DNA of 64,000 nt, from positions 5,967 through 69,966 of the forward strand of contig CAIJZZ010000060.1 of NCBI GenBank assembly GCA_903825255.1, in the 5' to 3' direction. The DNA is from an uncultured bacterium (GTDB taxonomy: Bacteria > Patescibacteriota > Minisyncoccia > Phycocordibacterales > UBA9973). A program made the translations under genes and the position numbers. Below are positions 1 through 64,000 of this stretch, in pieces; the first letter of the stretch is position 1; the number at the start of each line of letters is the position of its first letter. The notes below the pieces were generated by a model. The model ran no database searches and was not told the origin of the DNA. It worked only from the letters and a program-made list of their open reading frames with translations.

Positions 1-15
1 GAGTAAAATAGGAGT

Positions 16-2997
16 GTGGAAACTTTTGAGAAGGAGTATAAAAAACTAAATAAAGGACAAAAGGAAGCGGTGGAGACGATAGAAGGGCCGGTGATGGTGG
101 TGGCAGGGCCAGGGACGGGGAAGACGCAAGTTTTAGCGCTTCGTATAGGGAACATTTTAAAAAAGACGGATACGAGTCCGGATGGAATTTTATGTTTAAC
201 TTTTACGAATTCTGGAGTGAAAGCAATGCGCGAGCGGTTGCGCAATTATATTGGGGCTACGGCTTCGCATGTAAATATCTCTACTTTTCATAGTTTTGGT
301 ATGCAGATTGTGGAGGAGTTTTATGGAGCGCTTGATTTAGACACTTCACCGAAACTCTTAGATGGCATAGATGCGATAGCTCTCACTGATGAAATTTTGC
401 ACGGCAATGAATGGGAATACTTAAGACCTCGTGGAGATGCGACTCGTTATTTCCGAGATTTAAAGTCCTTAATTTCTATTTTAAAACGTGACCGGATGTC
501 GCCAGAGGACTTTTTAATTGAGATTGAAAGAGATATAAAAAATTTAGAGGAGAATGAAGAAAACATTTCTACTCGCGGCGAGAGTAAAGGGACTCTCAAG
601 AAAGAAGTTTTGAAAAAGATTGAGAGTTTAAATAGAAGTAAAGAAGTGGTGAAGTTTTATGAAATTTATGAGCAAATTAAAAAAGATAAAAATGTTTTTG
701 ATTATGATGATGTTTTAGAAGCAATAGTAAAAATGGTTGAGACATCTGAGGATGTGCGAAATCATATTCGAGAAAAATATTTGTATATTTTAATTGATGA
801 GCATCAAGATTCAAGCGGAGTCCAAAATGAATTTTTGCAAAAAGTTTGGGGTGAAGTGGAGAAGCCAAATATTTTCGTAGTGGGGGATGATAGACAGCTT
901 ATTTATGGTTTCTCAGGCGCTTCGCTTTCATATTTTGAAGGTTTTAAAAATTCTTTTGGCCAAGCGAAATTAATTACACTGCTTGATAATTATCGTTCTA
1001 CACAAGTTATTTTGGATTCCGCGCATATTCTCCTAGAGAGTAAAATGACGAAAGAAAAACTAGTGAGTCATAGTGATGAAACACATCCGATGAGGTTAGT
1101 GGAAGCGGATTATCCACGAGATGAAATTATTGCTTGTGCTCTAGATATCAAAGAAAAAATCAAGATTCATAAAATTGATATTAATGATTGTGCGATTTTA
1201 GTACCGAAGAATAGACAAGCTCGTAGTGCGGCACAAATACTGCACGATATGGATTTACCTGTTTCTTCCTATAATACCTTGCGACTTTTTGACCAAGAAG
1301 AAGCTCAATCATTTTTTAGTATTTTAAAAATAATTAATAATCCATATGACAGCGTTTCTTTAAGCGAATCTTTTTTTGATAAACTCTCTGGCTTGGAACC
1401 CTTAGAGGCGCATAAATTTATTGCTGATGCTGATATGCGAAATTTTTCTTTAGTAGATTTAGTGAAAAATAAAAAACATGATTCATTATTCGCGGATGAT
1501 AAAGCCGAAAATTGGATAAATAAATTAGCAAAATGGTTGAAAGAGTCACAAACCTTGAATGTTTATTCACTGGTGCAATTAGTCGGTGAAGAATTTTTAT
1601 TAGCGGAGGTGAAAGAACATAAAGATTTGATTGAGCGAGTGGAGATTATTCGTACTGTTCTACACCTTATGCTTTCACAGATTGAAAAGAATCCAAAACT
1701 CACTTTGAAAGAATTTTTGATTTTTATTGATCGTTTAGAATCTTATGATGAAGATATTCCACTCGCAGTTTTTGGTGCCGAAGAAGGAGTAAAAATTTTA
1801 ACTCTTCATTCTTCAAAAGGACTAGAGTTTGATTATGTTTGGATTGCTCATTTAGATGAAAGGTCCTTAGTTTCTGGGAAAAAACAAGGTTTTGCTTTAC
1901 CGGAAAAAGTAGCTGAAAAAGTGGGAGAGCGTGATGAAGAGACAATAAAACGTCAGCTTTATGTGGCTATTACCCGTGCCAAGCGCTTCTGTACGCTTTC
2001 TTATGCTATACACTCCTATACAGGCGGAGAACAAGAATTAGCGCATGTAGTGGCTGATTTACCAGCAGACCTTTTCCAGAAGCAGAGTGTTAGTGAAACA
2101 GAAAAAATAATTTTAAAACACAATCCAAAATCTTACATCAAGCCATGGGAAATTATAGAAGAAAAATTTAGTTTACCAGAGCTCACAAAACTGGTCGCTA
2201 AAGAATATGAAGATAGAAATGTTTCAGTTTCTCTGCTTAATAATTTTTTTGAATGTCCTTGGAAATGGTATTTTAGAAATTTACTTCGTTTACCAGAGAT
2301 GCAAAGTGAGAGTTTGGAATTCGGAAATGCCGTGCACGCTTCAATTGATCGGATTTTGAAATTAAATAAAAAACCAAATCAAAAAGAAGTGGAAGAAATA
2401 GTGAATACTGAAGTTTTGAAACGCAAATATGGCAATGAGCAGAAACAAAAATCAATGCAAAAAGAAGTATTTGAAATTGTTTCTAAGTGGGTCAAGAATC
2501 GTTTAAGTGAAATCAAAATGGGTTATGAAAATGAAAAAAGTATTTCCGTAAAAGATGATCGATTTCCACATTTGAATATTTATGGCAAAATCGATTTAAT
2601 TGAGACTTTAGATAAAGAAAATGTCAGGGTAACAGATTTCAAGACTGGTGGAGTTCGTAAAAAATCTGACATAGAAAAAGTTGATGACGAAGGTAAAATG
2701 AGTGGCTATATGCGTCAGCTTGCGATGTATTCATATTTAATAAGTGAAAGTAGGAAAAATAAAGTGCAGGTTCGGGAGTCACGATTAGAATTTCTAGAAG
2801 CGAAGACAGAAAAAGAAATTTTTTATGATACCGTAATTAATCAAGATAAAATTGATTTATTAATAGAAGACATAAAAGATTATGATGCTTTAGTGAAAAA
2901 AGGGGATTGGTTAAACAGGCCCTGCAATTACAATTCTTATGGTAAAAATACCGAATGCGAATATTGTAAACGAGCTGAGATATACAAAAATCCCTAG
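16..2997 (+). CDS. UvrD/PcrA-type SF1 DNA helicase fused to a C-terminal Cas4/AddB-like PD-(D/E)XK nuclease with 4 Cys
   Basis: 993-aa ORF with GTG start; an in-frame TAA at 4-6 blocks upstream extension. Helicase motifs AGPGTGKT, LIDEHQDS, VVGDDRQLIYGF, LHSSKGLEFD, YVAITRAK. C-terminal nuclease pattern FECPWKWYF...GKIDLIE...DFKTG...QLAMYSY and terminal CNYNSYGKNTECEYC. Confidence 0.85.
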   Translation: METFEKEYKKLNKGQKEAVETIEGPVMVVAGPGTGKTQVLALRIGNILKKTDTSPDGILCLTFTNSGVKAMRERLRNYIGATASHVNISTFHSFGMQIVEEFYGALDLDTSPKLLDGIDAIALTDEILHGNEWEYLRPRGDATRYFRDLKSLISILKRDRMSPEDFLIEIERDIKNLEENEENISTRGESKGTLKKEVLKKIESLNRSKEVVKFYEIYEQIKKDKNVFDYDDVLEAIVKMVETSEDVRNHIREKYLYILIDEHQDSSGVQNEFLQKVWGEVEKPNIFVVGDDRQLIYGFSGASLSYFEGFKNSFGQAKLITLLDNYRSTQVILDSAHILLESKMTKEKLVSHSDETHPMRLVEADYPRDEIIACALDIKEKIKIHKIDINDCAILVPKNRQARSAAQILHDMDLPVSSYNTLRLFDQEEAQSFFSILKIINNPYDSVSLSESFFDKLSGLEPLEAHKFIADADMRNFSLVDLVKNKKHDSLFADDKAENWINKLAKWLKESQTLNVYSLVQLVGEEFLLAEVKEHKDLIERVEIIRTVLHLMLSQIEKNPKLTLKEFLIFIDRLESYDEDIPLAVFGAEEGVKILTLHSSKGLEFDYVWIAHLDERSLVSGKKQGFALPEKVAEKVGERDEETIKRQLYVAITRAKRFCTLSYAIHSYTGGEQELAHVVADLPADLFQKQSVSETEKIILKHNPKSYIKPWEIIEEKFSLPELTKLVAKEYEDRNVSVSLLNNFFECPWKWYFRNLLRLPEMQSESLEFGNAVHASIDRILKLNKKPNQKEVEEIVNTEVLKRKYGNEQKQKSMQKEVFEIVSKWVKNRLSEIKMGYENEKSISVKDDRFPHLNIYGKIDLIETLDKENVRVTDFKTGGVRKKSDIEKVDDEGKMSGYMRQLAMYSYLISESRKNKVQVRESRLEFLEAKTEKEIFYDTVINQDKIDLLIEDIKDYDALVKKGDWLNRPCNYNSYGKNTECEYCKRAEIYKNP

Positions 2998-3252
2998 GAA
3001 AGACCTAAGGGTTTTAAAATAGTGGTCTTGGGCCATTATCCAGCCAGCCTAAATAGAAGCCTAGAATAAGGAAAAAAGTGATAAGGATGATTAAAATCCA
3101 GTAAGTTTTTCGCATCCCATTAGAAATTTAAATTAATAAACATATTATGATTATATCATGTCCAAGAATTTCTAACGGGACACGTGTTTTAATTATAACT
3201 CAAATATGATATATTTTATAGATTAATAGTTTAATTAATTTTAATTATTTAT

Positions 3253-3492
3253 ATGTCAGATGAAAATAAAGGAGATTTAATACATGGTTTTAATATTGAT
3301 TCAGGTGGGCACTCTCATGCTGCAAGTTATATGGAAACTCATATGAACGAACAACAAGTGAAAGAAATGGTTAAAAGAGCTGAGAGTGGGCATGGGGCAG
3401 ATTTTTTAGTTGAGCATAATGGTCAAAAATCTAATTTTAAACTAGAGCACCATGATGGTAGATTAGAAATTCATGATGCGCATATTAAATAA
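3253..3492 (+). CDS. hypothetical small His-rich protein (79 aa)
   Basis: ATG ORF after a 255-bp AT-rich spacer. 11 His in 79 aa. No family motif recognised. C-terminal F.LE...G pattern shared with the next ORF. Confidence 0.45.
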   Translation: MSDENKGDLIHGFNIDSGGHSHAASYMETHMNEQQVKEMVKRAESGHGADFLVEHNGQKSNFKLEHHDGRLEIHDAHIK

Positions 3493-3525
3493 TAGCTAAT
3501 AAAAAGAAGTAATTTGTTATTATTT

Positions 3526-3762
3526 ATGTCTGATTTAGTTATTCATAATATTAATGTTTCTTATGATGAATCTGATGAGAGAATCAGAAACTTTGTGAAA
3601 TATTTAAAAAGTGATATACGAAAAGAAGAAATGAAAGATTATTTTGAAAAAGTTAAAAATACCAAAGATAAAAAAATAAATATTAATGATAGTTTTGATA
3701 ATGAATTTACTTTAGAATATATCAATGGATATAATTGTTTCTTAAAATTAAGAGGAATGTAA
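3526..3762 (+). CDS. hypothetical small protein (78 aa)
   Basis: ORF track gives 3514 (TTG). ATG at 3526 gives MSDLVIHN, the same MSD start as the preceding ORF. Stop lies 1 nt before the pheS start. Confidence 0.45.
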   Translation: MSDLVIHNINVSYDESDERIRNFVKYLKSDIRKEEMKDYFEKVKNTKDKKININDSFDNEFTLEYINGYNCFLKLRGM

Positions 3763-3763
3763 A

Positions 3764-4480
3764 ATGGAAAATAGTAATGAAATAAAAAGAGGTAGGGAGC
3801 ATCCGCTTTCAGTAATAATAAATGACGCAGTCAGAATTTTTTCTGAATTAGGCTTTGAAGTGGCGACTGGACCTGAGATGGAGGACATCTGGCACAATTT
3901 TGACGCGCTCAATGTCCCTAAAGATCATCCAGCTCGTGACATGCAAGACACTTTTTATATTAAAGGAGAAAAGGATAAAGTTTTAAGAACGCATACTTCT
4001 TCAGTTCAGATTCGCTTTATGGAAAATTTTGCGAAATCTGGCAAGAAGCCACCGTTTGCGATTATTGCTCCTGGAAAAGTTTTTAGAAATGAAGCTACCG
4101 ATGCTTTTCACGAAACACAATTTTATCAGATCGAAGGATTGGTAATTGGTGAATATATTAATTTATCTCATTTAAAAGGAGTTTTATCTCATTTTTATAA
4201 AAAAATGTTGGGTAGCGATACGAATCTTCGTTTTCGACCAAGTTTTTTTCCTTTTACTGAACCGTCAATTGAGTTTGATTTAAAATATAATGGTAAATGG
4301 TTAGAGATGGGTGGAGCAGGCATGGTTCATCCGAATGTTTTAAAAAAATGTGGGATTGATGGAGATAAGTATCAAGGTTTTGCTTTTGGCCCAGGGCTTG
4401 AGAGGTTGATGGTTATAAAATACGGCATGCCAGATATTCGTCCAGCTTATCATGGAGATTTAAGATTTAATCAAATTTAA
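3764..4480 (+). CDS. pheS: phenylalanine--tRNA ligase alpha subunit, catalytic core only (238 aa)
   Basis: Class II aaRS motifs HPARDMQDTFY, FRNEATDAFHETQFYQIEG, FRPSFFPFTEPS, GFAFGPGLERL. Lacks the N-terminal coiled coil of typical ~330-aa PheS. Confidence 0.93.
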   Translation: MENSNEIKRGREHPLSVIINDAVRIFSELGFEVATGPEMEDIWHNFDALNVPKDHPARDMQDTFYIKGEKDKVLRTHTSSVQIRFMENFAKSGKKPPFAIIAPGKVFRNEATDAFHETQFYQIEGLVIGEYINLSHLKGVLSHFYKKMLGSDTNLRFRPSFFPFTEPSIEFDLKYNGKWLEMGGAGMVHPNVLKKCGIDGDKYQGFAFGPGLERLMVIKYGMPDIRPAYHGDLRFNQI

Positions 4481-4484
4481 AAAA

Positions 4485-6380
4485 ATGAAATTCAGTTACA
4501 ATTGGTTGCAAAATTATTTTAAAGAAAAATTACCGAGCCCGGAGGAAGTTGCGGAAGGGATTATTTTTCATTCTTTTGAAGTAGATGAAATAGAAAAAGT
4601 GGGGGATGATACTATTTTTGATATAAAAATCTTACCTGACAGGGCACATGATTGTCTTTCACATTGGGGTGTGGCAAAAGAAATCGGAGCGATTTTTAGT
4701 TTGGAAATTTTTTCACCAAATGGCTTTTTTCAGGTCCTCGGTTCTCCTTCGTCTGCTTCGCAGACTCGGCCAGACCATTCAAAAAGCCATATTGGTTCAG
4801 AATTAGAAATTAAAATTGAAGATAAAAAGTGTTTGCGTTATATGGGGAGAATTGTGAGAAATATTAAGATAGGGGAAAGTCCAGAATGGCTCCAAAAAAA
4901 GTTGAATGCGATAGGGCAAAAATCTATAAATAACATTGTCGATGCGACCAATTTTGTGATGTTTGATTTAGGTCAGCCGATTCATGCTTTTGATTTAGAT
5001 AAATTGGCCAGCGAAAAAATAATAATTAGAAATGGAAAGATGGGAGAAAAGATTACCACTCTTGATAAAAAAAATATTGATTTAGATGAATCAATGCTAG
5101 TAATAACAGATGAAAAAGAACCTTTAGCTATTGCTGGGATTAAGGGTGGAAATAAAGCAGAAGTTGATGTAAATACAAAAAATATAATTATAGAGGTAGC
5201 AAATTTTGAAGCTATTAGTACCCGAAGGACTGCTAAGAAAATAAATATTTTAACTGACGCAGTAAAAAGATATGAAAATGAAATTTCACCAGAACTTTGT
5301 GAAATAGTTATAAAAGCAATAACTGATTTAATTTATAATTTAGCAGGTGGAGAAATAGAAGAAATTGTTGATATTTATCCACAAAAACAAGAGCAAAAAA
5401 ATATTATTATTTCTGTTGATTACATAAATAAAAGACTTGGGACTTCTTTTACAAAAAGTGAAATTGAGAGTGTTTGGAAAAAATTAAATTTTGAATATAT
5501 TGAAAAGCAGGATGAATTTGAAATAAAAATACCATTTTTACGTATTGATCTTATCGGGCCACATGATTTAACAGAGGAAGTTGTTAGAATTTTAGGCTAT
5601 GAAAAAATCGAAGAAAAAATACCAGAAGTAAAATATGAAAAAGAAATTAATAAAAATTATTTTCAGACGCTTTCTGTTCGAGAAAAACTTTTAAATGAAG
5701 GCTATAGTGAAGTGATGACTTATGCTTTTAGGGATAAAGGAGAAGTAGAAGTATTAGCTTCAGCTTCCGATAAAAAGTTTTTAAGAACTAATTTAACTGA
5801 TGGGTTAAAAGAAAGTTTGAAGTTGAATCAGCTCAATTTGCCATTTTTAGAAATGAAGGAAATTAAAATTTTTGAAATTGGGACAATATTCAAAAAAGAC
5901 TCAGAAGAAATACATGTGGCATATGGTGATAAAAAAGAAATAAAAGAAATGAGCCTGGAAGATTTTTGTAAGAACGCCGAGCCTAATGCTTTTGTTACGT
6001 CTGAAGCACCGTATGTCTTTTCTGAATGGTCTGGCCGAGCCAAAGGCGAGGAGGACCGAGGACCTGAAGAAAAGATTTACGGCGCGGAAAATAAATTTAA
6101 AATGTGGTCTGTGTATCCATTTATTTCTCGTGATGTTGCCGTGTGGTTAGGAGAAGGAGAAGACCCAGAAAAATTAAAACAAATTTTAATTAAAAATGGC
6201 ACGGAGCTTTTAGTTAAAGAACCTTATCTTTTTGATTCATTTACTAAAGAAGGGAAAACGTCTTATGCTTTCAGGCTTATTTTCCAATCATATGACAGGA
6301 CTCTCACTGATGAAGAGATAAATCCAATTATGGTAAAAATAAAACAAGAAATAGAGAAAAAAGGTTGGCAAATTCGTTAG
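4485..6380 (+). CDS. pheT: phenylalanine--tRNA ligase beta subunit (631 aa, shortened)
   Basis: MKFSYNWLQNYF start typical of PheT. B3/4 motif DATNFVMFDLGQPIHAFD. C-terminal FISRDVAVWL...SYAFRLIFQS domain. Lies directly after pheS. Contains two GC-rich in-frame insertions (see repeats). Confidence 0.9.
   Translation: MKFSYNWLQNYFKEKLPSPEEVAEGIIFHSFEVDEIEKVGDDTIFDIKILPDRAHDCLSHWGVAKEIGAIFSLEIFSPNGFFQVLGSPSSASQTRPDHSKSHIGSELEIKIEDKKCLRYMGRIVRNIKIGESPEWLQKKLNAIGQKSINNIVDATNFVMFDLGQPIHAFDLDKLASEKIIIRNGKMGEKITTLDKKNIDLDESMLVITDEKEPLAIAGIKGGNKAEVDVNTKNIIIEVANFEAISTRRTAKKINILTDAVKRYENEISPELCEIVIKAITDLIYNLAGGEIEEIVDIYPQKQEQKNIIISVDYINKRLGTSFTKSEIESVWKKLNFEYIEKQDEFEIKIPFLRIDLIGPHDLTEEVVRILGYEKIEEKIPEVKYEKEINKNYFQTLSVREKLLNEGYSEVMTYAFRDKGEVEVLASASDKKFLRTNLTDGLKESLKLNQLNLPFLEMKEIKIFEIGTIFKKDSEEIHVAYGDKKEIKEMSLEDFCKNAEPNAFVTSEAPYVFSEWSGRAKGEEDRGPEEKIYGAENKFKMWSVYPFISRDVAVWLGEGEDPEKLKQILIKNGTELLVKEPYLFDSFTKEGKTSYAFRLIFQSYDRTLTDEEINPIMVKIKQEIEKKGWQIR
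4720..4790. repeat. GC-rich element bounded by inverted repeats (long variant), in frame in pheT, forward orientation
   Basis: Perfect 10-nt terminal inverted repeat ATGGCTTTTT / AAAAAGCCAT. Core contains GGTCCTCGGT ... GTCTGC-TTC-GCAGAC hairpin ... GGCCAGACCA. Encodes FFQVLGSPSSASQTRPDHSK. Confidence 0.7.
6016..6075. repeat. GC-rich element bounded by inverted repeats (long variant), in frame in pheT, reverse orientation
   Basis: Termini TCTTTTCT / AGAAAAGA. Its reverse complement reads CAGGTCCTCGGTCCTCC...CTCGGCCAGACCATTCAG, colinear with the 4720-4790 copy. Encodes SEWSGRAKGEEDRGPEEK. Confidence 0.7.
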
Positions 6381-6400
6381 TTTATTAGTATAATATACCC

Positions 6401-7942
6401 ATGTCCCTCAGACATTTTTTCAAGAAGAATCTTCTGACTATTTTTAGCGTTCTTTTTTTAATTCTTTTCTCCTTTGTCTTAAATGCTTATGCTACACCAC
6501 CGGACTCTCCCTTTACTCCTGGCGAAACTTTAAACCCAGCCTGTGCTCCCACAGATACAAATTGTAAAGTTGGCATAAGTTCTTTTTCTGGTTGGGGGCT
6601 CACTGGGAATTCAGGCACTGACCCAGCTACCAACTTTATCGGTACGACGGATGATGTACCGTTAGTTTTTAAAGAAAATAATAAAATTGTGGGAAAAATA
6701 GATGAAAATTCAGAAAATATATTTTTTGGTCGTACACAAAATACTGGTGGTACGGGTTCTTTTAATTCTGCATTTGGATCTGATGCTCTATATAGTATTA
6801 CTACTGGAATAGGTAATACTGCTATTGGTTCAAAATCTCTTTCGTCTAATACAGAAGGAAATAATAATACTGTCGTTGGATTTGGTTCACTTAATCGAAA
6901 TATTGGTGGTGGTAGAAATATTGCCTTAGGTAATAATGCAGGTTATTATGAAACTGGTTCAGACAATTTATATATTGATAATCAATCGAGGGCTGACGAA
7001 GCAGACGGTCGTCTTAAATCACTTATTTATGGAAAGTTCGGTGTTGATGTGTTAGGCCAATTTGTTAATATTAATGGAGCCTTAGGAATTATTGATTCAA
7101 ATGGCAGTTATTATTCTATATTTAGAGGTGGTTCTCAGTTAGAAGAGATTTCTTACACTTTACCTGTGACGCAAGGCGGAATAAATACTTTTCTAGAAAA
7201 TGATGGTTCGGGAGTTTTAACTTGGGCTTCAGGTGGTACAGTGGCTAATGCTTGGGATATTTCTGGGAATGCAGGCACTATAGATGGTTCCAATTTCATT
7301 GGAACAAAAGATGACGTACCACTAACTTTCAAGGTTAATAATGAATTAGCTGGAAGGATAGATAATACATTAGAAAATATATTTTTGGGCTATCAAGCTG
7401 GAAATTTAAACATTACAGGGTCTTACAATGTTGCTATTGGTACACAAGCTTTTAATATTGATACGACAGGAAGTAATAATGTTGCCATAGGTCAAGAGAC
7501 ACTTTATTATAATACTACAGGTAGTTCTAATGTTGGTGTTGGGGAAGGATCTCTTGGCTCAAATAGCACTGGAGATAATAATGTTGCTATAGGCGAAGGA
7601 ACACTTTTTACAAATACAGGCAGTAATAATGTTGCTTTAGGTGGTTCTGCTGGATATTATGAAACCACTTCAAATAATTTATACATTGATAATCAAGAAA
7701 GAGGTAGTGAAGCAGAGGGGAGACTTAAATCATTAATTTATGGAAAATTTGATGCAGATCCAGCTAATCAGTTTGTGACAATTAATGGAAAATTAAATGT
7801 GAGTAATGGAGATGTATATGTGGAAAATAGTGCGAATGGAATAATTTTAAAGTCAGCAACCGATAATCATTGTGCTCGGGTAACTTTAACCGGAGCTTCT
7901 GGATCAGATGCACTTAATTATGCAGATATCACTTGTCCATAA
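6401..7942 (+). CDS. secreted or anchored repeat protein with internal two-fold duplication (adhesin / tail-fibre-like Gly-Asn repeats)
   Basis: N-terminal hydrophobic signal (LLTIFSVLFLILFSFVLNAYA). Two ~180-aa homologous halves. Each half has NFIGT.DDVPL.FK.NN..G.ID...ENIF.G, then degenerate G..N.A.G repeats, then LYIDNQ.R..EA.GRLKSLIYGKF. Confidence 0.6.
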   Translation: MSLRHFFKKNLLTIFSVLFLILFSFVLNAYATPPDSPFTPGETLNPACAPTDTNCKVGISSFSGWGLTGNSGTDPATNFIGTTDDVPLVFKENNKIVGKIDENSENIFFGRTQNTGGTGSFNSAFGSDALYSITTGIGNTAIGSKSLSSNTEGNNNTVVGFGSLNRNIGGGRNIALGNNAGYYETGSDNLYIDNQSRADEADGRLKSLIYGKFGVDVLGQFVNINGALGIIDSNGSYYSIFRGGSQLEEISYTLPVTQGGINTFLENDGSGVLTWASGGTVANAWDISGNAGTIDGSNFIGTKDDVPLTFKVNNELAGRIDNTLENIFLGYQAGNLNITGSYNVAIGTQAFNIDTTGSNNVAIGQETLYYNTTGSSNVGVGEGSLGSNSTGDNNVAIGEGTLFTNTGSNNVALGGSAGYYETTSNNLYIDNQERGSEAEGRLKSLIYGKFDADPANQFVTINGKLNVSNGDVYVENSANGIILKSATDNHCARVTLTGASGSDALNYADITCP

Positions 7943-7949
7943 TTTTTAT

Positions 7950-8342
7950 ATGAATTTTATTAAAGAAAAAAAAAGATTTTCAATTATTGCCCGAATTAAA
8001 AGTGCTAATCATGCTTGGAGGGGTTTAGGTATTTTATTTAAAACTACCCATAATTTTTGGGGACATATATTTTTTGGTATACTAGCAATTTATCTAGGTT
8101 TTATTTTAAATATTTCAAATATTGAATGGGTGCTTTTAGTATTCACAATTGGCTTAGTAATTATTACAGAGGCTCTAAATACAGCTTTTGAAATTGATAT
8201 TGATTTAACTAGTCCGAATTATCATCCTTATGCTCGTGACACAAAAGATGTAGCAGCGGCGGCAGTGTTATTATCTGTCTTTGTTTCAATAGTAGTAGCA
8301 TTAATTATTTTTCTACCTAAAATTTTATTATTAGTTTATTAA
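7950..8342 (+). CDS. dgkA: diacylglycerol / undecaprenol kinase family membrane protein
   Basis: ORF track start 7908 overlaps the upstream gene; ATG at 7950 preferred. Motifs ANHAWRGL and ITEALNTAFE, with three hydrophobic segments. Confidence 0.8.
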   Translation: MNFIKEKKRFSIIARIKSANHAWRGLGILFKTTHNFWGHIFFGILAIYLGFILNISNIEWVLLVFTIGLVIITEALNTAFEIDIDLTSPNYHPYARDTKDVAAAAVLLSVFVSIVVALIIFLPKILLLVY

Positions 8343-8379
8343 AATTGCACGTTTTTTTGTTTATGCTATAATTTAAATT

Positions 8380-8787
8380 ATGAAAATTTCACAAAAGAAA
8401 ATATTTTTTATTGTAATTATAATATTAGTTTTAGGAGTATTGGCTGCTATTTTAGTTAATGGTTCTCATAAGAATGTATCAAATAAATATGATGCTTTTG
8501 CTTCTTGTATAAAAGAAAAAGGAGTCATTTTTTATGGTGCTTTTTGGTGTGCACACTGTAATGCTACAAAAGAATTCTTTGGATCTTCTCAAAAATTATT
8601 ACCTTATGTTGAATGTTCTGCTCCCGATGGTCAAGCTCAAACACAAGAATGTATAGATAAAAAAATCACAGGTTACCCGACTTGGGTCTTTGCTGATGGT
8701 TCACGCATAAATGGTGAAATTATAGAACAAAACACAAAAAATCTTCAAATTTTAGCAGACAAGACTTCTTGTATATTACCTAAATAA
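8380..8787 (+). CDS. membrane-anchored thioredoxin-fold protein (CxxC)
   Basis: N-terminal TM helix. FYGAFWCAHCNATKEFF CxxC motif. GYPTW cis-Pro-like loop. Confidence 0.65.
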   Translation: MKISQKKIFFIVIIILVLGVLAAILVNGSHKNVSNKYDAFASCIKEKGVIFYGAFWCAHCNATKEFFGSSQKLLPYVECSAPDGQAQTQECIDKKITGYPTWVFADGSRINGEIIEQNTKNLQILADKTSCILPK

Positions 8788-8850
8788 ATATTAGATTTAT
8801 TCTATTAAAACCGTTTTGTTTTTGATAGTTTTTCTGCTATAATATATTAA

Positions 8851-10980
<2,130 letters not shown>

Positions 10981-10991
10981 AAAGTTTAATT

Positions 10992-11017
10992 AAAAAATCC
11001 CTTAACAGGGATTTTTT
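10992..11017. terminator. bidirectional intrinsic terminator between gyrB and thrS
   Basis: AAAAAATCCC-TTAACA-GGGATTTTTT hairpin with A/T tracts on both sides, lying between convergent genes. Confidence 0.7.
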
Positions 11018-11023
11018 AATTGA

Positions 11024-12754
11024 TTATTTTTTCTTTGAGATTTCTTCTTTAAGTTTTAAGATAAAATCTTCTACAGAAATATCTTCGGTTTTGGTGCCGT
11101 CACGGTTTTCAATAGTTAATTTTTGCGAAGCGACTTCTTTGTCTCCTAAGACAATAACAAAAGGAGTTTTCATATCTTTGGCAGCGTGGATACGTTTGCC
11201 GAGACTGTCATTTCCAGAAAACATTTCCACTCGGATAAATTCTTTCTTTAAGGCATTAAAAATTTCTTGGGCTTTTTCTTCGTGGTTTTCACGGACGGGA
11301 ACGATGGCGACTTGGACCGGTGAGAGCCAAGTAGGGAAGGCTCCAGCATAGTGTTCAATCAATATTCCAATAAATCTTTCGAGTGAGCCATAAATGACTC
11401 GATGTATTACGACTGGAGTTTTTCTAGTCCCATCTTTGTCTGTGTATTCAAGTTCAAAGCGTTTAGGTTGTTGGAAGTCTAGTTGCATCGTGCCCATTTG
11501 CCAATCACGACCGAGTGCATCTTTCATGATGATATCTATTTTGGGTCCATAAAAAGCACCGTCGCCTTCTGCCACAGTATATTCTATGCCAGATTTTTCT
11601 AATACATTATGTAGGGCTTTTTCTGCTTTATTCCAACTTTCAATATCTCCTAAAAATCCTTCTGGTCTAGTACCAAGTCTAAATTTATATTCTAAATTAA
11701 AAATTCCATAAAATTCTTTACAGATTTCCATAATTTTATTATATTCGTCTTCAATCATGTCTTCGGTAATGTAATTATGCGAATCATCTTGCTGAAAAGA
11801 TCGACATCGAAGAAGTCCATTTAAGGTACCAGATCTTTCATATCGATGTAAGCGATCAGTATCAGATAAACGTAAAGGTAAGTCTTTATAACTAACTTGC
11901 ATTGATTTAAAAACAATCATAGCGTTTGGGCAATTCATTGGTTTAATACCATAAACTTCATTTTCACCCATATCAGCGATAAACATATCATCTTTATAAT
12001 GATCCCAGTGTCCTGAGGTTTTCCAAAGTTCTGCTTTATTGACTAACGGACTAGAAATTTCTAGGTAACCCAAGTCTCGATGTTTTTCTCGCCAATAGTT
12101 TTCTAATTCTTTATAAATAATTAAACCTTTTGGTAACCAATAAGGCATCCCTGGAGCTGTCTCATGAAACATTAAAAGGCCTAATTCCTTACCGAGTTTT
12201 TTATGATCTCTTTTTTTAGCTTCTTCACGTAGGGCAACATATTTTTCTAGTTCTTCTTTATTTTCAAATGCGAGCCCGTAAATACGAGTGAGCATTTTAT
12301 TTTTTTCATCTCCACGCCAGTAAGCGCCAGCCACTCGATCTAATTTAAAACTGCCATCTGGGATTTCAGCTTTTGGGTTTTCTAAATGTCCACCTCGACA
12401 AAGATCAGTGAATTTTCCACAAGTATAAAAAGTAATTTTTTCACCCTTGCTAATTATTTCATTTATTAATTCATTTTTATATTCGTTATTAGCAAAATAT
12501 TCTTTAGCTTCAGTCTCAGTTACTTCTTTACTTTCAAAAGTTTTCCAACTTTTTAAAATCTCTCGCATTTTCTTTTCAATTTTTGGTAAATCTTTGTCTG
12601 AAATAGGGGAGGCAAATTCAAAGTCATAATAAAAACCATCATCAATCGATGGTCCGATAGTGTTCTTTGTTCCAGGATACATCTCCAATACTGCGGCTGC
12701 CAATAGGTGCGCTAGTGTATGTCTTAAATTATGCAATTTATCATTTGTTTCCAT
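11024..12754 (-). CDS. thrS: threonine--tRNA ligase (576 aa, no TGS domain)
   Basis: Starts at the editing/second additional domain (HTLAHLLAAAV). Class II core (FRLGTRPE, HRVIYGSLERFIGILIEHYAGAFPTWLSPVQV). C-terminal anticodon-binding domain. Confidence 0.93.
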   Translation of the reverse strand: METNDKLHNLRHTLAHLLAAAVLEMYPGTKNTIGPSIDDGFYYDFEFASPISDKDLPKIEKKMREILKSWKTFESKEVTETEAKEYFANNEYKNELINEIISKGEKITFYTCGKFTDLCRGGHLENPKAEIPDGSFKLDRVAGAYWRGDEKNKMLTRIYGLAFENKEELEKYVALREEAKKRDHKKLGKELGLLMFHETAPGMPYWLPKGLIIYKELENYWREKHRDLGYLEISSPLVNKAELWKTSGHWDHYKDDMFIADMGENEVYGIKPMNCPNAMIVFKSMQVSYKDLPLRLSDTDRLHRYERSGTLNGLLRCRSFQQDDSHNYITEDMIEDEYNKIMEICKEFYGIFNLEYKFRLGTRPEGFLGDIESWNKAEKALHNVLEKSGIEYTVAEGDGAFYGPKIDIIMKDALGRDWQMGTMQLDFQQPKRFELEYTDKDGTRKTPVVIHRVIYGSLERFIGILIEHYAGAFPTWLSPVQVAIVPVRENHEEKAQEIFNALKKEFIRVEMFSGNDSLGKRIHAAKDMKTPFVIVLGDKEVASQKLTIENRDGTKTEDISVEDFILKLKEEISKKK

Positions 12755-12834
12755 AACTCTTATATTATCATATTTTTAGTAATTTTTACCAGTTATTTTG
12801 CTTTTAATATTAAATATGCTAGTATATAACCATT

Positions 12835-13059
12835 ATGGTAGTACGAATGAGACATACAAAATCGCATACAGCCAACAGGCGTTCGCATCATGCTTTAAAG
12901 AGCACGAATTTTGCGAAATGTGAGAATTGCAAAGAGTTAAAAAAAGGACACACTGTTTGTAAATCCTGTGGTTTTTATCGTGGAATGAAAGTTTTAGATT
13001 TAGTAAAAAAGATAGAAAAGAAGCAAAAGAAAGAAAAAGCCAAAAAAGCTCAGTCCTAA
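12835..13059 (+). CDS. rpmF: 50S ribosomal protein L32 with Zn-ribbon and Lys-rich tail
   Basis: MVVRMRHTKSHTANRRSHHAL matches the L32 N-terminal pattern. CENC...CKSCG Cys pairs. Confidence 0.8.
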   Translation: MVVRMRHTKSHTANRRSHHALKSTNFAKCENCKELKKGHTVCKSCGFYRGMKVLDLVKKIEKKQKKEKAKKAQS

Positions 13060-13095
13060 TAATTTTTTAAAGTTAGTTTTTTTGTTTGTTATTTT

Positions 13096-14022
13096 ATGGC
13101 TAATAGGCACCTTTCCAGATCAATAGTTCTTCAGACCCTCTTCGAATGGGATTTCTTGAATGCCTCTAAAAAGGAGGATTTTTGGAGTGACGAACAATTG
13201 AAAGATGCATTAAATCGTAATTTAAAAGAATTTGCCCCTGGACTCGAAGATGATGTTTTTGTGACCTCTCTTATTAAAGAAGTTTTAAAGAAACAAAAAG
13301 TTATTGATGAAATAATTGAAAAAGCGGCGCCTGAGTGGCCGATTGATAAAGTCTCGATAGTAGATAGAAATATTTTACGTATTGGCTTGACGGAGCTTCT
13401 TTTTGGTGATCGGAAACAAGTACCACCGAAAGTGGCGATTAATGAAGCGATAGAATTAGCGAAGACTTTTGGCGGAGAAAATTCTGGAAAATTTATCAAT
13501 GGAGTTTTAGGTGCAGTTTATAAAGAAATAGGAGAACCAGGTAAAGAAGAAACTAGTAAAAAGAAAAAAAATAGTGATGAACCAGTTGATATAAGTAAAC
13601 TACCAATAGAAAAATTCGGTGGTGCTCTAATTTATGCTAGAAAAGATGGTAATCTTTATTTAGGACTTGTGCATGATGTTTTCGGTTACTGGACTCTTTC
13701 AAAAGGACACATTGAAGCTGGGGAGAATGAAAAGGAATCTACAATCAAAAGAATTAAAGAAGAAGTGGGATTAGATATTGTTATAAAAGAAAAACTTGGT
13801 GAAAATGAGTATGTCGCTTCACATCCAGAAAAAGGCAAACTTTTAAAAAAAGTTTCATATTTTTTAGCCGAGAGTGAATATCGTGAATTACAATTAGAAA
13901 GTTCGGGGGGTTTAGATGGGGCAAAATGGTTTCAGCTTTCAGAAATTCCAGAATTGCATATTTACAATGATATTATCCCGATTATTTCTAAAGCGGTTGA
14001 AATTATTTCACATATTAAATAA
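13096..14022 (+). CDS. nusB: NusB antitermination factor fused to a C-terminal Nudix hydrolase domain
   Basis: N-terminal residues ~1-150: RSIVLQTLFEWDF, VDRNILRIGLTELLF, PKVAINEAIELAKTFGGENSGKFINGVLGAVYKE. A Lys-rich linker follows. Then a Nudix-box-like GHIEAGENEKESTIKRIKEEVGL. Confidence 0.8.
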   Translation: MANRHLSRSIVLQTLFEWDFLNASKKEDFWSDEQLKDALNRNLKEFAPGLEDDVFVTSLIKEVLKKQKVIDEIIEKAAPEWPIDKVSIVDRNILRIGLTELLFGDRKQVPPKVAINEAIELAKTFGGENSGKFINGVLGAVYKEIGEPGKEETSKKKKNSDEPVDISKLPIEKFGGALIYARKDGNLYLGLVHDVFGYWTLSKGHIEAGENEKESTIKRIKEEVGLDIVIKEKLGENEYVASHPEKGKLLKKVSYFLAESEYRELQLESSGGLDGAKWFQLSEIPELHIYNDIIPIISKAVEIISHIK

Positions 14023-14030
14023 AAAATATT

Positions 14031-14726
14031 ATGATTCAATTTTCAGATTTTGAGAAAAAAACAAAAATAGTTTTCAAAGATAAGGATTTATTAAAACAAG
14101 CTTTTATTCATCGTTCTTATATAAATGAAAATGGGGCGACTGGATTATCACACAATGAACGTTTAGAATTTTTAGGTGATGCAGTACTAGAATTGATTGT
14201 GACTGATTTTTTATATAAAAAATATCCAAAACACACTGAAGGAGAGTTGACGGCACTTCGCTCGGCACTCGTGAATGCAATTATTATTTCTGAAATTGCT
14301 TCAAAAATTGGCATGAATGAATTTTTACTCTTATCAAGAGGAGAAACAAAAGATACGGGGAAAGCGAGGCAATACATCTTAGCGAATACTTATGAAGCCT
14401 ACGTCGGAGCAGTTTACTTAGATCAAGGTTATGATGTAGCCAATAGTTTTATTACTAAATCACTTTTACCAAAAACTGAAGAAATCGTCGCAAAAAAACT
14501 TTGGCGGGATGCGAAAAGTCTAGTACAAGAAAAAGCACAAGAATTTGTTAATTTTACCCCAGCTTATAAGGTTTTAAGTGAATCAGGGCCAGACCATGAT
14601 AAGCATTTTAATATTGGAATATTTTTTGGACCTGATTTAATTGCTGAAGGAAAAGGTAAATCCAAACAAGAAGCAGAACAAAAGGCGGCTGAAGCAGCAT
14701 TAAAAATAAAAAATTGGCTAGATTAA
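14031..14726 (+). CDS. rnc: ribonuclease III
   Basis: ERLEFLGDAVLE signature. C-terminal dsRBD (GPDHDKHF...GKGKSKQEAEQKAAEAAL). Confidence 0.93.
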   Translation: MIQFSDFEKKTKIVFKDKDLLKQAFIHRSYINENGATGLSHNERLEFLGDAVLELIVTDFLYKKYPKHTEGELTALRSALVNAIIISEIASKIGMNEFLLLSRGETKDTGKARQYILANTYEAYVGAVYLDQGYDVANSFITKSLLPKTEEIVAKKLWRDAKSLVQEKAQEFVNFTPAYKVLSESGPDHDKHFNIGIFFGPDLIAEGKGKSKQEAEQKAAEAALKIKNWLD

Positions 14727-14727
14727 T

Positions 14728-16974
14728 ATGCGTCTTAAAAATCTTGAAATAAACGGTTTTAAATCTTTTTCTAAAAAAACTACTTTAGAGTTTGAAAGTC
14801 CTATTGTCTCGATTGTTGGTCCAAATGGTTCAGGTAAATCCAATGTTGTTGAAGCTATACGTTTTGTTTTAGGAGAACAGTCAATGAAGTCTATGCGCGG
14901 TAAGGCTGGACTTGATCTTATATTTAAAGGTTCTAAAAAATTACCGGCAGGTTCACGAGCAAGCGTGACCATTTATTTTAATAATAAAGATAAAATTTTT
15001 AAGCTTTCAAACGAAAATGGTGAAAACATAAACTTAAATTATGATATCATTTCTATTTCTCGTGAAGTTTATAGTGATGGACTCAATAAATATGTTTTAA
15101 ATGGAGGTGAAGTTAGATTAAAAGATATAAATAATTTACTTGCTTCAGTAAATATTGGTTCTTCTGGACACCATATTATTTCTCAAGGTGAAGCAGACAG
15201 GATTTTGAATGCAAGTTCGAAAGATAGGCGAGAGATGATTGAAGACGCGCTTGGTCTCAAGATTTACCAATATAAAATTAAAGATGCAGAACGAAAACTC
15301 GAACGCACGACCAATAATATGAAGGAAGTGTTTCTTCTTCGTAAAGAAAATGCACCGCATATTAATTTTTTAAAAAAGCAAGTAGAAAAATTTGAAAAAG
15401 CAAAAGAAATGAAGGTAGATTTGCTTAATTTTTATAATGAATATCTTAAAAAAGAATCAGTTTATCTAGAAAAAGAAAAACATACATTAGGGGTAGAAAA
15501 AAATAAAATTTTAAATGAAATTACTGAAATTAATCAAAAAATTTCTTCTGTTGAGGAAGAAAATCCAGCCGCAGAAAATAAAAATAATGAGGAATTAAGA
15601 AACTTAGAAAATAAGTTAAGAGAAATTAGAAATGTGAAAGGTGAGCTTGATCGAAAACTTGGCCGAATCGAAGGTATGATCGAAATGGAAGAGAGACAAA
15701 AAGAGAAACCAGTAAAATCAGAAAATATTTCAATCCATCGAGAAGAAGCAGAAAACTTCTTAAAAGAAATAAATGAGTATTTAGAAGAAGCTATATATAT
15801 GGATGTGCTTGAAAATATTGCACCAATTTTAGGTAAAGTGAAAGATATTGTAAATAGATTTGCAAGAAATTTTGGAGAAGAAACGCAACCAAATAATTTT
15901 TCTAATCAAGGGCAAATAGAAGGTTTAAAAAGTACCCAAAATGAAATATTAACCGAGGTTGATAAAATAAAAATAGAAGAAAACAAGATTTTAGATTCTA
16001 TTGAGAAAATAAAAGAAAAAATTTCTAAAGAAATAGAAGATAGACATGAAGGAGAAAAAGAAAAATTTACTTGGAGAGTTAGACATCAAGAGCTTTCTTC
16101 TTCTCTACAATTAATCTCTGTCAAAGAGGAAAATATTAAAAGAGAAAACGAAAATTTTGAAAATGAAATTAAGGAAGGTGGAGCTTTGATAGGTGGAGAT
16201 ATTTTTTCTTATAAGAATTTTGAGTTTGAAGGAATGCCTGATAGAAATAATCAAGAAGAAATGCGTAGAAAAATCGAACGCATAAAAATAAAGCTGGAAG
16301 ATGCGGGTGCTCTAGGAGGTAGTGAAATCTTAAAAGAATTTGAGGAAACAACTGAACGAGATAGGTTTTTAGCGAAGGAAATGGAGGATTTAGAAACAAG
16401 TATTAATTCTTTAAGAGTTTTGATGACTGATTTGAAAGAAAAAATTGATATTGAATTTAAAGATGGAATTAAAAAAATCAATGTACAATTTCAAGAATTA
16501 TTTGCGCTTATGTTCGGTGGGGGAACAGCTCATCTTTCAGTCATAGTGGAAAGTAGAAAAATAAAAAATGAAGAAGATGGAGAGTCTAATCCAGAAGAAG
16601 ATAAAAATATTCCATTAGAACAAGGAATAGAAATAGGTGTTTCACTGCCACATAAAAAGGTTAAAGAGTTACATTCTCTCTCGGGGGGTGAAAGATCACT
16701 TACTTCTATTGCGTTACTTTTTGCAATGTCTCAAGTTAATCCACCACCATTCTTAGTGCTCGATGAAACAGATGCAGCGTTAGATGAAGCCAATTCTCGT
16801 AAGTATGGTGATATGCTTGAAAAACTTTCTAAACGTTCACAATTAATTGTAGTTACTCATAATAGAGAAACTATGTCACGCGCCGGAGTGCTTTACGGTG
16901 TGACTATCGGTGCTGATGGCGCTTCTAAACTTCTTTCAGTAAAATTTGACGAAGCTACAGCTATAGCCAAATAA
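14728..16974 (+). CDS. smc: SMC-family chromosome segregation ATPase, short form (748 aa) with no recognisable hinge
   Basis: N-terminal head LEINGFKSF...GPNGSGKSNVVEAIRFVLGEQSMKSMRG. C-terminal LSGGERSLTSIALLFAM...FLVLDETDAALDEAN. The middle region is coiled-coil-like only. Confidence 0.8.
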   Translation: MRLKNLEINGFKSFSKKTTLEFESPIVSIVGPNGSGKSNVVEAIRFVLGEQSMKSMRGKAGLDLIFKGSKKLPAGSRASVTIYFNNKDKIFKLSNENGENINLNYDIISISREVYSDGLNKYVLNGGEVRLKDINNLLASVNIGSSGHHIISQGEADRILNASSKDRREMIEDALGLKIYQYKIKDAERKLERTTNNMKEVFLLRKENAPHINFLKKQVEKFEKAKEMKVDLLNFYNEYLKKESVYLEKEKHTLGVEKNKILNEITEINQKISSVEEENPAAENKNNEELRNLENKLREIRNVKGELDRKLGRIEGMIEMEERQKEKPVKSENISIHREEAENFLKEINEYLEEAIYMDVLENIAPILGKVKDIVNRFARNFGEETQPNNFSNQGQIEGLKSTQNEILTEVDKIKIEENKILDSIEKIKEKISKEIEDRHEGEKEKFTWRVRHQELSSSLQLISVKEENIKRENENFENEIKEGGALIGGDIFSYKNFEFEGMPDRNNQEEMRRKIERIKIKLEDAGALGGSEILKEFEETTERDRFLAKEMEDLETSINSLRVLMTDLKEKIDIEFKDGIKKINVQFQELFALMFGGGTAHLSVIVESRKIKNEEDGESNPEEDKNIPLEQGIEIGVSLPHKKVKELHSLSGGERSLTSIALLFAMSQVNPPPFLVLDETDAALDEANSRKYGDMLEKLSKRSQLIVVTHNRETMSRAGVLYGVTIGADGASKLLSVKFDEATAIAK

Positions 16975-16985
16975 CTTTAATTAAA

Positions 16986-18059
16986 TTATATAGGTTTAAT
17001 ATCTTCTTCTCCGTCTTTAATAACCTCGTTAGGTTGAAAAAATCTATTTAATTTTACAATATCTTTTTCTATAGACATATTGCCATCTTTTTTTAGCTTT
17101 ATTTTAAGCAGCATACCTTGCATTGTGTTTTCTGAAAAATATTGATCAAAAATAAGATTGCCTAGGGAATAGGCTATAAAACCATTTTTATAAACTTCTG
17201 TATCTTCTACGACGTGCGGGTGAGTACCGATAATTATTTTAGCTCCATCATCAATTGCTTTATGTGCTAAAAATTCTTGTCTAGTATTATGTATTGTTTT
17301 ATATTCTTCCCCAAAATGGAAAGAAACAATTAAAGTATCAACTTGTTTGGCTGCATTTTGAATAATTATGTCAAAATTAGGATCATTAGCGAGTAATAGT
17401 CCAGGTTCGGTGTCTGTTATTTCCATCCAATTTGGACCAACGTCTGAAAATCCCAAGAAGCCTATTTTCATGCCGTATTTTTCTATAATAGTTGGTTTTT
17501 CAGCTTCTACTTTATTTAGACCACCACCCACAAAAAGAATTTCATTTTTCTTTAAATAATCTAAAGTATCAGTATAAGCAACGCGACCCCAATCACCGAC
17601 ATGATTATTGGCGACGGAAACAATATTAATTCCAGTTTTTTTTAATATAGGAATAACTAATGGATCCATACGAAATGAGTATAAATTATGTAGATCTTTG
17701 CCTTGATCTGAAGCTGGTCCTTCTAAATTAACAAAAGAAATATCTACGTTTTTAAAAATATCTAAATTATTAAATAAAATACTATAATCACCATTGAAAT
17801 TTTTTAAGACAGAGTTTTTTACTCCACGATCAAGCATTATATCACCACCAAAAACTAGATTTAAAAAATCAGGTTTTGTTTCTACTTCTAATTTTTTCGG
17901 CGCATCGGCTACTTGTATTTTATTTATTTCTATTTTTATCGATGCATTTTTATAATATCCGACACTTTTTGTAGCTAAGGAAGCTAAAAAAATACCGAGG
18001 ATAATTGCGATTATTATCCAGAGGATATGTTCAAATTTTAATTTGAAATTTTTTTTCAT
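16986..18059 (-). CDS. CapA-family metallophosphatase-like protein (poly-gamma-glutamate capsule synthesis family), membrane anchored
   Basis: N-terminal TM helix. FGGDIMLDR, FVNLEGP, VANNHVGDWG, GTHPHV motifs. Confidence 0.75.
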   Translation of the reverse strand: MKKNFKLKFEHILWIIIAIILGIFLASLATKSVGYYKNASIKIEINKIQVADAPKKLEVETKPDFLNLVFGGDIMLDRGVKNSVLKNFNGDYSILFNNLDIFKNVDISFVNLEGPASDQGKDLHNLYSFRMDPLVIPILKKTGINIVSVANNHVGDWGRVAYTDTLDYLKKNEILFVGGGLNKVEAEKPTIIEKYGMKIGFLGFSDVGPNWMEITDTEPGLLLANDPNFDIIIQNAAKQVDTLIVSFHFGEEYKTIHNTRQEFLAHKAIDDGAKIIIGTHPHVVEDTEVYKNGFIAYSLGNLIFDQYFSENTMQGMLLKIKLKKDGNMSIEKDIVKLNRFFQPNEVIKDGEEDIKPI

Positions 18060-19993
18060 ATTAAACTATAATCTATAGTTTTTTTCTCTAAATCAACTGC
18101 TTTTACTTTTATTTTAATATGATCACCAAGACGATATATTTTGTGTTTTTTCTGTCCTACTAGCTCTATTTTTTTCTCGTTAAAAATATAAAAATCATCT
18201 TTTATATCTCGAGCTCTAATTAAACCCTCACATTTGGTTTCAACTTCTTCCACGTAGATGCCCCATTCTGTTACTCCACTGATTATTCCTTCAAATTGTT
18301 TACCAATTCGAATAGACATATATTCAGCTTGTTTATATTTAATTGAAGCACGCTCGGCGTCCGAAGCACGTTTTTCTTGTTCTGAAGATTTACGAGAAAT
18401 TTCCTCATATTCACGAATTTTTTCTTTGGCAATTTTTTTACCAGCCAAAAAGTTAGTTAAAAATCTGTGTACAATAATGTCGGGGTACCTACGGATTGGG
18501 GAAGTAAAATGTGTATAATATTCGAAGGCTAGGCCATAATGACCAATATTTTTTGTGGAATAAATCGCTTTGGCCATTGAACGTATCACTGCGCGGTGCA
18601 CTGTATCTTTGCCATTTTTTCCAGCTAAATCTTTTAAAATTTTATTTATTTCGGATGTCGGTATAAGCCCATCCTTTAAAGTTATTTTATGCCCTAACCC
18701 TCGTAGGAAAAATGCTAAGTCTTCCATTTTTTCTTTACTAGGTAGATCGTGTACACGATAGACAAACACTCCTTCTTTTTCGTTTACACTTTTTGAAATA
18801 ACTTCGGCCACTTTTTTATTAGCAAGTAACATGAATTCTTCAATAAGTCGGTTTGAATCTCCACGTTCTTTTTTAATTACTTTTAAAGGCACTCCTTTTT
18901 CATCTAGAATAAATTTTACTTCTTCTTGGTCGAGTGAAATAGCACCTTTTTGAAATCTTTCTTTGGTTAATTTTTTAGCTAGATTGTTTAATATAAATAG
19001 TTCTGCATGTAAGAGGGTATTTTTATTTTGAATTGATTTTTCAGCTTCTTCATAAGTAAAGCGTTTTTGTGAATGAATCACTGTGCGCCCAAACCATTCT
19101 TTTTTAACATGAGCATTTTCATCAATTTCAAAAACTGCACTCATTGTCAGTCTGTCTTTATCGGGCACAAGTGAGCATAAGTCATTCGACAAGGTTTCTG
19201 GTAGCATGGGAATCGTACGATCAACAAGATAAACAGAAGTTCCGCGTTCTTTAGCTTCTTCGTCTAGTCGACTTCCAGTTTTTACATAATAAGAAACATC
19301 GGCAATATGAATACCGATCTCATATAATTTTTCATTTATTTTCTTAAAAGAAATTGCATCATCAAAATCCTTTGCGTCTGATGGGTCGATAGTGAAAGTA
19401 AGAGTTTTTCTGAAATCACGTCTATTTTTATAATCTTCACTTTTAATTCCACTTAATTTTATTTTATGGGCTTCTTTTTCAGCGCCAGACGATAACTCAG
19501 AACTAAATCCTTTTTCTATAGCGATGGCATACATTTCTGCATTGTTTTCTCCAGGTTTACCTAAAATTTTTTCTACTTTTCCTTCAGGTGCTTTTTTAGA
19601 ATCAGCCCAAGAAATTATTTTAACAAAAATCTTCTGTCCATTTTTAGCACCATTTAAAAATTTTTCAGGGATTAAAATATCGGTGTACATTTTTGTATCA
19701 TCTGGTTTTAAAAAATATATATTATTTTCTTTTTCTAAGACTCCCGAAAAACCACTTTTTGCCCGAGCGATTATTTTAGATATTTCTCCAGTCATACGCT
19801 TGTCTTTTTTAGTATGCAAAATCACTTCCACCCTATCTCCATGCAGAGCAGTATTCAAATCTCTAAAATCAATCTCTATATCTTCTTCTTGCTTGTCAGT
19901 TTTTACATAACCTGTGCCTTTGGCAGATATAGAGATAATGCCTTCTAACTTGTTGCTCATTTTATTAAACTCACGATGTCTTTTGCCTTTCAT
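18056..19993 (-). CDS. rnr: ribonuclease R / RNase II family 3'-5' exoribonuclease
   Basis: RNB motifs DPSDAKDFDDAIS, GTSVYLVDRTIPMLPE, HYGLAFEYYTHFTSPIRRYPD. C-terminal S1 domain. 4-nt overlap with the downstream CapA-like gene. Confidence 0.88.
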   Translation of the reverse strand: MKGKRHREFNKMSNKLEGIISISAKGTGYVKTDKQEEDIEIDFRDLNTALHGDRVEVILHTKKDKRMTGEISKIIARAKSGFSGVLEKENNIYFLKPDDTKMYTDILIPEKFLNGAKNGQKIFVKIISWADSKKAPEGKVEKILGKPGENNAEMYAIAIEKGFSSELSSGAEKEAHKIKLSGIKSEDYKNRRDFRKTLTFTIDPSDAKDFDDAISFKKINEKLYEIGIHIADVSYYVKTGSRLDEEAKERGTSVYLVDRTIPMLPETLSNDLCSLVPDKDRLTMSAVFEIDENAHVKKEWFGRTVIHSQKRFTYEEAEKSIQNKNTLLHAELFILNNLAKKLTKERFQKGAISLDQEEVKFILDEKGVPLKVIKKERGDSNRLIEEFMLLANKKVAEVISKSVNEKEGVFVYRVHDLPSKEKMEDLAFFLRGLGHKITLKDGLIPTSEINKILKDLAGKNGKDTVHRAVIRSMAKAIYSTKNIGHYGLAFEYYTHFTSPIRRYPDIIVHRFLTNFLAGKKIAKEKIREYEEISRKSSEQEKRASDAERASIKYKQAEYMSIRIGKQFEGIISGVTEWGIYVEEVETKCEGLIRARDIKDDFYIFNEKKIELVGQKKHKIYRLGDHIKIKVKAVDLEKKTIDYSLI

Positions 19994-20059
19994 TCTTTAA
20001 ATATACCACAAAAAACATAAATATTTGCCTAATTTTCGGGTAAGGTTTATAATTTCGGT

Positions 20060-21055
20060 ATGCAAAATGAAAATAGTATTTTAGGTTTGTTTCAAAAATT
20101 ATTCTTTAATTTCAATGCTCGTCAAATGAAGGATGCCACATTGGCGTTTAAGAAACATTTAGATGATGGAGGAAAAATGTTAGTAGCAATGGGTGGGGCG
20201 ATGTCTTCAGCTCAAATGGGTATTACCTTAGCACCAATGATTAAGAATGAAAAAATTCATGCAATTTCTTGTACAGGTGCAAATTTAGAAGAATCAATTT
20301 TTCGATTAGTGGCACATAATAGTTATAAAGATTATCCTGACTATCGATATTTTACTAAACAAGATGACGAAGATATTTTAAATAGAGGCGAGAGACGAGT
20401 GACGGATACCTCGATCCCAGAAGAAGAAGCTTTTCGAGTCGTGGAGCCGATTATTTTAAAATATTGGAAAGAAGCTCAAATTAAGGGGGAAAGATATTTT
20501 CCACACGAATATTTTTATAAGATTTTATTATCTGATGAATTGAAGGATAAATATGAAGGCAATCCTGAACACTGTTGGCTACTTGAGGCTGCGAAAAAGA
20601 ATTTGCCGATTGTAGTTCCAGGTTGGGAAGATTCAACTTTAGGAAATATTTTTGCTGGATATTGTAAAGGAGGTGAGGTAAGTCCAACAGTGATGAAAAC
20701 TGGTGTGGAATACATGATGTATCTTTATGATCAATATCAACAGCTTTCACAAGGTGGTCCAGGCTTAGGTTTTTTCCAAATTGGGGGAGGTATTTCTGGA
20801 GATTTTCCAATTTGTGTAGTACCTTCTATTAAATATGATTTAAAAAAAGAAGTGCGACCTTGGGGATATTTTTGTCAGATTTCTGATTCCACTACTTCTT
20901 ATGGTTCCTATTCTGGGGCGACTCCAAATGAAAAAATAACTTGGGATAAACTCACTAAGGAAACCCCGATGTTTGTGATTGAATCCGACGCGACAATTGT
21001 GGCACCATTTATATTTGAAGCTATTTTAGATAGATATAATATCACTAATAAATAG
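20060..21055 (+). CDS. deoxyhypusine synthase-like family protein
   Basis: 331 aa. The pattern MGGAMSSAQMG...ISCTGANLEE...PGWEDSTLGNIF...GGGISGDFP resembles DHS / homospermidine-synthase-like Rossmann proteins. Recognised by eye only. Confidence 0.65.
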   Translation: MQNENSILGLFQKLFFNFNARQMKDATLAFKKHLDDGGKMLVAMGGAMSSAQMGITLAPMIKNEKIHAISCTGANLEESIFRLVAHNSYKDYPDYRYFTKQDDEDILNRGERRVTDTSIPEEEAFRVVEPIILKYWKEAQIKGERYFPHEYFYKILLSDELKDKYEGNPEHCWLLEAAKKNLPIVVPGWEDSTLGNIFAGYCKGGEVSPTVMKTGVEYMMYLYDQYQQLSQGGPGLGFFQIGGGISGDFPICVVPSIKYDLKKEVRPWGYFCQISDSTTSYGSYSGATPNEKITWDKLTKETPMFVIESDATIVAPFIFEAILDRYNITNK

Positions 21056-21058
21056 TAT

Positions 21059-21415
21059 ATGAATGAATTAACTCCTGAAGAAAAAAGAGTTATTTTAGAT
21101 AAAGGCACAGAGGCGCCTTTTATAGGCGAATATGTGAATACAAAAGAAACTGGAGTTTATGTTTGTCGTCAATGTGGAGCCCCACTTTATAATTCAAAAG
21201 ATAAATTTGAATCAGATTGTGGTTGGCCTTCTTTTGATGATGAAATACCTGGTGCAGTAAATAAGAGTTTAGATGCAGATGGAATGCGGACAGAAATAAC
21301 TTGTGCTAACTGCGGAGGTCACCTAGGTCATTTATTTATTGGTGAACATTTAACTGAAAAAAATAAAAGATATTGTGTTAATTCTATTTCTATGAAATTT
21401 ATACCAGGAAAATAA
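21059..21415 (+). CDS. msrB: peptide-methionine (R)-S-oxide reductase
   Basis: CRQCGAPLY...GWPSF...[12 protein letters not shown]...RYCVNS. Confidence 0.92.
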
Positions 21416-21476
21416 GCTTAACAAATATTTTTTAATTTATGTATTTTTGTTTAAAAAGAAAAATATTATAAGTATT

Positions 21477-21508
21477 AAAAATCCGTCTTTTAATAAGGCG
21501 GATTTTTT
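21477..21508 (+). terminator. intrinsic terminator after msrB
   Basis: AAAAATCCGTC-TTTTAATAA-GGCGGATTTTTT. Confidence 0.6.
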
Positions 21509-21745
21509 AATTAAAATATATTACGAGTTAGAGTGAGGAGTGTTATAACCGTATATTTCAAATTCTTCAGTTTCTTTTCTATAAACAGGATATTCTTTAG
21601 GATTCTTTGCAAGAAACTCTAAAAGTTTGGTTTGTAGGTTTTCTCCTGTTTAAAGGTATAAAGCAAATACATTAAAACAATAAATTAGGATAATATTTAG
21701 TGATTATTTTTGCTAAAAAAAGTACTAACTAGTATAATTAAACCA

Positions 21746-24511
21746 ATGGAAGGATCAATTTTTAAAGAAATGCCAAAGTTTAAGACTCCGGCGGAAGAGC
21801 TCGATTTTTTGCGTGCGCATGTGGCTAAACGTGAACAAGAATTAATTGATAGTGGTACTTTTGAACACGAGGCAAATAGTAATGCCGTCCAGGAAGTAAT
21901 TGGAAAATATAAACAAGTTCCCCTAAAAGAAGCAATTCATAAAGATAATCTCTTAAAAGAAAAAGATACTGAGAATATTGTGCTTAAATTAAAGCCAGAA
22001 TCTCATGATACAGTAATGGAAGAGCTTTTAGGTTTGGTTATAACCAAAGGAGTTCGAAATGCACTTTCTGTGGCCGAGGCGATGAATAATCCCCATATAG
22101 ATGATGATCTTCAACGTTTACTTGTGCAATATTTTAAAACTGGAAACATTAAAGATGTAAAAGAAGGGACCCCTCTTTATAAATCTTTAGACATGACTCT
22201 TTTTGAAATAACTTTACCACCGCCTGGAGATGAGGCTGAAAAACAAAAAGGTTTTAAAGAGTTTATTACAGCGATGGAGCAGTTCTATGCAGGGATGCTA
22301 TCTATCGCCGAAGATAGATATAATAAAAAAGAGAATTATTTTACCTTAGAAGTAGCGCTTAGTAATAACACGGATCAGGTGGTAGTATATGCAGCTGTTC
22401 CAAATAAATATATTTCACTTTTTGAAAAACAAGTCTTAGCCTTTTATCATGATGCAAAGGTTCATGAAGTTTCAGATGATTATAATATTTTTAACGAGAC
22501 GGGTGTTTCAGTAGGGGCCTATGCTCTGCTTTCTGAACGAGCTGTTTTACCCATTAAGACTTATGAAAATATTGAACATGATCCGATGTATCCAATACTG
22601 AATGTATTTTCAAAGTTAAAAACCGAAGGTGAAGGTGCGGCTATTCAATTAGTTATCGCTCCGGCTGGTAGTAAATTTATTGAAGAATTTCATATGATTT
22701 TAGACGAAGTTAAAGATGGAACTTCAGTTAAACATGCTTCAGATAATTTTTATAAATTACATAAAGCTTTTCTGCATGCCTCTAAAGATATATTTTTTGG
22801 ACATAAGAAAAAAGATGAAAATAAAGAGAAACATATGGCTGGTCGTCGATCGGTGGACGAGGGGGCAGTAGAAAAAATTGGTAATAAAGTAAAAAGTACT
22901 ATTGTAAAAACAAATATTCGAGTTATTGCTTCGGCAGAAAATAAAGAAAGAGCAGATGCCATACTCAAAGAAATAGAATCTTCTTTTAATCAGTTTTCAG
23001 AAGCAGCTAGTAATAGTGTTGTTTTCAATAAACTTACTGGTGGTGATTTGAAAAAATTATTTCATGATTTTTCTTATCGAAGTTTTTCTGATGATAGAAT
23101 CATGCCTTTGAATTTAAAAGAGCTTTCTTCCGTTTTTCATTTTCCAATTGGTGTTTCATCTCAACCACAACTCAAAGAAGCTAAAGCTGGGATGGCACCA
23201 GCGCCTATTGAAATGGGTAAAGAAGGCATTCTCTTGGGTATTAATAGTTATAGAGGGAGAGATACGGAAGTTAGAATGTCTAAAGAAGATCGTATGCGCC
23301 ATATGTATGTTATTGGTCAGACGGGTACTGGTAAGACGACTATTTTGAAAAATATGATTGCGCAAGATATTCGAAATGGTGAAGGCTGTTGTTTTATTGA
23401 TCCACACGGTAGTGATATTCAAGAAATATTATCTTATGTGCCAAAGGAACGTATTGATGATGTAATTTATTTTGATCCAGCATATACTGCTCGTCCGATG
23501 GGTTTAAATATGCTTGAGTTTGATCCTCGTTATCCGGAACAGAAAACTTTTGTAGTGAATGAATTAATGGGAATTTTTAATAAGCTTTTCGATATGAAGA
23601 CTTCTGGTGGTCCGATGTTTGAACAATATTTTAAAAATAGTGCATTCCTTATTATGGAAGATCCAGAATCAGGTTGTACACTACTAGAAATTTCTCGAGT
23701 ACTCGCGGATAAAGAATTTCGAGATATGAAATTAGCGAAGTGTAAAAATCCAATTATTAAACAATTTTGGGTAGGGGCAGAACAAACAACAGGGGAACAA
23801 TCCTTAGCAAATTTTGTACCTTATATTACTTCTAAATTTGATAATTTTATTTCCAATGACATTATGCGTCCAGTGGTGCTTCAAGAAAAATCAGTTTTTA
23901 ATTTTCGTAAGATTATGGATGAGAAAAAGATTTTACTAGTGAATCTTTCAAAAGGTAGATTAGGAGATATTAATGCGAATCTGATTGGTCTCGTGCTTGT
24001 GGGTAAAATTCAAATGGCAGCGCTTTCTCGGGTGGATATGTTTGGTAAACAGATGAATGATTTTTATTTATATATAGATGAATTTCAAAATGTTACGACA
24101 GATTCAATCGCTTCGATTTTATCAGAGGCTCGTAAATATCGTCTATCTTTGACTATTGCGCATCAGTATATTTCTCAATTAGAAGAGAATATTAAAAATG
24201 CTGTTTTCGGTAACGTCGGTTCGATGGCTGTGTATCGAGTGAGCTCCGAGGATGCGACCTTTGTGGAGTCTAGATTTAAGCCTACTTTCACCGCATCAGA
24301 TATCATGAAATTAGATAATTTTAATTCATACGTGAGTATGCTCGTAAACGGTACACCGACGAAGCCATTTAGTATGACTTCGCATTGGAGTCTATTACCG
24401 AAAGGAAATGTGGATATGGTAGAAGATTTAAAACAACTTTCTTACTTAAAATATGGCCGTGATCGTGCGGAGATTGAGGCTGAAATTATGGCTAAATACG
24501 AGAGGCAATAA
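21746..24511 (+). CDS. soluble VirD4/TraD/TraG-like (FtsK-HerA superfamily) P-loop ATPase with a large unknown N-terminal domain
   Basis: ORF track starts at TTG 21710; ATG at 21746 preferred. Walker A VIGQTGTGKTT, IDPHG, Walker B LYIDEFQN, SEARKYRLSLTIAHQY. No TM helices seen. The N-terminal ~510 aa have no recognised motif. Confidence 0.7.
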   Translation: MEGSIFKEMPKFKTPAEELDFLRAHVAKREQELIDSGTFEHEANSNAVQEVIGKYKQVPLKEAIHKDNLLKEKDTENIVLKLKPESHDTVMEELLGLVITKGVRNALSVAEAMNNPHIDDDLQRLLVQYFKTGNIKDVKEGTPLYKSLDMTLFEITLPPPGDEAEKQKGFKEFITAMEQFYAGMLSIAEDRYNKKENYFTLEVALSNNTDQVVVYAAVPNKYISLFEKQVLAFYHDAKVHEVSDDYNIFNETGVSVGAYALLSERAVLPIKTYENIEHDPMYPILNVFSKLKTEGEGAAIQLVIAPAGSKFIEEFHMILDEVKDGTSVKHASDNFYKLHKAFLHASKDIFFGHKKKDENKEKHMAGRRSVDEGAVEKIGNKVKSTIVKTNIRVIASAENKERADAILKEIESSFNQFSEAASNSVVFNKLTGGDLKKLFHDFSYRSFSDDRIMPLNLKELSSVFHFPIGVSSQPQLKEAKAGMAPAPIEMGKEGILLGINSYRGRDTEVRMSKEDRMRHMYVIGQTGTGKTTILKNMIAQDIRNGEGCCFIDPHGSDIQEILSYVPKERIDDVIYFDPAYTARPMGLNMLEFDPRYPEQKTFVVNELMGIFNKLFDMKTSGGPMFEQYFKNSAFLIMEDPESGCTLLEISRVLADKEFRDMKLAKCKNPIIKQFWVGAEQTTGEQSLANFVPYITSKFDNFISNDIMRPVVLQEKSVFNFRKIMDEKKILLVNLSKGRLGDINANLIGLVLVGKIQMAALSRVDMFGKQMNDFYLYIDEFQNVTTDSIASILSEARKYRLSLTIAHQYISQLEENIKNAVFGNVGSMAVYRVSSEDATFVESRFKPTFTASDIMKLDNFNSYVSMLVNGTPTKPFSMTSHWSLLPKGNVDMVEDLKQLSYLKYGRDRAEIEAEIMAKYERQ

Positions 24512-24512
24512 G

Positions 24513-25091
24513 ATGGAAGAAATAGAAGCAAAATTTTTAGATGTTAATGTTGAAGATTTAAAACAAAAACTTGATTTTTGTAAGGCGAAATTTATCGGAA
24601 GTTTTGATTATAAAAGGAAAGCATACGACTTTGAAGGGAAAACACTTGCGAAAAATAAACATGCGTGGGTTCGATTAAGAGACGAAGGAGAAAGAGTGAC
24701 ACTTGCCTATAAACAGCGCCTTGGAGTTAAAGTTAATAATGGAAGTATCCCCGATCTCGGAATGAAAGAAATTGAAGTTGTAGTTAGTGATTTTAATTTG
24801 ACAGATCAAATTTTAAAATCGATTGGTTTGATTGAAAAATTTTATGAAGAGAATAAACGAGAAAGATATATTTTAGATAATGTTGAAATTGATATTGACA
24901 CATGGCCAATGATTCCGACCTATGTAGAATTTGAGGGTAGTAGCTGGGAAAGAGTCGAAACAGTTTCTAAAAAACTTGGTTTTAAATGGGAAGAGCATTT
25001 GCGCTGTACGACTATGCAAATTTATAGAAAATATGGTATTGAGGAAAACGATTATAGTGTGATTACTTTTGTAGAACAGATAAAAAAATAA
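24513..25091 (+). CDS. CYTH-domain protein (triphosphate tunnel metalloenzyme / CyaB-like)
   Basis: ATG at 24513, 1 nt after the upstream stop. N-terminal EIEAKF (ExExK) signature. Size of ~190 aa fits the family. Confidence 0.7.
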   Translation: MEEIEAKFLDVNVEDLKQKLDFCKAKFIGSFDYKRKAYDFEGKTLAKNKHAWVRLRDEGERVTLAYKQRLGVKVNNGSIPDLGMKEIEVVVSDFNLTDQILKSIGLIEKFYEENKRERYILDNVEIDIDTWPMIPTYVEFEGSSWERVETVSKKLGFKWEEHLRCTTMQIYRKYGIEENDYSVITFVEQIKK

Positions 25092-25166
25092 TTTAAATAA
25101 AAATTTTGAATTTTATGTAAAATCTGTTAAGATAAATTTATTATAATTTTAAATTTAATATAAAAC

Positions 25167-25751
25167 ATGAAACATCCAAAAGAAGAACAAACATATGTCA
25201 TGATTAAACCAGACGGTGTTCGAAAAGGTTTAACTGGCGAAATTATTAAGCGTTTTGAACAACGTGATTTAAAGATAGTCGCACTTGAAATGTTCCAACC
25301 AGGACATGAGCAACTAGACAATCATTATCCTAAAAACGAAGAATGGATTACTAGACTAGGCCACAAAACTCTCACTACTTATGAGAAATATGGTTATGAC
25401 GCGATGCTGGATTTCGGAACGATTGATCCTGTGGTAATTGGTCCAGAAATTAGAAAATGGCTTATTGATTATATGAAAACCGCTCCACTTGTAAAAATGA
25501 TAGTACAAGGCGTGCATGCAGTAGATGTAGTACGTAAAATTGCTGGCCCAACGATGCCATATTTAGCTGAAGTAGGTACAATTCGCGGAGATTTTTCAAT
25601 CGATTCACCCGCACTAGCCAATAAAGAAAAACGCGCAGTAATGAATATTATTCATTGTTCAGAAACTCCTGAAGAAGCAGCTCATGAAATCAAGCATTGG
25701 TTTGGTGATGTAAAAGTTTGTGACTATAAACGTTTTGGTGTTGATGAGTAA
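25167..25751 (+). CDS. ndk: nucleoside-diphosphate kinase-like protein with ~45-aa insertion
   Basis: YVMIKPDGV, IIKRFE, GTIRGDF, NIIHCSE (His retained; Cys replaces the usual Gly). 194 aa versus ~140-150 typical. Confidence 0.75.
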   Translation: MKHPKEEQTYVMIKPDGVRKGLTGEIIKRFEQRDLKIVALEMFQPGHEQLDNHYPKNEEWITRLGHKTLTTYEKYGYDAMLDFGTIDPVVIGPEIRKWLIDYMKTAPLVKMIVQGVHAVDVVRKIAGPTMPYLAEVGTIRGDFSIDSPALANKEKRAVMNIIHCSETPEEAAHEIKHWFGDVKVCDYKRFGVDE

Positions 25752-25809
25752 TTTTTAAAAAAAATTAACTTGTTTTTGTTTTAAATTTGTGTTTTTTTGA
25801 AAAATTTTA

Positions 25810-25837
25810 TTGCAAATAACTTTAAAGAGAATATAAT
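25810..25837 (+). promoter_or_regulatory. sigma70-like promoter (TTGCAA-16-TATAAT) for a non-coding transcript
   Basis: TTGCAA at 25810-25815 and TATAAT at 25832-25837, with no ORF downstream before the terminator at ~26004. Confidence 0.4.
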
Positions 25838-25842
25838 TTAAG

Positions 25843-26009
25843 TAGGGTTATTTTCAGATTATTACCTAGAACAATAATTTTTGGGAAAGTCGATCGTGTT
25901 TGACCTTGGTCTCTCATGTCTCTTACCCACTTAGCTTTTAGCTATGGTAATATATCAGTAATAGCCCTAAGAATGGATCCGCACAGTATATTTATATGGC
26001 GGATTTTTT
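25843..26009 (+). ncRNA. candidate structured ncRNA or cis-regulatory leader (class unknown)
   Basis: Nested long-range helices: TAGGGTTATT (25843-52) pairs with AATAGCCCTA (25960-69); GATTATTACC (25857-66) pairs with GGTAATATATC (25946-56); TGGGAAAG pairs with CTTACCCA. Followed by an ATCCGC...GCGGAT hairpin plus T-tract (25977-26009). Sits in a 281-bp ORF-free spacer. Confidence 0.35.
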
Positions 26010-26032
26010 CTTTTTAGTGGTATTATATTAAG

Positions 26033-26434
26033 ATGGACAGAAAAAAATTATTACGAAGAGCTGCGATACTTGTTTTTTTTATTTTTTTACTTAATTCCTT
26101 AGCCTCAATGTTTTATTGGTATTCATCAATCTGGTGGTTCGATATGCCGATGCATTTTCTAGGCGGTCTTTGGCTTGGTTTAATTTTTATTTGGTTTTTT
26201 AAACAGACGGAAATTAATATAAAATTAATTTTTAAAATTATTTTAGGTGTATTTTTAATTGGTTTTTTATGGGAAATATTTGAAATTATAGTGAATAATT
26301 TGACTCTTAAAGATACTTTTAATACCCTCGATACTATTTCTGACCTTTGTTTTGATATAGCGGGTGGTGCTTTTGCAATTTGGCGTTTTTATTTTCTTCA
26401 AAAGACTATGTTTAAATTAAAAGATAATATATAA
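26033..26434 (+). CDS. hypothetical integral membrane protein (133 aa)
   Basis: About four hydrophobic segments. No family motif recognised. Confidence 0.5.
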   Translation: MDRKKLLRRAAILVFFIFLLNSLASMFYWYSSIWWFDMPMHFLGGLWLGLIFIWFFKQTEINIKLIFKIILGVFLIGFLWEIFEIIVNNLTLKDTFNTLDTISDLCFDIAGGAFAIWRFYFLQKTMFKLKDNI

Positions 26435-26441
26435 TTAATTA

Positions 26442-27806
26442 ATGCAAAAAAATGCGAAAATAACATTTTGTGGTGGTACCGGTTCAGTAACCGGAGCTAA
26501 TTTTTTATTAGAAATTGAGGATAAAAAAATTTTAGTAGATTGTGGTTTGACGCAAGGTATGAAAATTGCGGATGATATAAACTGGGATCCCTTTCCATAT
26601 AATCCTAAAGAAATAGACATACTTTTTGTCACTCATGCCCATGTGGATCATTTAGGTAGAATTCCAAAATTAATTCATGAAGGTTTTCGTGGAAAAATAT
26701 TTTCAACTGAACCTACACATGCTCTTGCTTCACCTATGCTCGAAGATACCACCGGGATACTTTCAAAAAGTAGAGATTTTGATTTGGCAGATATTTACAA
26801 TGAAGAAAATATAAAAATTGTACTTTCTCTTTGGCAAGGATTTAAATATCATGAACCAATAAAAATTTTAGAAAATTTAGAAGTGTCTTTTTTAGATGCT
26901 GGACATATTTTAGGTTCGGCGATGATCCAATTCGTTTATAATGGAAAGAAAATTGTTTTTACTGGTGATTTAGGTAATTCTCCTTCACCGTTATTGCCGG
27001 ATACTGAAGTTATTACTGATGCTGATTATTTAATTATGGAATCCGTTTACGGAGATAGAAATCATGAATCCAGAAATGATCGAAGAAAAAATTTAGAAAG
27101 GACAATTGAAGATAATTATAAACGAAAAGGAACTTTAATAATACCGACTTTTTCGTTAGAACGTTCTCAAGAGCTTTTATTTGAGTTAAATGAATTAGTA
27201 GAAAATAACCGTATTCCTATTATGCCTATTTTTTTAGATTCTCCACTAGCAATACGTTTGACTGAAGTTTTCAAACAATTTAAGAGTTATTTTAATTCTG
27301 ATGCACAGAAAGTCATGTCTACAGAAAAATATTTATTTGATTTTCCGGGTTTACATGAAACATTAAGATCAGAAGAATCAAAAATGATTAATGCAGTATT
27401 CAATCCAAAAGTAGTAATTGCAGGCTCTGGTATGTCTTCTGGTGGGAGGATAGTGCATCATGAAATAAATTATTTACCTGATCCAAATAACACTCTACTA
27501 CTCACTGGTTATCAGTCTGTCGGTACTCCTGGAAGATTAATTCAAGAAGGGGTAAAAACAGTGCGTATTTTAGGGGAAGATGTAATTGTACGAGCGAGGG
27601 TGGTAACAATTTCTGGGTATTCCGGACACAAAGATTCAGATGGTTTAGTTAGTTTTGTTGAAAATACAGCAGATACTTTACAGAAAGTTTTTGTGGTGAT
27701 GGGTGAGCCAAAGTCTTCAATGTTTTTAGTACAAAAATTAAGAGATAATTTAGGAATTGATGCTATCGCTCCAGAATTAAAAGATGTAGTTATTCTAGAT
27801 TGTTAA
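26442..27806 (+). CDS. MBL-fold beta-CASP hydrolase (RNA-metabolising metallo-beta-lactamase family)
   Basis: VTHAHVDHLGRIP (HxHxDH), DAGHILGSA, ESVYGDR. C-terminal GYSGHKD typical of beta-CASP. Confidence 0.85.
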   Translation: MQKNAKITFCGGTGSVTGANFLLEIEDKKILVDCGLTQGMKIADDINWDPFPYNPKEIDILFVTHAHVDHLGRIPKLIHEGFRGKIFSTEPTHALASPMLEDTTGILSKSRDFDLADIYNEENIKIVLSLWQGFKYHEPIKILENLEVSFLDAGHILGSAMIQFVYNGKKIVFTGDLGNSPSPLLPDTEVITDADYLIMESVYGDRNHESRNDRRKNLERTIEDNYKRKGTLIIPTFSLERSQELLFELNELVENNRIPIMPIFLDSPLAIRLTEVFKQFKSYFNSDAQKVMSTEKYLFDFPGLHETLRSEESKMINAVFNPKVVIAGSGMSSGGRIVHHEINYLPDPNNTLLLTGYQSVGTPGRLIQEGVKTVRILGEDVIVRARVVTISGYSGHKDSDGLVSFVENTADTLQKVFVVMGEPKSSMFLVQKLRDNLGIDAIAPELKDVVILDC

Positions 27807-27858
27807 AAATTATTTTTAAAAATTTTGAAAATATTTTATTTTAGTATATAATCAGACC

Positions 27859-28458
27859 ATGGACGTATTATCTTCGAACCCTTACAACAAACATGGACAT
27901 CAACAAATAAAAATTTGTGTCTCTGGAGCAGCCGATACTGGGCATTGTGGACTCGGGGCATTAGAGTTAGCTAAAGAATTAGGACGTGAAATTGCTCGAC
28001 AAGGAGCAGTGCTAGTAACAGGTGCCACGACTGGCTTTCCGCTTTGGGCAGCAATGGGTGCGAAAGAAGTAGGAGGATTATCTATCGGTCTTTCTCCAGC
28101 CGCTTCTGAGCGAGAACACGTAGAAACCTATAAATTACCATTAGATTATATGGATTTAATTATTTATACTGGTTTTGGTTATCCAGGCAGAGATTTATTA
28201 TTGACCCGTTCCTCTGATGCAGTTATTTGTGGCTGTGGACGCATTGGTACTATTCATGAATTTACTATTGCTTTTGAAGATGATAAGGTGATTGGGATTT
28301 TTGAAGGTCCTTGGGAAATGTCCGGAGAACTAAAGGAAATACTTGAAAAAGGACATCGTGAAAACAATAAAATCGTAACAGGTCCTGATCCTAAAAAACT
28401 CGTATCTGAAGTCATTGAAACAGTTAAAAAATATAAAATTAATGAGTATCGGATGTAG
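27859..28458 (+). CDS. SLOG/LOG-like Rossmann protein (TIGR00725-like)
   Basis: ICVSGAAD...LVTGATTGFPLWAAMGAKEVGGLSIGLSP...ICGCGRIGTIHE pattern. Confidence 0.55.
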   Translation: MDVLSSNPYNKHGHQQIKICVSGAADTGHCGLGALELAKELGREIARQGAVLVTGATTGFPLWAAMGAKEVGGLSIGLSPAASEREHVETYKLPLDYMDLIIYTGFGYPGRDLLLTRSSDAVICGCGRIGTIHEFTIAFEDDKVIGIFEGPWEMSGELKEILEKGHRENNKIVTGPDPKKLVSEVIETVKKYKINEYRM

Positions 28459-28480
28459 TCCTAAATAATTTCTTTCAAGA

Positions 28481-29320
28481 ATGACTTTTAAATTTTTTTT
28501 CTCTAAGGTATTTAAAGTTTTTGTTTATTTATTTGCTATTATCGGAATTATTTTTACGGGTGTTTTTATAGCTATGCAATTCAGTTTATTAAATGTGAAA
28601 GGAGCAGTCTCTGAAAGAAATACTTATTTTAATTTAAATAATAAAACTTCACCTAGTGTGAATGGAGTTGCTAAATATGTCTGGGCAGACACCGATCAAT
28701 GGAATTTAATGAAAGAAGTTTTTACTCGTGATCAAGACATTATAAATAAAGCAGCTAAGGATGCAGATGTTTCACCTAGATTAATTTTGAGCGGAGTGAT
28801 AGGTGAACAATTTCGTTTTTTTAATAATCAAAGAGAATCTTTTAAGCAATATTTCGAACCATTAAAAATTTTAGCTTCACTTTCTAAAGTTTCTTTTGGT
28901 ATTGCTGGAATAAAACCAAAAACAGCCGGCTTAATAGAAGAACACTTAAAAGATCAAAAATCATCATTTTACTTGGGACCACAAATGGAACATATTTTAG
29001 ATTATGATCCTGAGGTAGATGTGGAGGAGGAACAAATGAATCGTATTACTAATGTAAAAGACCCCTATTATTCATATTTGTATGTTGGTTTATTTATGAA
29101 ACAAATAGAATCACAATGGGTGAAGTCTGGTTATGATGTTAGTGATAAGCCTGAAGTTTTAGCTACGCTTTATAACTTAGGTTTTCCTCATTCTTTACCT
29201 GGACCGAACCCTCAAGCAGGAGGAGCGGTGATAAATATTGCTGGGGTGGATTATACCTTTGGTGATTTGGGTTATGAATTTTATCACTCAAATGAATTAG
29301 CAGATATTTTTAAACCATAA
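28481..29320 (+). CDS. hypothetical membrane-anchored protein (279 aa)
   Basis: N-terminal TM helix. No family motif recognised. Confidence 0.5.
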   Translation: MTFKFFFSKVFKVFVYLFAIIGIIFTGVFIAMQFSLLNVKGAVSERNTYFNLNNKTSPSVNGVAKYVWADTDQWNLMKEVFTRDQDIINKAAKDADVSPRLILSGVIGEQFRFFNNQRESFKQYFEPLKILASLSKVSFGIAGIKPKTAGLIEEHLKDQKSSFYLGPQMEHILDYDPEVDVEEEQMNRITNVKDPYYSYLYVGLFMKQIESQWVKSGYDVSDKPEVLATLYNLGFPHSLPGPNPQAGGAVINIAGVDYTFGDLGYEFYHSNELADIFKP

Positions 29321-29361
29321 ATTTGATTTGCCTTTTTTGGGGTTTATGCTAATATAGAAGA

Positions 29362-29670
29362 ATGTTAAAAATTAGATTACAAAGAATTGGTAGAAAGAAT
29401 GATCCAGCCTTTCGAGCAGTTTTAACTGACTCAAAGAATAGTACTAAAAGTGGAAGATTTTTAGAAATTGTTGGTACTTATAATCCAAAAGCCGGCGAGA
29501 CGAATTTTAAAGCCGATAGAATTAAGCATTGGATTTCTAAAGGAGCACAGCTTTCTGATACAATGCACAACTTTTTAGTGCATCAGAAAGTTATAGAAGG
29601 TAAAAAAAAGAATGTTTTACCTAAGAAAAAACCAACTCAGAAAAGAAAGGAAATGAAAGCAAAAAAGTAA
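29362..29670 (+). CDS. rpsP: 30S ribosomal protein S16 with Lys-rich tail
   Basis: MLKIRLQRIGRKNDPAFRAV...YNP. Confidence 0.93.
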   Translation: MLKIRLQRIGRKNDPAFRAVLTDSKNSTKSGRFLEIVGTYNPKAGETNFKADRIKHWISKGAQLSDTMHNFLVHQKVIEGKKKNVLPKKKPTQKRKEMKAKK

Positions 29671-29681
29671 AACGAAAAGAG

Positions 29682-29710
29682 TTGAAGGCTAAAAAATAAT
29701 CCTGTATAAT
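29682..29710 (+). promoter_or_regulatory. sigma70-like promoter TTGAAG-17-TATAAT ahead of the KH-domain gene
   Basis: TTGAAG at 29682-87, TATAAT at 29705-10, 17-nt spacer. Confidence 0.45.
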
Positions 29711-29778
29711 AGTAAAGCAGTTGCTTTGGTCGGAACACTGCACTGATTAAAAATATTTATATCTCTGATACAATACAT

Positions 29779-30099
29779 ATGGATGCTGACAAAGTATTTC
29801 TTGAATACGTAGTAAAAGCTCTCGTTGATAATCCGAATGATGTAAAAATCGATCGTACTGTCGATGAAATGGGTGTGCTCATCAGTTTGACTGTTAATCC
29901 TGCCGATATGGGCAAGATCATCGGTCGTATGGGCAACACTGCCAAGGCTATCCGCACTCTTCTACGAGTTATCGGTATGAAGAACAATGCTCGGGTAAAC
30001 TTGAAGATCAATGAACCAGAAGGAAGCACCAGACCTGCTCCTGTCTCCAGTTCAACCAAAACAGTTGATCAAGCAATGGAAGATTTGAAAGGAATTTAA
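29779..30099 (+). CDS. KH-domain RNA-binding protein (UPF0109 / YlqC-like) with C-terminal extension
   Basis: VKALVDNPNDVKI...GKIIGRMGNTAKAIRTLL matches YlqC-type KH proteins in the rpsP-trmD neighbourhood. The equally long antisense ORF 29757..30059 is judged spurious. Confidence 0.85.
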   Translation: MDADKVFLEYVVKALVDNPNDVKIDRTVDEMGVLISLTVNPADMGKIIGRMGNTAKAIRTLLRVIGMKNNARVNLKINEPEGSTRPAPVSSSTKTVDQAMEDLKGI

Positions 30100-30107
30100 G
30101 TTTGTAG

Positions 30108-30193
30108 AAAAGGACGAATATAAAAGTTTTCTGGTAAGCAAGACGAAGCCAGTGCTTACAGGCGAAAACCTTTATATTCGTCCTTTTTGTATT
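30108..30193 (+). terminator. unusually long hairpin (24-bp stem, 23/24 paired) plus T-tract after the KH gene
   Basis: AAAAGGACGAATATAAAAGTTTTC (30108-31) pairs with GAAAACCTTTATATTCGTCCTTTT (30164-87). The 32-nt loop has its own GTAAGCA/TGCTTAC stem. Followed by TTTTTGT. Confidence 0.5.
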
Positions 30194-30213
30194 TTATGTG
30201 ATATTATTTACAC

Positions 30214-30930
30214 ATGCGTTTTCATATTATTACAATTTTTCCAGACATCTTTGATTCATATTTAAATGAGTCTATTCTTGGGCGGGCGATAAAAGAAAAG
30301 CATGTTTCTGTTAAATTTTATAATCCACGGGATTACGTAAAAGCCCAAAATAAGAACAATTACAAACCCGTAGATGATCGGCCTTATGGCGGAGGCCCTG
30401 GGATGGTGATGCGACCAGAACCTATCTTGAAAGCAGTAGAAAAGGCTATTTCGACGATTAGCAAAATTTCTTCGGGTCCTCGGTCTGGGGCCAGACCAGC
30501 TCAGAAATTTTCTAATCGTCTCAATAAAAATAAAATTCAAATTATTAATTTTATTCCAAGTGCTGAGAAGTTTACAACCATTGAGGCAAAAAAAATTTCT
30601 AAAAAATATACCGATATTATTTTAATTTGTGGAAGATATGAAGGGATAGATGCACGAGTAGATAAAATTTTAAAAACTAAAAAATATTCTATCGGAGATT
30701 ATGTTTTGACAGGTGGGGAATTACCGGCGATGGTATTGATTGATTGTATTGCCCGTCAAATTCCTGGGGTACTCGGCAAATATGAATCTCTAGAAGAAGA
30801 GCGGGTATCTTCTAGTGAAGTTTACACTCGTCCTGAAATACTTAAATATAATAATAAAAATTATAGAGTTCCGAAAGTCTTACTCTCTGGAAATCATGCA
30901 GAAGTAGAAAAATGGAAGAAAACTCATTAA
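30214..30930 (+). CDS. trmD: tRNA (guanine37-N1)-methyltransferase
   Basis: PYGGGPGMVM, ICGRYEGIDARV, IGDYVLTGGELPAMVLID, LLSGNHAEVEKWK. Carries an in-frame 49-bp repeat element. Confidence 0.93.
   Translation: MRFHIITIFPDIFDSYLNESILGRAIKEKHVSVKFYNPRDYVKAQNKNNYKPVDDRPYGGGPGMVMRPEPILKAVEKAISTISKISSGPRSGARPAQKFSNRLNKNKIQIINFIPSAEKFTTIEAKKISKKYTDIILICGRYEGIDARVDKILKTKKYSIGDYVLTGGELPAMVLIDCIARQIPGVLGKYESLEEERVSSSEVYTRPEILKYNNKNYRVPKVLLSGNHAEVEKWKKTH
30463..30511. repeat. 49-bp GC-rich palindromic mini-element, in frame in trmD
   Basis: Perfect 9-nt terminal inverted repeat AAAATTTCT / AGAAATTTT. Core GGGTCCTCGGTCTGG-GG-CCAGACCAGC. 43/49 identical to the reverse complement of 62241-62289. Confidence 0.8.
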
Positions 30931-30959
30931 TAGGCTTCATGAAGTTATCCACATAGTCA

Positions 30960-30990
30960 TTGTAATTTACTCGGGGGGGGGGGTTATAAT
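30960..30990 (+). promoter_or_regulatory. candidate promoter TTGTAA-19-TATAAT with a G11 homopolymer filling the spacer
   Basis: G run at 30973-30983 (11 nt), 1 nt upstream of TATAAT (30985-90). TTGTAA at 30960-65. Lies upstream of the surface-protein gene starting at 31031. Confidence 0.45.
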
Positions 30991-31030
30991 ATAAACATTA
31001 AAAGTTAATGAAGTTTTTTATAATATCTTT

Positions 31031-32002
31031 ATGCAAAAAAATAATAAAGTTTTATGGATAATAATAGCAGTCCTTGTTATTATCATAGTTGGTTTTGCCG
31101 CATATACTATGGGCAAAAATTCAAAGGTTCCTGGGTCGGAATTAACAGGATTAACCCTTGGTAGTTTGACTACTATCCCTACTACAACTACGATTAATAC
31201 TACAACTCAAGCAAGGGCGTTAGCATTAACCTCAAAAGCAACAATTGCTCGAAATATTGTTTTATTGAGCCCATTATGCCTTTCCTCTCAATACTATATT
31301 GGGGGTAAGTGTTATCTCCCTAGTCAAATTCTTACAAATAGTAAAAATCCTTATGATTATGTAGGAGCTCAACATAATGCTACACTTGATTATATATTTA
31401 AAAATACTCCAATTAATCCAACCACTCAACAAGTTATAGATGCCGCAACTCAATATTCTAAATTATCTGGAACAGTTGTCGATGTAAATTCAATAACTTC
31501 TGCTGCTAATACTGTTTCTACAGTGGGAAGTAAGGCTGTATTTTCGTCAAAAATTCAAAAATATATAGATAAATTAGATACAATGGACTTTAGTAGTACT
31601 GTGGGGATTTATAACCAGATCATTGCAATTGAAAATCAAATTATAGGTGATCAACTACTTTCCACTTCAGACAAGCAAGTTCTTTTAATGGGGACTTCGG
31701 TTGCTAGATATAGTAATTTTTATGGAGAGATAGATCCAATAATAGTTACCCCTAAAAAGGTTGGAGAAGCAAAGTGCAGTTTCTTTGGTGATATTTTTAG
31801 AGCAGATAAAAAAGCTGCTCTTTCTGCTGCAGCTGCAGCAATAGCAGGTGGAGCTTCTCAATCTTCTCTTGGAAAAGTCGGTGCTGCAGCTGGTGCGGCA
31901 TCTGCTTTGAAAGCTTTTATGATTTTATTTACATCAACTCCAGAATCAACATCCGGAGGTCCTGCTGGAGATATTGTTCCTACTCCAGGTGATATGTGTT
32001 AA
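31031..32002 (+). CDS. hypothetical membrane-anchored / surface protein (Thr-rich stalk, Ala/Gly-rich C-terminus)
   Basis: N-terminal TM anchor (VLWIIIAVLVIIIVGFAAY). TTIPTTTTINTTTQ low-complexity stretch. C-terminal AALSAAAAAIAGGAS...GAAAGAASA. Confidence 0.5.
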   Translation: MQKNNKVLWIIIAVLVIIIVGFAAYTMGKNSKVPGSELTGLTLGSLTTIPTTTTINTTTQARALALTSKATIARNIVLLSPLCLSSQYYIGGKCYLPSQILTNSKNPYDYVGAQHNATLDYIFKNTPINPTTQQVIDAATQYSKLSGTVVDVNSITSAANTVSTVGSKAVFSSKIQKYIDKLDTMDFSSTVGIYNQIIAIENQIIGDQLLSTSDKQVLLMGTSVARYSNFYGEIDPIIVTPKKVGEAKCSFFGDIFRADKKAALSAAAAAIAGGASQSSLGKVGAAAGAASALKAFMILFTSTPESTSGGPAGDIVPTPGDMC

Positions 32003-32023
32003 TTACATAAAATTAATGATAAG

Positions 32024-32052
32024 AAAAAAACACAGGGTTCCCCTGTGTTTTT
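32024..32052 (+). terminator. intrinsic terminator
   Basis: AAAAAAACACAGGG-TTCC-CCTGTGTTTTT. Confidence 0.7.
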
Positions 32053-32081
32053 AAGTTTTAGTAAGTTTTCCCCAAAAATGC

Positions 32082-32109
32082 TTGACTTTGGTTCTAAAAT
32101 GAGTATACT
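32082..32109 (+). promoter_or_regulatory. sigma70-like promoter TTGACT-16-TATACT upstream of rpoB
   Basis: TTGACT at 32082-87, TATACT at 32104-09. Followed by a ~150-nt leader with a TTTCGGAT (32131-38) / ATCCGAAA (32189-96) long-range stem. Confidence 0.5.
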
Positions 32110-32266
32110 TTACAGCACTGATTGATTGTGTTTCGGATGAACTCCTGAGTTTTATTAATAGAGCCTTATGGGCATTAATTTAAATAGTATCCGAAATAAA
32201 TAAGAAAGATTTTAAAAAGATTAACTCTTTTTGTTTTCTCTTTTTTTGTTTTGGTATAAAAATATT

Positions 32267-35200
32267 ATGCAAACAGAAGTAAAACGTCCGAAGAAGTATT
32301 TCGCAAGATATAAGAAGCCATTAATAGAATTTCCAAATCTAATCGAAGCACAAGTCAAATCCTTCAAGTGGTTAATCGAAGAAGGAACGAAAGAAGTTTT
32401 TAAAGAGTTTTCCCCAATTTCAGATTATTCTGGAAAGAAATTTCAATTGGATTTCACTTCTTTTTCCATCGGTGAACCAAAAAATGATGAAAATTTTTCT
32501 AAAGTAAATAAACTTTCTTACCAAGCATCACTCAAGGCTCGAGTAAAACTAACAAATAAAATATTAGGTACGGTTAAAGAACAGGAAATTTTCATGTCCG
32601 AAATCCCAATGATGACAAATCATGGAACTTTCATTATCAACGGAGTTGAGCGAGTTATCGTGCCACAATTGGCGCGTTCCTTCGGCGTTTTCTTTACTGA
32701 AGCAGAAAATAAAGGCAAGAGATATTTTGGAGCAAAAATTATTCCAGCTCGCGGAGTTTGGATTGAGATAGAATCTGAAGCGGACGGAGCAATTTATGTT
32801 CGAATTGATAAAAAAAGAAAATTTCCAATCACAGCACTCTTTCGAGTCATGGGTTATCATACCAATGAAATGCTTGAAAAAACTTTTGAGAAGAATCCTC
32901 AATATATAGAGGTAATTAAAGCTTGTTTGGCTAAAGATACAGCTAAAAATCTAAGTGAAGCTTATGTTGAAATATATAAGCGTTTAAGAGACGGGGATAT
33001 GGCGACAGCTGATAATGCGAAGGAATTTATTAATTCTTTATTTACGACTGAGAGATATGATCTTTCTCCAGTAGGACGTTTTCGTTTTAATAAACGTTTT
33101 GAAAAAGGGATGGAAGAAGCAGACTTGGCTATGAGAGTTATTTCTAAGGAGGATCTAAAGAGTATTTTTGAAAATATTGTTAATTTAAATAATGATCCAA
33201 GTGCTAAGGCTGATGATATTGATCACTTAGGACAACGCCGTGTTCGTTTTGTTGGTGAAATGTTACAGCAAAAAATTCGTACCGGTATGATTCAAATCAA
33301 GAGAAACATTCAAGACAGAATGTCGATTATTGACGTCGATACTGCTATGCCGATTCAAGTTATAAATCAAAGACCACTTCAAGCTCGTATTAAAGAATTT
33401 TTCACTACCAACCAGCTTTCCCAATTTATGGCACAAGAAAATGTGCTTTACGAGATGGAACACTTACGTACTCTTTCTGCCCTTGGACCCGGAGGTCTTA
33501 CTCGTGAACGAGCCGGACTTGAGGTTCGTGACGTGCACCCTTCTCACTATGGTAGAGTTTGTCCGATTCATACTCCTGAAGGACCAAACATTGGACTTAT
33601 TTTACACTTAGCTACTTATGCTAAAATAAATGATTTTGGTATTATTGAAACTCCATATATAAAAGTAAAAAACGGCAAGATTACTGGTGAAGTAGTTTAT
33701 TTAAATGCCTTAGAAGAAGAAAAATTTAACATTGCTCATGCCGGTATTCCTTATGACACGGATGGAAAAATAACAGAAGAAAAAGTGGAAGCTAGAATTA
33801 AAACAGAGCCAGGTACGATTGCTCGCGAAAAAATAGATTTTATTGATGTAGCTACTAATCAAGCTTTTTCTATTGCTACTTCGATGATTCCTTTCTTAGA
33901 GCATAACGATGCTAACCGTGCACTCATGGGCAGTAATATGCAGAAACAAGCTGTACCTTGCGTACTTCCAGAAGCTCCGCTCGTCGCTACCGGTATCGAA
34001 GAATTAGCTTCCAGAGATTCTGGTAGATTAGTTCTTGCTTTAGAAGATGGTGTTATATCTTATCTTGATGCGAAAAAAATAATAATTAAAGGAAAAAAAG
34101 AATTAACTTACCCTCTAGTAAACTTTTTAAGAAATAATAACTTTTCTACTTTTCACCAAAGACCACGAGTTATGGTTGGTGATAAAATTAAAAAAGGAGA
34201 TGTTTTAGCGGATACTTCGAGTACCGTAGATGGTCAAATATCATTGGGACAAAATATTTTTGTGGCTTTCTTATCTTGGTCTGGCTCAAACTATGAAGAC
34301 GCTATCATTCTATCAGAGAGATTAGTAAAGAAAAGTAAATTCACTTCTATTTATATAGAAGAGTTTATTTCTGTGGTTCGAGATACAAAGCTTGGACCAG
34401 AAATCACTACTCGTGATATTCCAAATGTCGGAGAAATTAAATTAAAGGATTTAGATGAAGATGGAATCGTTCGAATTGGCGCAGAAGTTCGTGAAAATGA
34501 TATTTTAGTTGGTAAAATTACACCAAAAGGAGAAACGGAACTTACTCCAGAAGAGCGACTACTACGTTCCATCTTTGCTGAAAAAGCACGTGATGTAAAA
34601 GATACATCACTACGTATGGAACACGGTAAACGTGGACGTATTGTCGGAGTAAAAATCTTTTCTCGTGATTTAGGTCACACATTAGAAGCTGGAATTATTA
34701 AAAAAATTGTTATTGAAGTAGCTCAAATTAGAAATATTTCAGTCGGAGATAAACTGTCTGGCCGACACGGAAACAAAGGAGTTATTTCTACTATTTTACC
34801 TGAAGAAGATATGCCATATATGGCAGACGGTACACCAGTTGATATTATTCTCTCACCACTCGGTGTGCCTTCTCGTATGAACTTAGGTCAGATATTAGAA
34901 ATGCATTTAGGAATGGCCGCAAATACACTTGGCTATCAAGCTATCGTGCCTCCATTCTTAGGTGCTAAACATGAAGAAGTAAAAGAAGAATTAGTCAAAG
35001 CTGGATTTCCAGAAAACGGTAAACTAAAACTTTTTGATGGACGTACTGGAGAAGCTTTTGAGCAAGACATAGCAGTGGGTTATATGTATATGCTTAAGTT
35101 ACACCACATGGTTGAAGATAAGATTCATATGCGTTCAATCGGTCCTTATTCGTTGATTACTCAGCAACCACTAGGAGGTAAAGCACAAGGAGGTGGACAG

Positions 35201-35452
35201 AGATTTGGAGAAATGGAAGTCTGGGCATTAGAAGGTTATGGGGCTGCTTATACACTACGAGAAATGTTAACTGTTAAATCTGATGATATTTTAGGTCGTT
35301 CCGCTACATTTGATTCTATTATTAAAAATGAACCAATCAAACCACCAAATTCTCCCGCTTCCTTTAATGTTATGCTCAACTACTTGAGAGGTTTGGCCCT
35401 TGATGTAAATTTAAACAGAAGTTCATCTAAAAAATTAGAAGAAAATAATTAA
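32267..35452 (+). CDS. rpoB: DNA-directed RNA polymerase subunit beta
   Basis: ORF track start 32231; ATG at 32267 (MQTEVKRPKKYF) preferred. Conserved blocks PLMTNHGTFIINGVERVIV, SQLSQFMAQENVL, GRHGNKGVIS, GGQRFGEMEVWALE. Confidence 0.98.
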   Translation: MQTEVKRPKKYFARYKKPLIEFPNLIEAQVKSFKWLIEEGTKEVFKEFSPISDYSGKKFQLDFTSFSIGEPKNDENFSKVNKLSYQASLKARVKLTNKILGTVKEQEIFMSEIPMMTNHGTFIINGVERVIVPQLARSFGVFFTEAENKGKRYFGAKIIPARGVWIEIESEADGAIYVRIDKKRKFPITALFRVMGYHTNEMLEKTFEKNPQYIEVIKACLAKDTAKNLSEAYVEIYKRLRDGDMATADNAKEFINSLFTTERYDLSPVGRFRFNKRFEKGMEEADLAMRVISKEDLKSIFENIVNLNNDPSAKADDIDHLGQRRVRFVGEMLQQKIRTGMIQIKRNIQDRMSIIDVDTAMPIQVINQRPLQARIKEFFTTNQLSQFMAQENVLYEMEHLRTLSALGPGGLTRERAGLEVRDVHPSHYGRVCPIHTPEGPNIGLILHLATYAKINDFGIIETPYIKVKNGKITGEVVYLNALEEEKFNIAHAGIPYDTDGKITEEKVEARIKTEPGTIAREKIDFIDVATNQAFSIATSMIPFLEHNDANRALMGSNMQKQAVPCVLPEAPLVATGIEELASRDSGRLVLALEDGVISYLDAKKIIIKGKKELTYPLVNFLRNNNFSTFHQRPRVMVGDKIKKGDVLADTSSTVDGQISLGQNIFVAFLSWSGSNYEDAIILSERLVKKSKFTSIYIEEFISVVRDTKLGPEITTRDIPNVGEIKLKDLDEDGIVRIGAEVRENDILVGKITPKGETELTPEERLLRSIFAEKARDVKDTSLRMEHGKRGRIVGVKIFSRDLGHTLEAGIIKKIVIEVAQIRNISVGDKLSGRHGNKGVISTILPEEDMPYMADGTPVDIILSPLGVPSRMNLGQILEMHLGMAANTLGYQAIVPPFLGAKHEEVKEELVKAGFPENGKLKLFDGRTGEAFEQDIAVGYMYMLKLHHMVEDKIHMRSIGPYSLITQQPLGGKAQGGGQRFGEMEVWALEGYGAAYTLREMLTVKSDDILGRSATFDSIIKNEPIKPPNSPASFNVMLNYLRGLALDVNLNRSSSKKLEENN

Positions 35453-35460
35453 AAAAATAT

Positions 35461-38400
35461 ATGAAAACTTTAAACACAACTGATTTTGATCAAATTACAC
35501 TCAAGTTAGCATCACCTGAGCAAATAAAAGAGTGGTCATATGGAGAAGTGACTAAACCAGAAACGATAAATTATCGTACTGGTCGTTCTGAACGAGGTGG
35601 TCTTTTCGATGAAAAAATCTTCGGCCCAGAAAAAGACTATGAATGTTATTGTGGAAAATATCGAAGAATTCGCTACAAAGATATTATCTGTGAAAAATGT
35701 GGAGTCGAAGTTACTCGCTCTATAGTTCGACGTGAACGTATGGGTCACATTGAACTTTCAACTCCAGTATCACATATTTGGTTTTTAAGAGGTGTACCAT
35801 CTCGTATGAGTATTCTCTTAAATATTTCTGTTTCTGATCTTGAAAAAGTCATATATTTTGCTGGTTACATAATTACTAAAGTTTATGAAGAAGAAAAAGA
35901 AATAATTCTCCAAGGGTTAGATAAAGAATATAAAGCTAAATTAAAAAATTCAGCGGATGATGAAACTAGAGAAAAATTGAAAACTTTACTTTCTAGTACT
36001 AAAAAAGAAATTGGAGAGATTTATGAAGGAAAAGTTTTGAATGAAATTTCTTTTCACCATTATTCTTTAAAATACGGAACTTGTTTTGAAGCTAATATCG
36101 GAGCCGAAGCTATCTATTCTATTTTCAAAAATATCGATTTGAATAAATTAAAAGTACACACTGAAGCGATGCTTGAAAAAGCGAGTGCAATTGAAAAAGA
36201 AAAATTACAAAAGAGACTTTCCTTGATTCGTTCAATGACTTATGCTGGAATTCGTCCAGAATGGATGTTTTTGACCGTGATTCCAGTTATTCCACCAGTG
36301 CTTCGTCCGATGGTAGCACTCGATGGTGGCCGACATGCGACATCAGATTTAAATGATTTGTATCGCCGAGTGATCAATCGAAATAATCGTTTAAGAAAGT
36401 TAAAAGAAATTAATGCGCCAGATGTAATTCTTCGAAATGAAAAGCGTATTATTCAAGAAGCGGTAGATGCGCTTATTGATAACTCTATTGCTAAACAAAA
36501 CGATACTGCAGCAATGAGTCAATCTCAAAAAAGAGCTCTTAAATCTCTTTCTGATAACTTAAAATCTAAACAAGGACTTTTCCGTCAAAACTTACTCGGA
36601 AAGCGCGTAGACTATTCAGGTCGTTCAGTTATTGTGGTTGGTCCTCAACTTAAACTCAATCAATGTGGTTTGCCGAAACATATGGCTTTGGAGCTTTTTA
36701 GACCTTTCGTTATTTCCAAAATTTTACAAGCAGAACTTGCTTTTAATATTCGTGGAGCCAATAAATTAATCGAAGAGCGCACTCCAGAAGTTTGGGCAAT
36801 GCTTGAAGAAGTGATTCAAGGTAAATACGTATTATTAAACCGTGCTCCTACACTACACCGTTTAGGTATTCAAGCTTTTAATCCTATTTTGATTGAAGGT
36901 AATGCTATTCAAGTACATCCACTCGTCTGTCAGGCCTTCAATGCAGACTTCGACGGAGACCAGATGGCTGTTTATGTTCCTTTATTAGAAGAAGCTCAAT
37001 GGGAGGCTAAAGAATTAATGGCAGCCAATAAAAATTTATTGAAACCACAAAACGGTGATCCAATAGTACATCCAAGTAAAGATATGGTACTCGGTTCTTA
37101 TTGGATGACAAAGAATATTGATGGTGAAAAAGGAGAAGGAAAATATTTTTCCAGTCCAAATGCGGCTGTGACTGCATATGAATACGGTGTCTTGACACTA
37201 CGAGCAAAAATAAAAGTAATGGCTACAGATAGTTTCAAATATAAAAAATTCAATGGTGAAATATTTGATACTACTATCGGTAAACTTTTATTTAATGCCA
37301 TTTTACCAAGTGATTTTTCTTATGTTAGTGATGAAATGACACAAAAAAGATTATCCTCATTAGTTGATGAACTTATTATGCACTATGGAGTAGACCAAAC
37401 TCCACCAGTTCTAGATAGAATTAAGGCTTTTGGTTTTAAATATTCAACAATTTCTGGTACGACTTGGGGTATCGATAATGTGAAAGTTCCAGTTGAAAAA
37501 CCTAAAATTATTGCTGACGGAAAAAAATTAGAAGAGCAAGTTATTAAAGAATGGAGTGATGGATTACTCTCTGACGAGGAAAGATATCAAAAAATTATTG
37601 AGATTTGGACCCAAGCTAAAAAAGAATTAGAAAAAGTTTTACCAGGTACACTTGATAAAAATGGTTCCACTTATGACTTATTTACTTCAAAGGCGAGAGG
37701 TGACATAACTAGTTTACTTCAAATGACAGGAATGAAAGGTTTAATTCAGAATAACCAGGGTAAAATATTAGAATTTCCAATTATTCCTTGTTATCATGAA
37801 GGACTTTCTCCAATTGAATATTTCGTGACTACACACGGTGCACGTAAAGGAGCTTCAGATACTGCTTTAAACACTGCTAAAGCGGGATATTTGACTCGTA
37901 GATTAGTAGACGTGGCTCAAGATGTGGTTATTACAGAAGAGGATTGTGGAACTAAGGAAGGTAAGGTAGTAACTAAAGATAATATTTCTGGAATCGAAAT
38001 TCCTCTTTCAAAAAATATTCGTGGAAGAGTTCTAGCTGGAGATTTAAAAGATAAAGATGGAAAAGTTCTTTATAAGAAAGGATTTTTGGTTACCAAAGAA
38101 GAAGCTTATAATATTGAGGGAACTGGTTTCACTGAAGTTTTTGTTCGTTCTCCTCTTACTTGTAAAACAGTGCATGGAATTTGTCAGATGTGTTACGGTT
38201 TAGATTTAGGTAGAAATAATTTAGTAGGTAAAGGAGAGGCAGTCGGTATCATCGCTGCACAAGCTATCGGTGAGCCTGGTACTCAGCTTACTCTTCGAAC
38301 CTTCCACGCTGGAGGTGTAGCAGGAACAGATATTACGACTGGACTACCGCGTATTGAAGAAATTTTTGAAAGACGTATTCCTAAAAATCCAGCTGTAATT

Positions 38401-39069
38401 TCTCAAACTGATGGAGAAGTTTTTGAAATAAAAGATAAAGATGGTAAAGAAAAAATAATGAAAGTTCTTTCAGACACTAAAGTTGATGGTAAATCAAATG
38501 AGATTGAATATATTGTTTCATTTCATAGAATGCCTATTGTGAAAGTAGTCCATAAAGTGAAAAAAGGAGAAATCTTAACTGACGGATCAGCTGATATCGC
38601 CGAAATTTATAAATTTGGAGGCAAAGAAGCAGCGGAAGAATATATCATTAGAGAAATAAATAAAGTTTATGAATTACAAAGTGCCTCGATTTCTAGAAAG
38701 CATATAGAAATAATTATTCGTCAAATGTTTTCACGTCGCAGAATTAAAGATGCAGGTGAAACCAATTTCTCTATTGGTGATATTGTTGAAAATACTGAAT
38801 TAGTGGAAGAAAATAATCGAGTTTCAAAATTGGAAGGTAAAGAAGCCAAAGGGGAAGTAATGGTCTTAGGTATCACAGAAGTATCACTTCGTACAAAGAG
38901 TTGGCTTTCTGCCGCTTCCTTCCAAAATACTAATCGTGTCTTAATCGAAAATGCTATTAAGGGTGGAGTTGATTCACTTCGAGGACTAAAAGAAAATGTT
39001 ATTATTGGACGCTTGATTCCAGCTGGAACTGGATTTAAAAGTAAAATAATAACTTCTACGGAAGAATAA
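35461..39069 (+). CDS. rpoC: DNA-directed RNA polymerase subunit beta'
   Basis: Zn finger [34 protein letters not shown] catalytic motif. Conserved trigger-loop and C-terminal blocks. Confidence 0.98.
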
Positions 39070-39077
39070 AAAATCTT

Positions 39078-40835
39078 ATGAACTCTCCAGTTCAACAAAT
39101 TAAGGAGAGGCTTTCAATCGAAGAAGTAGTCTCTTCTTACATAAAGTTAGATAAAATTGGTTCAAACTTAAAAGCAAAGTGTCCTTTTCATAATGAAAAG
39201 ACACCATCCTTTTTTATCTCAAAAGATAGGGGAACTTATTACTGCTTTGGTTGTGGGGCGAAAGGAGATATTTTTACTTTTGTAGAAGAGTTTGAGGGTT
39301 TAGATTTTAAGGGTGCTTTAAAACTTTTAGCTGAAAGGGCAGGAGTGCAGTTGGAGAATTTTAATCCAAAAGAAGAAGGTGAAAAAGAAAAATTACTCAG
39401 AATTATGGAGGAAGCTACAAAATTTTTTGAAAATAATTTAACTAGTAATAAAACAGTTTTAGATTATTTAAAGAAAAGGGGGGTAGAAGATAAGACAATT
39501 AAATATTTTAGAATTGGTTTTGCGAGCAATGATTGGCGACAAGCTTATAATTATTTGAAAACTAAAAACTTTAGTGATAAAGAAATAGAGTTAGCTGGAA
39601 TGGCCAAAAAACCAGATGATCAAAGTAAAGCGATGTATGATCGTTTTCGAGGACGTATTATGTTCCCGATTGCGGACTCAAGTGGTCGTATTATCGCTTT
39701 TTCTGGTAGAATTTTTCAGGATGACGGTAAATCTGCAAAATACTTAAATAGTCCAGATACTCCTATTTTCAGCAAGAGTTCTGTTCTTTATGGACTCGAT
39801 AAAGCGAAGGAATCAATTCGCAAAAATAATTTTTCTATTTTAGTCGAAGGTCAATTTGATTTAGTGATGTCGCATCAAGCTGGTTTTAAAAATACGGTAG
39901 CGACTTCTGGTACGGCCCTAGCTGATTCTACTGTTTCTCGAGAAAATATAGTCTCGAATTTAGGCTTGATTTTGCGTTTATCTAATAATATTGTATTAGC
40001 TTTTGATGCTGATAAAGCCGGGATTAATGCTTCGACTCGCGCAGCTAAAATTGCCTTAGCCTTTGGTATGGATGTAAAAGTAGCTTCCTTACCTGAAGGG
40101 ATAGATCCAGCAGATTTGATTTTAAAAGAAGGAGATGTCGCTTGGAAAGAAGCAATTAAAAATTCCAAACATATTATAGAATTTCTTTTAAATAGGGTAT
40201 TGAAAAATTATACAGAGAATCCACGTAAAGCAGTTCGAGAAATAAAAGAAAAAATCTTACCTTATGTTAATGAAGTTGAAAGTTCTATCGAAAAAGCATT
40301 TTTTCTTAAGAAAATAAGTGATGCTACATCAATTCCAGAATCAGACCTAAGAGAGGATTTAAAAAAAGTAGAACAAGATTCAAAACAAGATAAAATAGAA
40401 AAAGTTTTAGATAAAAGCGTAGAAAATAAAATATTTAGAAAAGATTATATTGAAAAGAGATTATTAGGCATAATTTTATGGCAAAAAACCCTTAAAAATA
40501 GGGATATTAATTCAGATGAAATATTAAAAAAAGTAAGTGAAGTTTTAGAAATTGATGTAGATCAAATTTTAGATAAAATTAAAGATAATGAGGAAGATTT
40601 AATTTTTGAAGCAGAAGTTTTTTATAAAGGAGAAGTAGATCTTAAAAAAGACGTAGAAGAGTTGTTGTTTAATTTTGAAGAGGAATACTTAAAGGAAAAA
40701 TTACTGCATAAAATGCAAGAACTAAATAATTTTAATCTTAAAGAGGATAAATTAAAATCGGCCGAAATTTTAAAAAAAATTAATGAAATAAATAATAGAA
40801 TACAAATTATTAAAAATAACCGTATCAAAAAATAA
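39078..40835 (+). CDS. dnaG: DNA primase
   Basis: Zn finger [14 protein letters not shown]...[14 protein letters not shown] polymerase core. TOPRIM motifs EGQFDLV and AFDADKAG. Confidence 0.93.
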
Positions 40836-40843
40836 AACATTTT

Positions 40844-42076
40844 ATGAAAAAGAAAATAAAATCTGTGCATCATACAAAAAAAGTAAAAGTTAATAAAAAG
40901 AAAAGTTCCCTAAAAAAGAAACAAAAAGTTATTAAAAAAAGTGTTAAAAAAATTAAAAAAGTATTAAAAATAAAAAAGGAATCAACTAAAAAACTTACTG
41001 CTTCTGAAAAAAAAGCAGAAACACTTGAGCGTCTATCAAATGAGCTTATTATTAAAGGGCGTAAAAGAGGTTTTATTACCTATGATGAAATATTAAAAAC
41101 TTTTCCTGATATCGAAAATAATATTTTGTTTTTAGATGAACTTTATGAGAAATTAGCTACTTCTGGTATTGATGTACTCGAAGGTGGTAATTTACTTAAT
41201 CTAGATTTAGATCTTACTGATAAGGATTTAAATAAATCTTCAATGCATGATTCTATTCAAATGTACTTGAAGGAGATAGGACAATATCCGTTAATTTATG
41301 CTAGTGATGAAAAAGATTTAGCGAAGCGTATTGAGCATGGAGATGAAGAAGCAAAAAATATTTTAGCTAGAGCAAACTTACGACTAGTCGTTTCAATCGC
41401 TAAAAAATATGTAGGACGCAGTGCTGATTTAACTCTACTTGATTTAATTCAAGAGGGTAATTTAGGTTTATTTAAAGCAGTAGAAAAATTTGATTGGACG
41501 AAAGGCTATAAGTTTTCTACTTATGCTACTTGGTGGATTCGTCAATCTATTACTCGCGCATTAGCTGATCAATCTAGAACTATTCGTATTCCTGTCCATA
41601 TGGTAGAAACTATTTCTAAATATAAACAAGCACACAGAAGACTCAGTCAAGATTTAGGCAGAGAGCCATTAGCTGAGGAAATAGCGACCGAAATGGGTAT
41701 ACCGGTAGAAAAAATACATGTAATTGAAAACATTTCCCAGGAAACTATTTCTTTAGAACAACCAGTCGGAGATGATGATGATAAATCAACCCTCGAGAAT
41801 TTCATTCCAGATGATAAAATTTTAAGGCCCGACCAGGAATCTTCTCGTCGTATATTATCTGATCAAATTCGTGAAGTATTAGGTGAACTTAATCCAAAAG
41901 AGAGAAAAATTCTTGAAATGCGTTATGGACTTATAGATGGAATTCAGCATACTCTCGAAAGAGTAGGGGAAGAATTTGGTGTAACCCGTGAACGTATTCG
42001 TCAGATTGAAGCCAAAGTGCATGAAAAACTTCGCCAACACGAAAAAATTTCTAGACTGAAGAACTATTTTGACTAG
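40844..42076 (+). CDS. rpoD: primary RNA polymerase sigma factor with polybasic N-terminus
   Basis: Region 2 motifs [16 protein letters not shown] and [18 protein letters not shown]. Region 3. Region 4 motif [17 protein letters not shown]. The N-terminal ~55 aa are about half Lys. Confidence 0.95.
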
Positions 42077-42090
42077 CTTTAGTTAAATTA

Positions 42091-42115
42091 AAAAATCCCC
42101 GTTAGGGGATTTTTT
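42091..42115. terminator. bidirectional intrinsic terminator between rpoD and the DsbA-like gene
   Basis: AAAAATCCCC-GTTA-GGGGATTTTT. Confidence 0.75.
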
Positions 42116-42131
42116 AATAATTATTTAATTT

Positions 42132-42839
42132 TTATTTTAAAGCATTATCAAGTTTAACTGAAACAGATAAATCTGGACGAGTTGGGTCTTTAAAAGGATA
42201 TGCACCCTCTACGGTATCTACTACTTTGCCATTCTTTAAAATAAAGCTATTAGGTGTACTTTGAACTCCAGCTTTTCCAGCATTAGTTGTAGAGTCTGTG
42301 ACAACTTTTGTGTATTTACCTGAGTCTAAACATTGATTGAAGGCAGTTGTGTCCAATCCTAATGTTTTAGCAAAAGCTTTTAGATTTGCGTCAGCAAAAC
42401 CACCTTTATTTTCACCATTTTGATGAGTGAAAAGATAATCATGAAATTCCCAATATTTATTTTGGTCTCCAGCACACCATGCTGCTTCTGCTGATTTAAC
42501 AGATTCTGGACCTAAGAAGGCAAAATCTCGATAAACAAACTGGATTTTACCAGTTTTAACATAATTTTCAATGACTGGTTGTGTAGTTTCTGTGAAGAAT
42601 TTTCCACAAAACGGACATTGAAAATCAGCATATTCTACCATCACTACTTTTGCCCCTGCATTTCCTAAAACGTGGTCAGAGGCAGTGACAGGATCGATTT
42701 GAGCAATTTCTGCTTTTTTATCAGTAGTAGGATTTACTGAAGTAGGTGTTTTGCTTTTTATTAATATAGCCCCAGCAATAAATACACCCACAATGATGAT
42801 TGCTGCGGCTATTTGTTTAAAACCATTATTTTTTTCCAT
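42132..42839 (-). CDS. membrane-anchored DsbA-family thiol:disulfide oxidoreductase
   Basis: N-terminal TM helix. EYADFQCPFCGKF CxxC motif. Thioredoxin-fold length of ~200 aa. Confidence 0.8.
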   Translation of the reverse strand: MEKNNGFKQIAAAIIIVGVFIAGAILIKSKTPTSVNPTTDKKAEIAQIDPVTASDHVLGNAGAKVVMVEYADFQCPFCGKFFTETTQPVIENYVKTGKIQFVYRDFAFLGPESVKSAEAAWCAGDQNKYWEFHDYLFTHQNGENKGGFADANLKAFAKTLGLDTTAFNQCLDSGKYTKVVTDSTTNAGKAGVQSTPNSFILKNGKVVDTVEGAYPFKDPTRPDLSVSVKLDNALK

Positions 42840-43019
42840 ATTTTATATTATTTACCCGATTTTTATACCGAGAAAGTTAAATTGTTAATTATTAATACTT
42901 GCTATTGTATCACCTTTTTTGCAAATATGGTATACTTGACTGTATTAAAGGTCTTTTTTATAAATTAACTTGTCTTTTTATTTCATTTTTTGAAAAAATA
43001 AGACTAAATAAAAAAATAT

Positions 43020-43322
43020 ATGTGTGGAAATTGTAAAGATGGTGTTTGTAAAGGTGATTGCACTTTACATATGGTTGCTAAAATTTTAGTAATTGTTGGT
43101 GGTGTAAATTGGGGATTAGTTGGTTTAGGTATGCTTATGAGTTATTCAATATCGAGCTGGAATGTTGTTCATATAATATTTGGCTCTATGCCTGCCTTAG
43201 AAGGAATAATTTATGTGCTTGTAGGAGTGGCTGCAGTTATGATGATTTTTCGTGGTAAATGTAAAAAATGTTGTGGAGTAGAAGCTCCTATTGTTTCAGG
43301 TGCTACAGAAACAAAAATGTAA
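43020..43322 (+). CDS. DUF378-family small membrane protein with Cys-rich N- and C-terminal extensions
   Basis: Core VGGVNWGLVGL...IYVLVGVAAV matches the DUF378 pattern. Extra MCGNCKDGVCKGDC at the N-terminus and CKKCC at the C-terminus. Confidence 0.65.
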   Translation: MCGNCKDGVCKGDCTLHMVAKILVIVGGVNWGLVGLGMLMSYSISSWNVVHIIFGSMPALEGIIYVLVGVAAVMMIFRGKCKKCCGVEAPIVSGATETKM

Positions 43323-43332
43323 TTATTTTTTC

Positions 43333-43361
43333 AAAAATCCCCAATTTTATTGGGGATTTTT
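43333..43361 (+). terminator. intrinsic terminator
   Basis: AAAAATCCCCAA-TTTTA-TTGGGGATTTTT. Confidence 0.7.
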
Positions 43362-43404
43362 GCTTTTTTGTAGTAAAAATGGTATAACCAGATTGAGTTT
43401 AATT

Positions 43405-44697
43405 ATGAATATAATTTCCGGAATAGTATATGTTTTAACCTTTTTATCTGTTTACGTACAGGTCTTTTTTCTTATTACCTTCTTAGAAAGAAAAAAGAAT
43501 ATTTTAGTTCGAACTAAAACTATTGAATTAAAAGAATATCCTGGGGTTACAATAATTGTGCCTTGTTATAATGAGGAGAGAACGATTATCGGTACAATTA
43601 ATTCACTTTTAGATTTAGATTATCCCAAAGATAAAATTCAAATATTTATTATCGATGATGGAAGTAAAGATAATACCTGGCAAACTATTCAAAGTTTTAC
43701 AAAATACCCGAATATAAAAGTTTTTCATAAAGAAAATGGTGGTAAATATACTGCTTTAAATCTCGGTTTAGAAAAAGTAGAAACTCCTTTTTTGGGTTGT
43801 TTAGATGCAGATTCTTTTGTTGATTCTGAAGCACTAAAGCGGATTATGACTTATTTTGATGATCAGGATACTATGGCGGTGGCTCCTTCGATTATTGTGG
43901 ATAAACCTAAAAATATTTTACAAGGAGCCCAAAAAGCTGAATATGATATGGCTGTTTATAATAAGAAGATGTTAGCTTTTCTGGGTGGAATTCATGTTAC
44001 TCCGGGACCTTTTTCTATTTTTCGTAAAAAAGTTTTTGATGACTTAGGTCCTTATCGACATGCGCATAATACTGAAGATCAAGAAATAGCCTTACGAATG
44101 CAAGAACACCATTATAAAATAGAACATTGTCCAGATGCTTATGTTTATACAATTGTACCTAATACTGTTAAAAAATTATATCGGCAGAGGCTTCGTTGGA
44201 TTTATGGTTTTATTAGAAATGCGATTGACTACAGGAGGTTAATTTTTCGGAAAGAATATGGTACGATTGCCTTTTTTACTTTACCCTCTGGTATGATTTC
44301 AGTTATTTCTGTAATCTTTTTATTTATTATGTTGGCTTATAATTTTATTCACTTTGTTTGGCATGAATTAATAGAAATTAGTGCAATTGGTTTTCACAAT
44401 ACTTTTTTCGGTTCTGGTCTTAGTTTTGATTTATTTTTCTTTAATACAAAAACAATAGTATTTATTTCAATTATCTTATATACTTCAGTTATGTTCTCTC
44501 TTCTTTTAGGTAGAAGGATGATAGAAGGTAAAATAAGAGTTTCCTTCGATATGTTTTATTTTATAATTATTTATAGTGTAATTGCGCCGTTTTGGATTCT
44601 TAAGGCATTACTTAATGCTACGAGGTCTAAGCAATCAAGCTGGATTCTTGAAAGAGAAGTCAAAAAGGCAGAACAAAAAAATGCAACAACAATTTGA
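43405..44697 (+). CDS. family 2 glycosyltransferase, processive type (PgaC/IcaA/cellulose-synthase-like)
   Basis: ORF track start 43291; ATG at 43405 preferred. Motifs VPCYNEE, DDGSKDNT, LDADS, QRLRW (QxxRW). Has N- and C-terminal TM segments. Confidence 0.85.
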   Translation: MNIISGIVYVLTFLSVYVQVFFLITFLERKKNILVRTKTIELKEYPGVTIIVPCYNEERTIIGTINSLLDLDYPKDKIQIFIIDDGSKDNTWQTIQSFTKYPNIKVFHKENGGKYTALNLGLEKVETPFLGCLDADSFVDSEALKRIMTYFDDQDTMAVAPSIIVDKPKNILQGAQKAEYDMAVYNKKMLAFLGGIHVTPGPFSIFRKKVFDDLGPYRHAHNTEDQEIALRMQEHHYKIEHCPDAYVYTIVPNTVKKLYRQRLRWIYGFIRNAIDYRRLIFRKEYGTIAFFTLPSGMISVISVIFLFIMLAYNFIHFVWHELIEISAIGFHNTFFGSGLSFDLFFFNTKTIVFISIILYTSVMFSLLLGRRMIEGKIRVSFDMFYFIIIYSVIAPFWILKALLNATRSKQSSWILEREVKKAEQKNATTI

Positions 44698-45373
44698 TTG
44701 GAAAAGATATGTAATAGTTTTTTTTATAACTCTCGGTTTGTTTTTAACAGCTATTTATTTAAGTGATTATTTTAGCAATAAAAAATTAGATCAATTAAAG
44801 ACGATTCAAGATAATATTTCTGTAGATATTCTTTCTTCAGAAACTCAGTTTTCACTTTTATCTGAACTTTCTTGTAAAAATGTTTCCGATTCAGTCCTTT
44901 CTTCTGAATTAGCTGACTTAGGACATAAACTCGAGTGGGGACAAAATGGAAACGTTGGTACGACGGAGGAGTTGTCTTATTTAAAAAAATATTATTCCTT
45001 ACTAGAAATTAAAGATTATATTTTAATGAAAAAAATATCAGCTCGTTGTAATAAAAAATCAGCTTTTATTCTTTATTTTTATACTACTGCTCAAAATTGT
45101 AGTGAATGTGAAAAGGAGGGAATAGTGCTTTCAACTTTGCGTGATAAATATCCAGAACTCAGGGTTTATTCTTTCGATTACAGTATTGATCTTTCAGCAG
45201 TGAAAGCGATGCTTAATATCTATAAAATCAAAGATACTGCTTTACCAGCTTTAGTCATAGATGATAATGTTTTAACAGGCTTCCATTCTATTGATGAGCT
45301 TGATTCTCGTGTAAGCGATTCTTTTAAACTTCAAAAGCCATTACCAGCATCAGTAAAAAAAATTATTAATTAA
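44681..45373 (+). CDS. hypothetical membrane-anchored protein with CxxC (possible thioredoxin-like)
   Basis: ATG at 44681 (MQQQFDWKRYVIVFF), overlapping the GT2 gene end by 17 nt. TM helix. CSECEKEG motif. Confidence 0.5.
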   Translation: MQQQFDWKRYVIVFFITLGLFLTAIYLSDYFSNKKLDQLKTIQDNISVDILSSETQFSLLSELSCKNVSDSVLSSELADLGHKLEWGQNGNVGTTEELSYLKKYYSLLEIKDYILMKKISARCNKKSAFILYFYTTAQNCSECEKEGIVLSTLRDKYPELRVYSFDYSIDLSAVKAMLNIYKIKDTALPALVIDDNVLTGFHSIDELDSRVSDSFKLQKPLPASVKKIIN

Positions 45374-45376
45374 ATT

Positions 45377-45402
45377 AAAAAGCCTCAATTTTGAGGCTTT
45401 TT
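45377..45402. terminator. bidirectional intrinsic terminator
   Basis: AAAAAGCCTCAA-TT-TTGAGGCTTTTT, lying between a + strand CDS and the - strand tRNA. Confidence 0.7.
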
Positions 45403-45410
45403 AATTATTT

Positions 45411-45486
45411 TGGAGCCGCCTCTCAGATTCGAACTGAGGACCTTCGCTTTACAAAAGCGTTGCTCTACCAACTGAGCTAAGGCGGC
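45411..45486 (-). tRNA. tRNA-Thr (anticodon UGU), CCA encoded
   Basis: Reverse complement reads GCCGCCT-TA-GCTC-AGTTGGTA-GAGC-A-ACGCT-TTTGTAA-AGCGA-AGGTC-CTCAG-TTCGAAT-CTGAG-AGGCGGC-TCCA. Full cloverleaf with a 7-bp acceptor stem and anticodon TGT. Confidence 0.93.
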
Positions 45487-45587
45487 ATATTTTTATTTAA
45501 TTATTAATGTAACATTCTATCCATTTGTATTGTTATCAGCCAAAACAGCTAAGGCGGTGATGTATCAATATAACTTATTTAAAGGAC

Positions 45588-46004
45588 TTATTCAAGTTTG
45601 TTATTTTGCTGTATACCTTCTTCTTCTTCGATTTTATCTTTAATTCTTTTTATTTTATGTTTATAATCTGAAATAACTTTTAGAAATTTTGAATCTTTTT
45701 TTTCTATCGACTTTAATTTTTTGTTCGGTATATATTTTTTAGTTGATTTTTTTATTTCTAGATATTTATTTTTAAGAAAATTAACAGATAAAACATAAGA
45801 CCGGACTGATTTTACAAGTAAAATATAACCATACTTTCTAGAATTTTTTACAGTCAGATGTCCAATTTCTTGTAAGTTTGGTATTTGAATAGAAAAGTTA
45901 TTTTCTGTAGTTAATTTGTTGTTTCTCAAAAGAACTATTTTTTTACCAATCATTACAATGATTCCAAGAAGAGAAAGAAAAAATAAGATTATAATAATAT
46001 GCAT
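45588..46004 (-). CDS. hypothetical membrane-anchored Lys-rich protein
   Basis: N-terminal TM helix. No family motif recognised. Confidence 0.45.
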   Translation of the reverse strand: MHIIIILFFLSLLGIIVMIGKKIVLLRNNKLTTENNFSIQIPNLQEIGHLTVKNSRKYGYILLVKSVRSYVLSVNFLKNKYLEIKKSTKKYIPNKKLKSIEKKDSKFLKVISDYKHKIKRIKDKIEEEEGIQQNNKLE

Positions 46005-46017
46005 AAGTTATTAATGT

Positions 46018-46797
46018 TTAAATTGAATAACGTTTTACTTCTTTTATTTTTGCTTTAGCTTTTTCTAATAATTGTCCGATTGTTTCATCAGCATTTTTAA
46101 TGAAAGGTTGATTGATTAATGTTTTTTCTTTAAAATATGTAGCAATCTTTCCTTCTAGCATTTTTTTCTTAATATCTTCAGGTTTATCTACGTTAGCTAC
46201 TTCCTTTTCAAATATTTCGAGCATAGTCTTTTTAGCTTCTGATGTGATTTCATCTACAGTGATATATTCTGGTTTCATTGCAGTAATATGCATTGCTATA
46301 TCTCGAGCTAATTCTGAGCTACCACCTTCTAAAGAAACAATTACTCCTGATTTACCGTTATGAATATAATTTCCTAAAATACTACCTGTTACTTCACAAA
46401 CGTCACCCAATTGTATATTTTCGCCTGTTTTTTGAATGATAGGGTCAATTAAATCTTTAGCTTCTAATTTCATTTTATCTAAACCTGTTGTGAAAGCGAG
46501 GTTAGTTAAACTTGTAAGTAGTTTAGTAAAGTCTTCATTTTGTGCTACGAAGTCAGTTTCACAAAGTAAAGAAACTAAAACGCATTTATTACCTTCAGTT
46601 TTTATCATAATGTTGCCAGATTTTACTTCTCGGTTTGATTTTTTGAGTGCTATATCTGAACTAGTTTTTTTTAAAATAGCGAGTGCTTTTTTCATATCGC
46701 CTTCAGCTTCCTCTAAAGCACGCTTACATTGCATGACTGAGATACCAGTAGCATCTCTTAGTTCCTTAATAAGTTCGGTGGTGATTTGTATTGACAT
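46018..46797 (-). CDS. tsf: translation elongation factor Ts
   Basis: ATG giving MSIQITTELIKELRDATGISVMQCKRALEEAEGDMKKA (UBA-like N-terminus of EF-Ts). Lies downstream of rpsB as in most bacteria. Confidence 0.9.
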   Translation of the reverse strand: MSIQITTELIKELRDATGISVMQCKRALEEAEGDMKKALAILKKTSSDIALKKSNREVKSGNIMIKTEGNKCVLVSLLCETDFVAQNEDFTKLLTSLTNLAFTTGLDKMKLEAKDLIDPIIQKTGENIQLGDVCEVTGSILGNYIHNGKSGVIVSLEGGSSELARDIAMHITAMKPEYITVDEITSEAKKTMLEIFEKEVANVDKPEDIKKKMLEGKIATYFKEKTLINQPFIKNADETIGQLLEKAKAKIKEVKRYSI

Positions 46798-46862
46798 AAA
46801 TTTCTTCTTTTGCCCCACGTCGAGAAGCCTGCTCTCAGACTAAGGAGCTTTAAATTTATAAT

Positions 46863-47576
46863 TTATTCTTTATTAGGCACTGACATTTGTCCGTCTTTAT
46901 AAGCTTTAGCTATAGAAGTAGTGAAAAACTTAATAGAAGGCATACCAGTATCGTTCGCTACGATAGGGAATTCAAGTTTTTTAATGTTTGAATCAGAATT
47001 AACTACAGAAACAACTGGTACGTTTGATTTATTAGCTTCTGTGGCTGCAATGTGTTCTGCTTTTGCGTCAATGATAAATAAGGCTTCTGGCATTTTTTTA
47101 AGACCTAAAAGTCCAGAATAGTATTTAGATAATTTTTCCATTTTTTTAGAAAGCATTACTCGTTCTTTCTTAGTATATTTTTCTAAACTACCTTCTTTAC
47201 TTTCTTTGTGATAATTTTCAAGCTCTGCTATTCTTTTTTTAATCTCAGTAAAGTTACTTAAAGTTCCACCAATCCAGCGTTCGGTGACATATGGCATATT
47301 TAGAGATTCAGCAGTACTTTTGATAATTTCTTTAGCTTCTGGTTTAGTTCCGACAAAAAGAACTACTTTATTTTTTGAACCTAGACTTTTTACAAACTCT
47401 AGAGCTAGATCTAGCATTTTTTCTGTTTTTTCTAAATCAATAATATCTACTCTATTTTTAGTGGCATAGATGTAGGAAGAAACCGAGGGGTGTCTTCTGG
47501 TTTTAGAGTAGCCATAATGGGCCCCCACTTTGAACATTTGCTCTACAATTGTCTCGTTATTTTCTACTTTTTTCAT
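46863..47576 (-). CDS. rpsB: 30S ribosomal protein S2
   Basis: MFKVGAHYGYSKTRRHPS, VLFVGTKPEA, RWIGGTLSNF, VVSVVNSDSN. Internal ATG (MKKVENN) preferred over the ORF track start at 47612. Confidence 0.93.
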   Translation of the reverse strand: MKKVENNETIVEQMFKVGAHYGYSKTRRHPSVSSYIYATKNRVDIIDLEKTEKMLDLALEFVKSLGSKNKVVLFVGTKPEAKEIIKSTAESLNMPYVTERWIGGTLSNFTEIKKRIAELENYHKESKEGSLEKYTKKERVMLSKKMEKLSKYYSGLLGLKKMPEALFIIDAKAEHIAATEANKSNVPVVSVVNSDSNIKKLEFPIVANDTGMPSIKFFTTSIAKAYKDGQMSVPNKE

Positions 47577-47674
47577 ATTCTTTATCCTAGCAAAAATGGC
47601 TCTATTTTGCAAATTTAACTGGTGTTAAATTAGATTTTTTTCTAACTTTGCCAAAAAGAGATTTTTCGGTTAAG

Positions 47675-48949
47675 ATGGAGTCTATGAGACAATCAAAACT
47701 TTTCACTAAGACTAAACGAGAGAGCCCAACTGATGAAGTGTCTAAAAACGCTGAATTACTTATTCGAGGAGGTTTTGTGCATAAAGAAATGGCTGGAGTT
47801 TACGATTATCTACCGCTTGGCCTTCAGGTATTACGCAAGATAGAAAATATCATTCGGGAAGAAATGAATGCGATTGGGGGGCAAGAAGTTTTTCTTTCTG
47901 CTCTTCAAGAAAAAGAATTATGGCAAAAAACAAATCGTTGGGATGATGAGATCGTCGATAACTGGTTTAAAACTAAATTTAAAAATGAAACTGAACTTGG
48001 TCTTGCATTTACTCATGAAGAACCTTTAACTAGACTAATGAAAGATTTTGTGAATTCATATCGTGATTTGCCTTTTTCTGCTTATCAGTTTCAAAATAAA
48101 TTTCGTAATGAAACTAGAGCGAAAAGCGGAGTGATGCGTACAAGAGAATTTATAATGAAAGATTTATATTCATTTTGCAAAGATGAAAAAGAACATAATG
48201 AATTTTATGAAAAAGCTAAAGAAGCCTATGAAAAAATTTTTCAACGAGTTGGGATTGGTCATATTACATATCTTACTTTCGCTTCAGGTGGAGTCTTTTC
48301 AAAATATTCACATGAATTTCAAGCACTCACTGGGGCCGGTGAAGATACTATTTATATAGATGAAGATAAAGGAATTGCTATTAATAAAGAAGTTTATACA
48401 GATGAAGTAATAGAGAATTTAGGATTATCTAAAGAAAGGCTTGTAGAAAAGCGTGCAGTAGAAGTGGGTAATATTTTTACTTTAGGTACTCGTTTTTCTG
48501 AAGCATTAGATCTAACGTATCAGACAGAAAAGGGAGATAAAAAGAATGTATTTATGGGTAGTTATGGTATCGGTCCGGCTCGATTAATGGGTACTGTAGT
48601 AGAAGCTCTGGCTGATGATAAAGGCATTATTTGGCCGGAATCAATTGCTCCATTTCGAGTACATTTATTAGTTTTAGGTGAAGACAAGGAAGTTATTAAA
48701 AAAGCAGAAGAAATTTATGCAGAATTGTTAAAAAATAAAATTGAAGTTTTATTTGATGACCGAGGAGAAATGTCTCCTGGAGAGAAATTTGCTGATGCGG
48801 ATTTACTCGGTATGCCTATACGTTTAGTTGTATCTCAAAGAAGTATGAAAGAAAGTGGTATTGAACTGAAAAAACGAAATGAAGAAAAAGGTAAAATTGT
48901 TTCGCAAGAAGAATTATTAGATTTACTTAAGCTAGAGCCTAGAGCCTAG
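47675..48949 (+). CDS. proS: proline--tRNA ligase (short, no editing insertion)
   Basis: SKNAELLIRGGFV, FQNKFRNETRAKSGVMRTREFIMKD, GSYGIGPARL. C-terminal anticodon-binding domain. Start is ambiguous (ATG at 47675 or 47684; ORF track gives TTG at 47648). Confidence 0.9.
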   Translation: MESMRQSKLFTKTKRESPTDEVSKNAELLIRGGFVHKEMAGVYDYLPLGLQVLRKIENIIREEMNAIGGQEVFLSALQEKELWQKTNRWDDEIVDNWFKTKFKNETELGLAFTHEEPLTRLMKDFVNSYRDLPFSAYQFQNKFRNETRAKSGVMRTREFIMKDLYSFCKDEKEHNEFYEKAKEAYEKIFQRVGIGHITYLTFASGGVFSKYSHEFQALTGAGEDTIYIDEDKGIAINKEVYTDEVIENLGLSKERLVEKRAVEVGNIFTLGTRFSEALDLTYQTEKGDKKNVFMGSYGIGPARLMGTVVEALADDKGIIWPESIAPFRVHLLVLGEDKEVIKKAEEIYAELLKNKIEVLFDDRGEMSPGEKFADADLLGMPIRLVVSQRSMKESGIELKKRNEEKGKIVSQEELLDLLKLEPRA

Positions 48950-48954
48950 AGCCT
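48932..48954. repeat. tandem heptamer (CTAGAGC)x3 spanning the proS stop codon
   Basis: Three perfect 7-nt units plus a partial one. TAG occurs at 48933, 48940 and 48947, so one falls in each reading frame. Confidence 0.8.
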
Positions 48955-48969
48955 GTATTATATTTATTT

Positions 48970-50016
48970 ATGTTTGATAAAATTTACAAATTAATTTCCA
49001 ATGATATCGGTATAGATTTAGGTACTGCGAATACCTTAGTGTATTTAAAGGGTCATGGGATTGTAATCAATGAGCCTTCAGTGGTAGCAGTAAATGTGAA
49101 GACCAATCAGATTTTGGCAGTTGGTTCAAAAGCGAAAGAAATGCTTGGGCGCACTCCCGGACACATTCGAGCCGTGCGACCACTTGTAGATGGCGTGATT
49201 TCTGATTTTGAAGTAACAGAAGAAATGCTTTCTTATTTGATTAATAAAGCAGACAAAATGTCAAAGAAATTTGCCCGACCGAGAGTTTTGATCGGTGTAC
49301 CTTCTAGTACTACAAATGTCGAGACTCGAGCAGTCTATGATGCCGCACACTCAGCAGGTGCAAGAGAAGTTTTTTTAGTAGAGGAACCGTTAGCGGCAGC
49401 AATCGGTATGAAATTACCAATCAAGGATCCTGTCGGTTCGATGGTCATAGATATAGGAGGGGGAACGACAGATATCGCTGTTATTTCTTTAGGTGGAATA
49501 GTTAAATCAAAAAATTTAAAAATAGCCGGTGACAGATTAAATAATGACATTGTCACTTATATGCGAGATGAATTTAAAATATTAATTGGCGACAGAACAG
49601 CTGAAACAGTAAAGATTGCTATTGGCTCAACACTTCCTGGCGAATATATGGAGACTGAAGTGCGCGGACGAGATATTTTGACTGGGCTTCCTCGTGAAGT
49701 GGTGGTGACTGATTCTGATATACGCGAAGCAATATCACTTTCAATCAAAGAACTCTTAGAAGGTATAAAAGATGTGCTTGAAACGACTCCACCCGAAATT
49801 TTATCAGACATTATGCATCGGGGAATCTTTCTCTCTGGTGGGGGAGCGTTACTTTTGGGACTTGATCAATTTTTACAAAATTCTTTAAAAATTCCAGTAT
49901 ATGTCGTAGATGATCCGCTCTCAATGGTAGCTCGAGGCACAGGTATCGTACTAGATGATTTAAATACTTATAAAGAAGTTTTAATTGGTAACCAAGATGA
50001 GCTACCTCCTAGATAA
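48970..50016 (+). CDS. mreB: rod shape-determining protein MreB
   Basis: IGIDLGTANTLVY, EPLAAAIG, VIDIGGGTTDIAVISLGG, GIFLSGGGALL. Confidence 0.95.
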   Translation: MFDKIYKLISNDIGIDLGTANTLVYLKGHGIVINEPSVVAVNVKTNQILAVGSKAKEMLGRTPGHIRAVRPLVDGVISDFEVTEEMLSYLINKADKMSKKFARPRVLIGVPSSTTNVETRAVYDAAHSAGAREVFLVEEPLAAAIGMKLPIKDPVGSMVIDIGGGTTDIAVISLGGIVKSKNLKIAGDRLNNDIVTYMRDEFKILIGDRTAETVKIAIGSTLPGEYMETEVRGRDILTGLPREVVVTDSDIREAISLSIKELLEGIKDVLETTPPEILSDIMHRGIFLSGGGALLLGLDQFLQNSLKIPVYVVDDPLSMVARGTGIVLDDLNTYKEVLIGNQDELPPR

Positions 50017-50788
50017 AAAAATAAAAAGAAAAAAAACTTCAAATATAATTTTTGGAGTTTTTGTTTTATTATTTATTTTCTATTTTAGAAGTCCCATTTT
50101 TCGAGGTCTTTCTTATGCTTCCCATATTATTTTTCGTCCAGTTTTAGTTTTAGGTAATGGTATTAAAAACTCAACTTCAAATTTTTTTGGTTCATTATCT
50201 TTTAAAAGTTCCTTAATTAAGGAGAATGAAAATTTAAAAACCCAAATAAATGAAAGTCAGGCGGATCGAGCCAACTATGCAACTGTTTTAGATGAAAATG
50301 TTAAATTAAAAGAAATTTTAGGCCGTAAGAAAGAAAACATAAATTTTATTTTGTCGGCTATTTTAGCTAAACCCAATCGATCAGTCTATGATACATTAAT
50401 TATTGATGCGGGTGAGAATCAAGGAGTAGTTTTAAATAAAAAAGTTTTTGCCTTAGGTGATGTGCCTATAGGTTATGTGGCAGAAGTTTACCTGAATTCC
50501 TCAAAAGTAATTTTGTATTCTAGCCCAGGGGAACAGACAGAAGTAGTGGTTTCTGGTAAAGACGCTTTTATGGAAGCCGTGGGTCGTGGTGGAGGGAATT
50601 TTGAAATGATTTTACCTCGAGATTTTGTTTTAGAAAATGGTTCTGAAGTAGTACTGCCGGGGATGACTTCGTATGTATTAGGAGTGGTAAAAACAATTAT
50701 CTCTGACCCACGTGATTCCTATCAAAAAGCACTCCTTGTAAGTCCTGTAAATATTCAACAACTAAAATTTGTGGAGGTGGAGAAATAA
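49997..50788 (+). CDS. mreC: rod shape-determining protein MreC
   Basis: Follows and overlaps mreB. N-terminal TM helix, coiled coil (LIKENENLKTQINE), then beta-rich domain. ATG at 49997 preferred. Confidence 0.75.
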   Translation: MSYLLDKKIKRKKTSNIIFGVFVLLFIFYFRSPIFRGLSYASHIIFRPVLVLGNGIKNSTSNFFGSLSFKSSLIKENENLKTQINESQADRANYATVLDENVKLKEILGRKKENINFILSAILAKPNRSVYDTLIIDAGENQGVVLNKKVFALGDVPIGYVAEVYLNSSKVILYSSPGEQTEVVVSGKDAFMEAVGRGGGNFEMILPRDFVLENGSEVVLPGMTSYVLGVVKTIISDPRDSYQKALLVSPVNIQQLKFVEVEK

Positions 50789-50880
50789 AGAAGAGGAAGC
50801 ACTGAGCATACTAAAATGCTAATTTGTGAAAAAATAACTAAGTAGCTCATAGTATCCCTTTTTGCTATAATTTAAAAGTT

Positions 50881-51186
50881 ATGACTATTAGAGATTTTAT
50901 AATGAATGGGTCAATACATCCCCAAATAGAGAATTTGTCTAAAGATAAAAAACGTTTATTTTTAAAGGTTCTTTTGGAAGAGGAAGAAATAAATGAAGAC
51001 TTAAAGTCTATTACTTCGACTAAAGATATTGAAAAACTTTTTGATAAAATTATAAAAAAAATCGAAGAAAATAGAGATGATATTAAAAAAATTTTTAAGA
51101 ATTATAAAAAAGATTTAAGTATCTTAAAGGATAAACAAGATTTGCTTATTTTAGAAGAAAAAATATTAGAAAATATAAAACAATAA
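50881..51186 (+). CDS. hypothetical charged coiled-coil protein (101 aa)
   Basis: Lys/Glu-rich helical sequence. Ends 4 nt before the giant ORF. Confidence 0.4.
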   Translation: MTIRDFIMNGSIHPQIENLSKDKKRLFLKVLLEEEEINEDLKSITSTKDIEKLFDKIIKKIEENRDDIKKIFKNYKKDLSILKDKQDLLILEEKILENIKQ

Positions 51187-51190
51187 AAAT

Positions 51191-54100
51191 ATGGGGGATA
51201 TTTTACCAAAAAAAACAATAGATCAAAAAGAAGGACTTATTCCTGAAAATATTGAGGTGAATGATAGTGTAAACAAGGAGAATAAGATTATAGAAAATTC
51301 AGAAAATTCAGAAAATTCAGAAAAAATTCTTGAAAAAATTGAGCCTCTTTTAGTTGAAGTAGATCAAATAAACTCTGAAATTGAAGAAAAAAGTGACGGC
51401 CTTTTGGAAAGTATAAAAAATCCTATTTTAGTTGAGAAAGAAAATAGTATTTTAGGAGAGCTTTATCAAAAAGGTGAAAATTTTCTCAAATTAATATCTA
51501 GGCAATTAGCAAGCTATCCTAAAGGAGTTGCAGAGTCTTTCAAAGATAAATATATAAGTAAAAAATCTAATCGTTTATATAATCGTCTTTATAGTAACAA
51601 AGCGATAAGTGAATATACAAATTCACATTCTCGAAAAGAAGAAGCGATCCGTTCTTTTGATTATATATATAAAAGTTCTTTACCACTTTTGAATACTATT
51701 GAGAATGGTTTTTGGGGAAATTCCAAAAATAAGTCTGAAACTATTTCATATGTAAATTCTTCATTATCAATAATTAGCAGACAAGGTATTTCACTAGAAA
51801 AGTATGATGAAGTTTTTAATATTCTTAAGATTTATGAAAACAGCCGAACACTATCTGATGAAAATAAAAATCAACAGAATACCTTTTCAAATATTACTAC
51901 AGAGCTAAGTAAGCATTTATATAGCAAAGAAAACGCTACTGAAGCTGATGAAATTTCTAAAGTATGTAGAAATGATCCATATTTAATTATTGATTATTTA
52001 AAAAATAATTATATTGATGAAAATAAACTTAATCAACAAAAAAATTCAAATTTTTTAGAAGAGCAAGTGGATAAAATAATCGAAGAACATACTGAAAATA
52101 GTCACTGCAATCAGTTTGTTTTAAGTTCTTTTGAAAAAGTTTTAAAAGCGAATCCTGAAAAATATGGATTGGATATTAAAAATAGGGAATTTATTTTTGA
52201 AAATTTTAAAATTGATAATTTTGAAAATTCCTCTAGTAATTATTTAATAAATAATAGTCCCTTTTTTAAAAGGGAGCTTGATAATTTAACAGAAGAAGAT
52301 CTTGATAAATTAATAGGATCTTATACTAGTTATGGTATAAAAGAGGGAAAAGTGCAACTTTTATTATCTTCTACGAATCTACAAGAAAAAGATTTTAAAA
52401 ATATTTTTAATAAAGTTAAAGGTTTTTCTGAAGAAGAAAATGATTATTCAAAAGAAAAATTACTAGAATTATTTAAAAATAACCCAATAATACCATTTTT
52501 AAAATATAAAGAATTTAACTTAAAAACAGAAGACCGAATTGATTTTTTTGAAAAAATTATGGGATTTATGGATAATCCTTTTTTATTTTTAACAAAAATT
52601 CTTTCTGAATTTAACCTCCTTTCTAAGGAAATTCCCGAAGAAAAGTTTGATGAGCTTTTTCAAAAACTTCTTGAAAAATCAATGACTGGCGAAATTAAAG
52701 AAATTAGAGCATTACATGCCTTACTCCCAGCATACGATGTTCCTGCTAAATATAAAGAAATGATTAATAAAGCCTTTTCAGAAGAATATTCTGAAGGAGG
52801 CGGTGCCACTAGAATTAGTAGGATTTTTAGTGAAGAAAATAATTCTCTACAACTTTCTAAGCAGGAAAAATGGCTCAAAGGCAATGCCGTGCTTGCGCCC
52901 AATTTAGAAATTGGGTTTTATAATTCTGGTGACATGAATACTCTTAGGCACTTTTTTTTCGATGTGATAGAAGGAAAAAGACAATCTATAGATAAGGATT
53001 TGCTAATTAAAAAATATGCCGAAAGAATTTACCAAGTTGAGCCAGAAGAAATCATTGATCTTTTTATTATTAGGAAAAAGCTTCCCATGTCTTATTTAGA
53101 TGCATTTTCTGCTAAAATCCAGGATCATGATACAGAAAAGTTGTTTTTACAGTTAGAGGACTGTCTTCGCTTGAATCAAATATCTCAAGCAGAATATAAA
53201 AAAGTATTAATTAGCTTAATAAATAATGCCTATTATGTCGTTGCTGAAAAGTCGCTGGATCGTTCCAAAGAAATTCTTAATCAAGATGAAATAAAAGAGT
53301 TATCTTTAGGTTTTATAAAAAATATAGTCAAACAAGTTGCAAATAAGGATAATTACAGTCGTCCTGATGCTAATAGTCTTCGTAGAATTATTGAATCAAA
53401 ATTTTATGATTCACCTACTATAACTCAAGAAGACAAAAAAATTTTTACCAACAAGCTCTTTGAGGAACTTATTAGCTATAAAAATTTAAATAATGAAATA
53501 TTAGAAATAGTTGATCAAAATAAGGATTTATTTAAAACAGCCTTTGACGATGATAAAAAGAGAGATGATTTTGTCGGTAAATTATTAACAAGCAATGATC
53601 ATCGAGCAATTAGTAATTTGATTGATAGTTATTTATCTGAAATTAAAACTGAAAAAGAATTTAAAAATCCAATTAATCTATCAATCGATGAAGAAAAATT
53701 CAAATCATTATTTAAACACGGTTTATCTTTAGATGATTTAGAAATAGACAATGCTTTAATTGTTAATTTTAAAGCTCTTTCTAAGGAAGAACAAGGGATT
53801 GTAATAAAAAATTTATTGGCTAAGGAAGATATCTTAAGAAATTCTAATGGAGATACAATACGAAATTTTTGTTCTAATATGGTTAATGTTACCCAAAACG
53901 ATAAAATAAATGAAGGAGAAAATAGGATTATCTCAGAAAATGATGCCCAAAATATTTTTTCTAAAATATTTTTTAATAAATCCATAAATCCACAAGTCTT
54001 TAATGATTTAATTTATCATAAGAAAGGATTTTTGACTGAGAATAAAAATATTTTAAATGAATATATTTCAGCTATTGAATTAAAAGGGAGTAGTAATAAT

Positions 54101-56434
54101 TGTTTATCAGCTTTAGAAGAACTAAAATCTACGGAAAAACCAGTTCTTTCAGTGGAGCAAGTAAAGAGTCTTTCTATCGAATTACTAAAAAATAGAAACT
54201 TAGATAAGAATCTTTATCAAATGTATCTAGATTCAACTCCAGATAATTTACAGTTTTATTTAGATCAGGAAATTTTTGATCAAAACATATATAGTATAAG
54301 TATCAACGGCAATGATATGACTACCTCTATTCTTGATTTTTTGGAATTAGAAAAAAAAGTTAAAAATGAAGGTAAGAATGTTATTACTTTAAATGAAAGT
54401 CAAGAAGAGTCGATTGTAGAAAAAATATTAAATTATAATGGAATAAATAGTTCAAATTTTGAAAAACTTTATGATATTGATCAAGAATTATTTTCTGATT
54501 CATTAAAAAATGCATTAAATAAACAAAAAATAGGTGAAGATCCGCTTATGAGTCTTATTAATACCAAAGAAGAAATTTCAAAAGTTTTTGCTTCTGAAAT
54601 CATCGCATATTATTTTAATTATAGAAATAATCGAAAAAATGTATTTGATTTAATTTGTGATAAATATTCATATAGTCCCGAGTTCTTGAAAAAAATAAAG
54701 GAGTATGTTAATAATTTAGGAAACAAAGTAGATCGTTCAGTTTTTAAATCAAAACTTTTACAGAAAGACTTACTTTCTGGAGAAGAACTCAAGGCTTTTT
54801 ATGAAGAAATACGCTCCGAACCGGATTTACAATCCCAAGTGCTTCTTTCAGCTGAAGTGTTGGGTTCCTTGTCTTATACTGGTGACAAAGAAAAAATAGA
54901 TAAAATTTTTGGACCAGAAGAAGTAGAAACTAAAAAAAATCTAGAATTTATTTCTTCTTTTGTTAAAAAATATCCTTTACAAAACAAAGGTAGGACTATT
55001 GCTGTAATGCTTTTTTCTAAAGAATATTTACCTGACAGAAGTATTGGAGAAATAGTAGAAAAAGTGGCTGGTAGACTTTCTAAATATGAAAGAGTTTTAG
55101 AACAATATCAATATAAAGGTATTCCAGCTGGCTTAAAAGCTTCTGTAGGCCTTGAATATGAGATTACCCACTCAACAGCAAATGGTTATAAGGAGTTAAC
55201 TAATCGTGATTTAAAAACAGATATTGTGAGACTAAGTGAAGCAGCTCATATAGGCAATGGAGCAGATGCTGTGCATGAAATAGCTACTCGACCTACTGAT
55301 GAACCATATTTACTTTTCTTAGAAATGCAATTGTTAAATGATTTGGAATATATTGATTTGAATTTTGAACGCTCACCCGAATATCAAAAAGGGGCTAGGG
55401 GCTATCATTTGACTATTGGCGGAGAAACGGGTCTTTCTGTAAATGCAAATACTAATTTTCTTCAGAATTCTATTTTAAGTGCTGGTTGGGGCGGAATATA
55501 TGCTGGTGAAGTCGGCAAAAGGGTTTCTGGTGGACGAGGAGTGACTTTAAGAGGTAGAAGTCCAAATGACGGTCACAATGTTAAGGTTTTTGATAATCCA
55601 ACTTATTCGGTTGAATTAAGGTCTTTATCTATTGATAAAATAGAACCACTACAGCGAGCTATTTCAACTGCTTATAATGGAGCTATCGCTATTCAAGCCT
55701 TAGAAAAATATACAGATTGTTCTTCTGATACGATTAATGATTTTTATGAATCAAATTCTGTAAAAAGTAGTGAAAAGGAATTTATGGAAAAACTTAAAGA
55801 ATCTTCTAAATTAAAAGATGGTTATGATTCTGATCCAAAAAATATAAAAATTATTTATGCTTGGGCAGAGTTAGTGGCTGAAACTAAAGAGGCACTCGAA
55901 TATCATAATAATGAATTTTTAACTGGAGAAACACTCGGCTATTTAAAAAAAGATGGGGTATGGGTAGACTCCGAAGATTTCGGAGGAAATTATAATAGAA
56001 AACGTTTTGACTCTGTAGTTTCTTCAATTGATTCGACTTTATCAGTAGAAGAATATGTAAATTCAACTAAAATTGATTTTAATAAATTATTTTCTAGTTT
56101 TGATGTGGATCTAGCTGATAGTTTAACAAAGGTAAATAATTTATATTTAAAACCCGGTAGTAGAGAATCTGGCGATGAAAAAAATAAGAAAGTAAAATTA
56201 AGTGGTGACCAAGCAAATACAATCTCAATGTTGGAAGTTACAAAGTTTAATAATGAAAATCTTGAACATCGAGATGAGGCTGCCTATCTCAAGGGTACCG
56301 TATTTGATACTTTAGGTGAACGTCGAGAAGGATATTATTATGTTCAAGGGGGAAGTGAAAAAATGATTACCCATGCTTGTCAGATAGCTCTTTTGAATTT
56401 TAATAAAAAAATGGAAGAAATTTTAAAGAATTAA
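51191..56434 (+). CDS. giant hypothetical protein (1747 aa) with C-terminal glutamine-synthetase-like amidoligase signature
   Basis: Uninterrupted 5.2-kb ORF. About 1300 aa of Asn/Lys/Glu/Ile-rich, mostly helical-looking sequence. Residues ~1310-1500 contain VGLEYEI...GADAVHEIATRP...RGYHLTIGG...SVELRSL. Confidence 0.6.
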   Translation: MGDILPKKTIDQKEGLIPENIEVNDSVNKENKIIENSENSENSEKILEKIEPLLVEVDQINSEIEEKSDGLLESIKNPILVEKENSILGELYQKGENFLKLISRQLASYPKGVAESFKDKYISKKSNRLYNRLYSNKAISEYTNSHSRKEEAIRSFDYIYKSSLPLLNTIENGFWGNSKNKSETISYVNSSLSIISRQGISLEKYDEVFNILKIYENSRTLSDENKNQQNTFSNITTELSKHLYSKENATEADEISKVCRNDPYLIIDYLKNNYIDENKLNQQKNSNFLEEQVDKIIEEHTENSHCNQFVLSSFEKVLKANPEKYGLDIKNREFIFENFKIDNFENSSSNYLINNSPFFKRELDNLTEEDLDKLIGSYTSYGIKEGKVQLLLSSTNLQEKDFKNIFNKVKGFSEEENDYSKEKLLELFKNNPIIPFLKYKEFNLKTEDRIDFFEKIMGFMDNPFLFLTKILSEFNLLSKEIPEEKFDELFQKLLEKSMTGEIKEIRALHALLPAYDVPAKYKEMINKAFSEEYSEGGGATRISRIFSEENNSLQLSKQEKWLKGNAVLAPNLEIGFYNSGDMNTLRHFFFDVIEGKRQSIDKDLLIKKYAERIYQVEPEEIIDLFIIRKKLPMSYLDAFSAKIQDHDTEKLFLQLEDCLRLNQISQAEYKKVLISLINNAYYVVAEKSLDRSKEILNQDEIKELSLGFIKNIVKQVANKDNYSRPDANSLRRIIESKFYDSPTITQEDKKIFTNKLFEELISYKNLNNEILEIVDQNKDLFKTAFDDDKKRDDFVGKLLTSNDHRAISNLIDSYLSEIKTEKEFKNPINLSIDEEKFKSLFKHGLSLDDLEIDNALIVNFKALSKEEQGIVIKNLLAKEDILRNSNGDTIRNFCSNMVNVTQNDKINEGENRIISENDAQNIFSKIFFNKSINPQVFNDLIYHKKGFLTENKNILNEYISAIELKGSSNNCLSALEELKSTEKPVLSVEQVKSLSIELLKNRNLDKNLYQMYLDSTPDNLQFYLDQEIFDQNIYSISINGNDMTTSILDFLELEKKVKNEGKNVITLNESQEESIVEKILNYNGINSSNFEKLYDIDQELFSDSLKNALNKQKIGEDPLMSLINTKEEISKVFASEIIAYYFNYRNNRKNVFDLICDKYSYSPEFLKKIKEYVNNLGNKVDRSVFKSKLLQKDLLSGEELKAFYEEIRSEPDLQSQVLLSAEVLGSLSYTGDKEKIDKIFGPEEVETKKNLEFISSFVKKYPLQNKGRTIAVMLFSKEYLPDRSIGEIVEKVAGRLSKYERVLEQYQYKGIPAGLKASVGLEYEITHSTANGYKELTNRDLKTDIVRLSEAAHIGNGADAVHEIATRPTDEPYLLFLEMQLLNDLEYIDLNFERSPEYQKGARGYHLTIGGETGLSVNANTNFLQNSILSAGWGGIYAGEVGKRVSGGRGVTLRGRSPNDGHNVKVFDNPTYSVELRSLSIDKIEPLQRAISTAYNGAIAIQALEKYTDCSSDTINDFYESNSVKSSEKEFMEKLKESSKLKDGYDSDPKNIKIIYAWAELVAETKEALEYHNNEFLTGETLGYLKKDGVWVDSEDFGGNYNRKRFDSVVSSIDSTLSVEEYVNSTKIDFNKLFSSFDVDLADSLTKVNNLYLKPGSRESGDEKNKKVKLSGDQANTISMLEVTKFNNENLEHRDEAAYLKGTVFDTLGERREGYYYVQGGSEKMITHACQIALLNFNKKMEEILKN
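51293..51329. repeat. in-frame 9-bp tandem repeat (GAAAATTCA)x3 plus a degenerate 4th unit
   Basis: Encodes ENSENSENSEK near the N-terminus of the giant ORF. Confidence 0.8.
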
Positions 56435-56449
56435 TATCAAAATGAAATA

Positions 56450-57757
56450 ATGCAATTTAAAATTGAGAAAAAGTTAAAAGGAAGTTTAGGGAGAGTGGGG
56501 AGGTTAGAAACTCCGCATGGGGTTATTTTGACACCGGCTTTTGTGGCGGTGGGGACGAAAGCGACCATCAAATCTTTAAATCCAGAACAAGTGCGTGATG
56601 CTGGTTCACAAGTGGTGCTTGGCAATACTTATCATTTATTTTTACAGCCAGGTGATGAGATAGTGCGTGGTGCTGGTGGTATTGGAAAATTTATGAATTG
56701 GACAGGGCCCACGATGACCGACTCTGGCGGTTTCCAAGTTTTTTCACTCGGAGCGGCTTATGGTAAAGATATTTCCAAAATTACTAAAATTACAGATCCG
56801 TCACTTTTGATTCCTGAGCGTTTTGATGACAGTGATGCACCACGACTTGCGAAAATCGGAGAGGATGGAGTTTCTTTTAAATCACATTTAGATGGGAAGA
56901 TACATTACATTACTCCGGAGAAATCAATTCAGATTCAGCACAATTTAGGCGCAGATATAATTTTTGCTTTTGATGAATGTACGAGCCCGACAGAGGATTT
57001 AAAATATCAAGAAGAAGCACTTAATAGGACTCATAAATGGGCAGAGAGAAGTTTAAAGGAACATCTTAATTTGGAAAATTCAAAACAGCTGCTTTCTCAC
57101 GGCTCGCCCCACAACCTGACAATGGTTAACGAACGTAATATTGCGCAGGCCGAAGAAAGCACTGTTTTAAATTTTTCACAGGCATTATTTGGTATAGTGC
57201 AAGGAGGGCGCGAAGAAGGTTTACGAAAGAAATCTGCAAAAATAATTTCTGAAATGCAGGTAGATGGCAAAAGTTTTGATGGTTTTGGAATTGGTGGATC
57301 TTTTGCTAAAGAGGATATGTCGACAGCTGTAAAGTGGGTGAATGAAATTTTACCAGAAGAAAAACCTCGACACTTACTTGGTATTGGCGAGCCAGAAGAT
57401 TTATTTATGGGAATAGAAAATGGTGTAGACCTTTTTGATTGTGTGCTTCCGACACGATTAGGAAGAAATGGTACGATTTACACGAAGCTCGGTAAAATAA
57501 TTATGACTAATAAAAAATATCGGGATGATTTTACTCCGATTGAAAAAGACTGCGTTTGTTACACTTGCACACATTATACTCGCGCTTATATAGCACATCT
57601 TTTCCACGGCAAAGAAATGTTGGCTGGTACTTTGGCATCACTACACAATTTATTTTTCATAAATAATTTAGTTTCAAAAATTCGTCAGTCTATTATCGAT
57701 GATGGTTTTTTTGAATTTAAAGAAAATTTTTTAAAGGATTATCAAAAAAGTGTATAA
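56450..57757 (+). CDS. tgt: queuine tRNA-ribosyltransferase
   Basis: TPAFVAVGT, LGNTYHL, TDSGGFQVFSL, IIFAFDEC, ALFGIVQGG, LLGIGEPEDL. Zn site CVCYTCTHYTRAYIAHL. Carries a ~100-bp in-frame insertion. Confidence 0.93.
   Translation: MQFKIEKKLKGSLGRVGRLETPHGVILTPAFVAVGTKATIKSLNPEQVRDAGSQVVLGNTYHLFLQPGDEIVRGAGGIGKFMNWTGPTMTDSGGFQVFSLGAAYGKDISKITKITDPSLLIPERFDDSDAPRLAKIGEDGVSFKSHLDGKIHYITPEKSIQIQHNLGADIIFAFDECTSPTEDLKYQEEALNRTHKWAERSLKEHLNLENSKQLLSHGSPHNLTMVNERNIAQAEESTVLNFSQALFGIVQGGREEGLRKKSAKIISEMQVDGKSFDGFGIGGSFAKEDMSTAVKWVNEILPEEKPRHLLGIGEPEDLFMGIENGVDLFDCVLPTRLGRNGTIYTKLGKIIMTNKKYRDDFTPIEKDCVCYTCTHYTRAYIAHLFHGKEMLAGTLASLHNLFFINNLVSKIRQSIIDDGFFEFKENFLKDYQKSV
57074..57176. repeat. ~100-bp element bounded by inverted repeats, in frame in tgt (second family)
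   Basis: Left arm GAAAATTCAAAACAGCTGCTTTCT. Reverse complement of the right arm is GAAAAATTTAAAACAGTGCTTTCT (~23-nt imperfect terminal inverted repeat). GC-rich interior CACGGCTCGCCCCACAACCTG...GCGCAGGCCG. Confidence 0.65.
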
Positions 57758-57803
57758 CCTCCTTGTGCAATTTTGACAAGTTGTTATAATAGTTTTTATT
57801 AAA

Positions 57804-59207
57804 ATGGGAAAAGAAAAAAAGAGAAAATTAAAAAAACCTGGGAAGAATTGGAAGAAATTTTGGAAATTGGGAGCAGATGAATTCAATACTCAATTTTTCA
57901 ATATCAGCAAAGAAGGTGATTTGATGGTAAACGAAGGTCACCATATTTATAATCTTCACGGATTAGCTAAAAAATACGGTACACCACTACAAGTGGTTTT
58001 TCCTTTTGTGATAGAAGATCGATTAAAAGATTTGATCGGTTATTTTCAAGCTTATATTAAAATATATGGTTATAAAGGAAAGTTCTTTTATCATTATCCG
58101 ATGAAAGTTAATCAAAATAAAGAGTTTATTTTGCCACTATTATCAGAAGGAGCAAATTTGGAAGTAACTTCTGCCAATGAGCTTTGGTTAGTAAAGAAAC
58201 TTTGGGAGGGTGAAAAATTTAATAATAAAATTCGAGTTTTATGTAATGGTCCAAAAACAGATCAATACCTTGATTTAATAGAGGAATTACGTTCAAAAGG
58301 TATGACTATTATTCCGATTATTGAAGGTCCGGAAGAAATTGAAAGGCTTTCTAAATATAAAGGTGATATTGGCATTCGAGTAGATTTATCTATTAAAGCC
58401 GATACTCATTGGGATAAAAAGTTTGACCGCTTTGGTCTCTCAGAAAAAGATGTATTAAATTTAGATAAAATGAAGAATCTAAAAATTTTACATTACCATT
58501 TAGGTTCACAAATTAAAACTCAAAAAAGTATTTTTGATGGTATTAAACACGCTTTTACCATTTATGTTGAGTTACAAAAAACTCATCCTAATCTAGACAC
58601 TTTAGATATTGGTGGTGGTTTCGGTATTCCTTATGAAAAGAAAAAGTTTTATACAGCGAAAGGTGTTTCTAGTAAAATTATAAAAATTTTAAAAAATTTA
58701 TCAGACAAAGCTGGGATCAAACATCCGAACCTAGCGGTGGAATGGGGACAGTATGTCGTAGCTCCAGCGCAAGTAACAATTTATAAAGTTATTTCTAAAA
58801 AAATGATTCCGAAAGCGAATGCTCGAGCTTGGTATATTATCGATGGAAGTTTTATGAATGATTTGAAAGACACTTGGGCGATTCATCAGAAGTGGCACAC
58901 AATACCAGCGAATAATATGTATGGAGATTTGAAAACTGTTTGGTTCGCAGGTAGTAGCTGTGATTCCGATGATAAATATACAGCTGGAGGAAATTATATT
59001 TTAATGCCAAAAATTTCTGAAGATCAAGATCAGTACGTTGCGATTTTAGATACTGGTGCTTATCAAGATAGTCTAGCCTCGCATCATTGTTTACTTTCTG
59101 CTCCGATGAAAATTTTAGCGCAAGATGGGATGATTACGATTGCTCGTAAACGTGAAAGTCCAGAAACAATTGGAAAACTTTTTGGTTGGAATGGAGAACA
59201 TAAATAA
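57804..59207 (+). CDS. PLP-dependent (fold type III) decarboxylase, SpeA-like arginine decarboxylase family
   Basis: YHYPMKVNQ resembles the SpeA PLP-lysine motif YPIKVNQ. DIGGGFGIPY. ILDTGAYQDSL. Has a Lys-rich N-terminal tail. Confidence 0.75.
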   Translation: MGKEKKRKLKKPGKNWKKFWKLGADEFNTQFFNISKEGDLMVNEGHHIYNLHGLAKKYGTPLQVVFPFVIEDRLKDLIGYFQAYIKIYGYKGKFFYHYPMKVNQNKEFILPLLSEGANLEVTSANELWLVKKLWEGEKFNNKIRVLCNGPKTDQYLDLIEELRSKGMTIIPIIEGPEEIERLSKYKGDIGIRVDLSIKADTHWDKKFDRFGLSEKDVLNLDKMKNLKILHYHLGSQIKTQKSIFDGIKHAFTIYVELQKTHPNLDTLDIGGGFGIPYEKKKFYTAKGVSSKIIKILKNLSDKAGIKHPNLAVEWGQYVVAPAQVTIYKVISKKMIPKANARAWYIIDGSFMNDLKDTWAIHQKWHTIPANNMYGDLKTVWFAGSSCDSDDKYTAGGNYILMPKISEDQDQYVAILDTGAYQDSLASHHCLLSAPMKILAQDGMITIARKRESPETIGKLFGWNGEHK

Positions 59208-59228
59208 TTTTTGATTCAGATACAAAAT

Positions 59229-59714
59229 ATGAAAAATAAAAAACTTTTTTTAGGGATAATAATAATTTTATTTTTATCTCTTTTTTTAATTTTAGTTACA
59301 TCTAATGTAAAAAAAACTAAATTGAATGATTTTCAACCTGTTTCTGAAAATAATAAAATAAATTTTATAAAAATTGGTGATAAAAAGATAAAAGTAGAGC
59401 TAGCCACGACAGAAAAAGAGCAGGCTAGGGGTCTTTCTGGTAGAAATGGTTTAGTAGAAGATACTGGGATGCTTTTCATTTTTGATAAAATAGCCAAATA
59501 TTCTTTTTGGATGAAGGAAATGAATTTTCCGATAGATATGATTTGGATTAGTGAGGATTTACACATCGTTTATATAAAAAATAATGCACAGCCTGCGTCT
59601 TACCCAGAAGATTTTACCCCATCGACAGACGCAAAGTATGTTTTAGAAATTAATGCCGGTTTTTCTGAAAAGAATAATTTAACAGTTGGAAATTTCGTTC
59701 AATTTTCACCCTAA
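59229..59714 (+). CDS. DUF192-family protein (membrane anchored or secreted)
   Basis: ATG at 59229. TM/signal segment. GLSGR...GMLFIF...FWMKEMNFPIDMIWI pattern of DUF192/COG1430. Confidence 0.75.
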   Translation: MKNKKLFLGIIIILFLSLFLILVTSNVKKTKLNDFQPVSENNKINFIKIGDKKIKVELATTEKEQARGLSGRNGLVEDTGMLFIFDKIAKYSFWMKEMNFPIDMIWISEDLHIVYIKNNAQPASYPEDFTPSTDAKYVLEINAGFSEKNNLTVGNFVQFSP

Positions 59715-59836
59715 AAGTCGTTCTAAATTAAGCCTTTTTCTAAAGTAGGTTTTACAAGCGGAGCAAGACGTTTTATTTGTTGTTTTTTCTTCTTTTTTAC
59801 TAGCCTAAAAATTTTTTTAGGAGTAAAATACTACTT

Positions 59837-62212
59837 ATGGATAAGAGTAAAATTTTGAACAAAAAAGAATTAAGTCAAATTAAAAGTATTAGGAATCGGG
59901 AAGGGGAAGTTATTACTTTTAATTTAAATAAAATTATTTATGCAATATATAAAGCTTTTATTGCGACTGGTGAAGGTACTGAGAAAGAAGCAGAGAGCAT
60001 TGCTAAGAATATTTTTTATAAATTGATTCATTTAAAAGAAGAAAACAAAGGAAAAAAGTTTGTACCGAGTGTGGAAATGATTCAAGACTTGGTAGAAGCT
60101 GAGCTTATGGGTCTTAAGTTTTATCAAACAGCTAAATCTTATATCTTATATCGTTCCAATCGAGCTAAATTAAGACAAGAAGTAGGAGTAGTCCCTCCAG
60201 AAAGTAAAAAAATCTTCGATGAATCAAGTTCTTTTTTTGTTAGCTCTTACGAAGAATTTATTTTTTTCCGAACATACTCAAAATGGCAAGATAGTTTAGG
60301 TAGAAGAGAGACTTGGACAGAAACCATTGACCGTTTTATGGCTTACATGAAAGAAAATCTTGGTAAAAAATTATCTGATAAAGATTATGTATTACTCCGT
60401 GAATCAATTTTAAAACAAGAAGTTTGTCCTTCAATGCGTTTACTTTGGTCAGCCGGCGAAGCTTGTGAGAAATCAAATGTGTGGGCTTACAATTGTTCTT
60501 TTGTGGCACCTTCTTGCTGGCAAGATTTGGGAGAAATAATGTATATCTTGATGTGTGGAGCCGGATTAGGATTTTCAGTTGAATCAGAGACTGTACAAAA
60601 ATTTCCTCAAATAAAAAGACAAAATGGAAAAAAACTTTCTACACATACTGTTGAAGATAGTAAGGAAGGTTGGGCAGATGCTTTTGTGCTTGCTTGTAAA
60701 ACTTGGGCAGATGGTTATGATATTAATTTTGATTATAGTGAAGTTCGTCCAGCTGGTTCACGCTTAAAGACTGCTGGTGGTAGAGCTTCAGGACCTCAAC
60801 CATTAATCGATTTAATTAATTTTGCAAAAATTAAAATTTTAGCTCGACAAGCAAAACGTTTAACTAATATAGATCTACATGACATTATTTGTCAGATTGG
60901 TCTGATCGTCGTAGCTGGGGGTGTGCGTCGCAGTGCCCTCATTTCTCTTTCTGATATTGATGATGAATCAATGAGAAAATCAAAACAAGGTCAATTCTGG
61001 ATCGACAATGGTCAACGTTCTATGGCGAATAATTCAGCTGTCTATAATCAAAAACCTTCAGCTGGAGAATTTTTAAATGAATGGATTGAACTTATCAAAT
61101 CAGGTACAGGTGAACGTGGAATATTTAACCGTGGAGGTTTAATGACTCAATTGCCAAAACGTCGTATTGATAATTGGAAGAAAAATGGAATTATTGATGA
61201 TCAAAATGTAATTGTGGGTCTTCCTGGATCAAATCCTTGTGGAGAGATTACACTTCGTTCTAAACAATTTTGTAATTTGACTTCTATCGTAGTACGTCCC
61301 GATGACACTGTGGCTGATTTAAAAAAGAAAGTTAGAATTTCTACTATTTTAGGTACTTACCAAGCAACTCTAACTCATTTTAATTATCTCTCGAAAGAAT
61401 GGAAAGAAAATTGTGATGATGAAGCACTTCTCGGAGTTTCGATTACTGGTTATTATGACAATAAAACTATTCGAAATGATAAGGTTCTAAATGAATTACG
61501 CGAAGAAGCTATTAAAACAAACAAAGAATATGCTAAAAAGTTTGGTATTAATCATTCTACTTGTATCACTACAGTGAAGCCTCATGGTAACTCAGGTCAG
61601 CTTTTGTATGTCGGATCAGGAATGCATCCATGGTATGCAAAATATTTTATTAGGCGTGTCCGTATCGCTACCAATGATCCTCTTTTCCAAATGATGAAGG
61701 ATCAAGGAGTACCTTCAAAAGCGGAAGTCGGTTATTCTACTGCGAACTCAACTGTGGCAGTACTCGAATTTCCTATTAAAGCACCCGATGGCGCTATCAC
61801 TAAGGATGAAGTAACTGCTCTTGATTTATTACACGAATGGAAAAGATTAAAAATAAATTATATTGAACACAATCCCTCAGTTACTATTTATGTCGGACCA
61901 AATGAATGGATTGAAGTAGCAAATTTTGTCTATGAGAATTGGGATATCGTCGGTGGGTTGTCATTTTTACCTCGTTCAGAACATGTTTATCAATTAGCTC
62001 CATATGAAGAAATTTCGAAAGAGGAATACGAAAAAAGATCAAAAGAAATAAAGCACATTGATTTTTCTAAATTGATGTATTATGAACAAGAAGATAACAC
62101 TGTCGGAGCTAAGGAATTCGCTTGTGTTTCAGGAGTTTGTTCAATTGACGATATAATGGCCGAAGAAGCACAAAAAGAAAAGTTGAAAGATTCACCAGAC
62201 ACTGAAAATTAA
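59837..62212 (+). CDS. nrdJ: class II (adenosylcobalamin-dependent) ribonucleotide reductase with N-terminal ATP-cone
   Basis: ATP-cone IRNREGEVITFNLNKIIYAIYKAF. Active-site SNPCGEITL. C-terminal redox pair CVSGVC. No separate small subunit gene is adjacent. Confidence 0.8.
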   Translation: MDKSKILNKKELSQIKSIRNREGEVITFNLNKIIYAIYKAFIATGEGTEKEAESIAKNIFYKLIHLKEENKGKKFVPSVEMIQDLVEAELMGLKFYQTAKSYILYRSNRAKLRQEVGVVPPESKKIFDESSSFFVSSYEEFIFFRTYSKWQDSLGRRETWTETIDRFMAYMKENLGKKLSDKDYVLLRESILKQEVCPSMRLLWSAGEACEKSNVWAYNCSFVAPSCWQDLGEIMYILMCGAGLGFSVESETVQKFPQIKRQNGKKLSTHTVEDSKEGWADAFVLACKTWADGYDINFDYSEVRPAGSRLKTAGGRASGPQPLIDLINFAKIKILARQAKRLTNIDLHDIICQIGLIVVAGGVRRSALISLSDIDDESMRKSKQGQFWIDNGQRSMANNSAVYNQKPSAGEFLNEWIELIKSGTGERGIFNRGGLMTQLPKRRIDNWKKNGIIDDQNVIVGLPGSNPCGEITLRSKQFCNLTSIVVRPDDTVADLKKKVRISTILGTYQATLTHFNYLSKEWKENCDDEALLGVSITGYYDNKTIRNDKVLNELREEAIKTNKEYAKKFGINHSTCITTVKPHGNSGQLLYVGSGMHPWYAKYFIRRVRIATNDPLFQMMKDQGVPSKAEVGYSTANSTVAVLEFPIKAPDGAITKDEVTALDLLHEWKRLKINYIEHNPSVTIYVGPNEWIEVANFVYENWDIVGGLSFLPRSEHVYQLAPYEEISKEEYEKRSKEIKHIDFSKLMYYEQEDNTVGAKEFACVSGVCSIDDIMAEEAQKEKLKDSPDTEN

Positions 62213-62240
62213 AATTAATAAAAATAAAAAACAAAAATAT

Positions 62241-62289
62241 AAAATTTTCAAGCTGGTCTGGCTCCAGACCGAGGACCCGAGAAAATTTT
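62241..62289. repeat. 49-bp GC-rich palindromic mini-element, intergenic copy (reverse orientation relative to the trmD copy)
   Basis: Perfect terminal inverted repeat AAAATTTTC / GAAAATTTT. Core CTGGTCTGG-CT-CCAGACCGAGGACCC. 43/49 identical to the reverse complement of 30463-30511. Followed by a T-rich run. Confidence 0.8.
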
Positions 62290-62335
62290 ATATTTTTTTA
62301 ATTGCTTTTTTAATATTTTGTTTTATAATCAAATT

Positions 62336-62626
62336 AGCCTTATATTGGATAACTGCTCCGCTTACAGCGGGGAGGAAAGTCCGAACACACAGTCTTGACG
62401 TAAGTCTAGACAAACGTAGCGGGTAATGCCCGTCGGGAGCAATCCTAGAGTTGCGAACAGTGACGAACCGATTTAGTTCGGGTGAAACGGCAAAATACTT
62501 ACGCGTGTGCAAGATCGTGTCCTGATGTAAATCAGGAAGAATCGCTTGAGCCTGTGAGTAATTACAGGCCTAGATAAATAGTTGTCACCCTTCGGGGTAC
62601 AGAATTCGGCTTATAGATATAAGGCT
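62336..62626 (+). ncRNA. rnpB: RNase P RNA (bacterial type A, compact)
   Basis: P4 halves GGGGAGGAAAGTCCGAACAC and ACAGAATTCGGCTTAT. GCTTGAGCC...GGCCTAGATAAAT block. P1 pairing AGCCTTATAT (62336-45) with ATATAAGGCT (62617-26). ORF 62288..62512 (-) is therefore spurious. Confidence 0.93.
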
Positions 62627-62636
62627 AAAAAATGAA

Positions 62637-62669
62637 CCCTGTCGCTCGCGAGCGACGGGGTTTGTTTTT
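62637..62669 (+). terminator. intrinsic terminator of rnpB
   Basis: CCCTGTCGCTCG / CGAGCGACGGGG 12-bp GC-rich stem followed by TTTGTTTTT. Confidence 0.8.
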
Positions 62670-62747
62670 AGTATAAAAGGACTTGCTTTTTGGTTTAGCG
62701 AAACCATGCCGCGTAATCGTCCTTTAAACGCGGCTCAATAAAAAAAC

Positions 62748-62776
62748 TTGCTTTTTTTATTGCAATATGCTATACT
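62748..62776 (+). promoter_or_regulatory. sigma70-like promoter TTGCTT-17-TATACT
   Basis: TTGCTT at 62748-53, TATACT at 62771-76, 17-nt spacer. Confidence 0.4.
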
Positions 62777-62782
62777 CTAGGT

Positions 62783-62858
62783 GTGAGTGTGAGGTAATAC
62801 TTACATTTTTCATGAACAACATAAGTGCCCGAAAAACGCCGCAAGGCGTTTTTCGTTT
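62783..62858 (+). ncRNA. candidate ~75-nt small RNA or attenuator leader
   Basis: Lies between the promoter above and the hairpin CGAAAAACGCC-GCAA-GGCGTTTTTCG (62830-55) plus TTTG. The only ORF is a 23-codon reading frame with no SD. Confidence 0.25.
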
Positions 62859-62906
62859 GTGGAAAGAACAACTTGATAATTAGATTTTTAAAAATAAGGT
62901 GTTATA

Positions 62907-63863
62907 ATGCCCAGTATGAATATGGAAAAACACAATAATTTTGACAGTAATCCAATTTTTACTAAACCCGTTGAAAGTAACAATCTTGATGTAGATAAAA
63001 AAACATTGGAATCTGCCACTTTAAAAAGTGAAAATGTAGATAATATTAATCCAGAGCTTTTAAAAGCGGTAACAATTGAATTATTTGGAGAAAATGAGAA
63101 GCAAAAAATACAAATTGAAGATTATAAAAAAACATTATCAAGATTAGAAATAATTTTAAAAACTTTTTCACATGATTTAAGATCGCCAACTGGCAATTTA
63201 GCTACTTTTCTTGAAGTAATTTTAAAAGATTTAAAAGAAAAAGAGAAAGAAAAGAAGGGAATGACATCAGAAGAAACAGAAAAACTAACGCAAAACATCG
63301 AAATGACAAGTAAGGCAAGTAAAGATTTATATAATATGCTAGTTGATATGTTGTTTTGGGCTAAAGAAAAATCCGGAGGCAAGGAATTTGAAAAAAAGGA
63401 TTTAAAATTAAAAGAAGAAATAGAAAGGGCGACAGCTCCATTATTGGGAGTTATGAATAATAAAAATATCAAATTATCAATTGACGTAAATGATAATGTG
63501 AAGGTAAAAACAAGTTCTTGTATATTGCAAATAGCGATAAGAAATTTATTTTCGAATGCTATTAAATTTACCAAACGTGATGGCGAAATAAAAATCTTTT
63601 CTAAACTGGCTGATAATAAAATCAAAATATTTGTAACAGATAATGGGATAGGAATGACCGACAAGCAAAAAGAAAATATTTTTAAGGTTTATGATGAAAA
63701 AGTTACTAATATCATGCCTGGAACAGAAAATGAATCTGGCACCGGATTAGGATTCACTTTGTTTAAAGAAGATTTAGAAAAATTAGGCGGTACTCTCACT
63801 GTTAAAAGTGAGCTAGAAAAAGGTTCAACTTTTATCATAACTCTGCCAAAAGAAAAGGAATAA
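62907..63863 (+). CDS. cytoplasmic sensor histidine kinase (HisKA + HATPase_c), no TM or obvious sensor domain
   Basis: H-box FSHDLRSPTGNL, N-box RNLFSNAIKFT, G1 VTDNGIGM, G2 GTGLGF. No response regulator gene in the window. Confidence 0.85.
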   Translation: MPSMNMEKHNNFDSNPIFTKPVESNNLDVDKKTLESATLKSENVDNINPELLKAVTIELFGENEKQKIQIEDYKKTLSRLEIILKTFSHDLRSPTGNLATFLEVILKDLKEKEKEKKGMTSEETEKLTQNIEMTSKASKDLYNMLVDMLFWAKEKSGGKEFEKKDLKLKEEIERATAPLLGVMNNKNIKLSIDVNDNVKVKTSSCILQIAIRNLFSNAIKFTKRDGEIKIFSKLADNKIKIFVTDNGIGMTDKQKENIFKVYDEKVTNIMPGTENESGTGLGFTLFKEDLEKLGGTLTVKSELEKGSTFIITLPKEKE

Positions 63864-63891
63864 AAAAATCTCCCACAGGGGAGATTTTTTT
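63862..63891 (+). terminator. intrinsic terminator
   Basis: AAAAAAATCTCCC-ACAG-GGGAGATTTTTTT. Confidence 0.75.
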
Positions 63892-64000
63892 ACGTTTGTG
63901 GACTTGGGAACTCATTTCTGGAACCGATTTGCTACAGAGTGTGATTATCTAATGGTGATTATGCGAGAATATAATGCTGATAAAATAAAATAAAAAATAG

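Follow-up and report, generated by a model that had tools for sequence, protein, structure and literature searches.

The window, that is, the whole stretch of 64,000 nucleotides analysed here (GC content ~32%), carries pheT on its forward strand at positions 4485-6380. The gene encodes 631 aa with the Pfam domains B3_4, B5, core and FDX-ACB; Pfam detected no B2 domain in the window PheT, and its relatives are Paceibacterota/Nomurabacteria proteins. In frame within pheT lies an 80-nt hairpin, arms and core together (4716-4795, + strand; hereafter copy A), which encodes residues P78 to G104 and across which the pheT frame reads ...SPNGFFQVLGSPSSASQTRPDHSKSHIG.... Its core, TCA-GGTCCTCGGTTCTCC-inner hairpin-GGCCAGACC-ATTC, occupies 4730-4780 (+) and encloses the inner hairpin GTCTGC-TTC-GCAGAC (4751-4765, +), which is flanked by a TC/TC internal loop and represents the variable, covarying position of the family described below. 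The 10-nt inverted repeat that the sequence-only reading had placed around this core is present (ATGGCTTTTT, 4720-4729; AAAAAGCCAT, 4781-4790), but it had been drawn too short: the left arm CCAAATGGCTTTTT (4716-4729, +) pairs with the right arm AAAAAGCCATATTGG (4781-4795, +) with one bulged A. The T-run of the left arm is conserved family-wide; its CCAAATGGC is site-specific and is also present in the orthologous copy at locus L250, and further out the inverted repeat (from ATGGC/GCCAT onwards) is peculiar to copy A and not a family-wide feature. Both core decamers (GGTCCTCGGT, 4733-4742; GGCCAGACCA, 4768-4777) and the inner hairpin lie where that reading had located them. With at most one mismatch allowed, the window contains 6 and 7 occurrences of the decamers where 0.49 and 0.74 would be expected, counts that no shuffle equalled. 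For the 87 nt from 4712 to 4798 the folding energy is -30.7 kcal/mol (z = -6.25, with none of 200 shuffles as good), and for their complement it is -36.1 kcal/mol.

Copy A had been taken for an in-frame member of a repeat family, and the same core indeed recurs at 6010-6081, 30461-30512 and 62240-62291. Copy B (6010-6081, - strand) sits in the opposite orientation in the same gene, in frame just before the FDX-ACB domain, and encodes the peptide VFSEWSGRAKGEEDRGPEEKIY. Copy C (30461-30512, +), a short form of about 49 nt, is in frame in trmD with the peptide KISSGPRSGARPAQKF, and the trmD site of locus L239 holds a long form. Copy D (62240-62291, -), also short, is intergenic, between a ribonucleotide reductase gene and the RNase P RNA gene, and a looser palindrome around it spans 62206-62324. 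Covariance model R1 matched copy A at 4719-4790 (70.8 bits, E = 1.5e-16) and copy B at 6014-6078 (74.9 bits), and the family covariance model detects exactly these four copies, A to D, in the window. Copy A is thus a longer relative of the 49-nt element, as proposed, but not a lengthened variant of it: the long form is the usual one elsewhere in the family, so that copy A is a normal long member and the 49-nt elements are reduced, derived forms.

When PheT orthologues are aligned, copy A is shown to be an insertion relative to most of them. In 97 of 120 orthologues it is absent, and a conserved 19-aa segment, DLKIKEKNYKIFEPKPTKL, stands where the window protein has 36 aa; this comparison had been named beforehand as the one that could refute an insertion, and it does not. 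The closest relative, P0003 (72% identical, from the syntenic locus L249), has no insert at either pheT site. The description of the encoded peptide as Pro/Ser/Arg-rich and foreign to PheT also holds. In the AlphaFold model of PheT, the two longest runs of pLDDT below 50 cover residues 62-105 and 500-540, precisely where the two inserts lie, and in an alignment to the solved PheT 2rhs_B the insert lies opposite a gap, in the linker preceding the B3 domain. Copy A therefore falls in a low-confidence part of the model, and both pheT inserts are predicted to occupy inter-domain linkers that are likely disordered. Searches of PheT and KsgA homologues and of the P0002 and P0003 contigs yielded no pair of filled and empty alleles at high identity. 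Because the closest relatives found for such a comparison are only 72-74% identical, the exact insertion boundaries cannot be read.

A dispersed family with copy-specific arms

A wider search for the shared core, which the sequence-only reading had suggested, recovered not only the four window copies but also more than 110 further copies in low-GC Patescibacteria genome and metagenome contigs by pattern scans. The metagenome-contig scan was run to at least 120 loci. The pattern used on genome contigs was too loose, and most of its matches were due to chance and fell in high-GC genomes; five informative low-GC copies came from it, labelled Saccharibacteria, Nomurabacteria or uncultured. A scan of viral contigs returned chance matches only, one of them a tRNA T-arm. 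Beyond the pattern-found copies, 713 kb contained 5 extra, non-ascertained ones. With the covariance model, 22 kb of L250 contain four copies (pheT site 1, SMC, LigA and the thrS-rpmF spacer), at sites only partly the same as those of the window, and 17 kb of L249 contain none. No Rfam family matched the elements, either in the window at the gathering score or in L026, L047, L074, L075 and L114 at E <= 1. Overall, the family is widespread in Patescibacteria.

The family core reads TTTTTcTCA-GGTCCTCGGTTCTCC-covarying inner hairpin-GGCCAGACC-ATTCrAAAAA and is closed by arms of about 27 nt. From the outside inwards, a closing stem is followed by cTTTTTcTCA, GGTCCTCGGTTCTCC, the inner hairpin, GGCCAGACC, ATTCrAAAAAg and the complement of the closing stem; a TC/TC internal loop often adjoins the inner hairpin. 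The conserved part thus amounts to a core of about 60 nt, to which complementary arms are added that are specific to each copy, the sequence of the closing stem being different in every one. Covariation in the inner hairpin is clear (CCGGG/CCCGG, GCG/CGC versus GTG/CAC, GCCCT/AGGGC, GTCTGC/GCAGAC and others). Because the search pattern required GGTCCTCGGTTCTCC and CCAGACC to match exactly, it partly fixed the core and so inflates its apparent invariance; copies found by the model and not by the pattern vary within GGTCCTCGGTTCTCC/CCAGACC, and the copies of the window lineage are shortened and diverged. We noticed that GGTCCTCGGTTC resembles a tRNA T-arm, but the CTCGG repeat of the element is direct, not inverted. 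An intrinsic terminator was considered for the element itself and rejected: whichever strand is read, the T-run comes before the stem and the A-run after it.

At the median, complementary arms measure 27.5 nt per side and the whole hairpin 93 nt, total lengths peaking at 78 and 93 nt. Duplexes formed by a copy's own arms reach -26 kcal/mol, versus -9 kcal/mol for arms taken from different copies, and the difference persists when only the distal parts of the arms are used. In the alignment, many arm pairs are preserved by changes on both sides. Identical cores can be combined with unrelated arms, as in the two copies on one contig at L137 and likewise at L157. Orthologous copies, for their part, share arms that covary at many positions (LigA in L148, L158, L219, L075, L250 and L194; KsgA; pheT site 1 in the window and L250), and some arm types recur at non-orthologous sites. 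Arms are somewhat longer and cleaner in non-coding copies.

Arm mismatches are not evenly distributed between the strands. On the GGTCCTCGG (GGTCC) strand, A·C mismatches number 74 and G·T mismatches 18; in the distal arms, with near-duplicates removed, the counts are 37 and 10 (p = 1e-4), and the asymmetry is independent of gene orientation. The excess of A·C on this strand means that the complementary strand keeps G·T wobble pairs, and in copies A and B the complement folds 5-7 kcal/mol better. These observations point to a relevant structure that is strand-specific and that, in most genic copies, is not on the mRNA strand. A hairpin acting in the mRNA was rejected, since in sense-oriented copies the G·U-compatible mismatches are on the antisense strand.

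Whether the arms travel with the element is unresolved, as the evidence conflicts. Discrete total lengths of 78 and 93 nt, an excess of lengths divisible by three (34 of 68 coding copies) and the occurrence of similar arms at unrelated sites speak for arms that are inserted together with the core. Speaking for arms derived from the host flank are the small net length gains (KsgA, about 60-69 nt; pheT site 1, 51 nt; SMC, about 30 nt) and the alignment of left-arm residues with host residues. A target-site duplication longer than 2-3 nt was not found, and matches of 2-3 nt are slightly above the control. Both sets of observations could be reconciled if the mobile unit were defined by the stem itself and the stem could grow in place.

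Reading frames and turnover of occupied linkers

About two-thirds of the copies among the matches listed are within ORFs and about one-third are intergenic. Among the same matches, ~74 of 118 distinct copies are in long open frames (52 sense, 22 antisense), and a stricter test, which demands continuity with an ORF of at least 60 codons on each side, is passed by 70. The 17 listed copies that appeared to split a frame proved to sit in genuine gaps, after the stop codon of one gene and ahead of the start of the next, and none of the matches listed breaks a frame or splits a gene; genic copies among them are all free of stops and in frame, in either orientation. The element is therefore compatible with translation, being always in frame and without stops. 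The same element DNA is read in at least five combinations of orientation and phase, which give unrelated peptides: FSQVLGSPGP..GQTIRKS, SGPRFSG..RPDHSKN, and NGLAGVGDPENRGPEK or ..RTEDL. Strings that mark the unrelated readings are QVLGSP.., GPRFSG.. and NGLAGVG..RGPE, and FSQVLGSPGPYPGQTIR is likewise an example of an encoded peptide. As the peptides differ by orientation and phase, conservation lies in the DNA and not in the protein. The copies look translated and selected only for maintenance of the frame.

Linkers occupied in many species include two UvrD/PcrA sites, KsgA, the zinc-finger loop of LigA, PheT site 2, TrmD and others. Among 118 KsgA orthologues, 40 hold the element in sense and 18 in antisense orientation, 32 have an empty site (15-21 aa), and the other 28 contain either decayed forms, 37 aa in length, or inserts of other families. 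Sense and antisense forms are mostly of equal length (41 aa), suggesting inversion in place. On a KsgA tree, the states require 52 parsimony changes compared with a mean of 63 after permutation, which is why the site appears to turn over rapidly, with the reservation that a tree from a 245-column protein is weak. As far as such orthologue comparisons reach, we show that different lineages have repeatedly gained, lost or inverted the element at the same permissive linkers, which also house unrelated insert families. The inner hairpin, left free by the search pattern, is identical in the KsgA copies of L137, L154, L173 and L229, where neighbouring codons have diverged and synonymous sites are saturated.

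Origin and maintenance of the element

We consider it most probable, at roughly 0.6, that copy A represents selfish DNA, a hairpin-shaped and non-autonomous element from a Patescibacteria family, translated and tolerated in linkers. The form in which such an element moves or persists would be a hairpin of single-stranded DNA, made by the strand complementary to GGTCCTCGG, with core and stem recognised by a structure-specific enzyme supplied in trans. This enzyme is inferred and unidentified; that it might be of the HUH/Y1 type is a guess from analogy only, and recognition specific to the GGTCTGGCC...GGAGAACCGAGGACC strand is predicted. Selection would remove insertions that break the frame or fall in structured regions, leaving only in-frame linker copies, while intrastrand template switching at the hairpin could keep the arms complementary and flip the orientation of the core. 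The distal arms may be partly made in place from host flank. Transposition itself is not demonstrated, as there is no high-identity filled/empty pair among relatives at 72-74% identity. Three further points stand against a selfish element: a decaying one would not keep the KsgA inner hairpins identical, there is no target-site duplication beyond 2-3 nt, and the 64-kb window contains no mobilising enzyme, since no transposase, reverse transcriptase or HUH gene was found there and its genes are housekeeping genes only.

Those identical hairpins, in L137, L154, L173 and L229 despite diverged codons around them, fit better with a possible but distinctly less probable account, in which the core is a functional, strand-specific signal that acts on single-stranded DNA or an antisense transcript. 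A conserved Patescibacterial protein would recognise it, for example in priming, recombination or DNA uptake; selection would maintain it, and it would lie in linkers only because a compact genome tolerates it there. The occurrence of the same core in contigs labelled Saccharibacteria and Nomurabacteria, the many double changes that leave arms complementary at the orthologous sites in LigA and KsgA, and a mismatch asymmetry that ignores gene orientation are all consistent with such a signal. It is less easily squared with the many KsgA orthologues that lack a copy or have decayed 37-aa forms, with the shortened and diverged copies of the window lineage, with the few non-ascertained copies (5 extra in 713 kb) or with the lack of an Rfam match, and unrelated insert families at the same sites fit permissiveness better than function. 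On a bolder version of this account, no more probable, selection or biased conversion would keep the core intact in essential genes, and its closing stem would be made by inverted copying of whatever host sequence lies beside it; if true, this would amount to an 'inverted target duplication' mode of insertion and maintenance unlike any described transposon.

The remaining explanations are contradicted by the data, and we regard each of them as very improbable. A peptide motif or linker selected at the protein level would agree with the constant reading frame and with the recurrence of FSQVLGSPGP..GQTIRKS in many proteins, but it cannot accommodate at least five readings into unrelated peptides, an intergenic third of the matches listed, a region modelled with low confidence and a segment missing from most orthologues. 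Removal or skipping at the RNA level, either as a mini-intron whose helix is formed by the flanks or by ribosome bypass as for the byp elements of Magnusiomyces mitochondria, would suit GC-rich hairpins with a copy-specific closing helix in coding regions of an AT-rich compact genome. Since such a process is frame-neutral, however, one would expect some two-thirds of genic copies to contain stops or disrupt the frame, whereas 70 are continuous and none is disrupting among the matches listed; moreover, the G·U-compatible pairing is on the antisense strand in sense-oriented copies, which are the majority. Replication template switching can create and maintain perfect stems (PMC8794818) and is the probable source of both the arm behaviour and the flips in orientation. 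Acting alone, without a mobile element, it cannot account for a shared ~60-nt core that recurs in different genes of a single genome and at over 100 unrelated sites.

Relation to known hairpin elements

The nearest parallel to the selfish element proposed here is found in the Rickettsia palindromic elements (RPEs; Ogata et al. 2000, summarised in PMC10969869), which are in-frame palindromic repeats in housekeeping genes. RPEs are about 100-150 bp long and conserved in sequence family-wide over their whole length. Both families are short dispersed palindromic repeats of small AT-rich genomes, often in frame in unrelated housekeeping genes and also intergenic, and both add a peptide without destroying the protein. 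Two of the features that define RPEs, a stable hairpin-forming palindrome (z = -6.25 for copy A) and dispersed in-frame copies in unrelated genes, are found here. In contrast to RPEs, the present family belongs to a different phylum, differs in size, is conserved only in its ~60-nt core with the outer 10-20 nt of each arm copy-specific, shows both orientations and several reading phases at the same site, and has strand-asymmetric arm mismatches. Shared descent with RPE-1 to RPE-10 is unlikely because the host is a Patescibacterium; this judgement does not rest on a comparison of consensus sequences.

Like the non-coding MITEs (Correia/NEMIS, ERIC, BOX), the element is small (93 nt), has terminal inverted repeats (median 27.5 nt) and occurs in many dispersed copies, and occasional in-frame fusions are known from MITEs too. 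Unlike them, it lacks a clear target-site duplication of fixed length, its arms vary between copies, and no related autonomous insertion sequence was identified, the absence of a transposase applying to the 64-kb window only. With REP/BIME-RAYT and IS200/IS605-derived palindromic elements (PMC3733652) it shares a hairpin that matters on one DNA strand, conserved unpaired bases adjoining the stem and the lack of target duplications. REPs, however, are 20-40 nt long and extragenic and bear a GTAG or CGTC tag, while the Patescibacteria element measures 78-93 nt, has about two-thirds of the matches listed in ORFs, and shows neither tag on either strand of the consensus of alignment A2. Neither a RAYT nor a TnpA gene was seen in the 64-kb window.

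Fungal mitochondria contain GC clusters, double-hairpin elements and byp elements, which are GC-rich mobile hairpins in AT-rich compact genomes, coding regions included. The byp elements are subject to bypass and may or may not be in frame, whereas every genic Patescibacteria copy among the matches listed is in frame. In plastids, the loop between short inverted repeats inverts recurrently in hairpin-loop inversions. Template-switch hairpins, in which multi-base 'compensatory' events keep stems perfect, are documented for hairpins generally (PMC8794818, PMC5453318). Both of these are mutational processes and not a dispersed family with a shared core, and we invoke template switching only for the arm behaviour and the flips of the Patescibacteria element.

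The literature searched holds no description of such elements in Patescibacteria, which is absence of evidence only. Patescibacteria have tiny genomes under strong reductive pressure, yet an apparently translated hairpin repeat recurs in their essential genes, including those of an aminoacyl-tRNA synthetase, DNA ligase, helicase and rRNA and tRNA methyltransferases. Such inserts account for part of the odd length variation and low-complexity insertions of Patescibacterial proteins, with consequences for alignments, phylogenies and structure prediction. How short hairpin elements move or are maintained is unresolved even for RPEs, and a conserved core with copy-specific arms, strand asymmetry and in-place flips offers handles on this question. 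Read as selfish DNA, the Patescibacteria element would constitute a second, independent case of the 'selfish DNA inside protein genes' known from Rickettsia.

PheT architecture and unrelated linker inserts

The PheT of the window (4485-6380, + strand) and the 120 relatives closest to it lack the B2 (tRNA-binding OB) domain; their lengths are about 590-630 aa. In an alignment with an 800-aa PheT of solved structure, residue 41 of the window protein falls opposite residue 160. The same linkers of PheT and KsgA (orthologues P0002-P0240) also hold other GC-rich insert families, unrelated to the hairpin-forming element studied here. The peptides encoded by these other families include HGYFSAEKFLVLAPSRSQG, ERTLGRSDGDGQRKFSAENFRGES, VLKSIAQAGEPSIANFQQKIMCGF, DPLLISPLAGGE, GGPARNATHSVAGG (the latter in P0013) and KGSNPSTPLRV. 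A small hairpin, GGTGGA..TCCACC, different from the element, lies at the second pheT insertion site of a relative's contig (L250, 11500-11620). Several in-frame repeat families seem to riddle Patescibacterial proteins.

Other proteins of the window

Immediately 3' of pheT, a 513-aa ORF (6401-7942, + strand) without a match in a Pfam search consists of tandem repeats with a unit of 51 nt (17 aa); the units have diverged, are rich in Asn, Gly and Thr, and form two blocks at 6798-6954 and 7410-7665. Likewise, a Pfam search at E <= 1e-4 matched nothing in a 1747-aa ORF (51191-56434, + strand). The nucleoside diphosphate kinase (25167-25751, + strand; 194 aa) matches its Pfam model in two separate stretches, which suggests that it carries an insertion of another kind than the element, one that is not a GC island. 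A 933-aa protein (21710-24511, + strand) with weak TrwB/TraG-type coupling-protein domains is flanked by housekeeping genes.

Copy D, RNase P RNA and terminator-like hairpins

Around copy D, the short form of the element between the ribonucleotide reductase and RNase P RNA genes, the palindrome extends a further 44 nt on each side with about 75% complementarity (62206-62324). Because a T-run on the + strand follows the AT-rich stem, this structure, 46 nt upstream of the gene for RNase P RNA, might also terminate transcription of the ribonucleotide reductase gene. The RNase P RNA itself (bacterial class A; 62337-62629, + strand) is a reduced version, comprising only 293 nt against the 367 positions of the model. 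Terminator-like hairpins of the form AAAAAATCCC..GGGATTTTTT stand at gene ends (10981-11024, 42079-42122 and 45366-45409) and constitute a small separate family with no relation to the element.

tRNA likeness of the element core

The GGTCCTCGGTTC..GCCAGACCA portion of the element resembles a tRNA T-arm followed by the 3' acceptor/CCA end. A phage tRNA (L244, 8756-8787) was caught by the element search pattern, and a tRNA of the window (45414-45486, - strand) contains GGTCCTCAGT. It is conceivable that the core, the conserved inner part between the copy-specific complementary arms, was derived from a tRNA; however, the CTCGG repeat of the element is direct rather than inverted.

What the first reader, a model, noticed from the sequence alone, without database searches (positions are those of the whole stretch)
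6016..6075. Second in-frame copy in pheT, inverted relative to the first
The reverse complement of 6016-6075 reads TCTTTTCTTCAGGTCCTCGGTCCTCCTCGCCTTTGGCTCGGCCAGACCATTCAGAAAAGA. It is colinear with the 4720-4790 copy, sharing CAGGTCCTCGGT.CTCCT... and ...CTCGGCCAGACCATTCA. One essential gene therefore carries the element twice, 1.2 kb apart and in opposite orientations, and both copies keep the frame open. Here the element is read on its other strand as SEWSGRAKGEEDRGPEEK. Tolerance in both orientations implies strong selection for frame-preserving, stop-free copies. The inverted pair could also promote inversion or long-range RNA pairing within the pheT mRNA.
Basis: seen in the sequence. Interest (0 to 1): 0.7.

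Follow-up and report, generated by a model that had tools for sequence, protein, structure and literature searches.

The report
In-frame hairpin repeat inside pheT
The segment is a real, translated copy of a short GC-rich hairpin repeat that is scattered through genes of ultra-small Patescibacteria, each copy sitting on its own site-specific stem, so it resembles the in-frame "selfish" palindromes of Rickettsia but has unusual anatomy.

Summary
Window 6016-6075 (minus strand) is colinear with 4720-4790, with z = 17 against dinucleotide shuffles. Both copies lie in frame in pheT. Two shorter relatives lie in trmD (30453-30520) and in an intergenic spacer (62233-62297).

A profile built only from unrelated metagenomic copies hits exactly these four places in the window. 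The family occurs across Patescibacteria. I pooled 160 copies.

- **Conserved part:** cTTTTnnTCA-GGTCCTCGG-[variable apical hairpin]-CCAGACC-ATTCnnAAAAg.
- **Arms:** beyond the conserved part each copy has a locus-specific inverted repeat, about 26 nt from the core. All four Watson-Crick pair types occur, with no sequence conservation.
- **Location:** intragenic copies always keep the frame and sit in linkers or loops. The stop-containing frame is never used.
- **Age:** the pheT site-2 copy is old. Related genomes carry the same copy flipped, and the window copy has lost its apical stem.

Best reading: a non-autonomous selfish palindromic element, like RPE or REP in behaviour. Its arms are probably made or kept by templated copying of one flank, and this palindromy would also allow in-situ inversion.

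Three things remain unexplained:
- The core is conserved far more than synonymous sites in the same gene.
- Arm mismatches are strand-polar.
- Orientation is biased toward the G-rich strand.

No mobilising enzyme was found. I found no description in the searchable literature.

The parts
6010..6081 (-). Copy c2 (the finding), whole hairpin. The core GGTCCTCGG..CCAGACC lies on the minus strand at 6028-6064. The junction loops are 6024-6027 and 6065-6067. The locus-specific arms are 6010-6023 and 6068-6081 (CGTATGTCTTTTCT / AGAAAAGATTTACG). It is translated in pheT as ..YVFSEWSGRAKGEEDRGPEEKIYG..
   Evidence: fold z -3.8; HMM E 5e-15
4716..4795 (+). Copy c1, whole hairpin in pheT. The core is 4733-4776. 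The junctions are TCA 4730-4732 and ATTC 4777-4780. The arms are 4716-4729 and 4781-4795 (CCAAATGGCTTTTT / AAAAAGCCATATTGG). It is translated as ..SPNGFFQVLGSPSSASQTRPDHSKSHIG..
   Evidence: fold z -4.9; E 7e-13
30453..30520 (+). Copy c3, short-centre form in trmD. The core is 30475-30497. The arms are 30453-30471 and 30503-30520 (GACGATTAGCAAAATTTCT / AGAAATTTTCTAATCGTC). It is translated as ..TISKISSGPRSGARPAQKFSNRL..
   Evidence: I1; z -5.8; AF2 gives pLDDT<50 at residues 87-105
62233..62297 (-). Copy c4, short-centre form, intergenic. It lies between the class II ribonucleotide reductase gene (ends 62212) and RNase P RNA (starts 62337). The core lies on the minus strand at 62255-62277. The perfect 17-nt arms are 62233-62249 and 62281-62297. 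A looser palindrome spans 62206-62324.
   Evidence: I1, I4; z -4.5
4485..6380 (+). pheT ORF (631 aa) that hosts c1 and c2. The Pfam domains are B3_4 115-288, B5 309-372, CLM 375-474 and FDX-ACB 542-631. The c1 peptide (aa 79-102) and the c2 peptide (aa 511-530) therefore fall in inter-domain linkers.
30214..30930 (+). trmD ORF (238 aa) that hosts c3, in the loop after the helix ..PILKAVEKAIS.

Best explanation
Window 6016-6075 is one of four copies in this window of a short palindromic repeat family that is widespread in Patescibacteria.

**Shown: anatomy.** The conserved unit is an imperfect hairpin:
- a T-rich/A-rich inner stem (cTTTTnn / nnAAAAg);
- an asymmetric internal loop (TCA / ATTC);
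- a GGTC/GACC stem with conserved bulges;
- a length-variable GC-rich apical hairpin.

**Inferred: what it is.** It behaves as non-autonomous selfish DNA. Copies land, or persist, anywhere they are tolerated. Inside genes only copies that keep the frame, avoid the two reverse-strand TGA triplets and sit in linkers or surface loops survive. They are then translated as extra loop peptides.

**Shown: the stem.** Each copy sits at the tip of a longer, locus-specific stem.

**Inferred: how the stem arises.** The stem comes from templated copying of one flank onto the other. This could be a fold-back or template switch nucleated by the core hairpin, either at insertion or afterwards as in quasipalindrome correction. 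The copying adds about one arm's length of sequence and keeps the two arms complementary while they drift. The same palindromy lets the asymmetric core flip in place. This explains why the pheT site-2 copy is minus-oriented here and in L004 but plus-oriented in L006.

**Not explained.** The enzyme or process that spreads and conserves the core is unknown.
For: **Family and specificity**
- An HMM built from foreign copies hits only the four window sites.
- A hairpin scan of the window (arm at least 9 nt, GC-rich spacer) finds only this family.
- In genome contigs, the roughly 30 low-GC hits are all Patescibacteria and all have flanking inverted repeats. The roughly 90 high-GC hits do not.

**Arms**
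- The median paired arm is 26 nt, against 0 when partners are swapped. The alignment score is at least 10 in 67.5% of copies, against 0%.
- Per-position pairing is 0.67-0.98 for 17 positions, against 0.35-0.5 when shuffled. All four pair types occur and no base is conserved beyond about 10 nt.

**Mobility and turnover**
- The four window copies sit at unrelated loci.
- The same centre subtype occurs at pheT site 1 in L002 and at site 2 in L005.
- Orthologous sites are filled, truncated or reduced to footprints in relatives: L005 site 1, P0003 site 2, L129 and L127.
- Three configurations occur at pheT site 2 in 22 of 120 homologues.

**Flip**
- L004 and L006 share a centre that is unique among 250 loci, in opposite orientation.

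**Translation**
- All intragenic copies are in frame, and the TGA frame is used 0 times.
- The intergenic class is genuinely intergenic.
- Inserts lie in linkers or low-confidence loops.

**One arm is added**
- In TrmD the net insertion minus the core peptide has a median of 7 aa, about 21 nt.

**Concerted arms**
- Orthologous copies differ in both arms with compensation: window against L127 in trmD, and GGG/CCC against AAA/TTT in L038 and L139.

**Precedent**
- RPEs insert in frame in Rickettsia genes (PMC10969869).
- Template switching and arm conversion have been proposed for coding palindromes (PMC6649704).
Against: - No transposase, HUH enzyme or recombinase is encoded among the 20 window ORFs scanned with Pfam.
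- No long parent element bounded by the two boxes was found in 1.2 Mb of related loci.
- There is no clear target-site duplication, only a 2-nt excess of 20 against 8.9 expected.
- No pair of near-identical genomes with a filled and a virgin site was available, so the insertion junction and the origin of the arms are inferred, not seen.
- The core is far more conserved than neutral sites. The L004 and L006 cores are 66/68 identical although flipped, while four-fold sites in the same gene are 52% identical. Pure junk DNA would not predict this.
- Arm mismatches are strand-polar and copies are orientation-biased. This hints at a strand-specific process or function that this model does not supply.
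- Most pooled copies were retrieved with patterns that require intact boxes. Some are orthologues of one another, so counts are not independent.
Confidence: 0.55

Rival explanations
1. The core is a host-useful, strand-specific DNA signal. It would be a hairpin formed by the bottom strand (GAATGGTCTGG..CCGAGGACCTGA) when single-stranded and recognised by a conserved Patescibacteria protein, for example in replication or priming, chromosome organisation or DNA uptake. Selection, not mobility, would then keep it intact. The genes merely tolerate it.
For: - The core is 66/68 identical between L004 and L006, and the boxes are identical between the window and L004. Four-fold sites in the same genes are 34-56% identical. 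The peptide is read on opposite strands, so protein-level selection cannot explain this.
- Unpaired nucleotides (TCA/ATTC, the CTC bulge) are conserved in MAGs labelled Paceibacteria, Nomurabacteria, Kaiserbacteria and Saccharibacteria.
- Arm mismatches on the element's plus strand are C-containing 135 times against G-containing 29 times. The direction is the same in coding-plus, coding-minus and intergenic copies.
- The plus strand lies on the G-rich strand 75 times against 18, and 25 against 5 for intergenic copies.
Against: - Copies decay, are truncated or are lost in close relatives with no replacement nearby.
- Occupancy of a given site is patchy: 22 of 120 at pheT site 2.
- Density is low, at 4 per 64 kb.
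- Copies sit in loops of unrelated housekeeping proteins rather than at any regular position.
- Cores at orthologous sites are sometimes no more alike than random family members.
- Both orientations occur at the same site.
Confidence: 0.2
2. The locus-specific arms are pre-existing palindromes, either old terminators or the remains of earlier copies. The core would be an element that targets hairpin loops, so the arms are the target rather than a product of insertion.
For: - Hot spots are re-used in different frames and orientations: pheT site 2, and the trmD, ksgA-like, mnmA-like and helicase loops.
- Cores at orthologous sites can differ as much as random family members while the arms persist.
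- L129 keeps the left arm and a footprint without a core.
- c4 sits in a long AT-rich palindrome (I4).
Against: - Perfect 15-30 nt palindromes inside conserved coding sequence are not expected before insertion.
- Core-free trmD and pheT homologues of the shortest length class show no palindrome at the site.
- The TrmD length budget fits one added arm.
- In the window no GC-poor hairpin of this kind was found without a core.
Confidence: 0.12
3. The element works as RNA. It could be a regulatory or processing hairpin in the mRNA, or the two oppositely oriented pheT copies could pair over 1.2 kb to control pheT expression. This second form is the first reader's suggestion.
For: - Local folds are far more stable than shuffles, z -3.8 to -5.8.
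- A c1-c2 duplex is predicted at -90.7 kcal/mol, against -58.1 for the two local hairpins.
- An RNase III gene is nearby (synteny with L001/L128).
Against: - Both orientations occur within one gene and at the same site in relatives, so the transcript carries different sequences.
- In mRNA sense, G.U pairs are rarer than A.C mismatches, 13 against 32. This is the opposite of RNA-level selection.
- Mismatch polarity follows the element, not the transcript.
- The inverted c1/c2 arrangement is not conserved. P0015 has both in the same orientation, and most homologues have one or none.
- There is no Rfam match at gathering or permissive thresholds.
- No terminator-like site is called at c4.
Confidence: 0.06
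4. The resemblance is chance or compositional. GC-rich codons in an AT-rich genome would produce it, or convergent peptide motifs.
For: The genome is 26-38% GC and the segments are GC-rich islands.
Against: - Exact 18-mer and 17-mer sharing has 0.03-0.04 matches expected.
- z is 17 against dinucleotide shuffles.
- An independent HMM gives E 5e-15.
- The two copies are on opposite strands, so they encode unrelated peptides.
Confidence: 0.01

Closest known systems
Rickettsia palindromic elements (RPE)
   Same: Both are short palindromic repeats of a reduced bacterial genome. Both are found between genes and, unusually often, inside unrelated housekeeping genes as in-frame fusions that add a peptide segment compatible with protein function (PMC10969869).
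   Different: - RPEs are about 150 bp and confined to Rickettsia. Here the conserved unit is about 55-75 nt and occurs in Patescibacteria.
- RPE arms are part of the element and lose identity with time (as summarised in PMC6649704). Here the outer arms are locus-specific, covary and stay paired.
- Here the core flips in place.
- Sequence relatedness to RPEs was not tested.
REP/BIME elements with RAYT (Y1 HUH) transposases
   Same: Both are short imperfect palindromes in many copies, with conserved unpaired bases. Strand-specific behaviour is expected for REPs from single-strand DNA chemistry. Here strand polarity of mismatches and an orientation bias are seen.
   Different: - REPs are extragenic and carry a GTAG or CGTC head (PMC3733652). 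About 61% of these copies are intragenic, and the consensus has neither tetranucleotide.
- No RAYT-like gene lies in the window.
Bacterial MITEs (e.g. Correia, ERIC, Coxiella QMITE)
   Same: Both are non-autonomous, have terminal inverted repeats, fold into a hairpin and are occasionally fused in frame to ORFs (PMC10969869, PMC5896051).
   Different: No convincing target-site duplication was found, and no parent IS with the same ends. MITE flanks are direct repeats of the target, whereas here the flanks are inverted repeats.
Coding palindromes in Nematomorpha mitochondrial genes
   Same: Both are inverted repeats inside protein-coding genes with both arms translated. Arms stay complementary by an active process, for which template switching or arm conversion was proposed. 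Gain and loss are dynamic (PMC6649704).
   Different: Those palindromes have no shared conserved core and are much longer, up to 284 bp. Here a conserved core caps every hairpin.
GC-rich palindromic clusters of AT-rich yeast and other organelle genomes
   Same: Both are GC-rich mobile hairpins in AT-rich genomes that can sit in coding sequence. The organelle side of this comparison is from my own knowledge and was not checked here.
   Different: The present family is bacterial and chromosomal. It also occurs in Patescibacteria with 50-57% GC. Locus-specific arms are not a described feature of the organelle clusters, as far as I know.
Integron attC sites and IS200/IS605 ends (single-strand hairpin substrates)
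   Same: In both, the structure is conserved while stem sequence varies, extrahelical bases are conserved, and one strand is the active one.
   Different: There are no R''/R' boxes, no cassette arrays and no integrase or TnpA nearby. Copies are dispersed singly in housekeeping genes.

Membership tests
Rickettsia palindromic elements (RPE) | Repeated palindromic element found both between genes and in frame inside unrelated protein-coding genes | tested here: met
   Three of the 4 window copies are in frame in pheT and trmD and one is intergenic. In the pooled set 93 are intragenic in frame and 53 are intergenic.
Rickettsia palindromic elements (RPE) | Element of about 100-150 bp belonging to the RPE sequence families of Rickettsia | tested here: not met
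   The conserved unit is about 55-75 nt. The host is Patescibacteria by protein homologues and record titles. Direct sequence comparison with RPE consensus sequences was not run.
REP/BIME (RAYT-associated) | Extragenic location | tested here: not met
   About 61% of evaluable copies lie inside ORFs.
REP/BIME (RAYT-associated) | GTAG or CGTC tetranucleotide head next to the palindrome | tested here: not met
   The family consensus aacTTTTtcTCAGGTCCTCGGtTCTCcGGGTCCCTatCCCgGCCAGACCATTCaaAAAAgt contains neither tetranucleotide on either strand.
REP/BIME (RAYT-associated) | Cognate RAYT (Y1 transposase) gene in the genome | tested here: inconclusive
   None was found among the 20 window ORFs scanned with Pfam. 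The remaining window genes were identified only by synteny with annotated relatives. The rest of the genome is not available.
MITE | Terminal inverted repeats and hairpin-forming, non-coding unit | tested here: met
   The inner stem cTTTTnn/nnAAAAg and the GGTC/GACC stem are conserved. Fold z-scores are -3.8 to -5.8.
MITE | Target-site duplication (direct repeat) flanking the element | tested here: inconclusive
   Outside the arms, 2-nt direct repeats occur 20 times against 8.9 expected and 3-nt repeats 7 against 3. Nothing longer was found.
MITE | Parent insertion sequence with the same ends | tested here: inconclusive
   There is no credible pair of left and right boxes 90-6000 nt apart in 1.2 Mb of related low-GC loci. 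The single pair found, in L148 at 5.9 kb, was not examined. The right-box pattern is loose. Whole genomes were not searched.
Integron attC | R''/R' core sites (RYYYAAC / GTTRRRY), arrayed with cassettes next to an integrase | tested here: not met
   The consensus lacks these boxes. Copies are single and dispersed in housekeeping genes, and no integrase lies in the window.
Any curated RNA family (Rfam 15) | Covariance-model match | tested here: not met
   Only RNase P RNA and one tRNA reach gathering score in the window. The permissive scan of 4600-6200 gives only sub-threshold chance hits.

The most novel reading that the evidence does not exclude
The element is the substrate of an undescribed strand-specific single-strand DNA process in Patescibacteria. 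The bottom-strand hairpin would be recognised through its conserved unpaired bases. Insertion or maintenance would proceed by fold-back synthesis that duplicates one target flank in inverted orientation. The result is a transposition-like mechanism whose footprint is an inverted rather than a direct target duplication, with in-place flip-flop of the core. Alternatively, the same hairpin serves a host function, which would explain why the core is conserved far beyond synonymous sites.
Probability: 0.25. Interest if true: 0.85.

Novelty: new variant of a known kind. Interest (0 to 1): 0.6.

Why it matters
**For annotation.** Patescibacteria are a large share of bacterial diversity and have tiny genomes. 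Finding a phylum-wide repeat translated inside pheT, trmD, and (in related loci) ksgA-, mnmA-, tgt- and helicase-like genes matters for annotation. These length differences between orthologues are inserted hairpins, not lineage-specific protein features.

**For evolutionary theory.** It bears on how selfish DNA persists in streamlined genomes.

**For mechanism.** The locus-specific, covarying stems give a natural data set for templated palindrome formation in bacteria. If the inverted flank duplication is made at insertion, that would be a new kind of insertion footprint.

**For future work.** The strand polarity and the strong core conservation suggest a protein partner worth looking for.

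Tried and rejected
- **Rfam.** The gathering scan of the whole window and the permissive scan of 4600-6200 gave no family.
- **Terminator rule at c4.** No site was called.
- **Genome-contig scan.** About three quarters of the 120 rows were chance hits in high-GC genomes. They served only as a negative control for flanking inverted repeats.
- **Viral contigs.** No match.
- **Autonomous parent element.** The search for one bounded by the two boxes found nothing credible.
- **Target-site duplication.** Only a weak 2-nt excess.
- **Arms travelling with the element.** Similar arms were found almost only at orthologous loci.
- **Split genes among the no-ORF copies.** The eight flagged cases are adjacent separate genes (TpiA/Pgk, AtpE/AtpF, Map, PNPase, RecA).
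- **Single-sequence AlphaFold run of TrmD.** Useless, with mean pLDDT 34. It was repeated with an alignment.
- **Missing DNA.** Two homologue contigs had no DNA on file.
- **Core against flank identity in orthologous pairs.** The analysis was noisy, because a 0.60 flank-identity threshold admits non-orthologues in AT-rich DNA. Only pairs at 0.72 or above were read.
- **Literature.** Six searches gave no paper that describes this family in CPR/Patescibacteria.
Full report
**1.

The window is AT-rich, with 26-38% GC in 2-kb windows. Its proteins are closest to Paceibacteria/Nomurabacteria, within Patescibacteria.

ORF 4485..6380 is PheT.

- The two long shared strings, CAGGTCCTCGGTNCTCCT and CTCGGCCAGACCATTCA, each occur only at 4731-4748/6049-6066 and 4765-4781/6023-6039. 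Shuffles give 0.03-0.04 expected matches.
- The local alignment of the two copies scores 64, against 15.7 +/- 2.8 in dinucleotide-preserving shuffles, z = 17.
- The trmD and intergenic copies are related to each other (z = 20) and to the pheT copies (z = 5-9).
- The copy in question is translated in frame as SEWSGRAKGEEDRGPEEK.

**2. There are four copies in the window, and no more**

GGTCCTCGG...CCAGACC occurs at four places:
- c1: 4733-4776, plus strand, in pheT.
- c2: 6028-6064, minus strand, in pheT.
- c3: 30475-30497, plus strand, in trmD.
- c4: 62255-62277, minus strand, between the ribonucleotide reductase gene and RNase P RNA.

An HMM built from 68 copies taken from other organisms' metagenomic contigs hits exactly these four sites and nothing else below E = 0.5. 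A generic scan for hairpins with a GC-rich spacer finds only this family in the window.

**3. Anatomy**

Every copy is the tip of a long hairpin, with fold z-scores of -3.8 to -5.8. The stems differ between copies:
- c1: CCAAATGGCTTTTT / AAAAAGCCATATTGG
- c2: CGTATGTCTTTTCT / AGAAAAGATTTACG
- c3: GACGATTAGCAAAATTTCT / AGAAATTTTCTAATCGTC
- c4: AAAAATATAAAATTTTC / GAAAATTTTATATTTTT

To see whether this is general, I collected copies from three sources:
- a genome-contig scan;
- a metagenome-contig scan;
- contigs that encode PheT and TrmD homologues.

In the genome scan the roughly 30 low-GC hits were all Patescibacteria, with MAGs labelled Paceibacteria, Nomurabacteria, Kaiserbacteria and Saccharibacteria. 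All of them had flanking inverted repeats. The roughly 90 hits in high-GC genomes had none and are chance matches.

Pooling gave 160 distinct copies.
- The conserved unit is cTTTTnnTCA | GGTCCTCGG - variable GC-rich apical hairpin - CCAGACC | ATTCnnAAAAg.
- Beyond about 10 nt from the core no base is conserved, yet left and right flanks pair.
- The median arm is 26 nt, against 0 when each left flank is paired with another copy's right flank. The alignment score is at least 10 in 67.5% of copies, against 0%.
- Position by position, pairing is 0.67-0.98 for 17 positions, against 0.35-0.5 when shuffled. All four Watson-Crick types are present at each position.

Caveats: the metagenome pattern forced CAGG and ATTC at the junctions. 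Both patterns required intact boxes. Some copies are orthologues of each other.

**4. Where copies sit**

Of 152 evaluable copies:
- 53 have no ORF across them.
- 72 are intragenic in the plus orientation. Frame usage is 48/20/4, giving peptides of the types QVLGSP..RPDHS, SSGPR..ARPFRK and FRSSD..ARPF.
- 21 are intragenic in the minus orientation. Frame usage is 19/2/0, giving NGLAG..RGPE and EWSGR..RGPE.
- 6 have more than one open frame across them.

The unused reverse frame is the one that reads TGAATGG as a stop. So five of the six frames, not six, can be open. The forward openness is what a GC-rich core gives without special selection.

The 53 no-ORF copies are truly intergenic. They fill short spacers between separate genes. 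The eight cases that looked like possible split genes are adjacent genes such as TpiA/Pgk, AtpE/AtpF, Map, PNPase and RecA. No intragenic copy breaks a frame, which fits translation rather than removal from the RNA.

Where the inserts fall in the proteins:
- In PheT the two inserts lie before the B3_4 domain, and between the CLM and FDX-ACB domains.
- In TrmD the insert coincides with a low-confidence loop, pLDDT below 50 at residues 87-105, in an AlphaFold model built with 61 homologues.

**5. History of the pheT and trmD copies**

Among 120 PheT homologues (589-665 aa), two sites are hot spots. Site 1 carries a recognisable family peptide in 7 homologues. Site 2 carries one in 22, in three configurations.

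DNA comparison shows several things.
- L004 (P0010) has the site-2 copy in the minus orientation, as in the window.
- L006 (P0029, 82% PheT identity to P0010) has the same copy in the plus orientation and another frame.
- The centre AATAG(A/T)ATCTCCTTCGGAGATAGAAGC is shared by L004 and L006 and is found nowhere else in 250 loci. These are therefore orthologous copies that flipped in place.
- The window's c2 has the same boxes and centre edges but lacks the apical stem-loop.
- P0003, which first looked empty, keeps a CATTCAAAAA remnant.
- L005 keeps only the right half at site 1.
- L129 (trmD) keeps the left arm plus a TTTTCTTCTGGTTCAAAAAT footprint.
- The centre subtype found at site 1 in L002 occurs at site 2 in L005.

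The sites are therefore long-occupied, and copies there gain, lose, shrink and invert.

**6. Arms evolve in concert**

Orthologous copies differ in both arms with compensation.
- trmD, window: ACGATTAGCAAAATTTCT / AGAAATTTTCTAATCGT.
- trmD, L127 (86% protein identity): GTTGCTCGAAGGTTTTCT / AGAAAATCTTCAGGCAAC.
- pheT site 2: CCGTA/TACGG against GCCAGA/TCTGGC against CATCAGAT/ATCTGATG.
- L038 against L139: GGG/CCC against AAA/TTT.

In TrmD, the net insertion relative to the shortest class, minus the core peptide, is 7 aa at the median (IQR 6-7). That is about one arm, not two.

This fits a model in which one flank is native and the other is its inverted copy. It could be made at insertion by fold-back synthesis, or later by template switching that overwrites a flank. 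Template switching and arm conversion are the mechanisms proposed for coding palindromes in hairworm mitochondria (PMC6649704). I could not tell these timings apart, because no near-identical filled/empty pair was available. The closest relative has 70-86% protein identity.

**7. What does not fit simple junk DNA**

(a) Core conservation.
- The L004 and L006 cores are 66/68 identical although inverted.
- The window's c2 boxes are identical to those of L004.
- Four-fold degenerate sites in the same genes are only 34-56% identical.
- Because the peptide is read on opposite strands, protein-level selection cannot be the cause.
- Yet other orthologous pairs have cores as different as random family members, and copies do decay (L127 right box).

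(b) Strand-polar arm mismatches.
- On the element's plus strand, mismatches are C-containing 135 times and G-containing 29 times.
- A.C occurs 66 times against G.T 21 times, p = 1e-6.
- Per copy the split is 45 against 13.
- The direction is the same in coding-plus, coding-minus and intergenic copies.
- The bottom strand would therefore fold better, or G on the top strand is lost faster.
- In mRNA sense, G.U (13) is rarer than A.C (32), which argues against selection on mRNA structure.

(c) Orientation bias.
- The plus strand lies on the locally G-rich strand 75 times against 18, and 25 against 5 for intergenic copies.
- Between co-directional genes the count is 19 against 7. Convergent spacers are favoured over divergent ones, 12 against 4.

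Together these hint at a strand-specific single-strand DNA step, as in IS200/IS605, REP/RAYT or attC systems, or at a host function.

Searches for a partner found nothing:
- No transposase, HUH enzyme or recombinase is encoded among the window ORFs scanned.
- No long parent element was found.
- There is no copy in viral contigs.
- There is no clear target duplication.

**8.

An inversion between c1 and c2 would invert 1.2 kb of an essential gene, so it should not be recoverable. The inversion supported by the data is the in-place flip of a core.

c1 and c2 are nearly complementary in the mRNA. A duplex is predicted at -90.7 kcal/mol, against -58.1 for the two local hairpins, so pairing is physically possible. 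But the arrangement is not conserved. P0015 has both sites filled in the same orientation, and most homologues have one copy or none. I treat the pairing as an incidental consequence.

**9. Comparison with known systems**

- It works like Rickettsia palindromic elements, which are in-frame palindromic repeats in housekeeping genes (PMC10969869). It is not a member: the host and size differ, and the stems are locus-specific.
- It fails two defining REP features, extragenic location and a GTAG/CGTC head (PMC3733652).
- It has MITE-like inverted termini, but no clear target duplication or parent IS.
- No Rfam family matches.
- Six full-text searches found no description of such elements in CPR/Patescibacteria. 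The library does not cover subscription journals.

**10. Verdict**

The thing itself is a new variant of a known kind. It is an in-frame selfish palindromic repeat, distinguished by:
- a conserved core on locus-specific, covarying stems;
- in-place flipping;
- strand polarity;
- a distribution across Patescibacteria.

My confidence that it is a repeat-family member translated in frame is above 0.95. My confidence that it is essentially selfish DNA, with arms made by templated copying, is about 0.55.

Noticed in passing
window 6401-7942 (+): This 513-aa ORF directly after pheT has no Pfam match. It is built from a 51-nt (17-aa) periodic repeat, with 8 or more units in two blocks (6798-6954 and 7410-7665), plus a 137-nt duplication (6912-7048 and 7623-7759). 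The syntenic gene in L001 (578 aa) also has no Pfam hit.
   Followed up: partly
window 10981-11024, 42079-42122, 45366-45409: These are three similar AT-flanked short GC-stem palindromes (AAAAAATCCCnnnnGGGATTTTTT) at gene ends. They look like bidirectional intrinsic terminators. They are unrelated to the element studied.
   Followed up: no
L002 4489-4549 and 11506-11574; TrmD homologues P0128, P0146, P0159, P0172 and others: Other, unrelated GC-rich hairpin insert families occupy the same permissive loops in relatives. Examples are the peptide TPSRKRATPQEG at the trmD site, YPLGGGGKYIHPGAGVTPQEG at pheT site 2 of P0002, and AACCTGCCCGC..GCAGGCGGGG in a ligase gene. In-frame hairpin inserts therefore seem to be a general habit of these genomes, not a property of one family.
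   Followed up: partly
PheT alignment, positions about aa 210 and aa 589 of the window protein: Several homologues carry 7-aa inserts rich in G/P/S/A codons (GSTGSPQ, PASSAGG and variants) at two further fixed positions. They may be remnants of other small GC-rich inserts.
   Followed up: no
window 62337-62629 (+): The RNase P RNA (bacterial class A, 118 bits) spans only 293 nt against a 367-position model, so it is a reduced form. Copy c4 lies 40 nt upstream of it.
   Followed up: no
window 4485-6380: This PheT, at about 590 aa without the inserts, has no Pfam match between the N-terminal region and the B3_4 domain that starts at residue 115. Copy c1 sits in that stretch. From my own knowledge, that is where canonical PheT proteins of about 800 aa carry their tRNA-binding domain.
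   Followed up: no
L144 (3.8 kb, three copies) and L151 (three copies): Some metagenomic contigs carry three family copies within a few kilobases. Copy density therefore varies strongly between genomes, and these would be good places to look for recent activity.
   Followed up: no
window 51191-56434 (+): This is a 1747-aa ORF that I did not characterise.
   Followed up: no
L128 10858-12408 (-): A large serine recombinase gene (Resolvase, Recombinase and Zn_ribbon_recom domains) lies directly downstream of the trmD gene that carries a family copy. It is followed by HTH and Mrr-like genes. This is probably an unrelated integrated element, as it is absent from the syntenic position in the window and in L127.
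   Followed up: no

Follow-up and report, generated by a model that had tools for sequence, protein, structure and literature searches.

The window, i.e., the whole 64-kb stretch of DNA that was analysed (33% GC), carries an ORF at positions 30214-30930 of its forward strand that encodes TrmD (Pfam PF01746, E = 1.4e-40). Within this ORF lies a GC-rich palindrome, which had been predicted from the letters of the window to be a 49-bp mini-element ending in a perfect 9-nt terminal inverted repeat. The 49-mer is exactly where it was placed (30463-30511) and has the sequence given for it, and the reading frame is indeed open across it, the protein reading ...ISTISKISSGPRSGARPAQKFSNRL... at this point. 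The nine terminal nucleotides do pair perfectly (AAAATTTCT at 30463-30471 with AGAAATTTT at 30503-30511), but the inverted repeat does not stop there: with one extra C at 30462, pairing runs over 30453-30471 and 30503-30520, so the palindrome measures 68 nt rather than 49. The central hairpin is the predicted one and lies at 30482-30497, namely GGTCTGG (30482-30488), GG, and CCAGACC (30491-30497), and the expected difference in composition is also found, with 71% GC in the central 31 nt against 33% in the rest of trmD. Relative to shuffled sequence, the palindrome has folding z-scores of -4.5 as RNA and -6.4 as DNA. The features of this copy, termed copy 1, are as follows:

30214-30930, forward strand: host gene trmD, 238 aa
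30453-30520, forward strand: copy 1, short form, in frame within trmD
30453-30461, forward strand: outer left arm of copy 1, GACGATTAG, apparently host-derived (see below)
30462, forward strand: extra C
30463-30471, forward strand: inner left arm
30472-30502, forward strand: core with the boxes GGTCCTCGG and GCCAGACC
30503-30511, forward strand: inner right arm
30512-30520, forward strand: outer right arm, CTAATCGTC, the reverse complement of the outer left arm

The original prediction paired this element with a single other site, which is intergenic. The pair stands: the reverse complement of 62241-62289 is identical to the trmD 49-mer at 43 of 49 positions, the two cores differ by one base, and the 23-nt core GGTCCTCGGTCTGGNGCCAGACC occurs twice in the 64-kb window, where 0.00 occurrences are expected (100 shuffles). 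The total of two does not stand; a repeat scan found two more copies, both in pheT, which brings the number in the window to four. The pheT copies have the boxes GGTCCTCGG and GGCCAGACC in common with the others, have a longer centre, and keep the frame. By itself, GGCCAGACC has four occurrences in the window (0.02 expected); the one at 14587, where the partner box is missing, was ruled out as a further copy. The other copies and their host gene are as follows:

62233-62297, reverse strand: copy 2, short form, intergenic
62233-62249 and 62281-62297, reverse strand: perfect 17-nt arms of copy 2
4485-6380, forward strand: host gene pheT, 631 aa (Pfam B3_4, B5, FDX-ACB), which holds copies 3 and 4
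4715-4796, forward strand: copy 3, long form, in frame at pheT site A
4733-4741 and 4768-4776, forward strand: boxes of copy 3
6007-6084, reverse strand: copy 4, long form, at pheT site B, antisense and still in frame

Copy 2 has as its neighbours the stop codon of a 791-aa ORF (59837-62212) and the RNase P RNA (62337-62629), and this reverse-strand copy carries AGCCAGACC. Copy 3 contains the inner hairpin GTCTGC-TTC-GCAGAC between the arms ACCAAATGGCTTTTT and AAAAAGCCATATTGGT and encodes approximately NGFFQVLGSPSSASQTRPDHSKSH, while copy 4 encodes approximately PYVFSEWSGRAKGEEDRGPEEKIYG, directly upstream of the conserved FKMWSVYPF motif of PheT. Three other candidates in the window were inspected. 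The hairpin at 30108-30187 was set aside as terminator-like, because its arms are conserved in the related contig L207 and a T-run lies behind it; NDK, which is covered by two Pfam stretches, has no hairpin insert; and the inverted repeat at 5683-5782 was rejected as one. The tgt gene of the window has a different hairpin, of 105 nt (57073-57177), at a position that is a hot spot in Tgt (see below). Rfam searches of the window at the gathering score returned only the RNase P RNA and one tRNA, and searches with two of the copies at E values up to 10 returned nothing meaningful.

The wider distribution of the element was obtained from an exact-pattern scan (TGGTCTGGC, 4-34 nt, CCGAGGACCNGAR) of one genome for each of 185,579 species. 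At least 118 loci matched, and at least about 106 of them, in genomes other than that of the window, are true copies, all in AT-rich Patescibacteria assemblies. Among the matches listed, these assemblies are labelled Nomurabacteria, Paceibacterota, Parcubacteria, Patescibacteria and, in some cases, Saccharibacteria; several of the genomes have two or more copies; and the remaining loci are chance matches in genomes of 53-72% GC. A single match to the core pattern in a viral collection, on a contig of 61-65% GC, was likewise attributed to chance. Where the homologues of TrmD, PheT, and Tgt have a source name, it is Candidatus Paceibacterota, Nomurabacteria, Parcubacteria, or Minisyncoccia. A search of the open-access full-text literature for elements of this type in CPR, Patescibacteria, or Parcubacteria found nothing relevant, in agreement with the original statement that none was known for genomes of this kind. 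This is, then, a multi-copy family of tiny hairpin elements in the Paceibacterota/Nomurabacteria (CPR), where it seems to be undescribed.

The core has a conserved plan, CTCRGGTCCTCGG, a variable GC hairpin, and GCCAGACCA, in which the left box is (C/T)TC(A/G)GGTCCTCGG and the right box is GCCAGACCA followed by TTC or GCTC. Each copy consists, in order, of a locus-specific arm, often a T-run, the left box, a centre with a small GC hairpin, the right box, often an A-run, and the reverse complement of the arm. The core thus sits at the tip of a stem of 15-30 bp, the sequence of which is unique to each site; among the matches listed, the core has 28-55 nt, the arm 8-29 nt, and the whole palindrome 63-107 nt. 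There are at least four types of centre (e.g., CCGGG-TCCCTAT-CCCGG, ACGAGGGAGGACGAGG, and CTCGCGATTACGCTCG), and that of the short form is TCTGGG only. Members of a subfamily have an inner inverted repeat of 8-13 nt in common (e.g., TAGCAAARTTTTC, ATACTTTTT, or ATGCTTTTT), and in many G-type copies the 5' arm contains one additional base, which lies at a constant distance from the core; the outer 6-20 nt of the arms are unique to each locus. Because several copies in the Tgt and PheT-B groups have neither the T-run nor a common inner repeat, nothing beyond the core is universal. On both strands, the T-run lies before the hairpin and the A-run after it, which is the reverse of a terminator; the architecture of an intrinsic terminator is therefore absent, and a terminator scan at the intergenic copy 2 found no terminator-like site.

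A large majority of the copies lie within genes. Among the matches listed, 82 of 110 copies are inside long ORFs that are read through the whole palindrome, and none of the 110 breaks a reading frame or splits a gene. The other 28 copies among these matches are intergenic and usually begin 0-27 nt past a stop codon; they were considered as gene splitters and rejected, since the upstream ORFs end at their own stop before the palindrome is reached. The intragenic copies are in the sense orientation in 61 cases and antisense in 21 (74% sense, against a fraction of 0.61-0.63 expected from stop-free frames alone, among the matches listed), although copies at orthologous sites are not independent, so that such counts overstate the sample size. 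The core is used in at least five combinations of frame and orientation: the same DNA is read as SSGPR..ARP, QVLGSPGP..RPDH, LRSSV.., NGLAG..RGPE, or WSG..RGPE, and is also found between genes. Since one core has several readings, the conservation is in the nucleotides and not in the peptide.

This last point bears on the possibility that the insert is a functional TrmD loop, particular to this lineage and conserved at the protein level, and that its resemblance to the intergenic site is incidental. The SSGPR..ARP peptide does recur in many TrmD orthologues, as such an explanation would have it, but the same DNA also occurs outside genes and, within other genes, is read in different frames or from the opposite strand; TrmD itself has a second reading of it (SFSQVLDPKAQTIRKR); many orthologues lack the peptide; and the loop is modelled with low confidence. 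A conserved TrmD loop is thus already contradicted and is hardly credible.

A different explanation is that the segment is removed or skipped, either as a mini-intron that is cut at the stem and religated or through ribosomal bypassing like that of the 'byp' elements of yeast mitochondria. Lang and colleagues are said to have described byp, in 2014, as GC-rich mobile inserts in the AT-rich yeast mitochondrial genome, and this analogy, together with the long perfect stem that would bring the ends of the exons together, speaks for removal or bypassing. On this explanation, the open frame and the orientation bias would be needless, which disfavours it: all 82 intragenic copies among the matches listed are open in frame, no gene is split, and the orientation bias in these matches roughly tracks the availability of stop-free frames. 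Open frames combined with conservation at the level of nucleotides are the pattern expected if the segment is translated and unexpected if it is spliced out or bypassed, and we regard removal or bypassing as very improbable. As judged from the frame statistics, the elements appear to be translated as extra protein loops. The core is suited to this because its GC-richness leaves few stop codons and encodes flexible loops of Gly, Pro, Ser, Arg, and Ala.

In TrmD, copy 1 encodes approximately SKISSGPRSGARPAQKFSNRL, and a peptide spanning the insert would be, for example, SSGPRSGARPAQK if the element is read through. The loop had been estimated to be some 17 aa longer than in E. coli; the extra length is confirmed and the figure is revised, since between aligned residues 79 and 133 the window protein has about 23 aa more than the Haemophilus TrmD structures, and 18-20 aa more than orthologues of the same class that are empty at this site. 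The structures of TrmD in the PDB align to either side of the insert. When the window TrmD was modelled with AlphaFold (mean pLDDT 75), residues 87-99 of the insert fell below 50, and the insert was placed between a helix (68-86) and a strand (108-113). The model suggests that the insert forms a disordered loop of about 19 aa that leads from helix to strand.

Among the matches listed, copies cluster at matching positions of homologous housekeeping proteins across species, these hot-spot proteins being PheT (two sites), TrmD, Tgt, the PolA linker, TsaD, GatA, MnmA, IscS, KsgA, UvrD (two sites), and a Dus-like protein; both orientations are often seen at one site. Across 120 orthologues, the TrmD site is found in five states:

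Empty: AISKIK-NKKKILIINF, in proteins of 216-222 aa
Filled: the element family, in its short or long form
Second frame: the same core, read as SFSQVLDPKAQTIRKR
Remnant: KFSS or KFSSG
Unrelated: GC-rich inserts (TPSRKRATPQEG, SKDIARHDSAES, NYELRI, and NPRRPKGSGSRS)

On a neighbour-joining tree from which the insert region was left out, the states are mixed with one another, and Tgt orthologues show the same range of states, unrelated inserts included. In the contig of the closest relative, L206, which is syntenic with the window, both pheT sites are empty. TrmD orthologues that lack the DNA repeat, such as those in the empty state above, also lack the peptide, and there are four copies in the window and at least about 106 in other genomes; neither of the two outcomes that had been named in advance as refuting the original reading was obtained. 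The reading of the insert as an in-frame, GC-rich, palindromic mobile element resembling those of Rickettsia is supported by the polymorphism of these sites together with the multi-copy family. No near-isogenic presence/absence pair was found, the sole cluster mate of the window TrmD at 90% identity (94% identical) having the same insert.

The stems are specific to their loci and co-vary. Among the matches listed, the two arms of one copy pair with a median score of 16; when arms are combined across loci, the median is 6, and 87% of the own-arm scores exceed the 99th percentile of this control. At the TrmD site, where seven copies were compared, both partners change in 9 of the 16 stem pairs, and pairing is seen in 87.5% of the cells, as against 34-56% in slid controls. 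Such strong covariation might point to a functional structured nucleic acid under selection, e.g., an mRNA hairpin that sets mRNA half-life through RNase III, a DNA cruciform bound by a protein, or a small RNA. Folding z-scores of -4.3 to -6.4, the conservation of the core across a class-level clade, and the presence of a gene for RNase III in the syntenic relative contig L206 would fit this proposal. It is opposed by several observations: at one site, the element may have either orientation relative to transcription; it is found both in intergenic DNA and in housekeeping ORFs that are unrelated to one another; closely related orthologues may carry or lack it, and no other feature makes up for its absence; the same loops can hold unrelated hairpin families; no Rfam family matches even at E = 10; and the terminator architecture is lacking. 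A selected structure is, on this evidence, improbable as an account of the element.

The origin of the arms can be read from pairs of filled and empty alleles. In TrmD, two such pairs are available. Firstly, the empty L207 has AISTI|K|NKNHK where the window has AISTI|SKISSGPRSGARPAQKFSNRL|NKNK; it follows from this comparison that the S-T-I codons are native and that CTAATCGTC is their reverse complement. Secondly, the empty L202 has SVAR|NKK where L142 has SVAR|KFSSGPRSGARPLEKPTS|N, and in L142 ACGAGCAAC is the reverse complement of GTTGCTCGT. In Tgt, the sequence ENQKQ is present without the core (P0274) and also beside unrelated inserts, and copies of the family have a downstream arm, (L/F)VSDF, that is an exact mirror of the ENQKQ arm, with 21 nt perfect in L194; the same arms also flank antisense cores. 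In both genes that could be resolved, TrmD and Tgt, comparison of the alleles indicates that the coding sequence of the host supplies the gene-upstream arm, of which the downstream arm is an inverted copy. The inverted repeat had been taken to mark the end of the element; it is real, but there is mostly no conserved end, and what had looked like one is a stem that differs from locus to locus and takes its upstream half from the coding sequence of the host. At pheT site A, 13 native residues seem to have been replaced and not just interrupted, and neither arm aligns to the empty allele. When TsaD was set against an approximate E. coli TsaD sequence, both arms looked extra.

Two further searches concerned the flanks. 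Among the matches listed, the best direct flanking repeat averages 3.0 nt, compared with 2.6 nt in shuffled pairs, and so gives no sign of a direct target duplication; a search for arms templated from within 8 kb found an extra match for 7 of 91 arms, compared with 6.8% in controls.

The element could be a classical MITE, moved by a transposase encoded elsewhere (a HUH enzyme, of IS200/IS605 type or RAYT-like, that recognises the hairpin, or some other CPR enzyme), whose arms arose by secondary extension of the palindrome. Several features are as this would predict: there are subfamilies with common inner inverted repeats of 8-13 nt and with a bulge of one base that recurs at a set distance from the core; two strictly conserved boxes surround a freely varying centre and so resemble a protein recognition site; and the same codon-level sites are struck repeatedly and in both orientations. 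The lack of a direct target-site duplication (3.0 vs 2.6 nt, above, among the matches listed) counts against it, as does the absence of anything universal outside the core in the Tgt and PheT-B groups. Moreover, the 25 of 48 window ORFs scanned with Pfam have housekeeping domains only, with no transposase (including the Y1 domain), reverse transcriptase, or RAYT domain; no pair of half-elements flanks an ORF in 1.43 Mb of loci among the matches listed; and the GTAG or CGTC tag of the REP superfamily (criterion PMC3733652) is absent. We consider a classical MITE rather unlikely, although clearly less so than a selected structure.

Among bacterial MITEs, the Correia/NEMIS, ERIC, and Coxiella QMITE1/2 elements are likewise short, non-autonomous, hairpin-forming, and multi-copy, and they sometimes overlap ORFs (PMC10969869; PMC5896051). 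Their terminal inverted repeats are conserved, they are accompanied by direct target-site duplications (of 2-11 nt for the QMITEs), and most of them lie between genes, whereas the CPR element has no direct duplication, has locus-specific arms, and is intragenic in 75% of the copies among the matches listed. As to MITE-like ends, subfamilies share inner repeats of 8-13 nt, each locus has its own outer 6-20 nt, and some copies have nothing but the core in common. REP and REPIN sequences are GC-rich imperfect palindromes of 20-40 nt that occur in many copies and form single-strand hairpins (PMC3116915; PMC3733652). REPs are extragenic, bear a tag (GTAG or CGTC), and are accompanied by a gene for RAYT; none of the three was seen for the CPR element in the copies and ORFs scanned, and its conserved ends are (C/T)TC(A/G)GG and CCA(TTC/GCTC).

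The GC clusters and byps of yeast mitochondria are GC-rich palindromic mini-inserts in an AT-rich, compact organellar genome, some of them in protein genes; they form many subfamilies and are frequently gained and lost, and the byps are skipped by the ribosome, so that no frame is needed. The CPR inserts are similar in being GC-rich and palindromic in a compact, AT-rich genome, in lying partly within protein genes, and in their many subfamilies and frequent gain and loss, but the sequences are unrelated and the CPR copies always keep the frame (among the matches listed). The CPR element behaves most like the Rickettsia palindromic elements (RPEs), which are small palindromic repeats of an AT-rich reduced genome that lie in frame in unrelated housekeeping genes, are translated into additional peptide segments that the protein fold accommodates, and form several families (PMC10969869). 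The two are alike in being palindromic, in-frame, and intragenic, 82 of 110 CPR copies among the matches listed being in open ORFs. They differ in that the RPEs, which are found in a genus of Alphaproteobacteria, measure about 100-150 bp and encode a conserved peptide per family, whereas the CPR element has a core of 28-55 nt that is used in at least five combinations of frame and orientation. Another difference is that most of the stem of the CPR element appears to be copied from the host flank rather than borne by the element. An inverted copy of the host flank is, indeed, the distinguishing mark of the element.

The element shows neither the direct duplication of a classical MITE nor the marks of a REP/RAYT system, a terminator, or an Rfam family, and it is filed here as an intragenic palindromic selfish element. 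Our preferred reading, to which we give a probability of roughly 0.7, is that it is non-autonomous and RPE-like, is translated as a disordered Gly/Pro/Ser/Arg loop, and has a stem that is made or kept by fold-back synthesis. In the mechanism that we propose, the transferable unit would be the GC-rich core, which may fold on itself through GGTC/GACC and the distal hairpin. Because the core self-folds, a nascent strand on which it has just been copied could prime on its own upstream sequence. Snap-back (template-switch) synthesis would then write the mirror arm before the strand returned to its template, and later rounds of the same process might repair or lengthen the stem and invert the tip. 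Within genes, the survivors would be those insertions that keep the frame, bring in no stops, and lie in permissive surface loops; hairpin-mediated deletion would remove elements and leave remnants such as KFSS(G).

We infer the fold-back step from the arms. Template switching is known to create perfect stems, make multi-base compensatory changes, extend stems, and invert hairpin tips or loops (PMC8794818). It would match the co-varying arms, their length (8-29 nt among the matches listed), and the two orientations found at one site. The template-switch hairpins of Monttinen and Loytynoja (2022, PMC8794818) accordingly offer an explanation of the mirrored flank, the compensatory changes, the stem extension, and the tip inversion, as seen in the CPR element; template switching is, however, a general mutational process and has not been described as propagating a conserved, dispersed core. 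Alternatively, the pairing of the stem could be kept by selection on RNA or DNA structure.

How the core would reach new sites is a separate matter: it might do so by template switching to another copy or through a candidate enzyme, specific for structure or sequence, acting in trans. Of these two routes, the inner repeats common to subfamilies and the constant position of the bulge speak for the enzyme. That propagation needs no transposase at all, the core being copied to new sites and the stem built by template switching, is a tentative idea that we hold to be possible but on balance doubtful. If it is true, the signature of the target would be an inverted rather than a direct duplication, and unrelated cores would exploit the same route.

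CPR genomes are tiny and consist almost entirely of essential genes. In these bacteria, the element family and several unrelated families of GC-rich hairpins repeatedly add 15-30 codons to essential proteins. Such inserts inflate the apparent divergence of the proteins and disturb alignments, and they may account for part of the many unexplained insertions in CPR proteins. The recurrent sites amount to a natural map of insertion-tolerant loops in essential enzymes, and the element itself is a simple DNA marker for the clade in metagenomes. Under the standard rules for transposons, conserved ends are accompanied by a direct target duplication; mirrored host sequence beside a conserved core does not fit these rules. 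The family either offers a concrete instance, open to testing, in which template switching serves propagation, or points to a candidate structure-specific enzyme in uncultured bacteria. If propagation without a transposase is true, these hairpin mobile elements would form a class of their own, new to science, and would continually reshape the surface loops of essential CPR proteins.

The following features of the window, all on the + strand, are discussed below:
6401-7942, +, 513-aa ORF with 51-nt (17-aa) periodic repeats
13096-14022, +, single ORF with a NusB domain (residues 7-143) and a NUDIX domain (residues 197-286)
30108-30187, +, 80-nt hairpin between the KH-domain gene and trmD
51191-56434, +, 1,747-aa ORF
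57073-57177, +, 105-nt hairpin, in frame inside the tgt ORF (56450-57757)
62337-62629, +, RNase P RNA, bacterial class A (118 bits)

The hairpin that precedes trmD has 24-nt arms that are 96% complementary, and its DNA folding z is -7.8. That it could be a mobile copy is disfavoured because its arms are conserved in L207, a locus of another genome with the empty trmD allele, where the hairpin, including its arms, is kept 5' of trmD with 91% identity over 66 nt, and because TTTTTGTATTTT follows it; the hairpin resembles a conserved terminator or attenuator instead. On the other side of trmD, around 40 nt 3' of the stop codon, lies a run of 11 Gs (30973-30983) in a genome of 33% GC; this run may be a tract prone to slippage, or it may have arisen in the assembly.

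The RNase P RNA, 40 nt downstream of the intergenic element copy, is only 293 nt long and yet covers all 367 model positions; it is therefore a reduced version. Neither the 513-aa ORF nor the 1,747-aa ORF (E up to 1e-5) has a Pfam match; the former, which contains an internal 137-nt duplication (6912-7048 and 7623-7759), is probably a repetitive surface protein. The NusB-NUDIX fusion is unusual.

Variants of the element core occur in other genomes at the loci L100 (- strand, near 5949), L122 (- strand, near 7436), L097, and L174. One of them is a very short form, CTCAGGTCCTCGGAAAAAATCCCCAGACCATTCG, and others are longer, with a different centre after the left box (GGTCGGCCACAC...), which suggests that there are more subfamilies, overlooked by the exact two-box pattern of the genome-collection scan.

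The tgt hairpin has 24-nt arms (GGAAAATTCAAAACAGCTGCTTTCT / AGAAAGCACTGTTTTAAATTTTTC) around a 56-nt core different from that of the GGTCCTCGG..GCCAGACC family, and its site is exactly the Tgt loop which that family occupies in other genomes. Its LLSHGSHSNLNVVNESNIAYAEEST-like peptide is found again in many Tgt orthologues, a recurrence that marks the hairpin as belonging to an insert family of its own, built with mirrored arms in the same way.

In the TrmD, PheT, and Tgt alignments of related proteins (P0001-P0361), the same loops repeatedly carry GC-rich inserts from five or more families unrelated to one another, for example TPSRKRATPQEG, present in both TrmD and Tgt; GSLS..ALPLGSSACETP; PPLL.KEG..SPHP.PLL.KERG; NYELRI, from tandem repeats of the 7-nt unit ATTACGA; and SKDIARHDSAES. 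From this recurrence, the remodelling of loops by hairpin inserts seems to be a general feature of the clade.

Follow-up and report, generated by a model that had tools for sequence, protein, structure and literature searches.

We identified, in the tgt gene of a 64-kb window (the whole stretch of DNA that was analysed), a 103-nt hairpin at positions 57074 to 57176 of the forward strand that is probably one copy of a non-autonomous, selfish repeat of the Paceibacteria, similar in kind to RPEs and MITEs and translated as a passenger loop of its host protein. The host gene (56450 to 57757, forward strand) is an open reading frame of 435 amino acids encoding tRNA-guanine(34) transglycosylase. The closest relatives of this protein (PF01702) are Tgt sequences from MAGs of Paceibacteria/Nomurabacteria (CPR/Patescibacteria), and solved Tgt structures match it with E = 1.9e-90. 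The genomes of CPR/Patescibacteria are tiny, encode mostly housekeeping genes, and are thought to be poor in mobile elements. The hairpin family, here termed family A, is apparently not yet described in the CPR; a literature search found no account of such elements in CPR/Patescibacteria, which, with incomplete coverage, amounts to absence of evidence only.

The inverted repeat, the predicted fold and a covariance model (R1) all delimit the window copy as a complete family-A element. It encodes, in frame, residues 209 to 243 of Tgt (ENSKQLLSHGSPHNLTMVNERNIAQAEESTVLNFS), between WAERS (residue 197) and ALFGIVQGG (residue 245), which is the in-frame location assigned to it in a preliminary description of this DNA. 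The imperfect inverted repeat of about 23 nt reported there is likewise present: 24-nt arms at 57074 to 57097 (GAAAATTCAAAACAGCTGCTTTCT) and 57154 to 57177 (AGAAAGCACTGTTTTAAATTTTTC) are 71% complementary without gaps, and more so if two 1-nt indels are admitted. The element is predicted to fold into a single long hairpin of -21.4 kcal/mol using DNA parameters (z = -3.5), and none of 200 shuffled sequences was equally stable. The interior (57098 to 57153), as had been described, is GC-rich, with 55% G+C compared to 37% in the remainder of tgt and 33% in the window.

We compared the loop with those of Tgt orthologues. The window protein contains 41 amino acids (residues 203 to 243) where the solved structure of Z. 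mobilis Tgt contains 12 (residues 184 to 195), with the insert site directly preceding the strand ALFGIQQG of the latter, and about 30 residues have been added to the loop relative to both Z. mobilis and the short-loop CPR orthologues. In an alignment of the 120 closest orthologues (~80% identical), the sole hypervariable stretch corresponded exactly to the insert loop, which is short or empty in 14 of these sequences and carries a window-like peptide in 42. Across metagenome tgt loci, in which the segment was located in 80 of 81 sources (L033, where it was not located, was left out), short loops most often take the form of a 26-aa span (WAxRSLxEHxKLNxENKIALFGIVQG) that occupies 56 aa in the window, and the reading frame is kept, without stop codons across the site, in all 80 loci.

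One pair of loci (L097 and L098), with tgt DNA 92.8% identical, differs by the clean presence or absence of the core, a difference of 72 nt. The core was lost between two copies of TTTCTCAC, leaving the outer stem as a short hairpin footprint, and losses of this type account for alleles of intermediate length. As judged from these two alleles, core loss has occurred by slippage between short direct repeats. The alignments with short-loop orthologues, this 72-nt difference and the presence of the core at other loci together establish the window segment as an insertion relative to its orthologues, as the preliminary description had held. Nor is the insert an assembly artefact, since an independent lake metagenome contig (X4) spans its entire length without indels, and the same insert is present in a 96%-identical protein from a separate source. 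From DNA sequencing runs, only low-depth fragments of the stretch were recovered, and no RNA sequencing run contained it.

An invariably in-frame, stop-free insert, with a similar peptide in over a third of the closest orthologues, might alternatively represent a functional loop that is specific to this lineage of Tgt and under selection as protein, for example to dock a partner or the tRNA. We consider this very unlikely, as orthologues of ~80% identity carry unrelated peptides in its place, or none at all, and as the insert site precedes a barrel strand, from which the loop is inferred to lie on the face of the barrel opposite the active site. This placement is based on (beta/alpha)8-barrel topology alone; an AlphaFold2 model, built from a 26-sequence alignment, had a mean pLDDT of only 47.7, too low for the loop to be placed.

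Family A consists of a conserved unit, a core of ~76 nt that forms an imperfect palindrome of constant length with conserved bulges, and an outer stem, 10-22 bp long, perfectly paired and distinct at each locus. In the window copy (all features on the forward strand), the left outer arm (57074 to 57087), which overlaps host-like codons for ENSKQ, pairs with the right outer arm (57163 to 57176), which encodes TVLNF and is without counterpart in short-loop orthologues; in these columns the sequence differs among loci, with complementarity kept. The left inner core arm (57090 to 57107), consisting of TGCTTTCT, a CA bulge, CGGC, T and CGC (invariant or covarying columns 17 to 34 of the A5 alignment), pairs with the right inner core arm (57143 to 57161), consisting of GCG, three unpaired nucleotides, GCCG, A and AGAAAGCA. 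The apical region between them (57108 to 57142) belongs to the first of two sequence subtypes (subtype 1: ..AACCTGA..GGTTAACGAA..TAATATT), and is 35 nt in every copy found, although the search pattern permitted 25-50 nt. The motif GAAAATT, previously suggested as a terminus shared with another family of the window, could not be upheld, as the outer 10-22 bp of each copy are locus-specific; the outer stems at tgt overlap host-like codons (KLENxK).

The window element aligns without gaps to 22 other copies, and the consensus hairpin of this 23-copy alignment contains 29 pairs. Overall, 97.3% of cells are paired, compared to 41-51% if partners are slid by 1-3 columns, and changes on both sides were identified at 19 pairs (129 cells), with observed values matched by none of 500 shuffles. 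As read from this alignment, the hairpin is maintained via compensatory changes. The outer stems of tgt-site copies are recognisably related between genomes, and contain paired substitutions that keep complementarity through vertical descent. Watson-Crick pairs make up 640 of the 667 cells (96%), and G-U pairs (9 cells) are no commoner than A-C mismatches (6 cells), such that DNA-type complementarity or templated copying fits better than RNA-level selection, albeit on small numbers.

Strong covariation, a conserved core with conserved bulges, and outer stems that remain paired through long vertical descent at tgt might also be expected of a host-selected mRNA or DNA signal, repeatedly recruited to housekeeping genes and kept by structural selection, and the window does encode RNase III (14031 to 14726). 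Candidate signals include processing sites for RNase III or other enzymes, translation or folding pauses, and replication or recombination signals. We regard such a signal as unlikely, given that no preference is seen for G-U pairs over A-C mismatches, that intergenic copies (below) have no common position relative to genes, and that cleavage of a long perfect duplex in essential mRNAs would presumably do harm. Moreover, the same loop of Tgt is filled by unrelated core families, or is short or empty, indicating that no single signal is required at this site. A function of the hairpin at the RNA or host level is, however, not excluded.

The pattern of conservation within the element lacks codon periodicity. 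Column entropies at codon positions 1, 2 and 3 are 0.67, 0.54 and 0.54, without relaxation at third positions. Between tgt copies, the identity of a 70-nt core averages 0.80, compared to 0.51 for host third codon positions, and is the higher value in all 45 pairs. Similarity among the cores does not follow insertion site, with one tgt copy, for example, being 95% identical to a copy in a methyltransferase-like ORF. On these comparisons, family A is conserved at the nucleic-acid level and not as protein. The lack of a codon-position pattern further argues against a functional Tgt loop, as does the occurrence of the same peptide in MnmA, LeuRS and a methyltransferase-like ORF, and of the same DNA between genes.

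We searched for further copies of family A. Within the 64-kb window, the covariance model run with filters off returned the tgt element as its sole true match (100.1 bits, E = 8e-22), and no second copy was found with this model, with an nhmmer profile, or with the 24-nt arm at up to 3 mismatches. The arm search suggested in the preliminary description is negative for the window, but copies exist in related genomes: the two-arm pattern, nhmmer and the covariance model together identified 28 distinct copies in Paceibacteria/Nomurabacteria DNA. The scan of genome contigs with the two-arm pattern, for which we estimate ~0.005 chance matches, retrieved 17 copies in 16 contig stretches, all from Patescibacteria MAGs, and 5 copies outside the model-building set scored 95-114 bits across the full covariance model. 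The proposal of an insertion would have been refuted had no other copies existed and had the segment been conserved at the protein level in Tgt; instead, copies exist elsewhere and the segment is not conserved.

The copies are found in the tgt loop; at two sites each in mnmA and leuS, with mnmA site 1, flanked by ATGHYA and KGxDxxKDQSYFL, occupied in 4 genomes and mnmA site 2 in 3; in a 353-aa methyltransferase-like ORF; and at five intergenic places without a spanning ORF, for example right after a stop codon (L088). Four genomes contain at least two copies. Approximately 1 Mb of tgt neighbourhoods contained no family-A copy beyond the tgt site, none was found in viral contigs, and a protein census of hosts, using a doubled 28-aa peptide profile, returned nothing at E <= 1.

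The distribution of the core bears directly on how the hairpins arose. Template switching during replication is known to make and extend inverted repeats (PMC8794818, PMC13100816), and locus-specific outer stems without target-site duplication would be compatible with hairpins that arise locally and independently by this process, with no movement between sites. However, copies of the 76-nt core, the apex of which is asymmetric and not palindromic, share 83-96% identity between unrelated loci and between genomes, excluding an independent local origin for this part of the element. We therefore view a local origin of the hairpins as most improbable; it is contradicted for the core, and stands only as an explanation of the outer stems.

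Genic copies of family A are in one orientation and one frame throughout. This shared frame (peptide LLSHGSHSNLNVVNExNIAYAEEST) is open in 20 of 23 copies, while the remaining five frames mostly contain stops, and no copy that broke the frame or contained a stop codon was found within an intact essential gene. A GC-rich hairpin in an AT-rich coding region resembles the GC clusters and byp elements of mitochondria, raising the question of whether the segment is removed as an intron-like RNA element, or skipped by programmed translational bypassing, as for byp in yeast mitochondria. To this we attach almost no credence: a removed or bypassed segment would need neither frame nor stop-free sequence, yet every genic copy, and each of the 80 located tgt loci, keeps the frame and is free of stops, such that the unconstrained frame and stops expected of introns, inteins and bypassed segments are not met with. 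Furthermore, no Rfam family matches the element, in searches of the window at the gathering threshold and of the region around the element up to E = 10.

We additionally identified exchange between copies. In one genome (L086), the copy at mnmA site 2 is the whole site-1 hairpin, including its outer stem, whereas in two others (L084 and L092) site 2 carries its own outer stem; this comparison documents ectopic gene conversion between copies of one genome. Copies within a genome have a common subtype, and a single site may have differing subtypes across genomes. Copies at orthologous sites could date from old insertions that gene conversion has homogenised, rather than from recent transposition.

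Hairpins other than family A were identified at the same site in Tgt. Each longer allele of the tgt loop forms a rod-like hairpin in DNA, and the inserts comprise at least six unrelated core families, in orthologues that are ~80% identical. On a similarity tree of Tgt, these core families are interleaved with one another. Some inserts are composite, for example with another element after family A, and deletion footprints also occur. These alleles, taken together, identify the tgt loop as a hot spot reused by unrelated hairpin families. We considered whether the peptide families A, C and D at tgt might be three frames of one DNA element, and ruled this out, as their cores are unrelated. At empty tgt sites we found no pre-existing hairpin, but merely a weak, AT-rich complementarity of 7 bp, at some loci and inconsistently. 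The non-A families have further copies elsewhere in the same contigs, either intergenic or in frame in large ORFs, and one UvrB loop has been struck by three different hairpin families. As a separate observation, assemblies break at hairpin elements.

The preliminary description had distinguished the tgt insert from another element family in the window, and two families are indeed present; the other family it referred to is probably the one with the core GGTCCTCGG..GCCAGACC, of which the window contains four copies. Two are in pheT (4485 to 6380), the first at 4715 to 4797 (forward strand), in frame, and the second at 6006 to 6085 (reverse strand), in reverse orientation yet also in frame. A third copy, in frame in trmD (30214 to 30930), at 30447 to 30526 (forward strand), consists of the core and its own outer stem, and a fourth is intergenic, at 62233 to 62297 (reverse strand), just upstream of the RNase P RNA (62337 to 62629). 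A sliding-window fold of the entire window was too noisy to add hairpins beyond those known. Both window families, and every family at the tgt site, combine a core with a locus-specific outer stem. The suggestion that the two window families share a mobilisation mechanism thus loses its original basis in shared termini, but the shared architecture, of a core and a locus-specific paired stem, points to it.

Family A may be compared to several known groups of repeats. RPEs are palindromes of ~100-150 bp, in ten families, that are often fused in frame to genes unrelated to one another, each encoding a conserved peptide that the host protein is believed to accommodate on its surface (PMC10969869). 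Family A is similarly palindromic, of ~100 nt, and lies both in intergenic spacers and, in frame, within unrelated housekeeping genes, with several families in a small, AT-rich genome. It meets RPE-like criteria in its length and pairing (103 nt and a 29-pair hairpin), its dispersal (28 copies at at least seven kinds of site) and its shared-frame peptide. It differs from RPEs in its host phylum (CPR/Patescibacteria, not Rickettsiales), in the locus-specific outer stem of 10-22 bp around a core of fixed length, and in the reuse of one gene loop by many hairpin families. To our knowledge, neither locus-specific outer stems nor the reuse of a loop by multiple families has been reported for RPEs.

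MITEs (Correia, ERIC, Nezha) resemble family A in being small, multi-copy, hairpin-forming inverted repeats without their own transposase, which are non-coding and sometimes intragenic in frame. The differences are that no direct repeats indicative of a target-site duplication flank the hairpin in any of the 24 family-A copies examined, leaving the defining mechanics of MITEs missing; that the inner arms are conserved and the outermost 10-22 bp differ at each locus; and that no parent IS or transposase was found among the 50 ORFs of the window. REP/BIME sequences, associated with RAYT (IS200/IS605-like Y1) proteins, are bulged imperfect palindromes for which recognition as hairpins of single-stranded DNA has been proposed, and which cause no target-site duplication and show compensatory changes in their stems. 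Family A is likewise a bulged imperfect palindrome with compensatory stem changes and no target-site duplication. In contrast to REPs, which are ~20-40 nt and extragenic, carry a conserved tetranucleotide at the 5' end and lie close to a RAYT gene, family A is at least 100 nt and mostly intragenic, with no Y1/HUH domain in the 64 kb; nor was any DDE gene found among the window's ORFs.

The hairpin elements known from mitochondria (cf. PMC2800124) include GC clusters, double-hairpin elements, the repetitive hairpin-forming elements of sponges, and byp elements. These elements are mobile hairpins, in several families, richer in GC than their surroundings, that have repeatedly invaded AT-rich compact genomes, coding regions included, as family A appears to have done. 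They differ in being organellar, and byp is skipped by the ribosome and does not need to maintain frame, whereas family A always keeps it. Finally, template switching in inverted repeats explains the perfect locus-specific arms and multi-base 'compensatory' changes of family A without invoking selection (PMC8794818, PMC13100816). Template switching is, however, a mutational process and not an element, and leaves the shared asymmetric core unexplained.

Under our preferred reading, of a selfish hairpin repeat, the core would be the unit that is copied, spreading in the form of a DNA hairpin, either by recombination or with the help of a trans-acting activity that has yet to be identified. This mobility is inferred from distribution alone, in the absence of a target-site duplication and of a transposase in the window. 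Copies in genes would survive only in the single orientation and frame that is free of stops, and only where 30 extra hydrophilic residues are harmless, which in Tgt would be the loop preceding ALFGIVQGG. The insert would then be translated as a passenger loop, an inference made without RNA or protein data; detection of a peptide such as SHGSHSNLNVVNESNIAYAEESTS would mean that 57074 to 57176 is translated. Template switching creates, homogenises and expands inverted repeats (PMC8794818, PMC13100816), and we infer that switching between the arms during replication keeps the outer stems perfect and extends them into the flanks. Copies would be lost via slippage between short direct repeats, and the vacated sites recolonised.

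More speculatively, and with considerable doubt, CPR genomes may be populated by hairpin elements of many kinds, with mutually unrelated cores and an undescribed integration route, by insertion at the apex of an existing hairpin or by inverted copying of the target flank. Either route would generate locus-specific paired stems, the absence of target-site duplications, and the reuse of loops in tgt, uvrB and mnmA. Were this the case, hairpin elements would be a major cause of the variable loop lengths of CPR housekeeping proteins.

The selfish-repeat reading, if true, would provide a second, independent case of Rickettsia-type selfish DNA within protein-coding genes. CPR hairpin families ride in frame in tgt, mnmA, leuS, uvrB, pheT and trmD, and much of the length variation of conserved CPR proteins may stem from such elements. 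The locus-specific outer stems constitute a natural data set on the maintenance and extension of palindromes in bacterial genomes, and give a handle on finding the unknown mobilising activity. Hairpin elements can also introduce errors into protein alignments, phylogenies and domain annotation: the Pfam match of TrmD in the window is broken into two stretches by its hairpin, and that of Tgt is split likewise.

We identified composite loops, combining more than one element or part of an element, at the tgt insertion site of the Tgt orthologues P0049, P0054, P0109, P0003, P0026, P0059, P0107 and P0065. These comprised loops in which family A, the dispersed hairpin repeat, is followed by another element or is itself partially duplicated, loops of family C with an additional element, and loops in which the arms of one family are fused to the core of another, suggesting that serial or nested insertion has occurred at a single tgt site. 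Family B (GGGGTCGCTGTCT..AGCGCTGCCTCTCGGCTCGTCAGCCTGCGAGACACCCC), which supplies the tgt inserts of the related loci L007, L011, L012, L017, L021 and L041, has a branched fold with a conserved TGCT loop, enclosed by an inner stem that covaries between copies (GGATC/GATCC, ACGCC/GGCGT, CCGC/GCGG). A further in-frame copy of this family was found elsewhere within the same tgt gene of L021 (L021:1313-1395).

The tgt loops of L015, L016, L055, L057 and L072, from other genomes, are occupied by the core of a second hairpin family (GGTCCTCGG..GCCAGACC), of which we identified four copies in the window; the outer stem differs from copy to copy. The gene pheT contains two of them, in opposite orientations but both in frame (4715-4797, + strand; 6006-6085, - strand), the third is in frame in trmD (30447-30526, +), and the last is situated a short distance upstream of the RNase P RNA (62233-62297, -). 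A third kind of hairpin element is present between a KH-domain gene and trmD (30108-30187), with a core of CTGGTAAGCAAGACGAAGCCAGTGCTTACAGG and arms of 24 nt that are 96% complementary. An arm with the sequence GAACGAATATAAAAGTTTTC, similar to those of this element, directly adjoins an intergenic family A copy around position 2560 of L081.

The UvrB loop that follows RPTGLIDPEIIxKPVSA is a second multi-family hot spot resembling the tgt loop: in each of three genomes it is occupied by a different hairpin family (L053:9089-9179, L048:4475-4513 and L058:9566-9653). Family A copies were additionally identified at two sites within the single gene mnmA (L083, L084, L086 and L092). In L086 the site 1 hairpin, including its outer stem, has replaced the site 2 copy, an overwriting that is gene conversion, and L092 carries a different sequence at site 2.

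Outside the hairpin loop, a conserved segment of 30 residues is common to all of the CPR Tgt proteins considered here (AYGKDISKITKITDPSLLIPERFDDSDAPR; residues 103-132, window 56756-56845), which is lacking in Zymomonas mobilis Tgt and, in contrast to the hairpin loop, is kept at the protein level.

In the source lake metagenome runs X1 and X3, short-read unitigs end at the hairpin (window 56951-57146), and therefore hairpin elements of this kind fragment assemblies. Immediately upstream of tgt lies an ORF of 1747 aa (51191-56434) without Pfam matches at E <= 1e-5; in related contigs this position is held by MreC, not by this ORF. Finally, a nucleoside diphosphate kinase ORF of 194 aa (25167-25751) matches Pfam in two separate stretches, and may contain a further insert.
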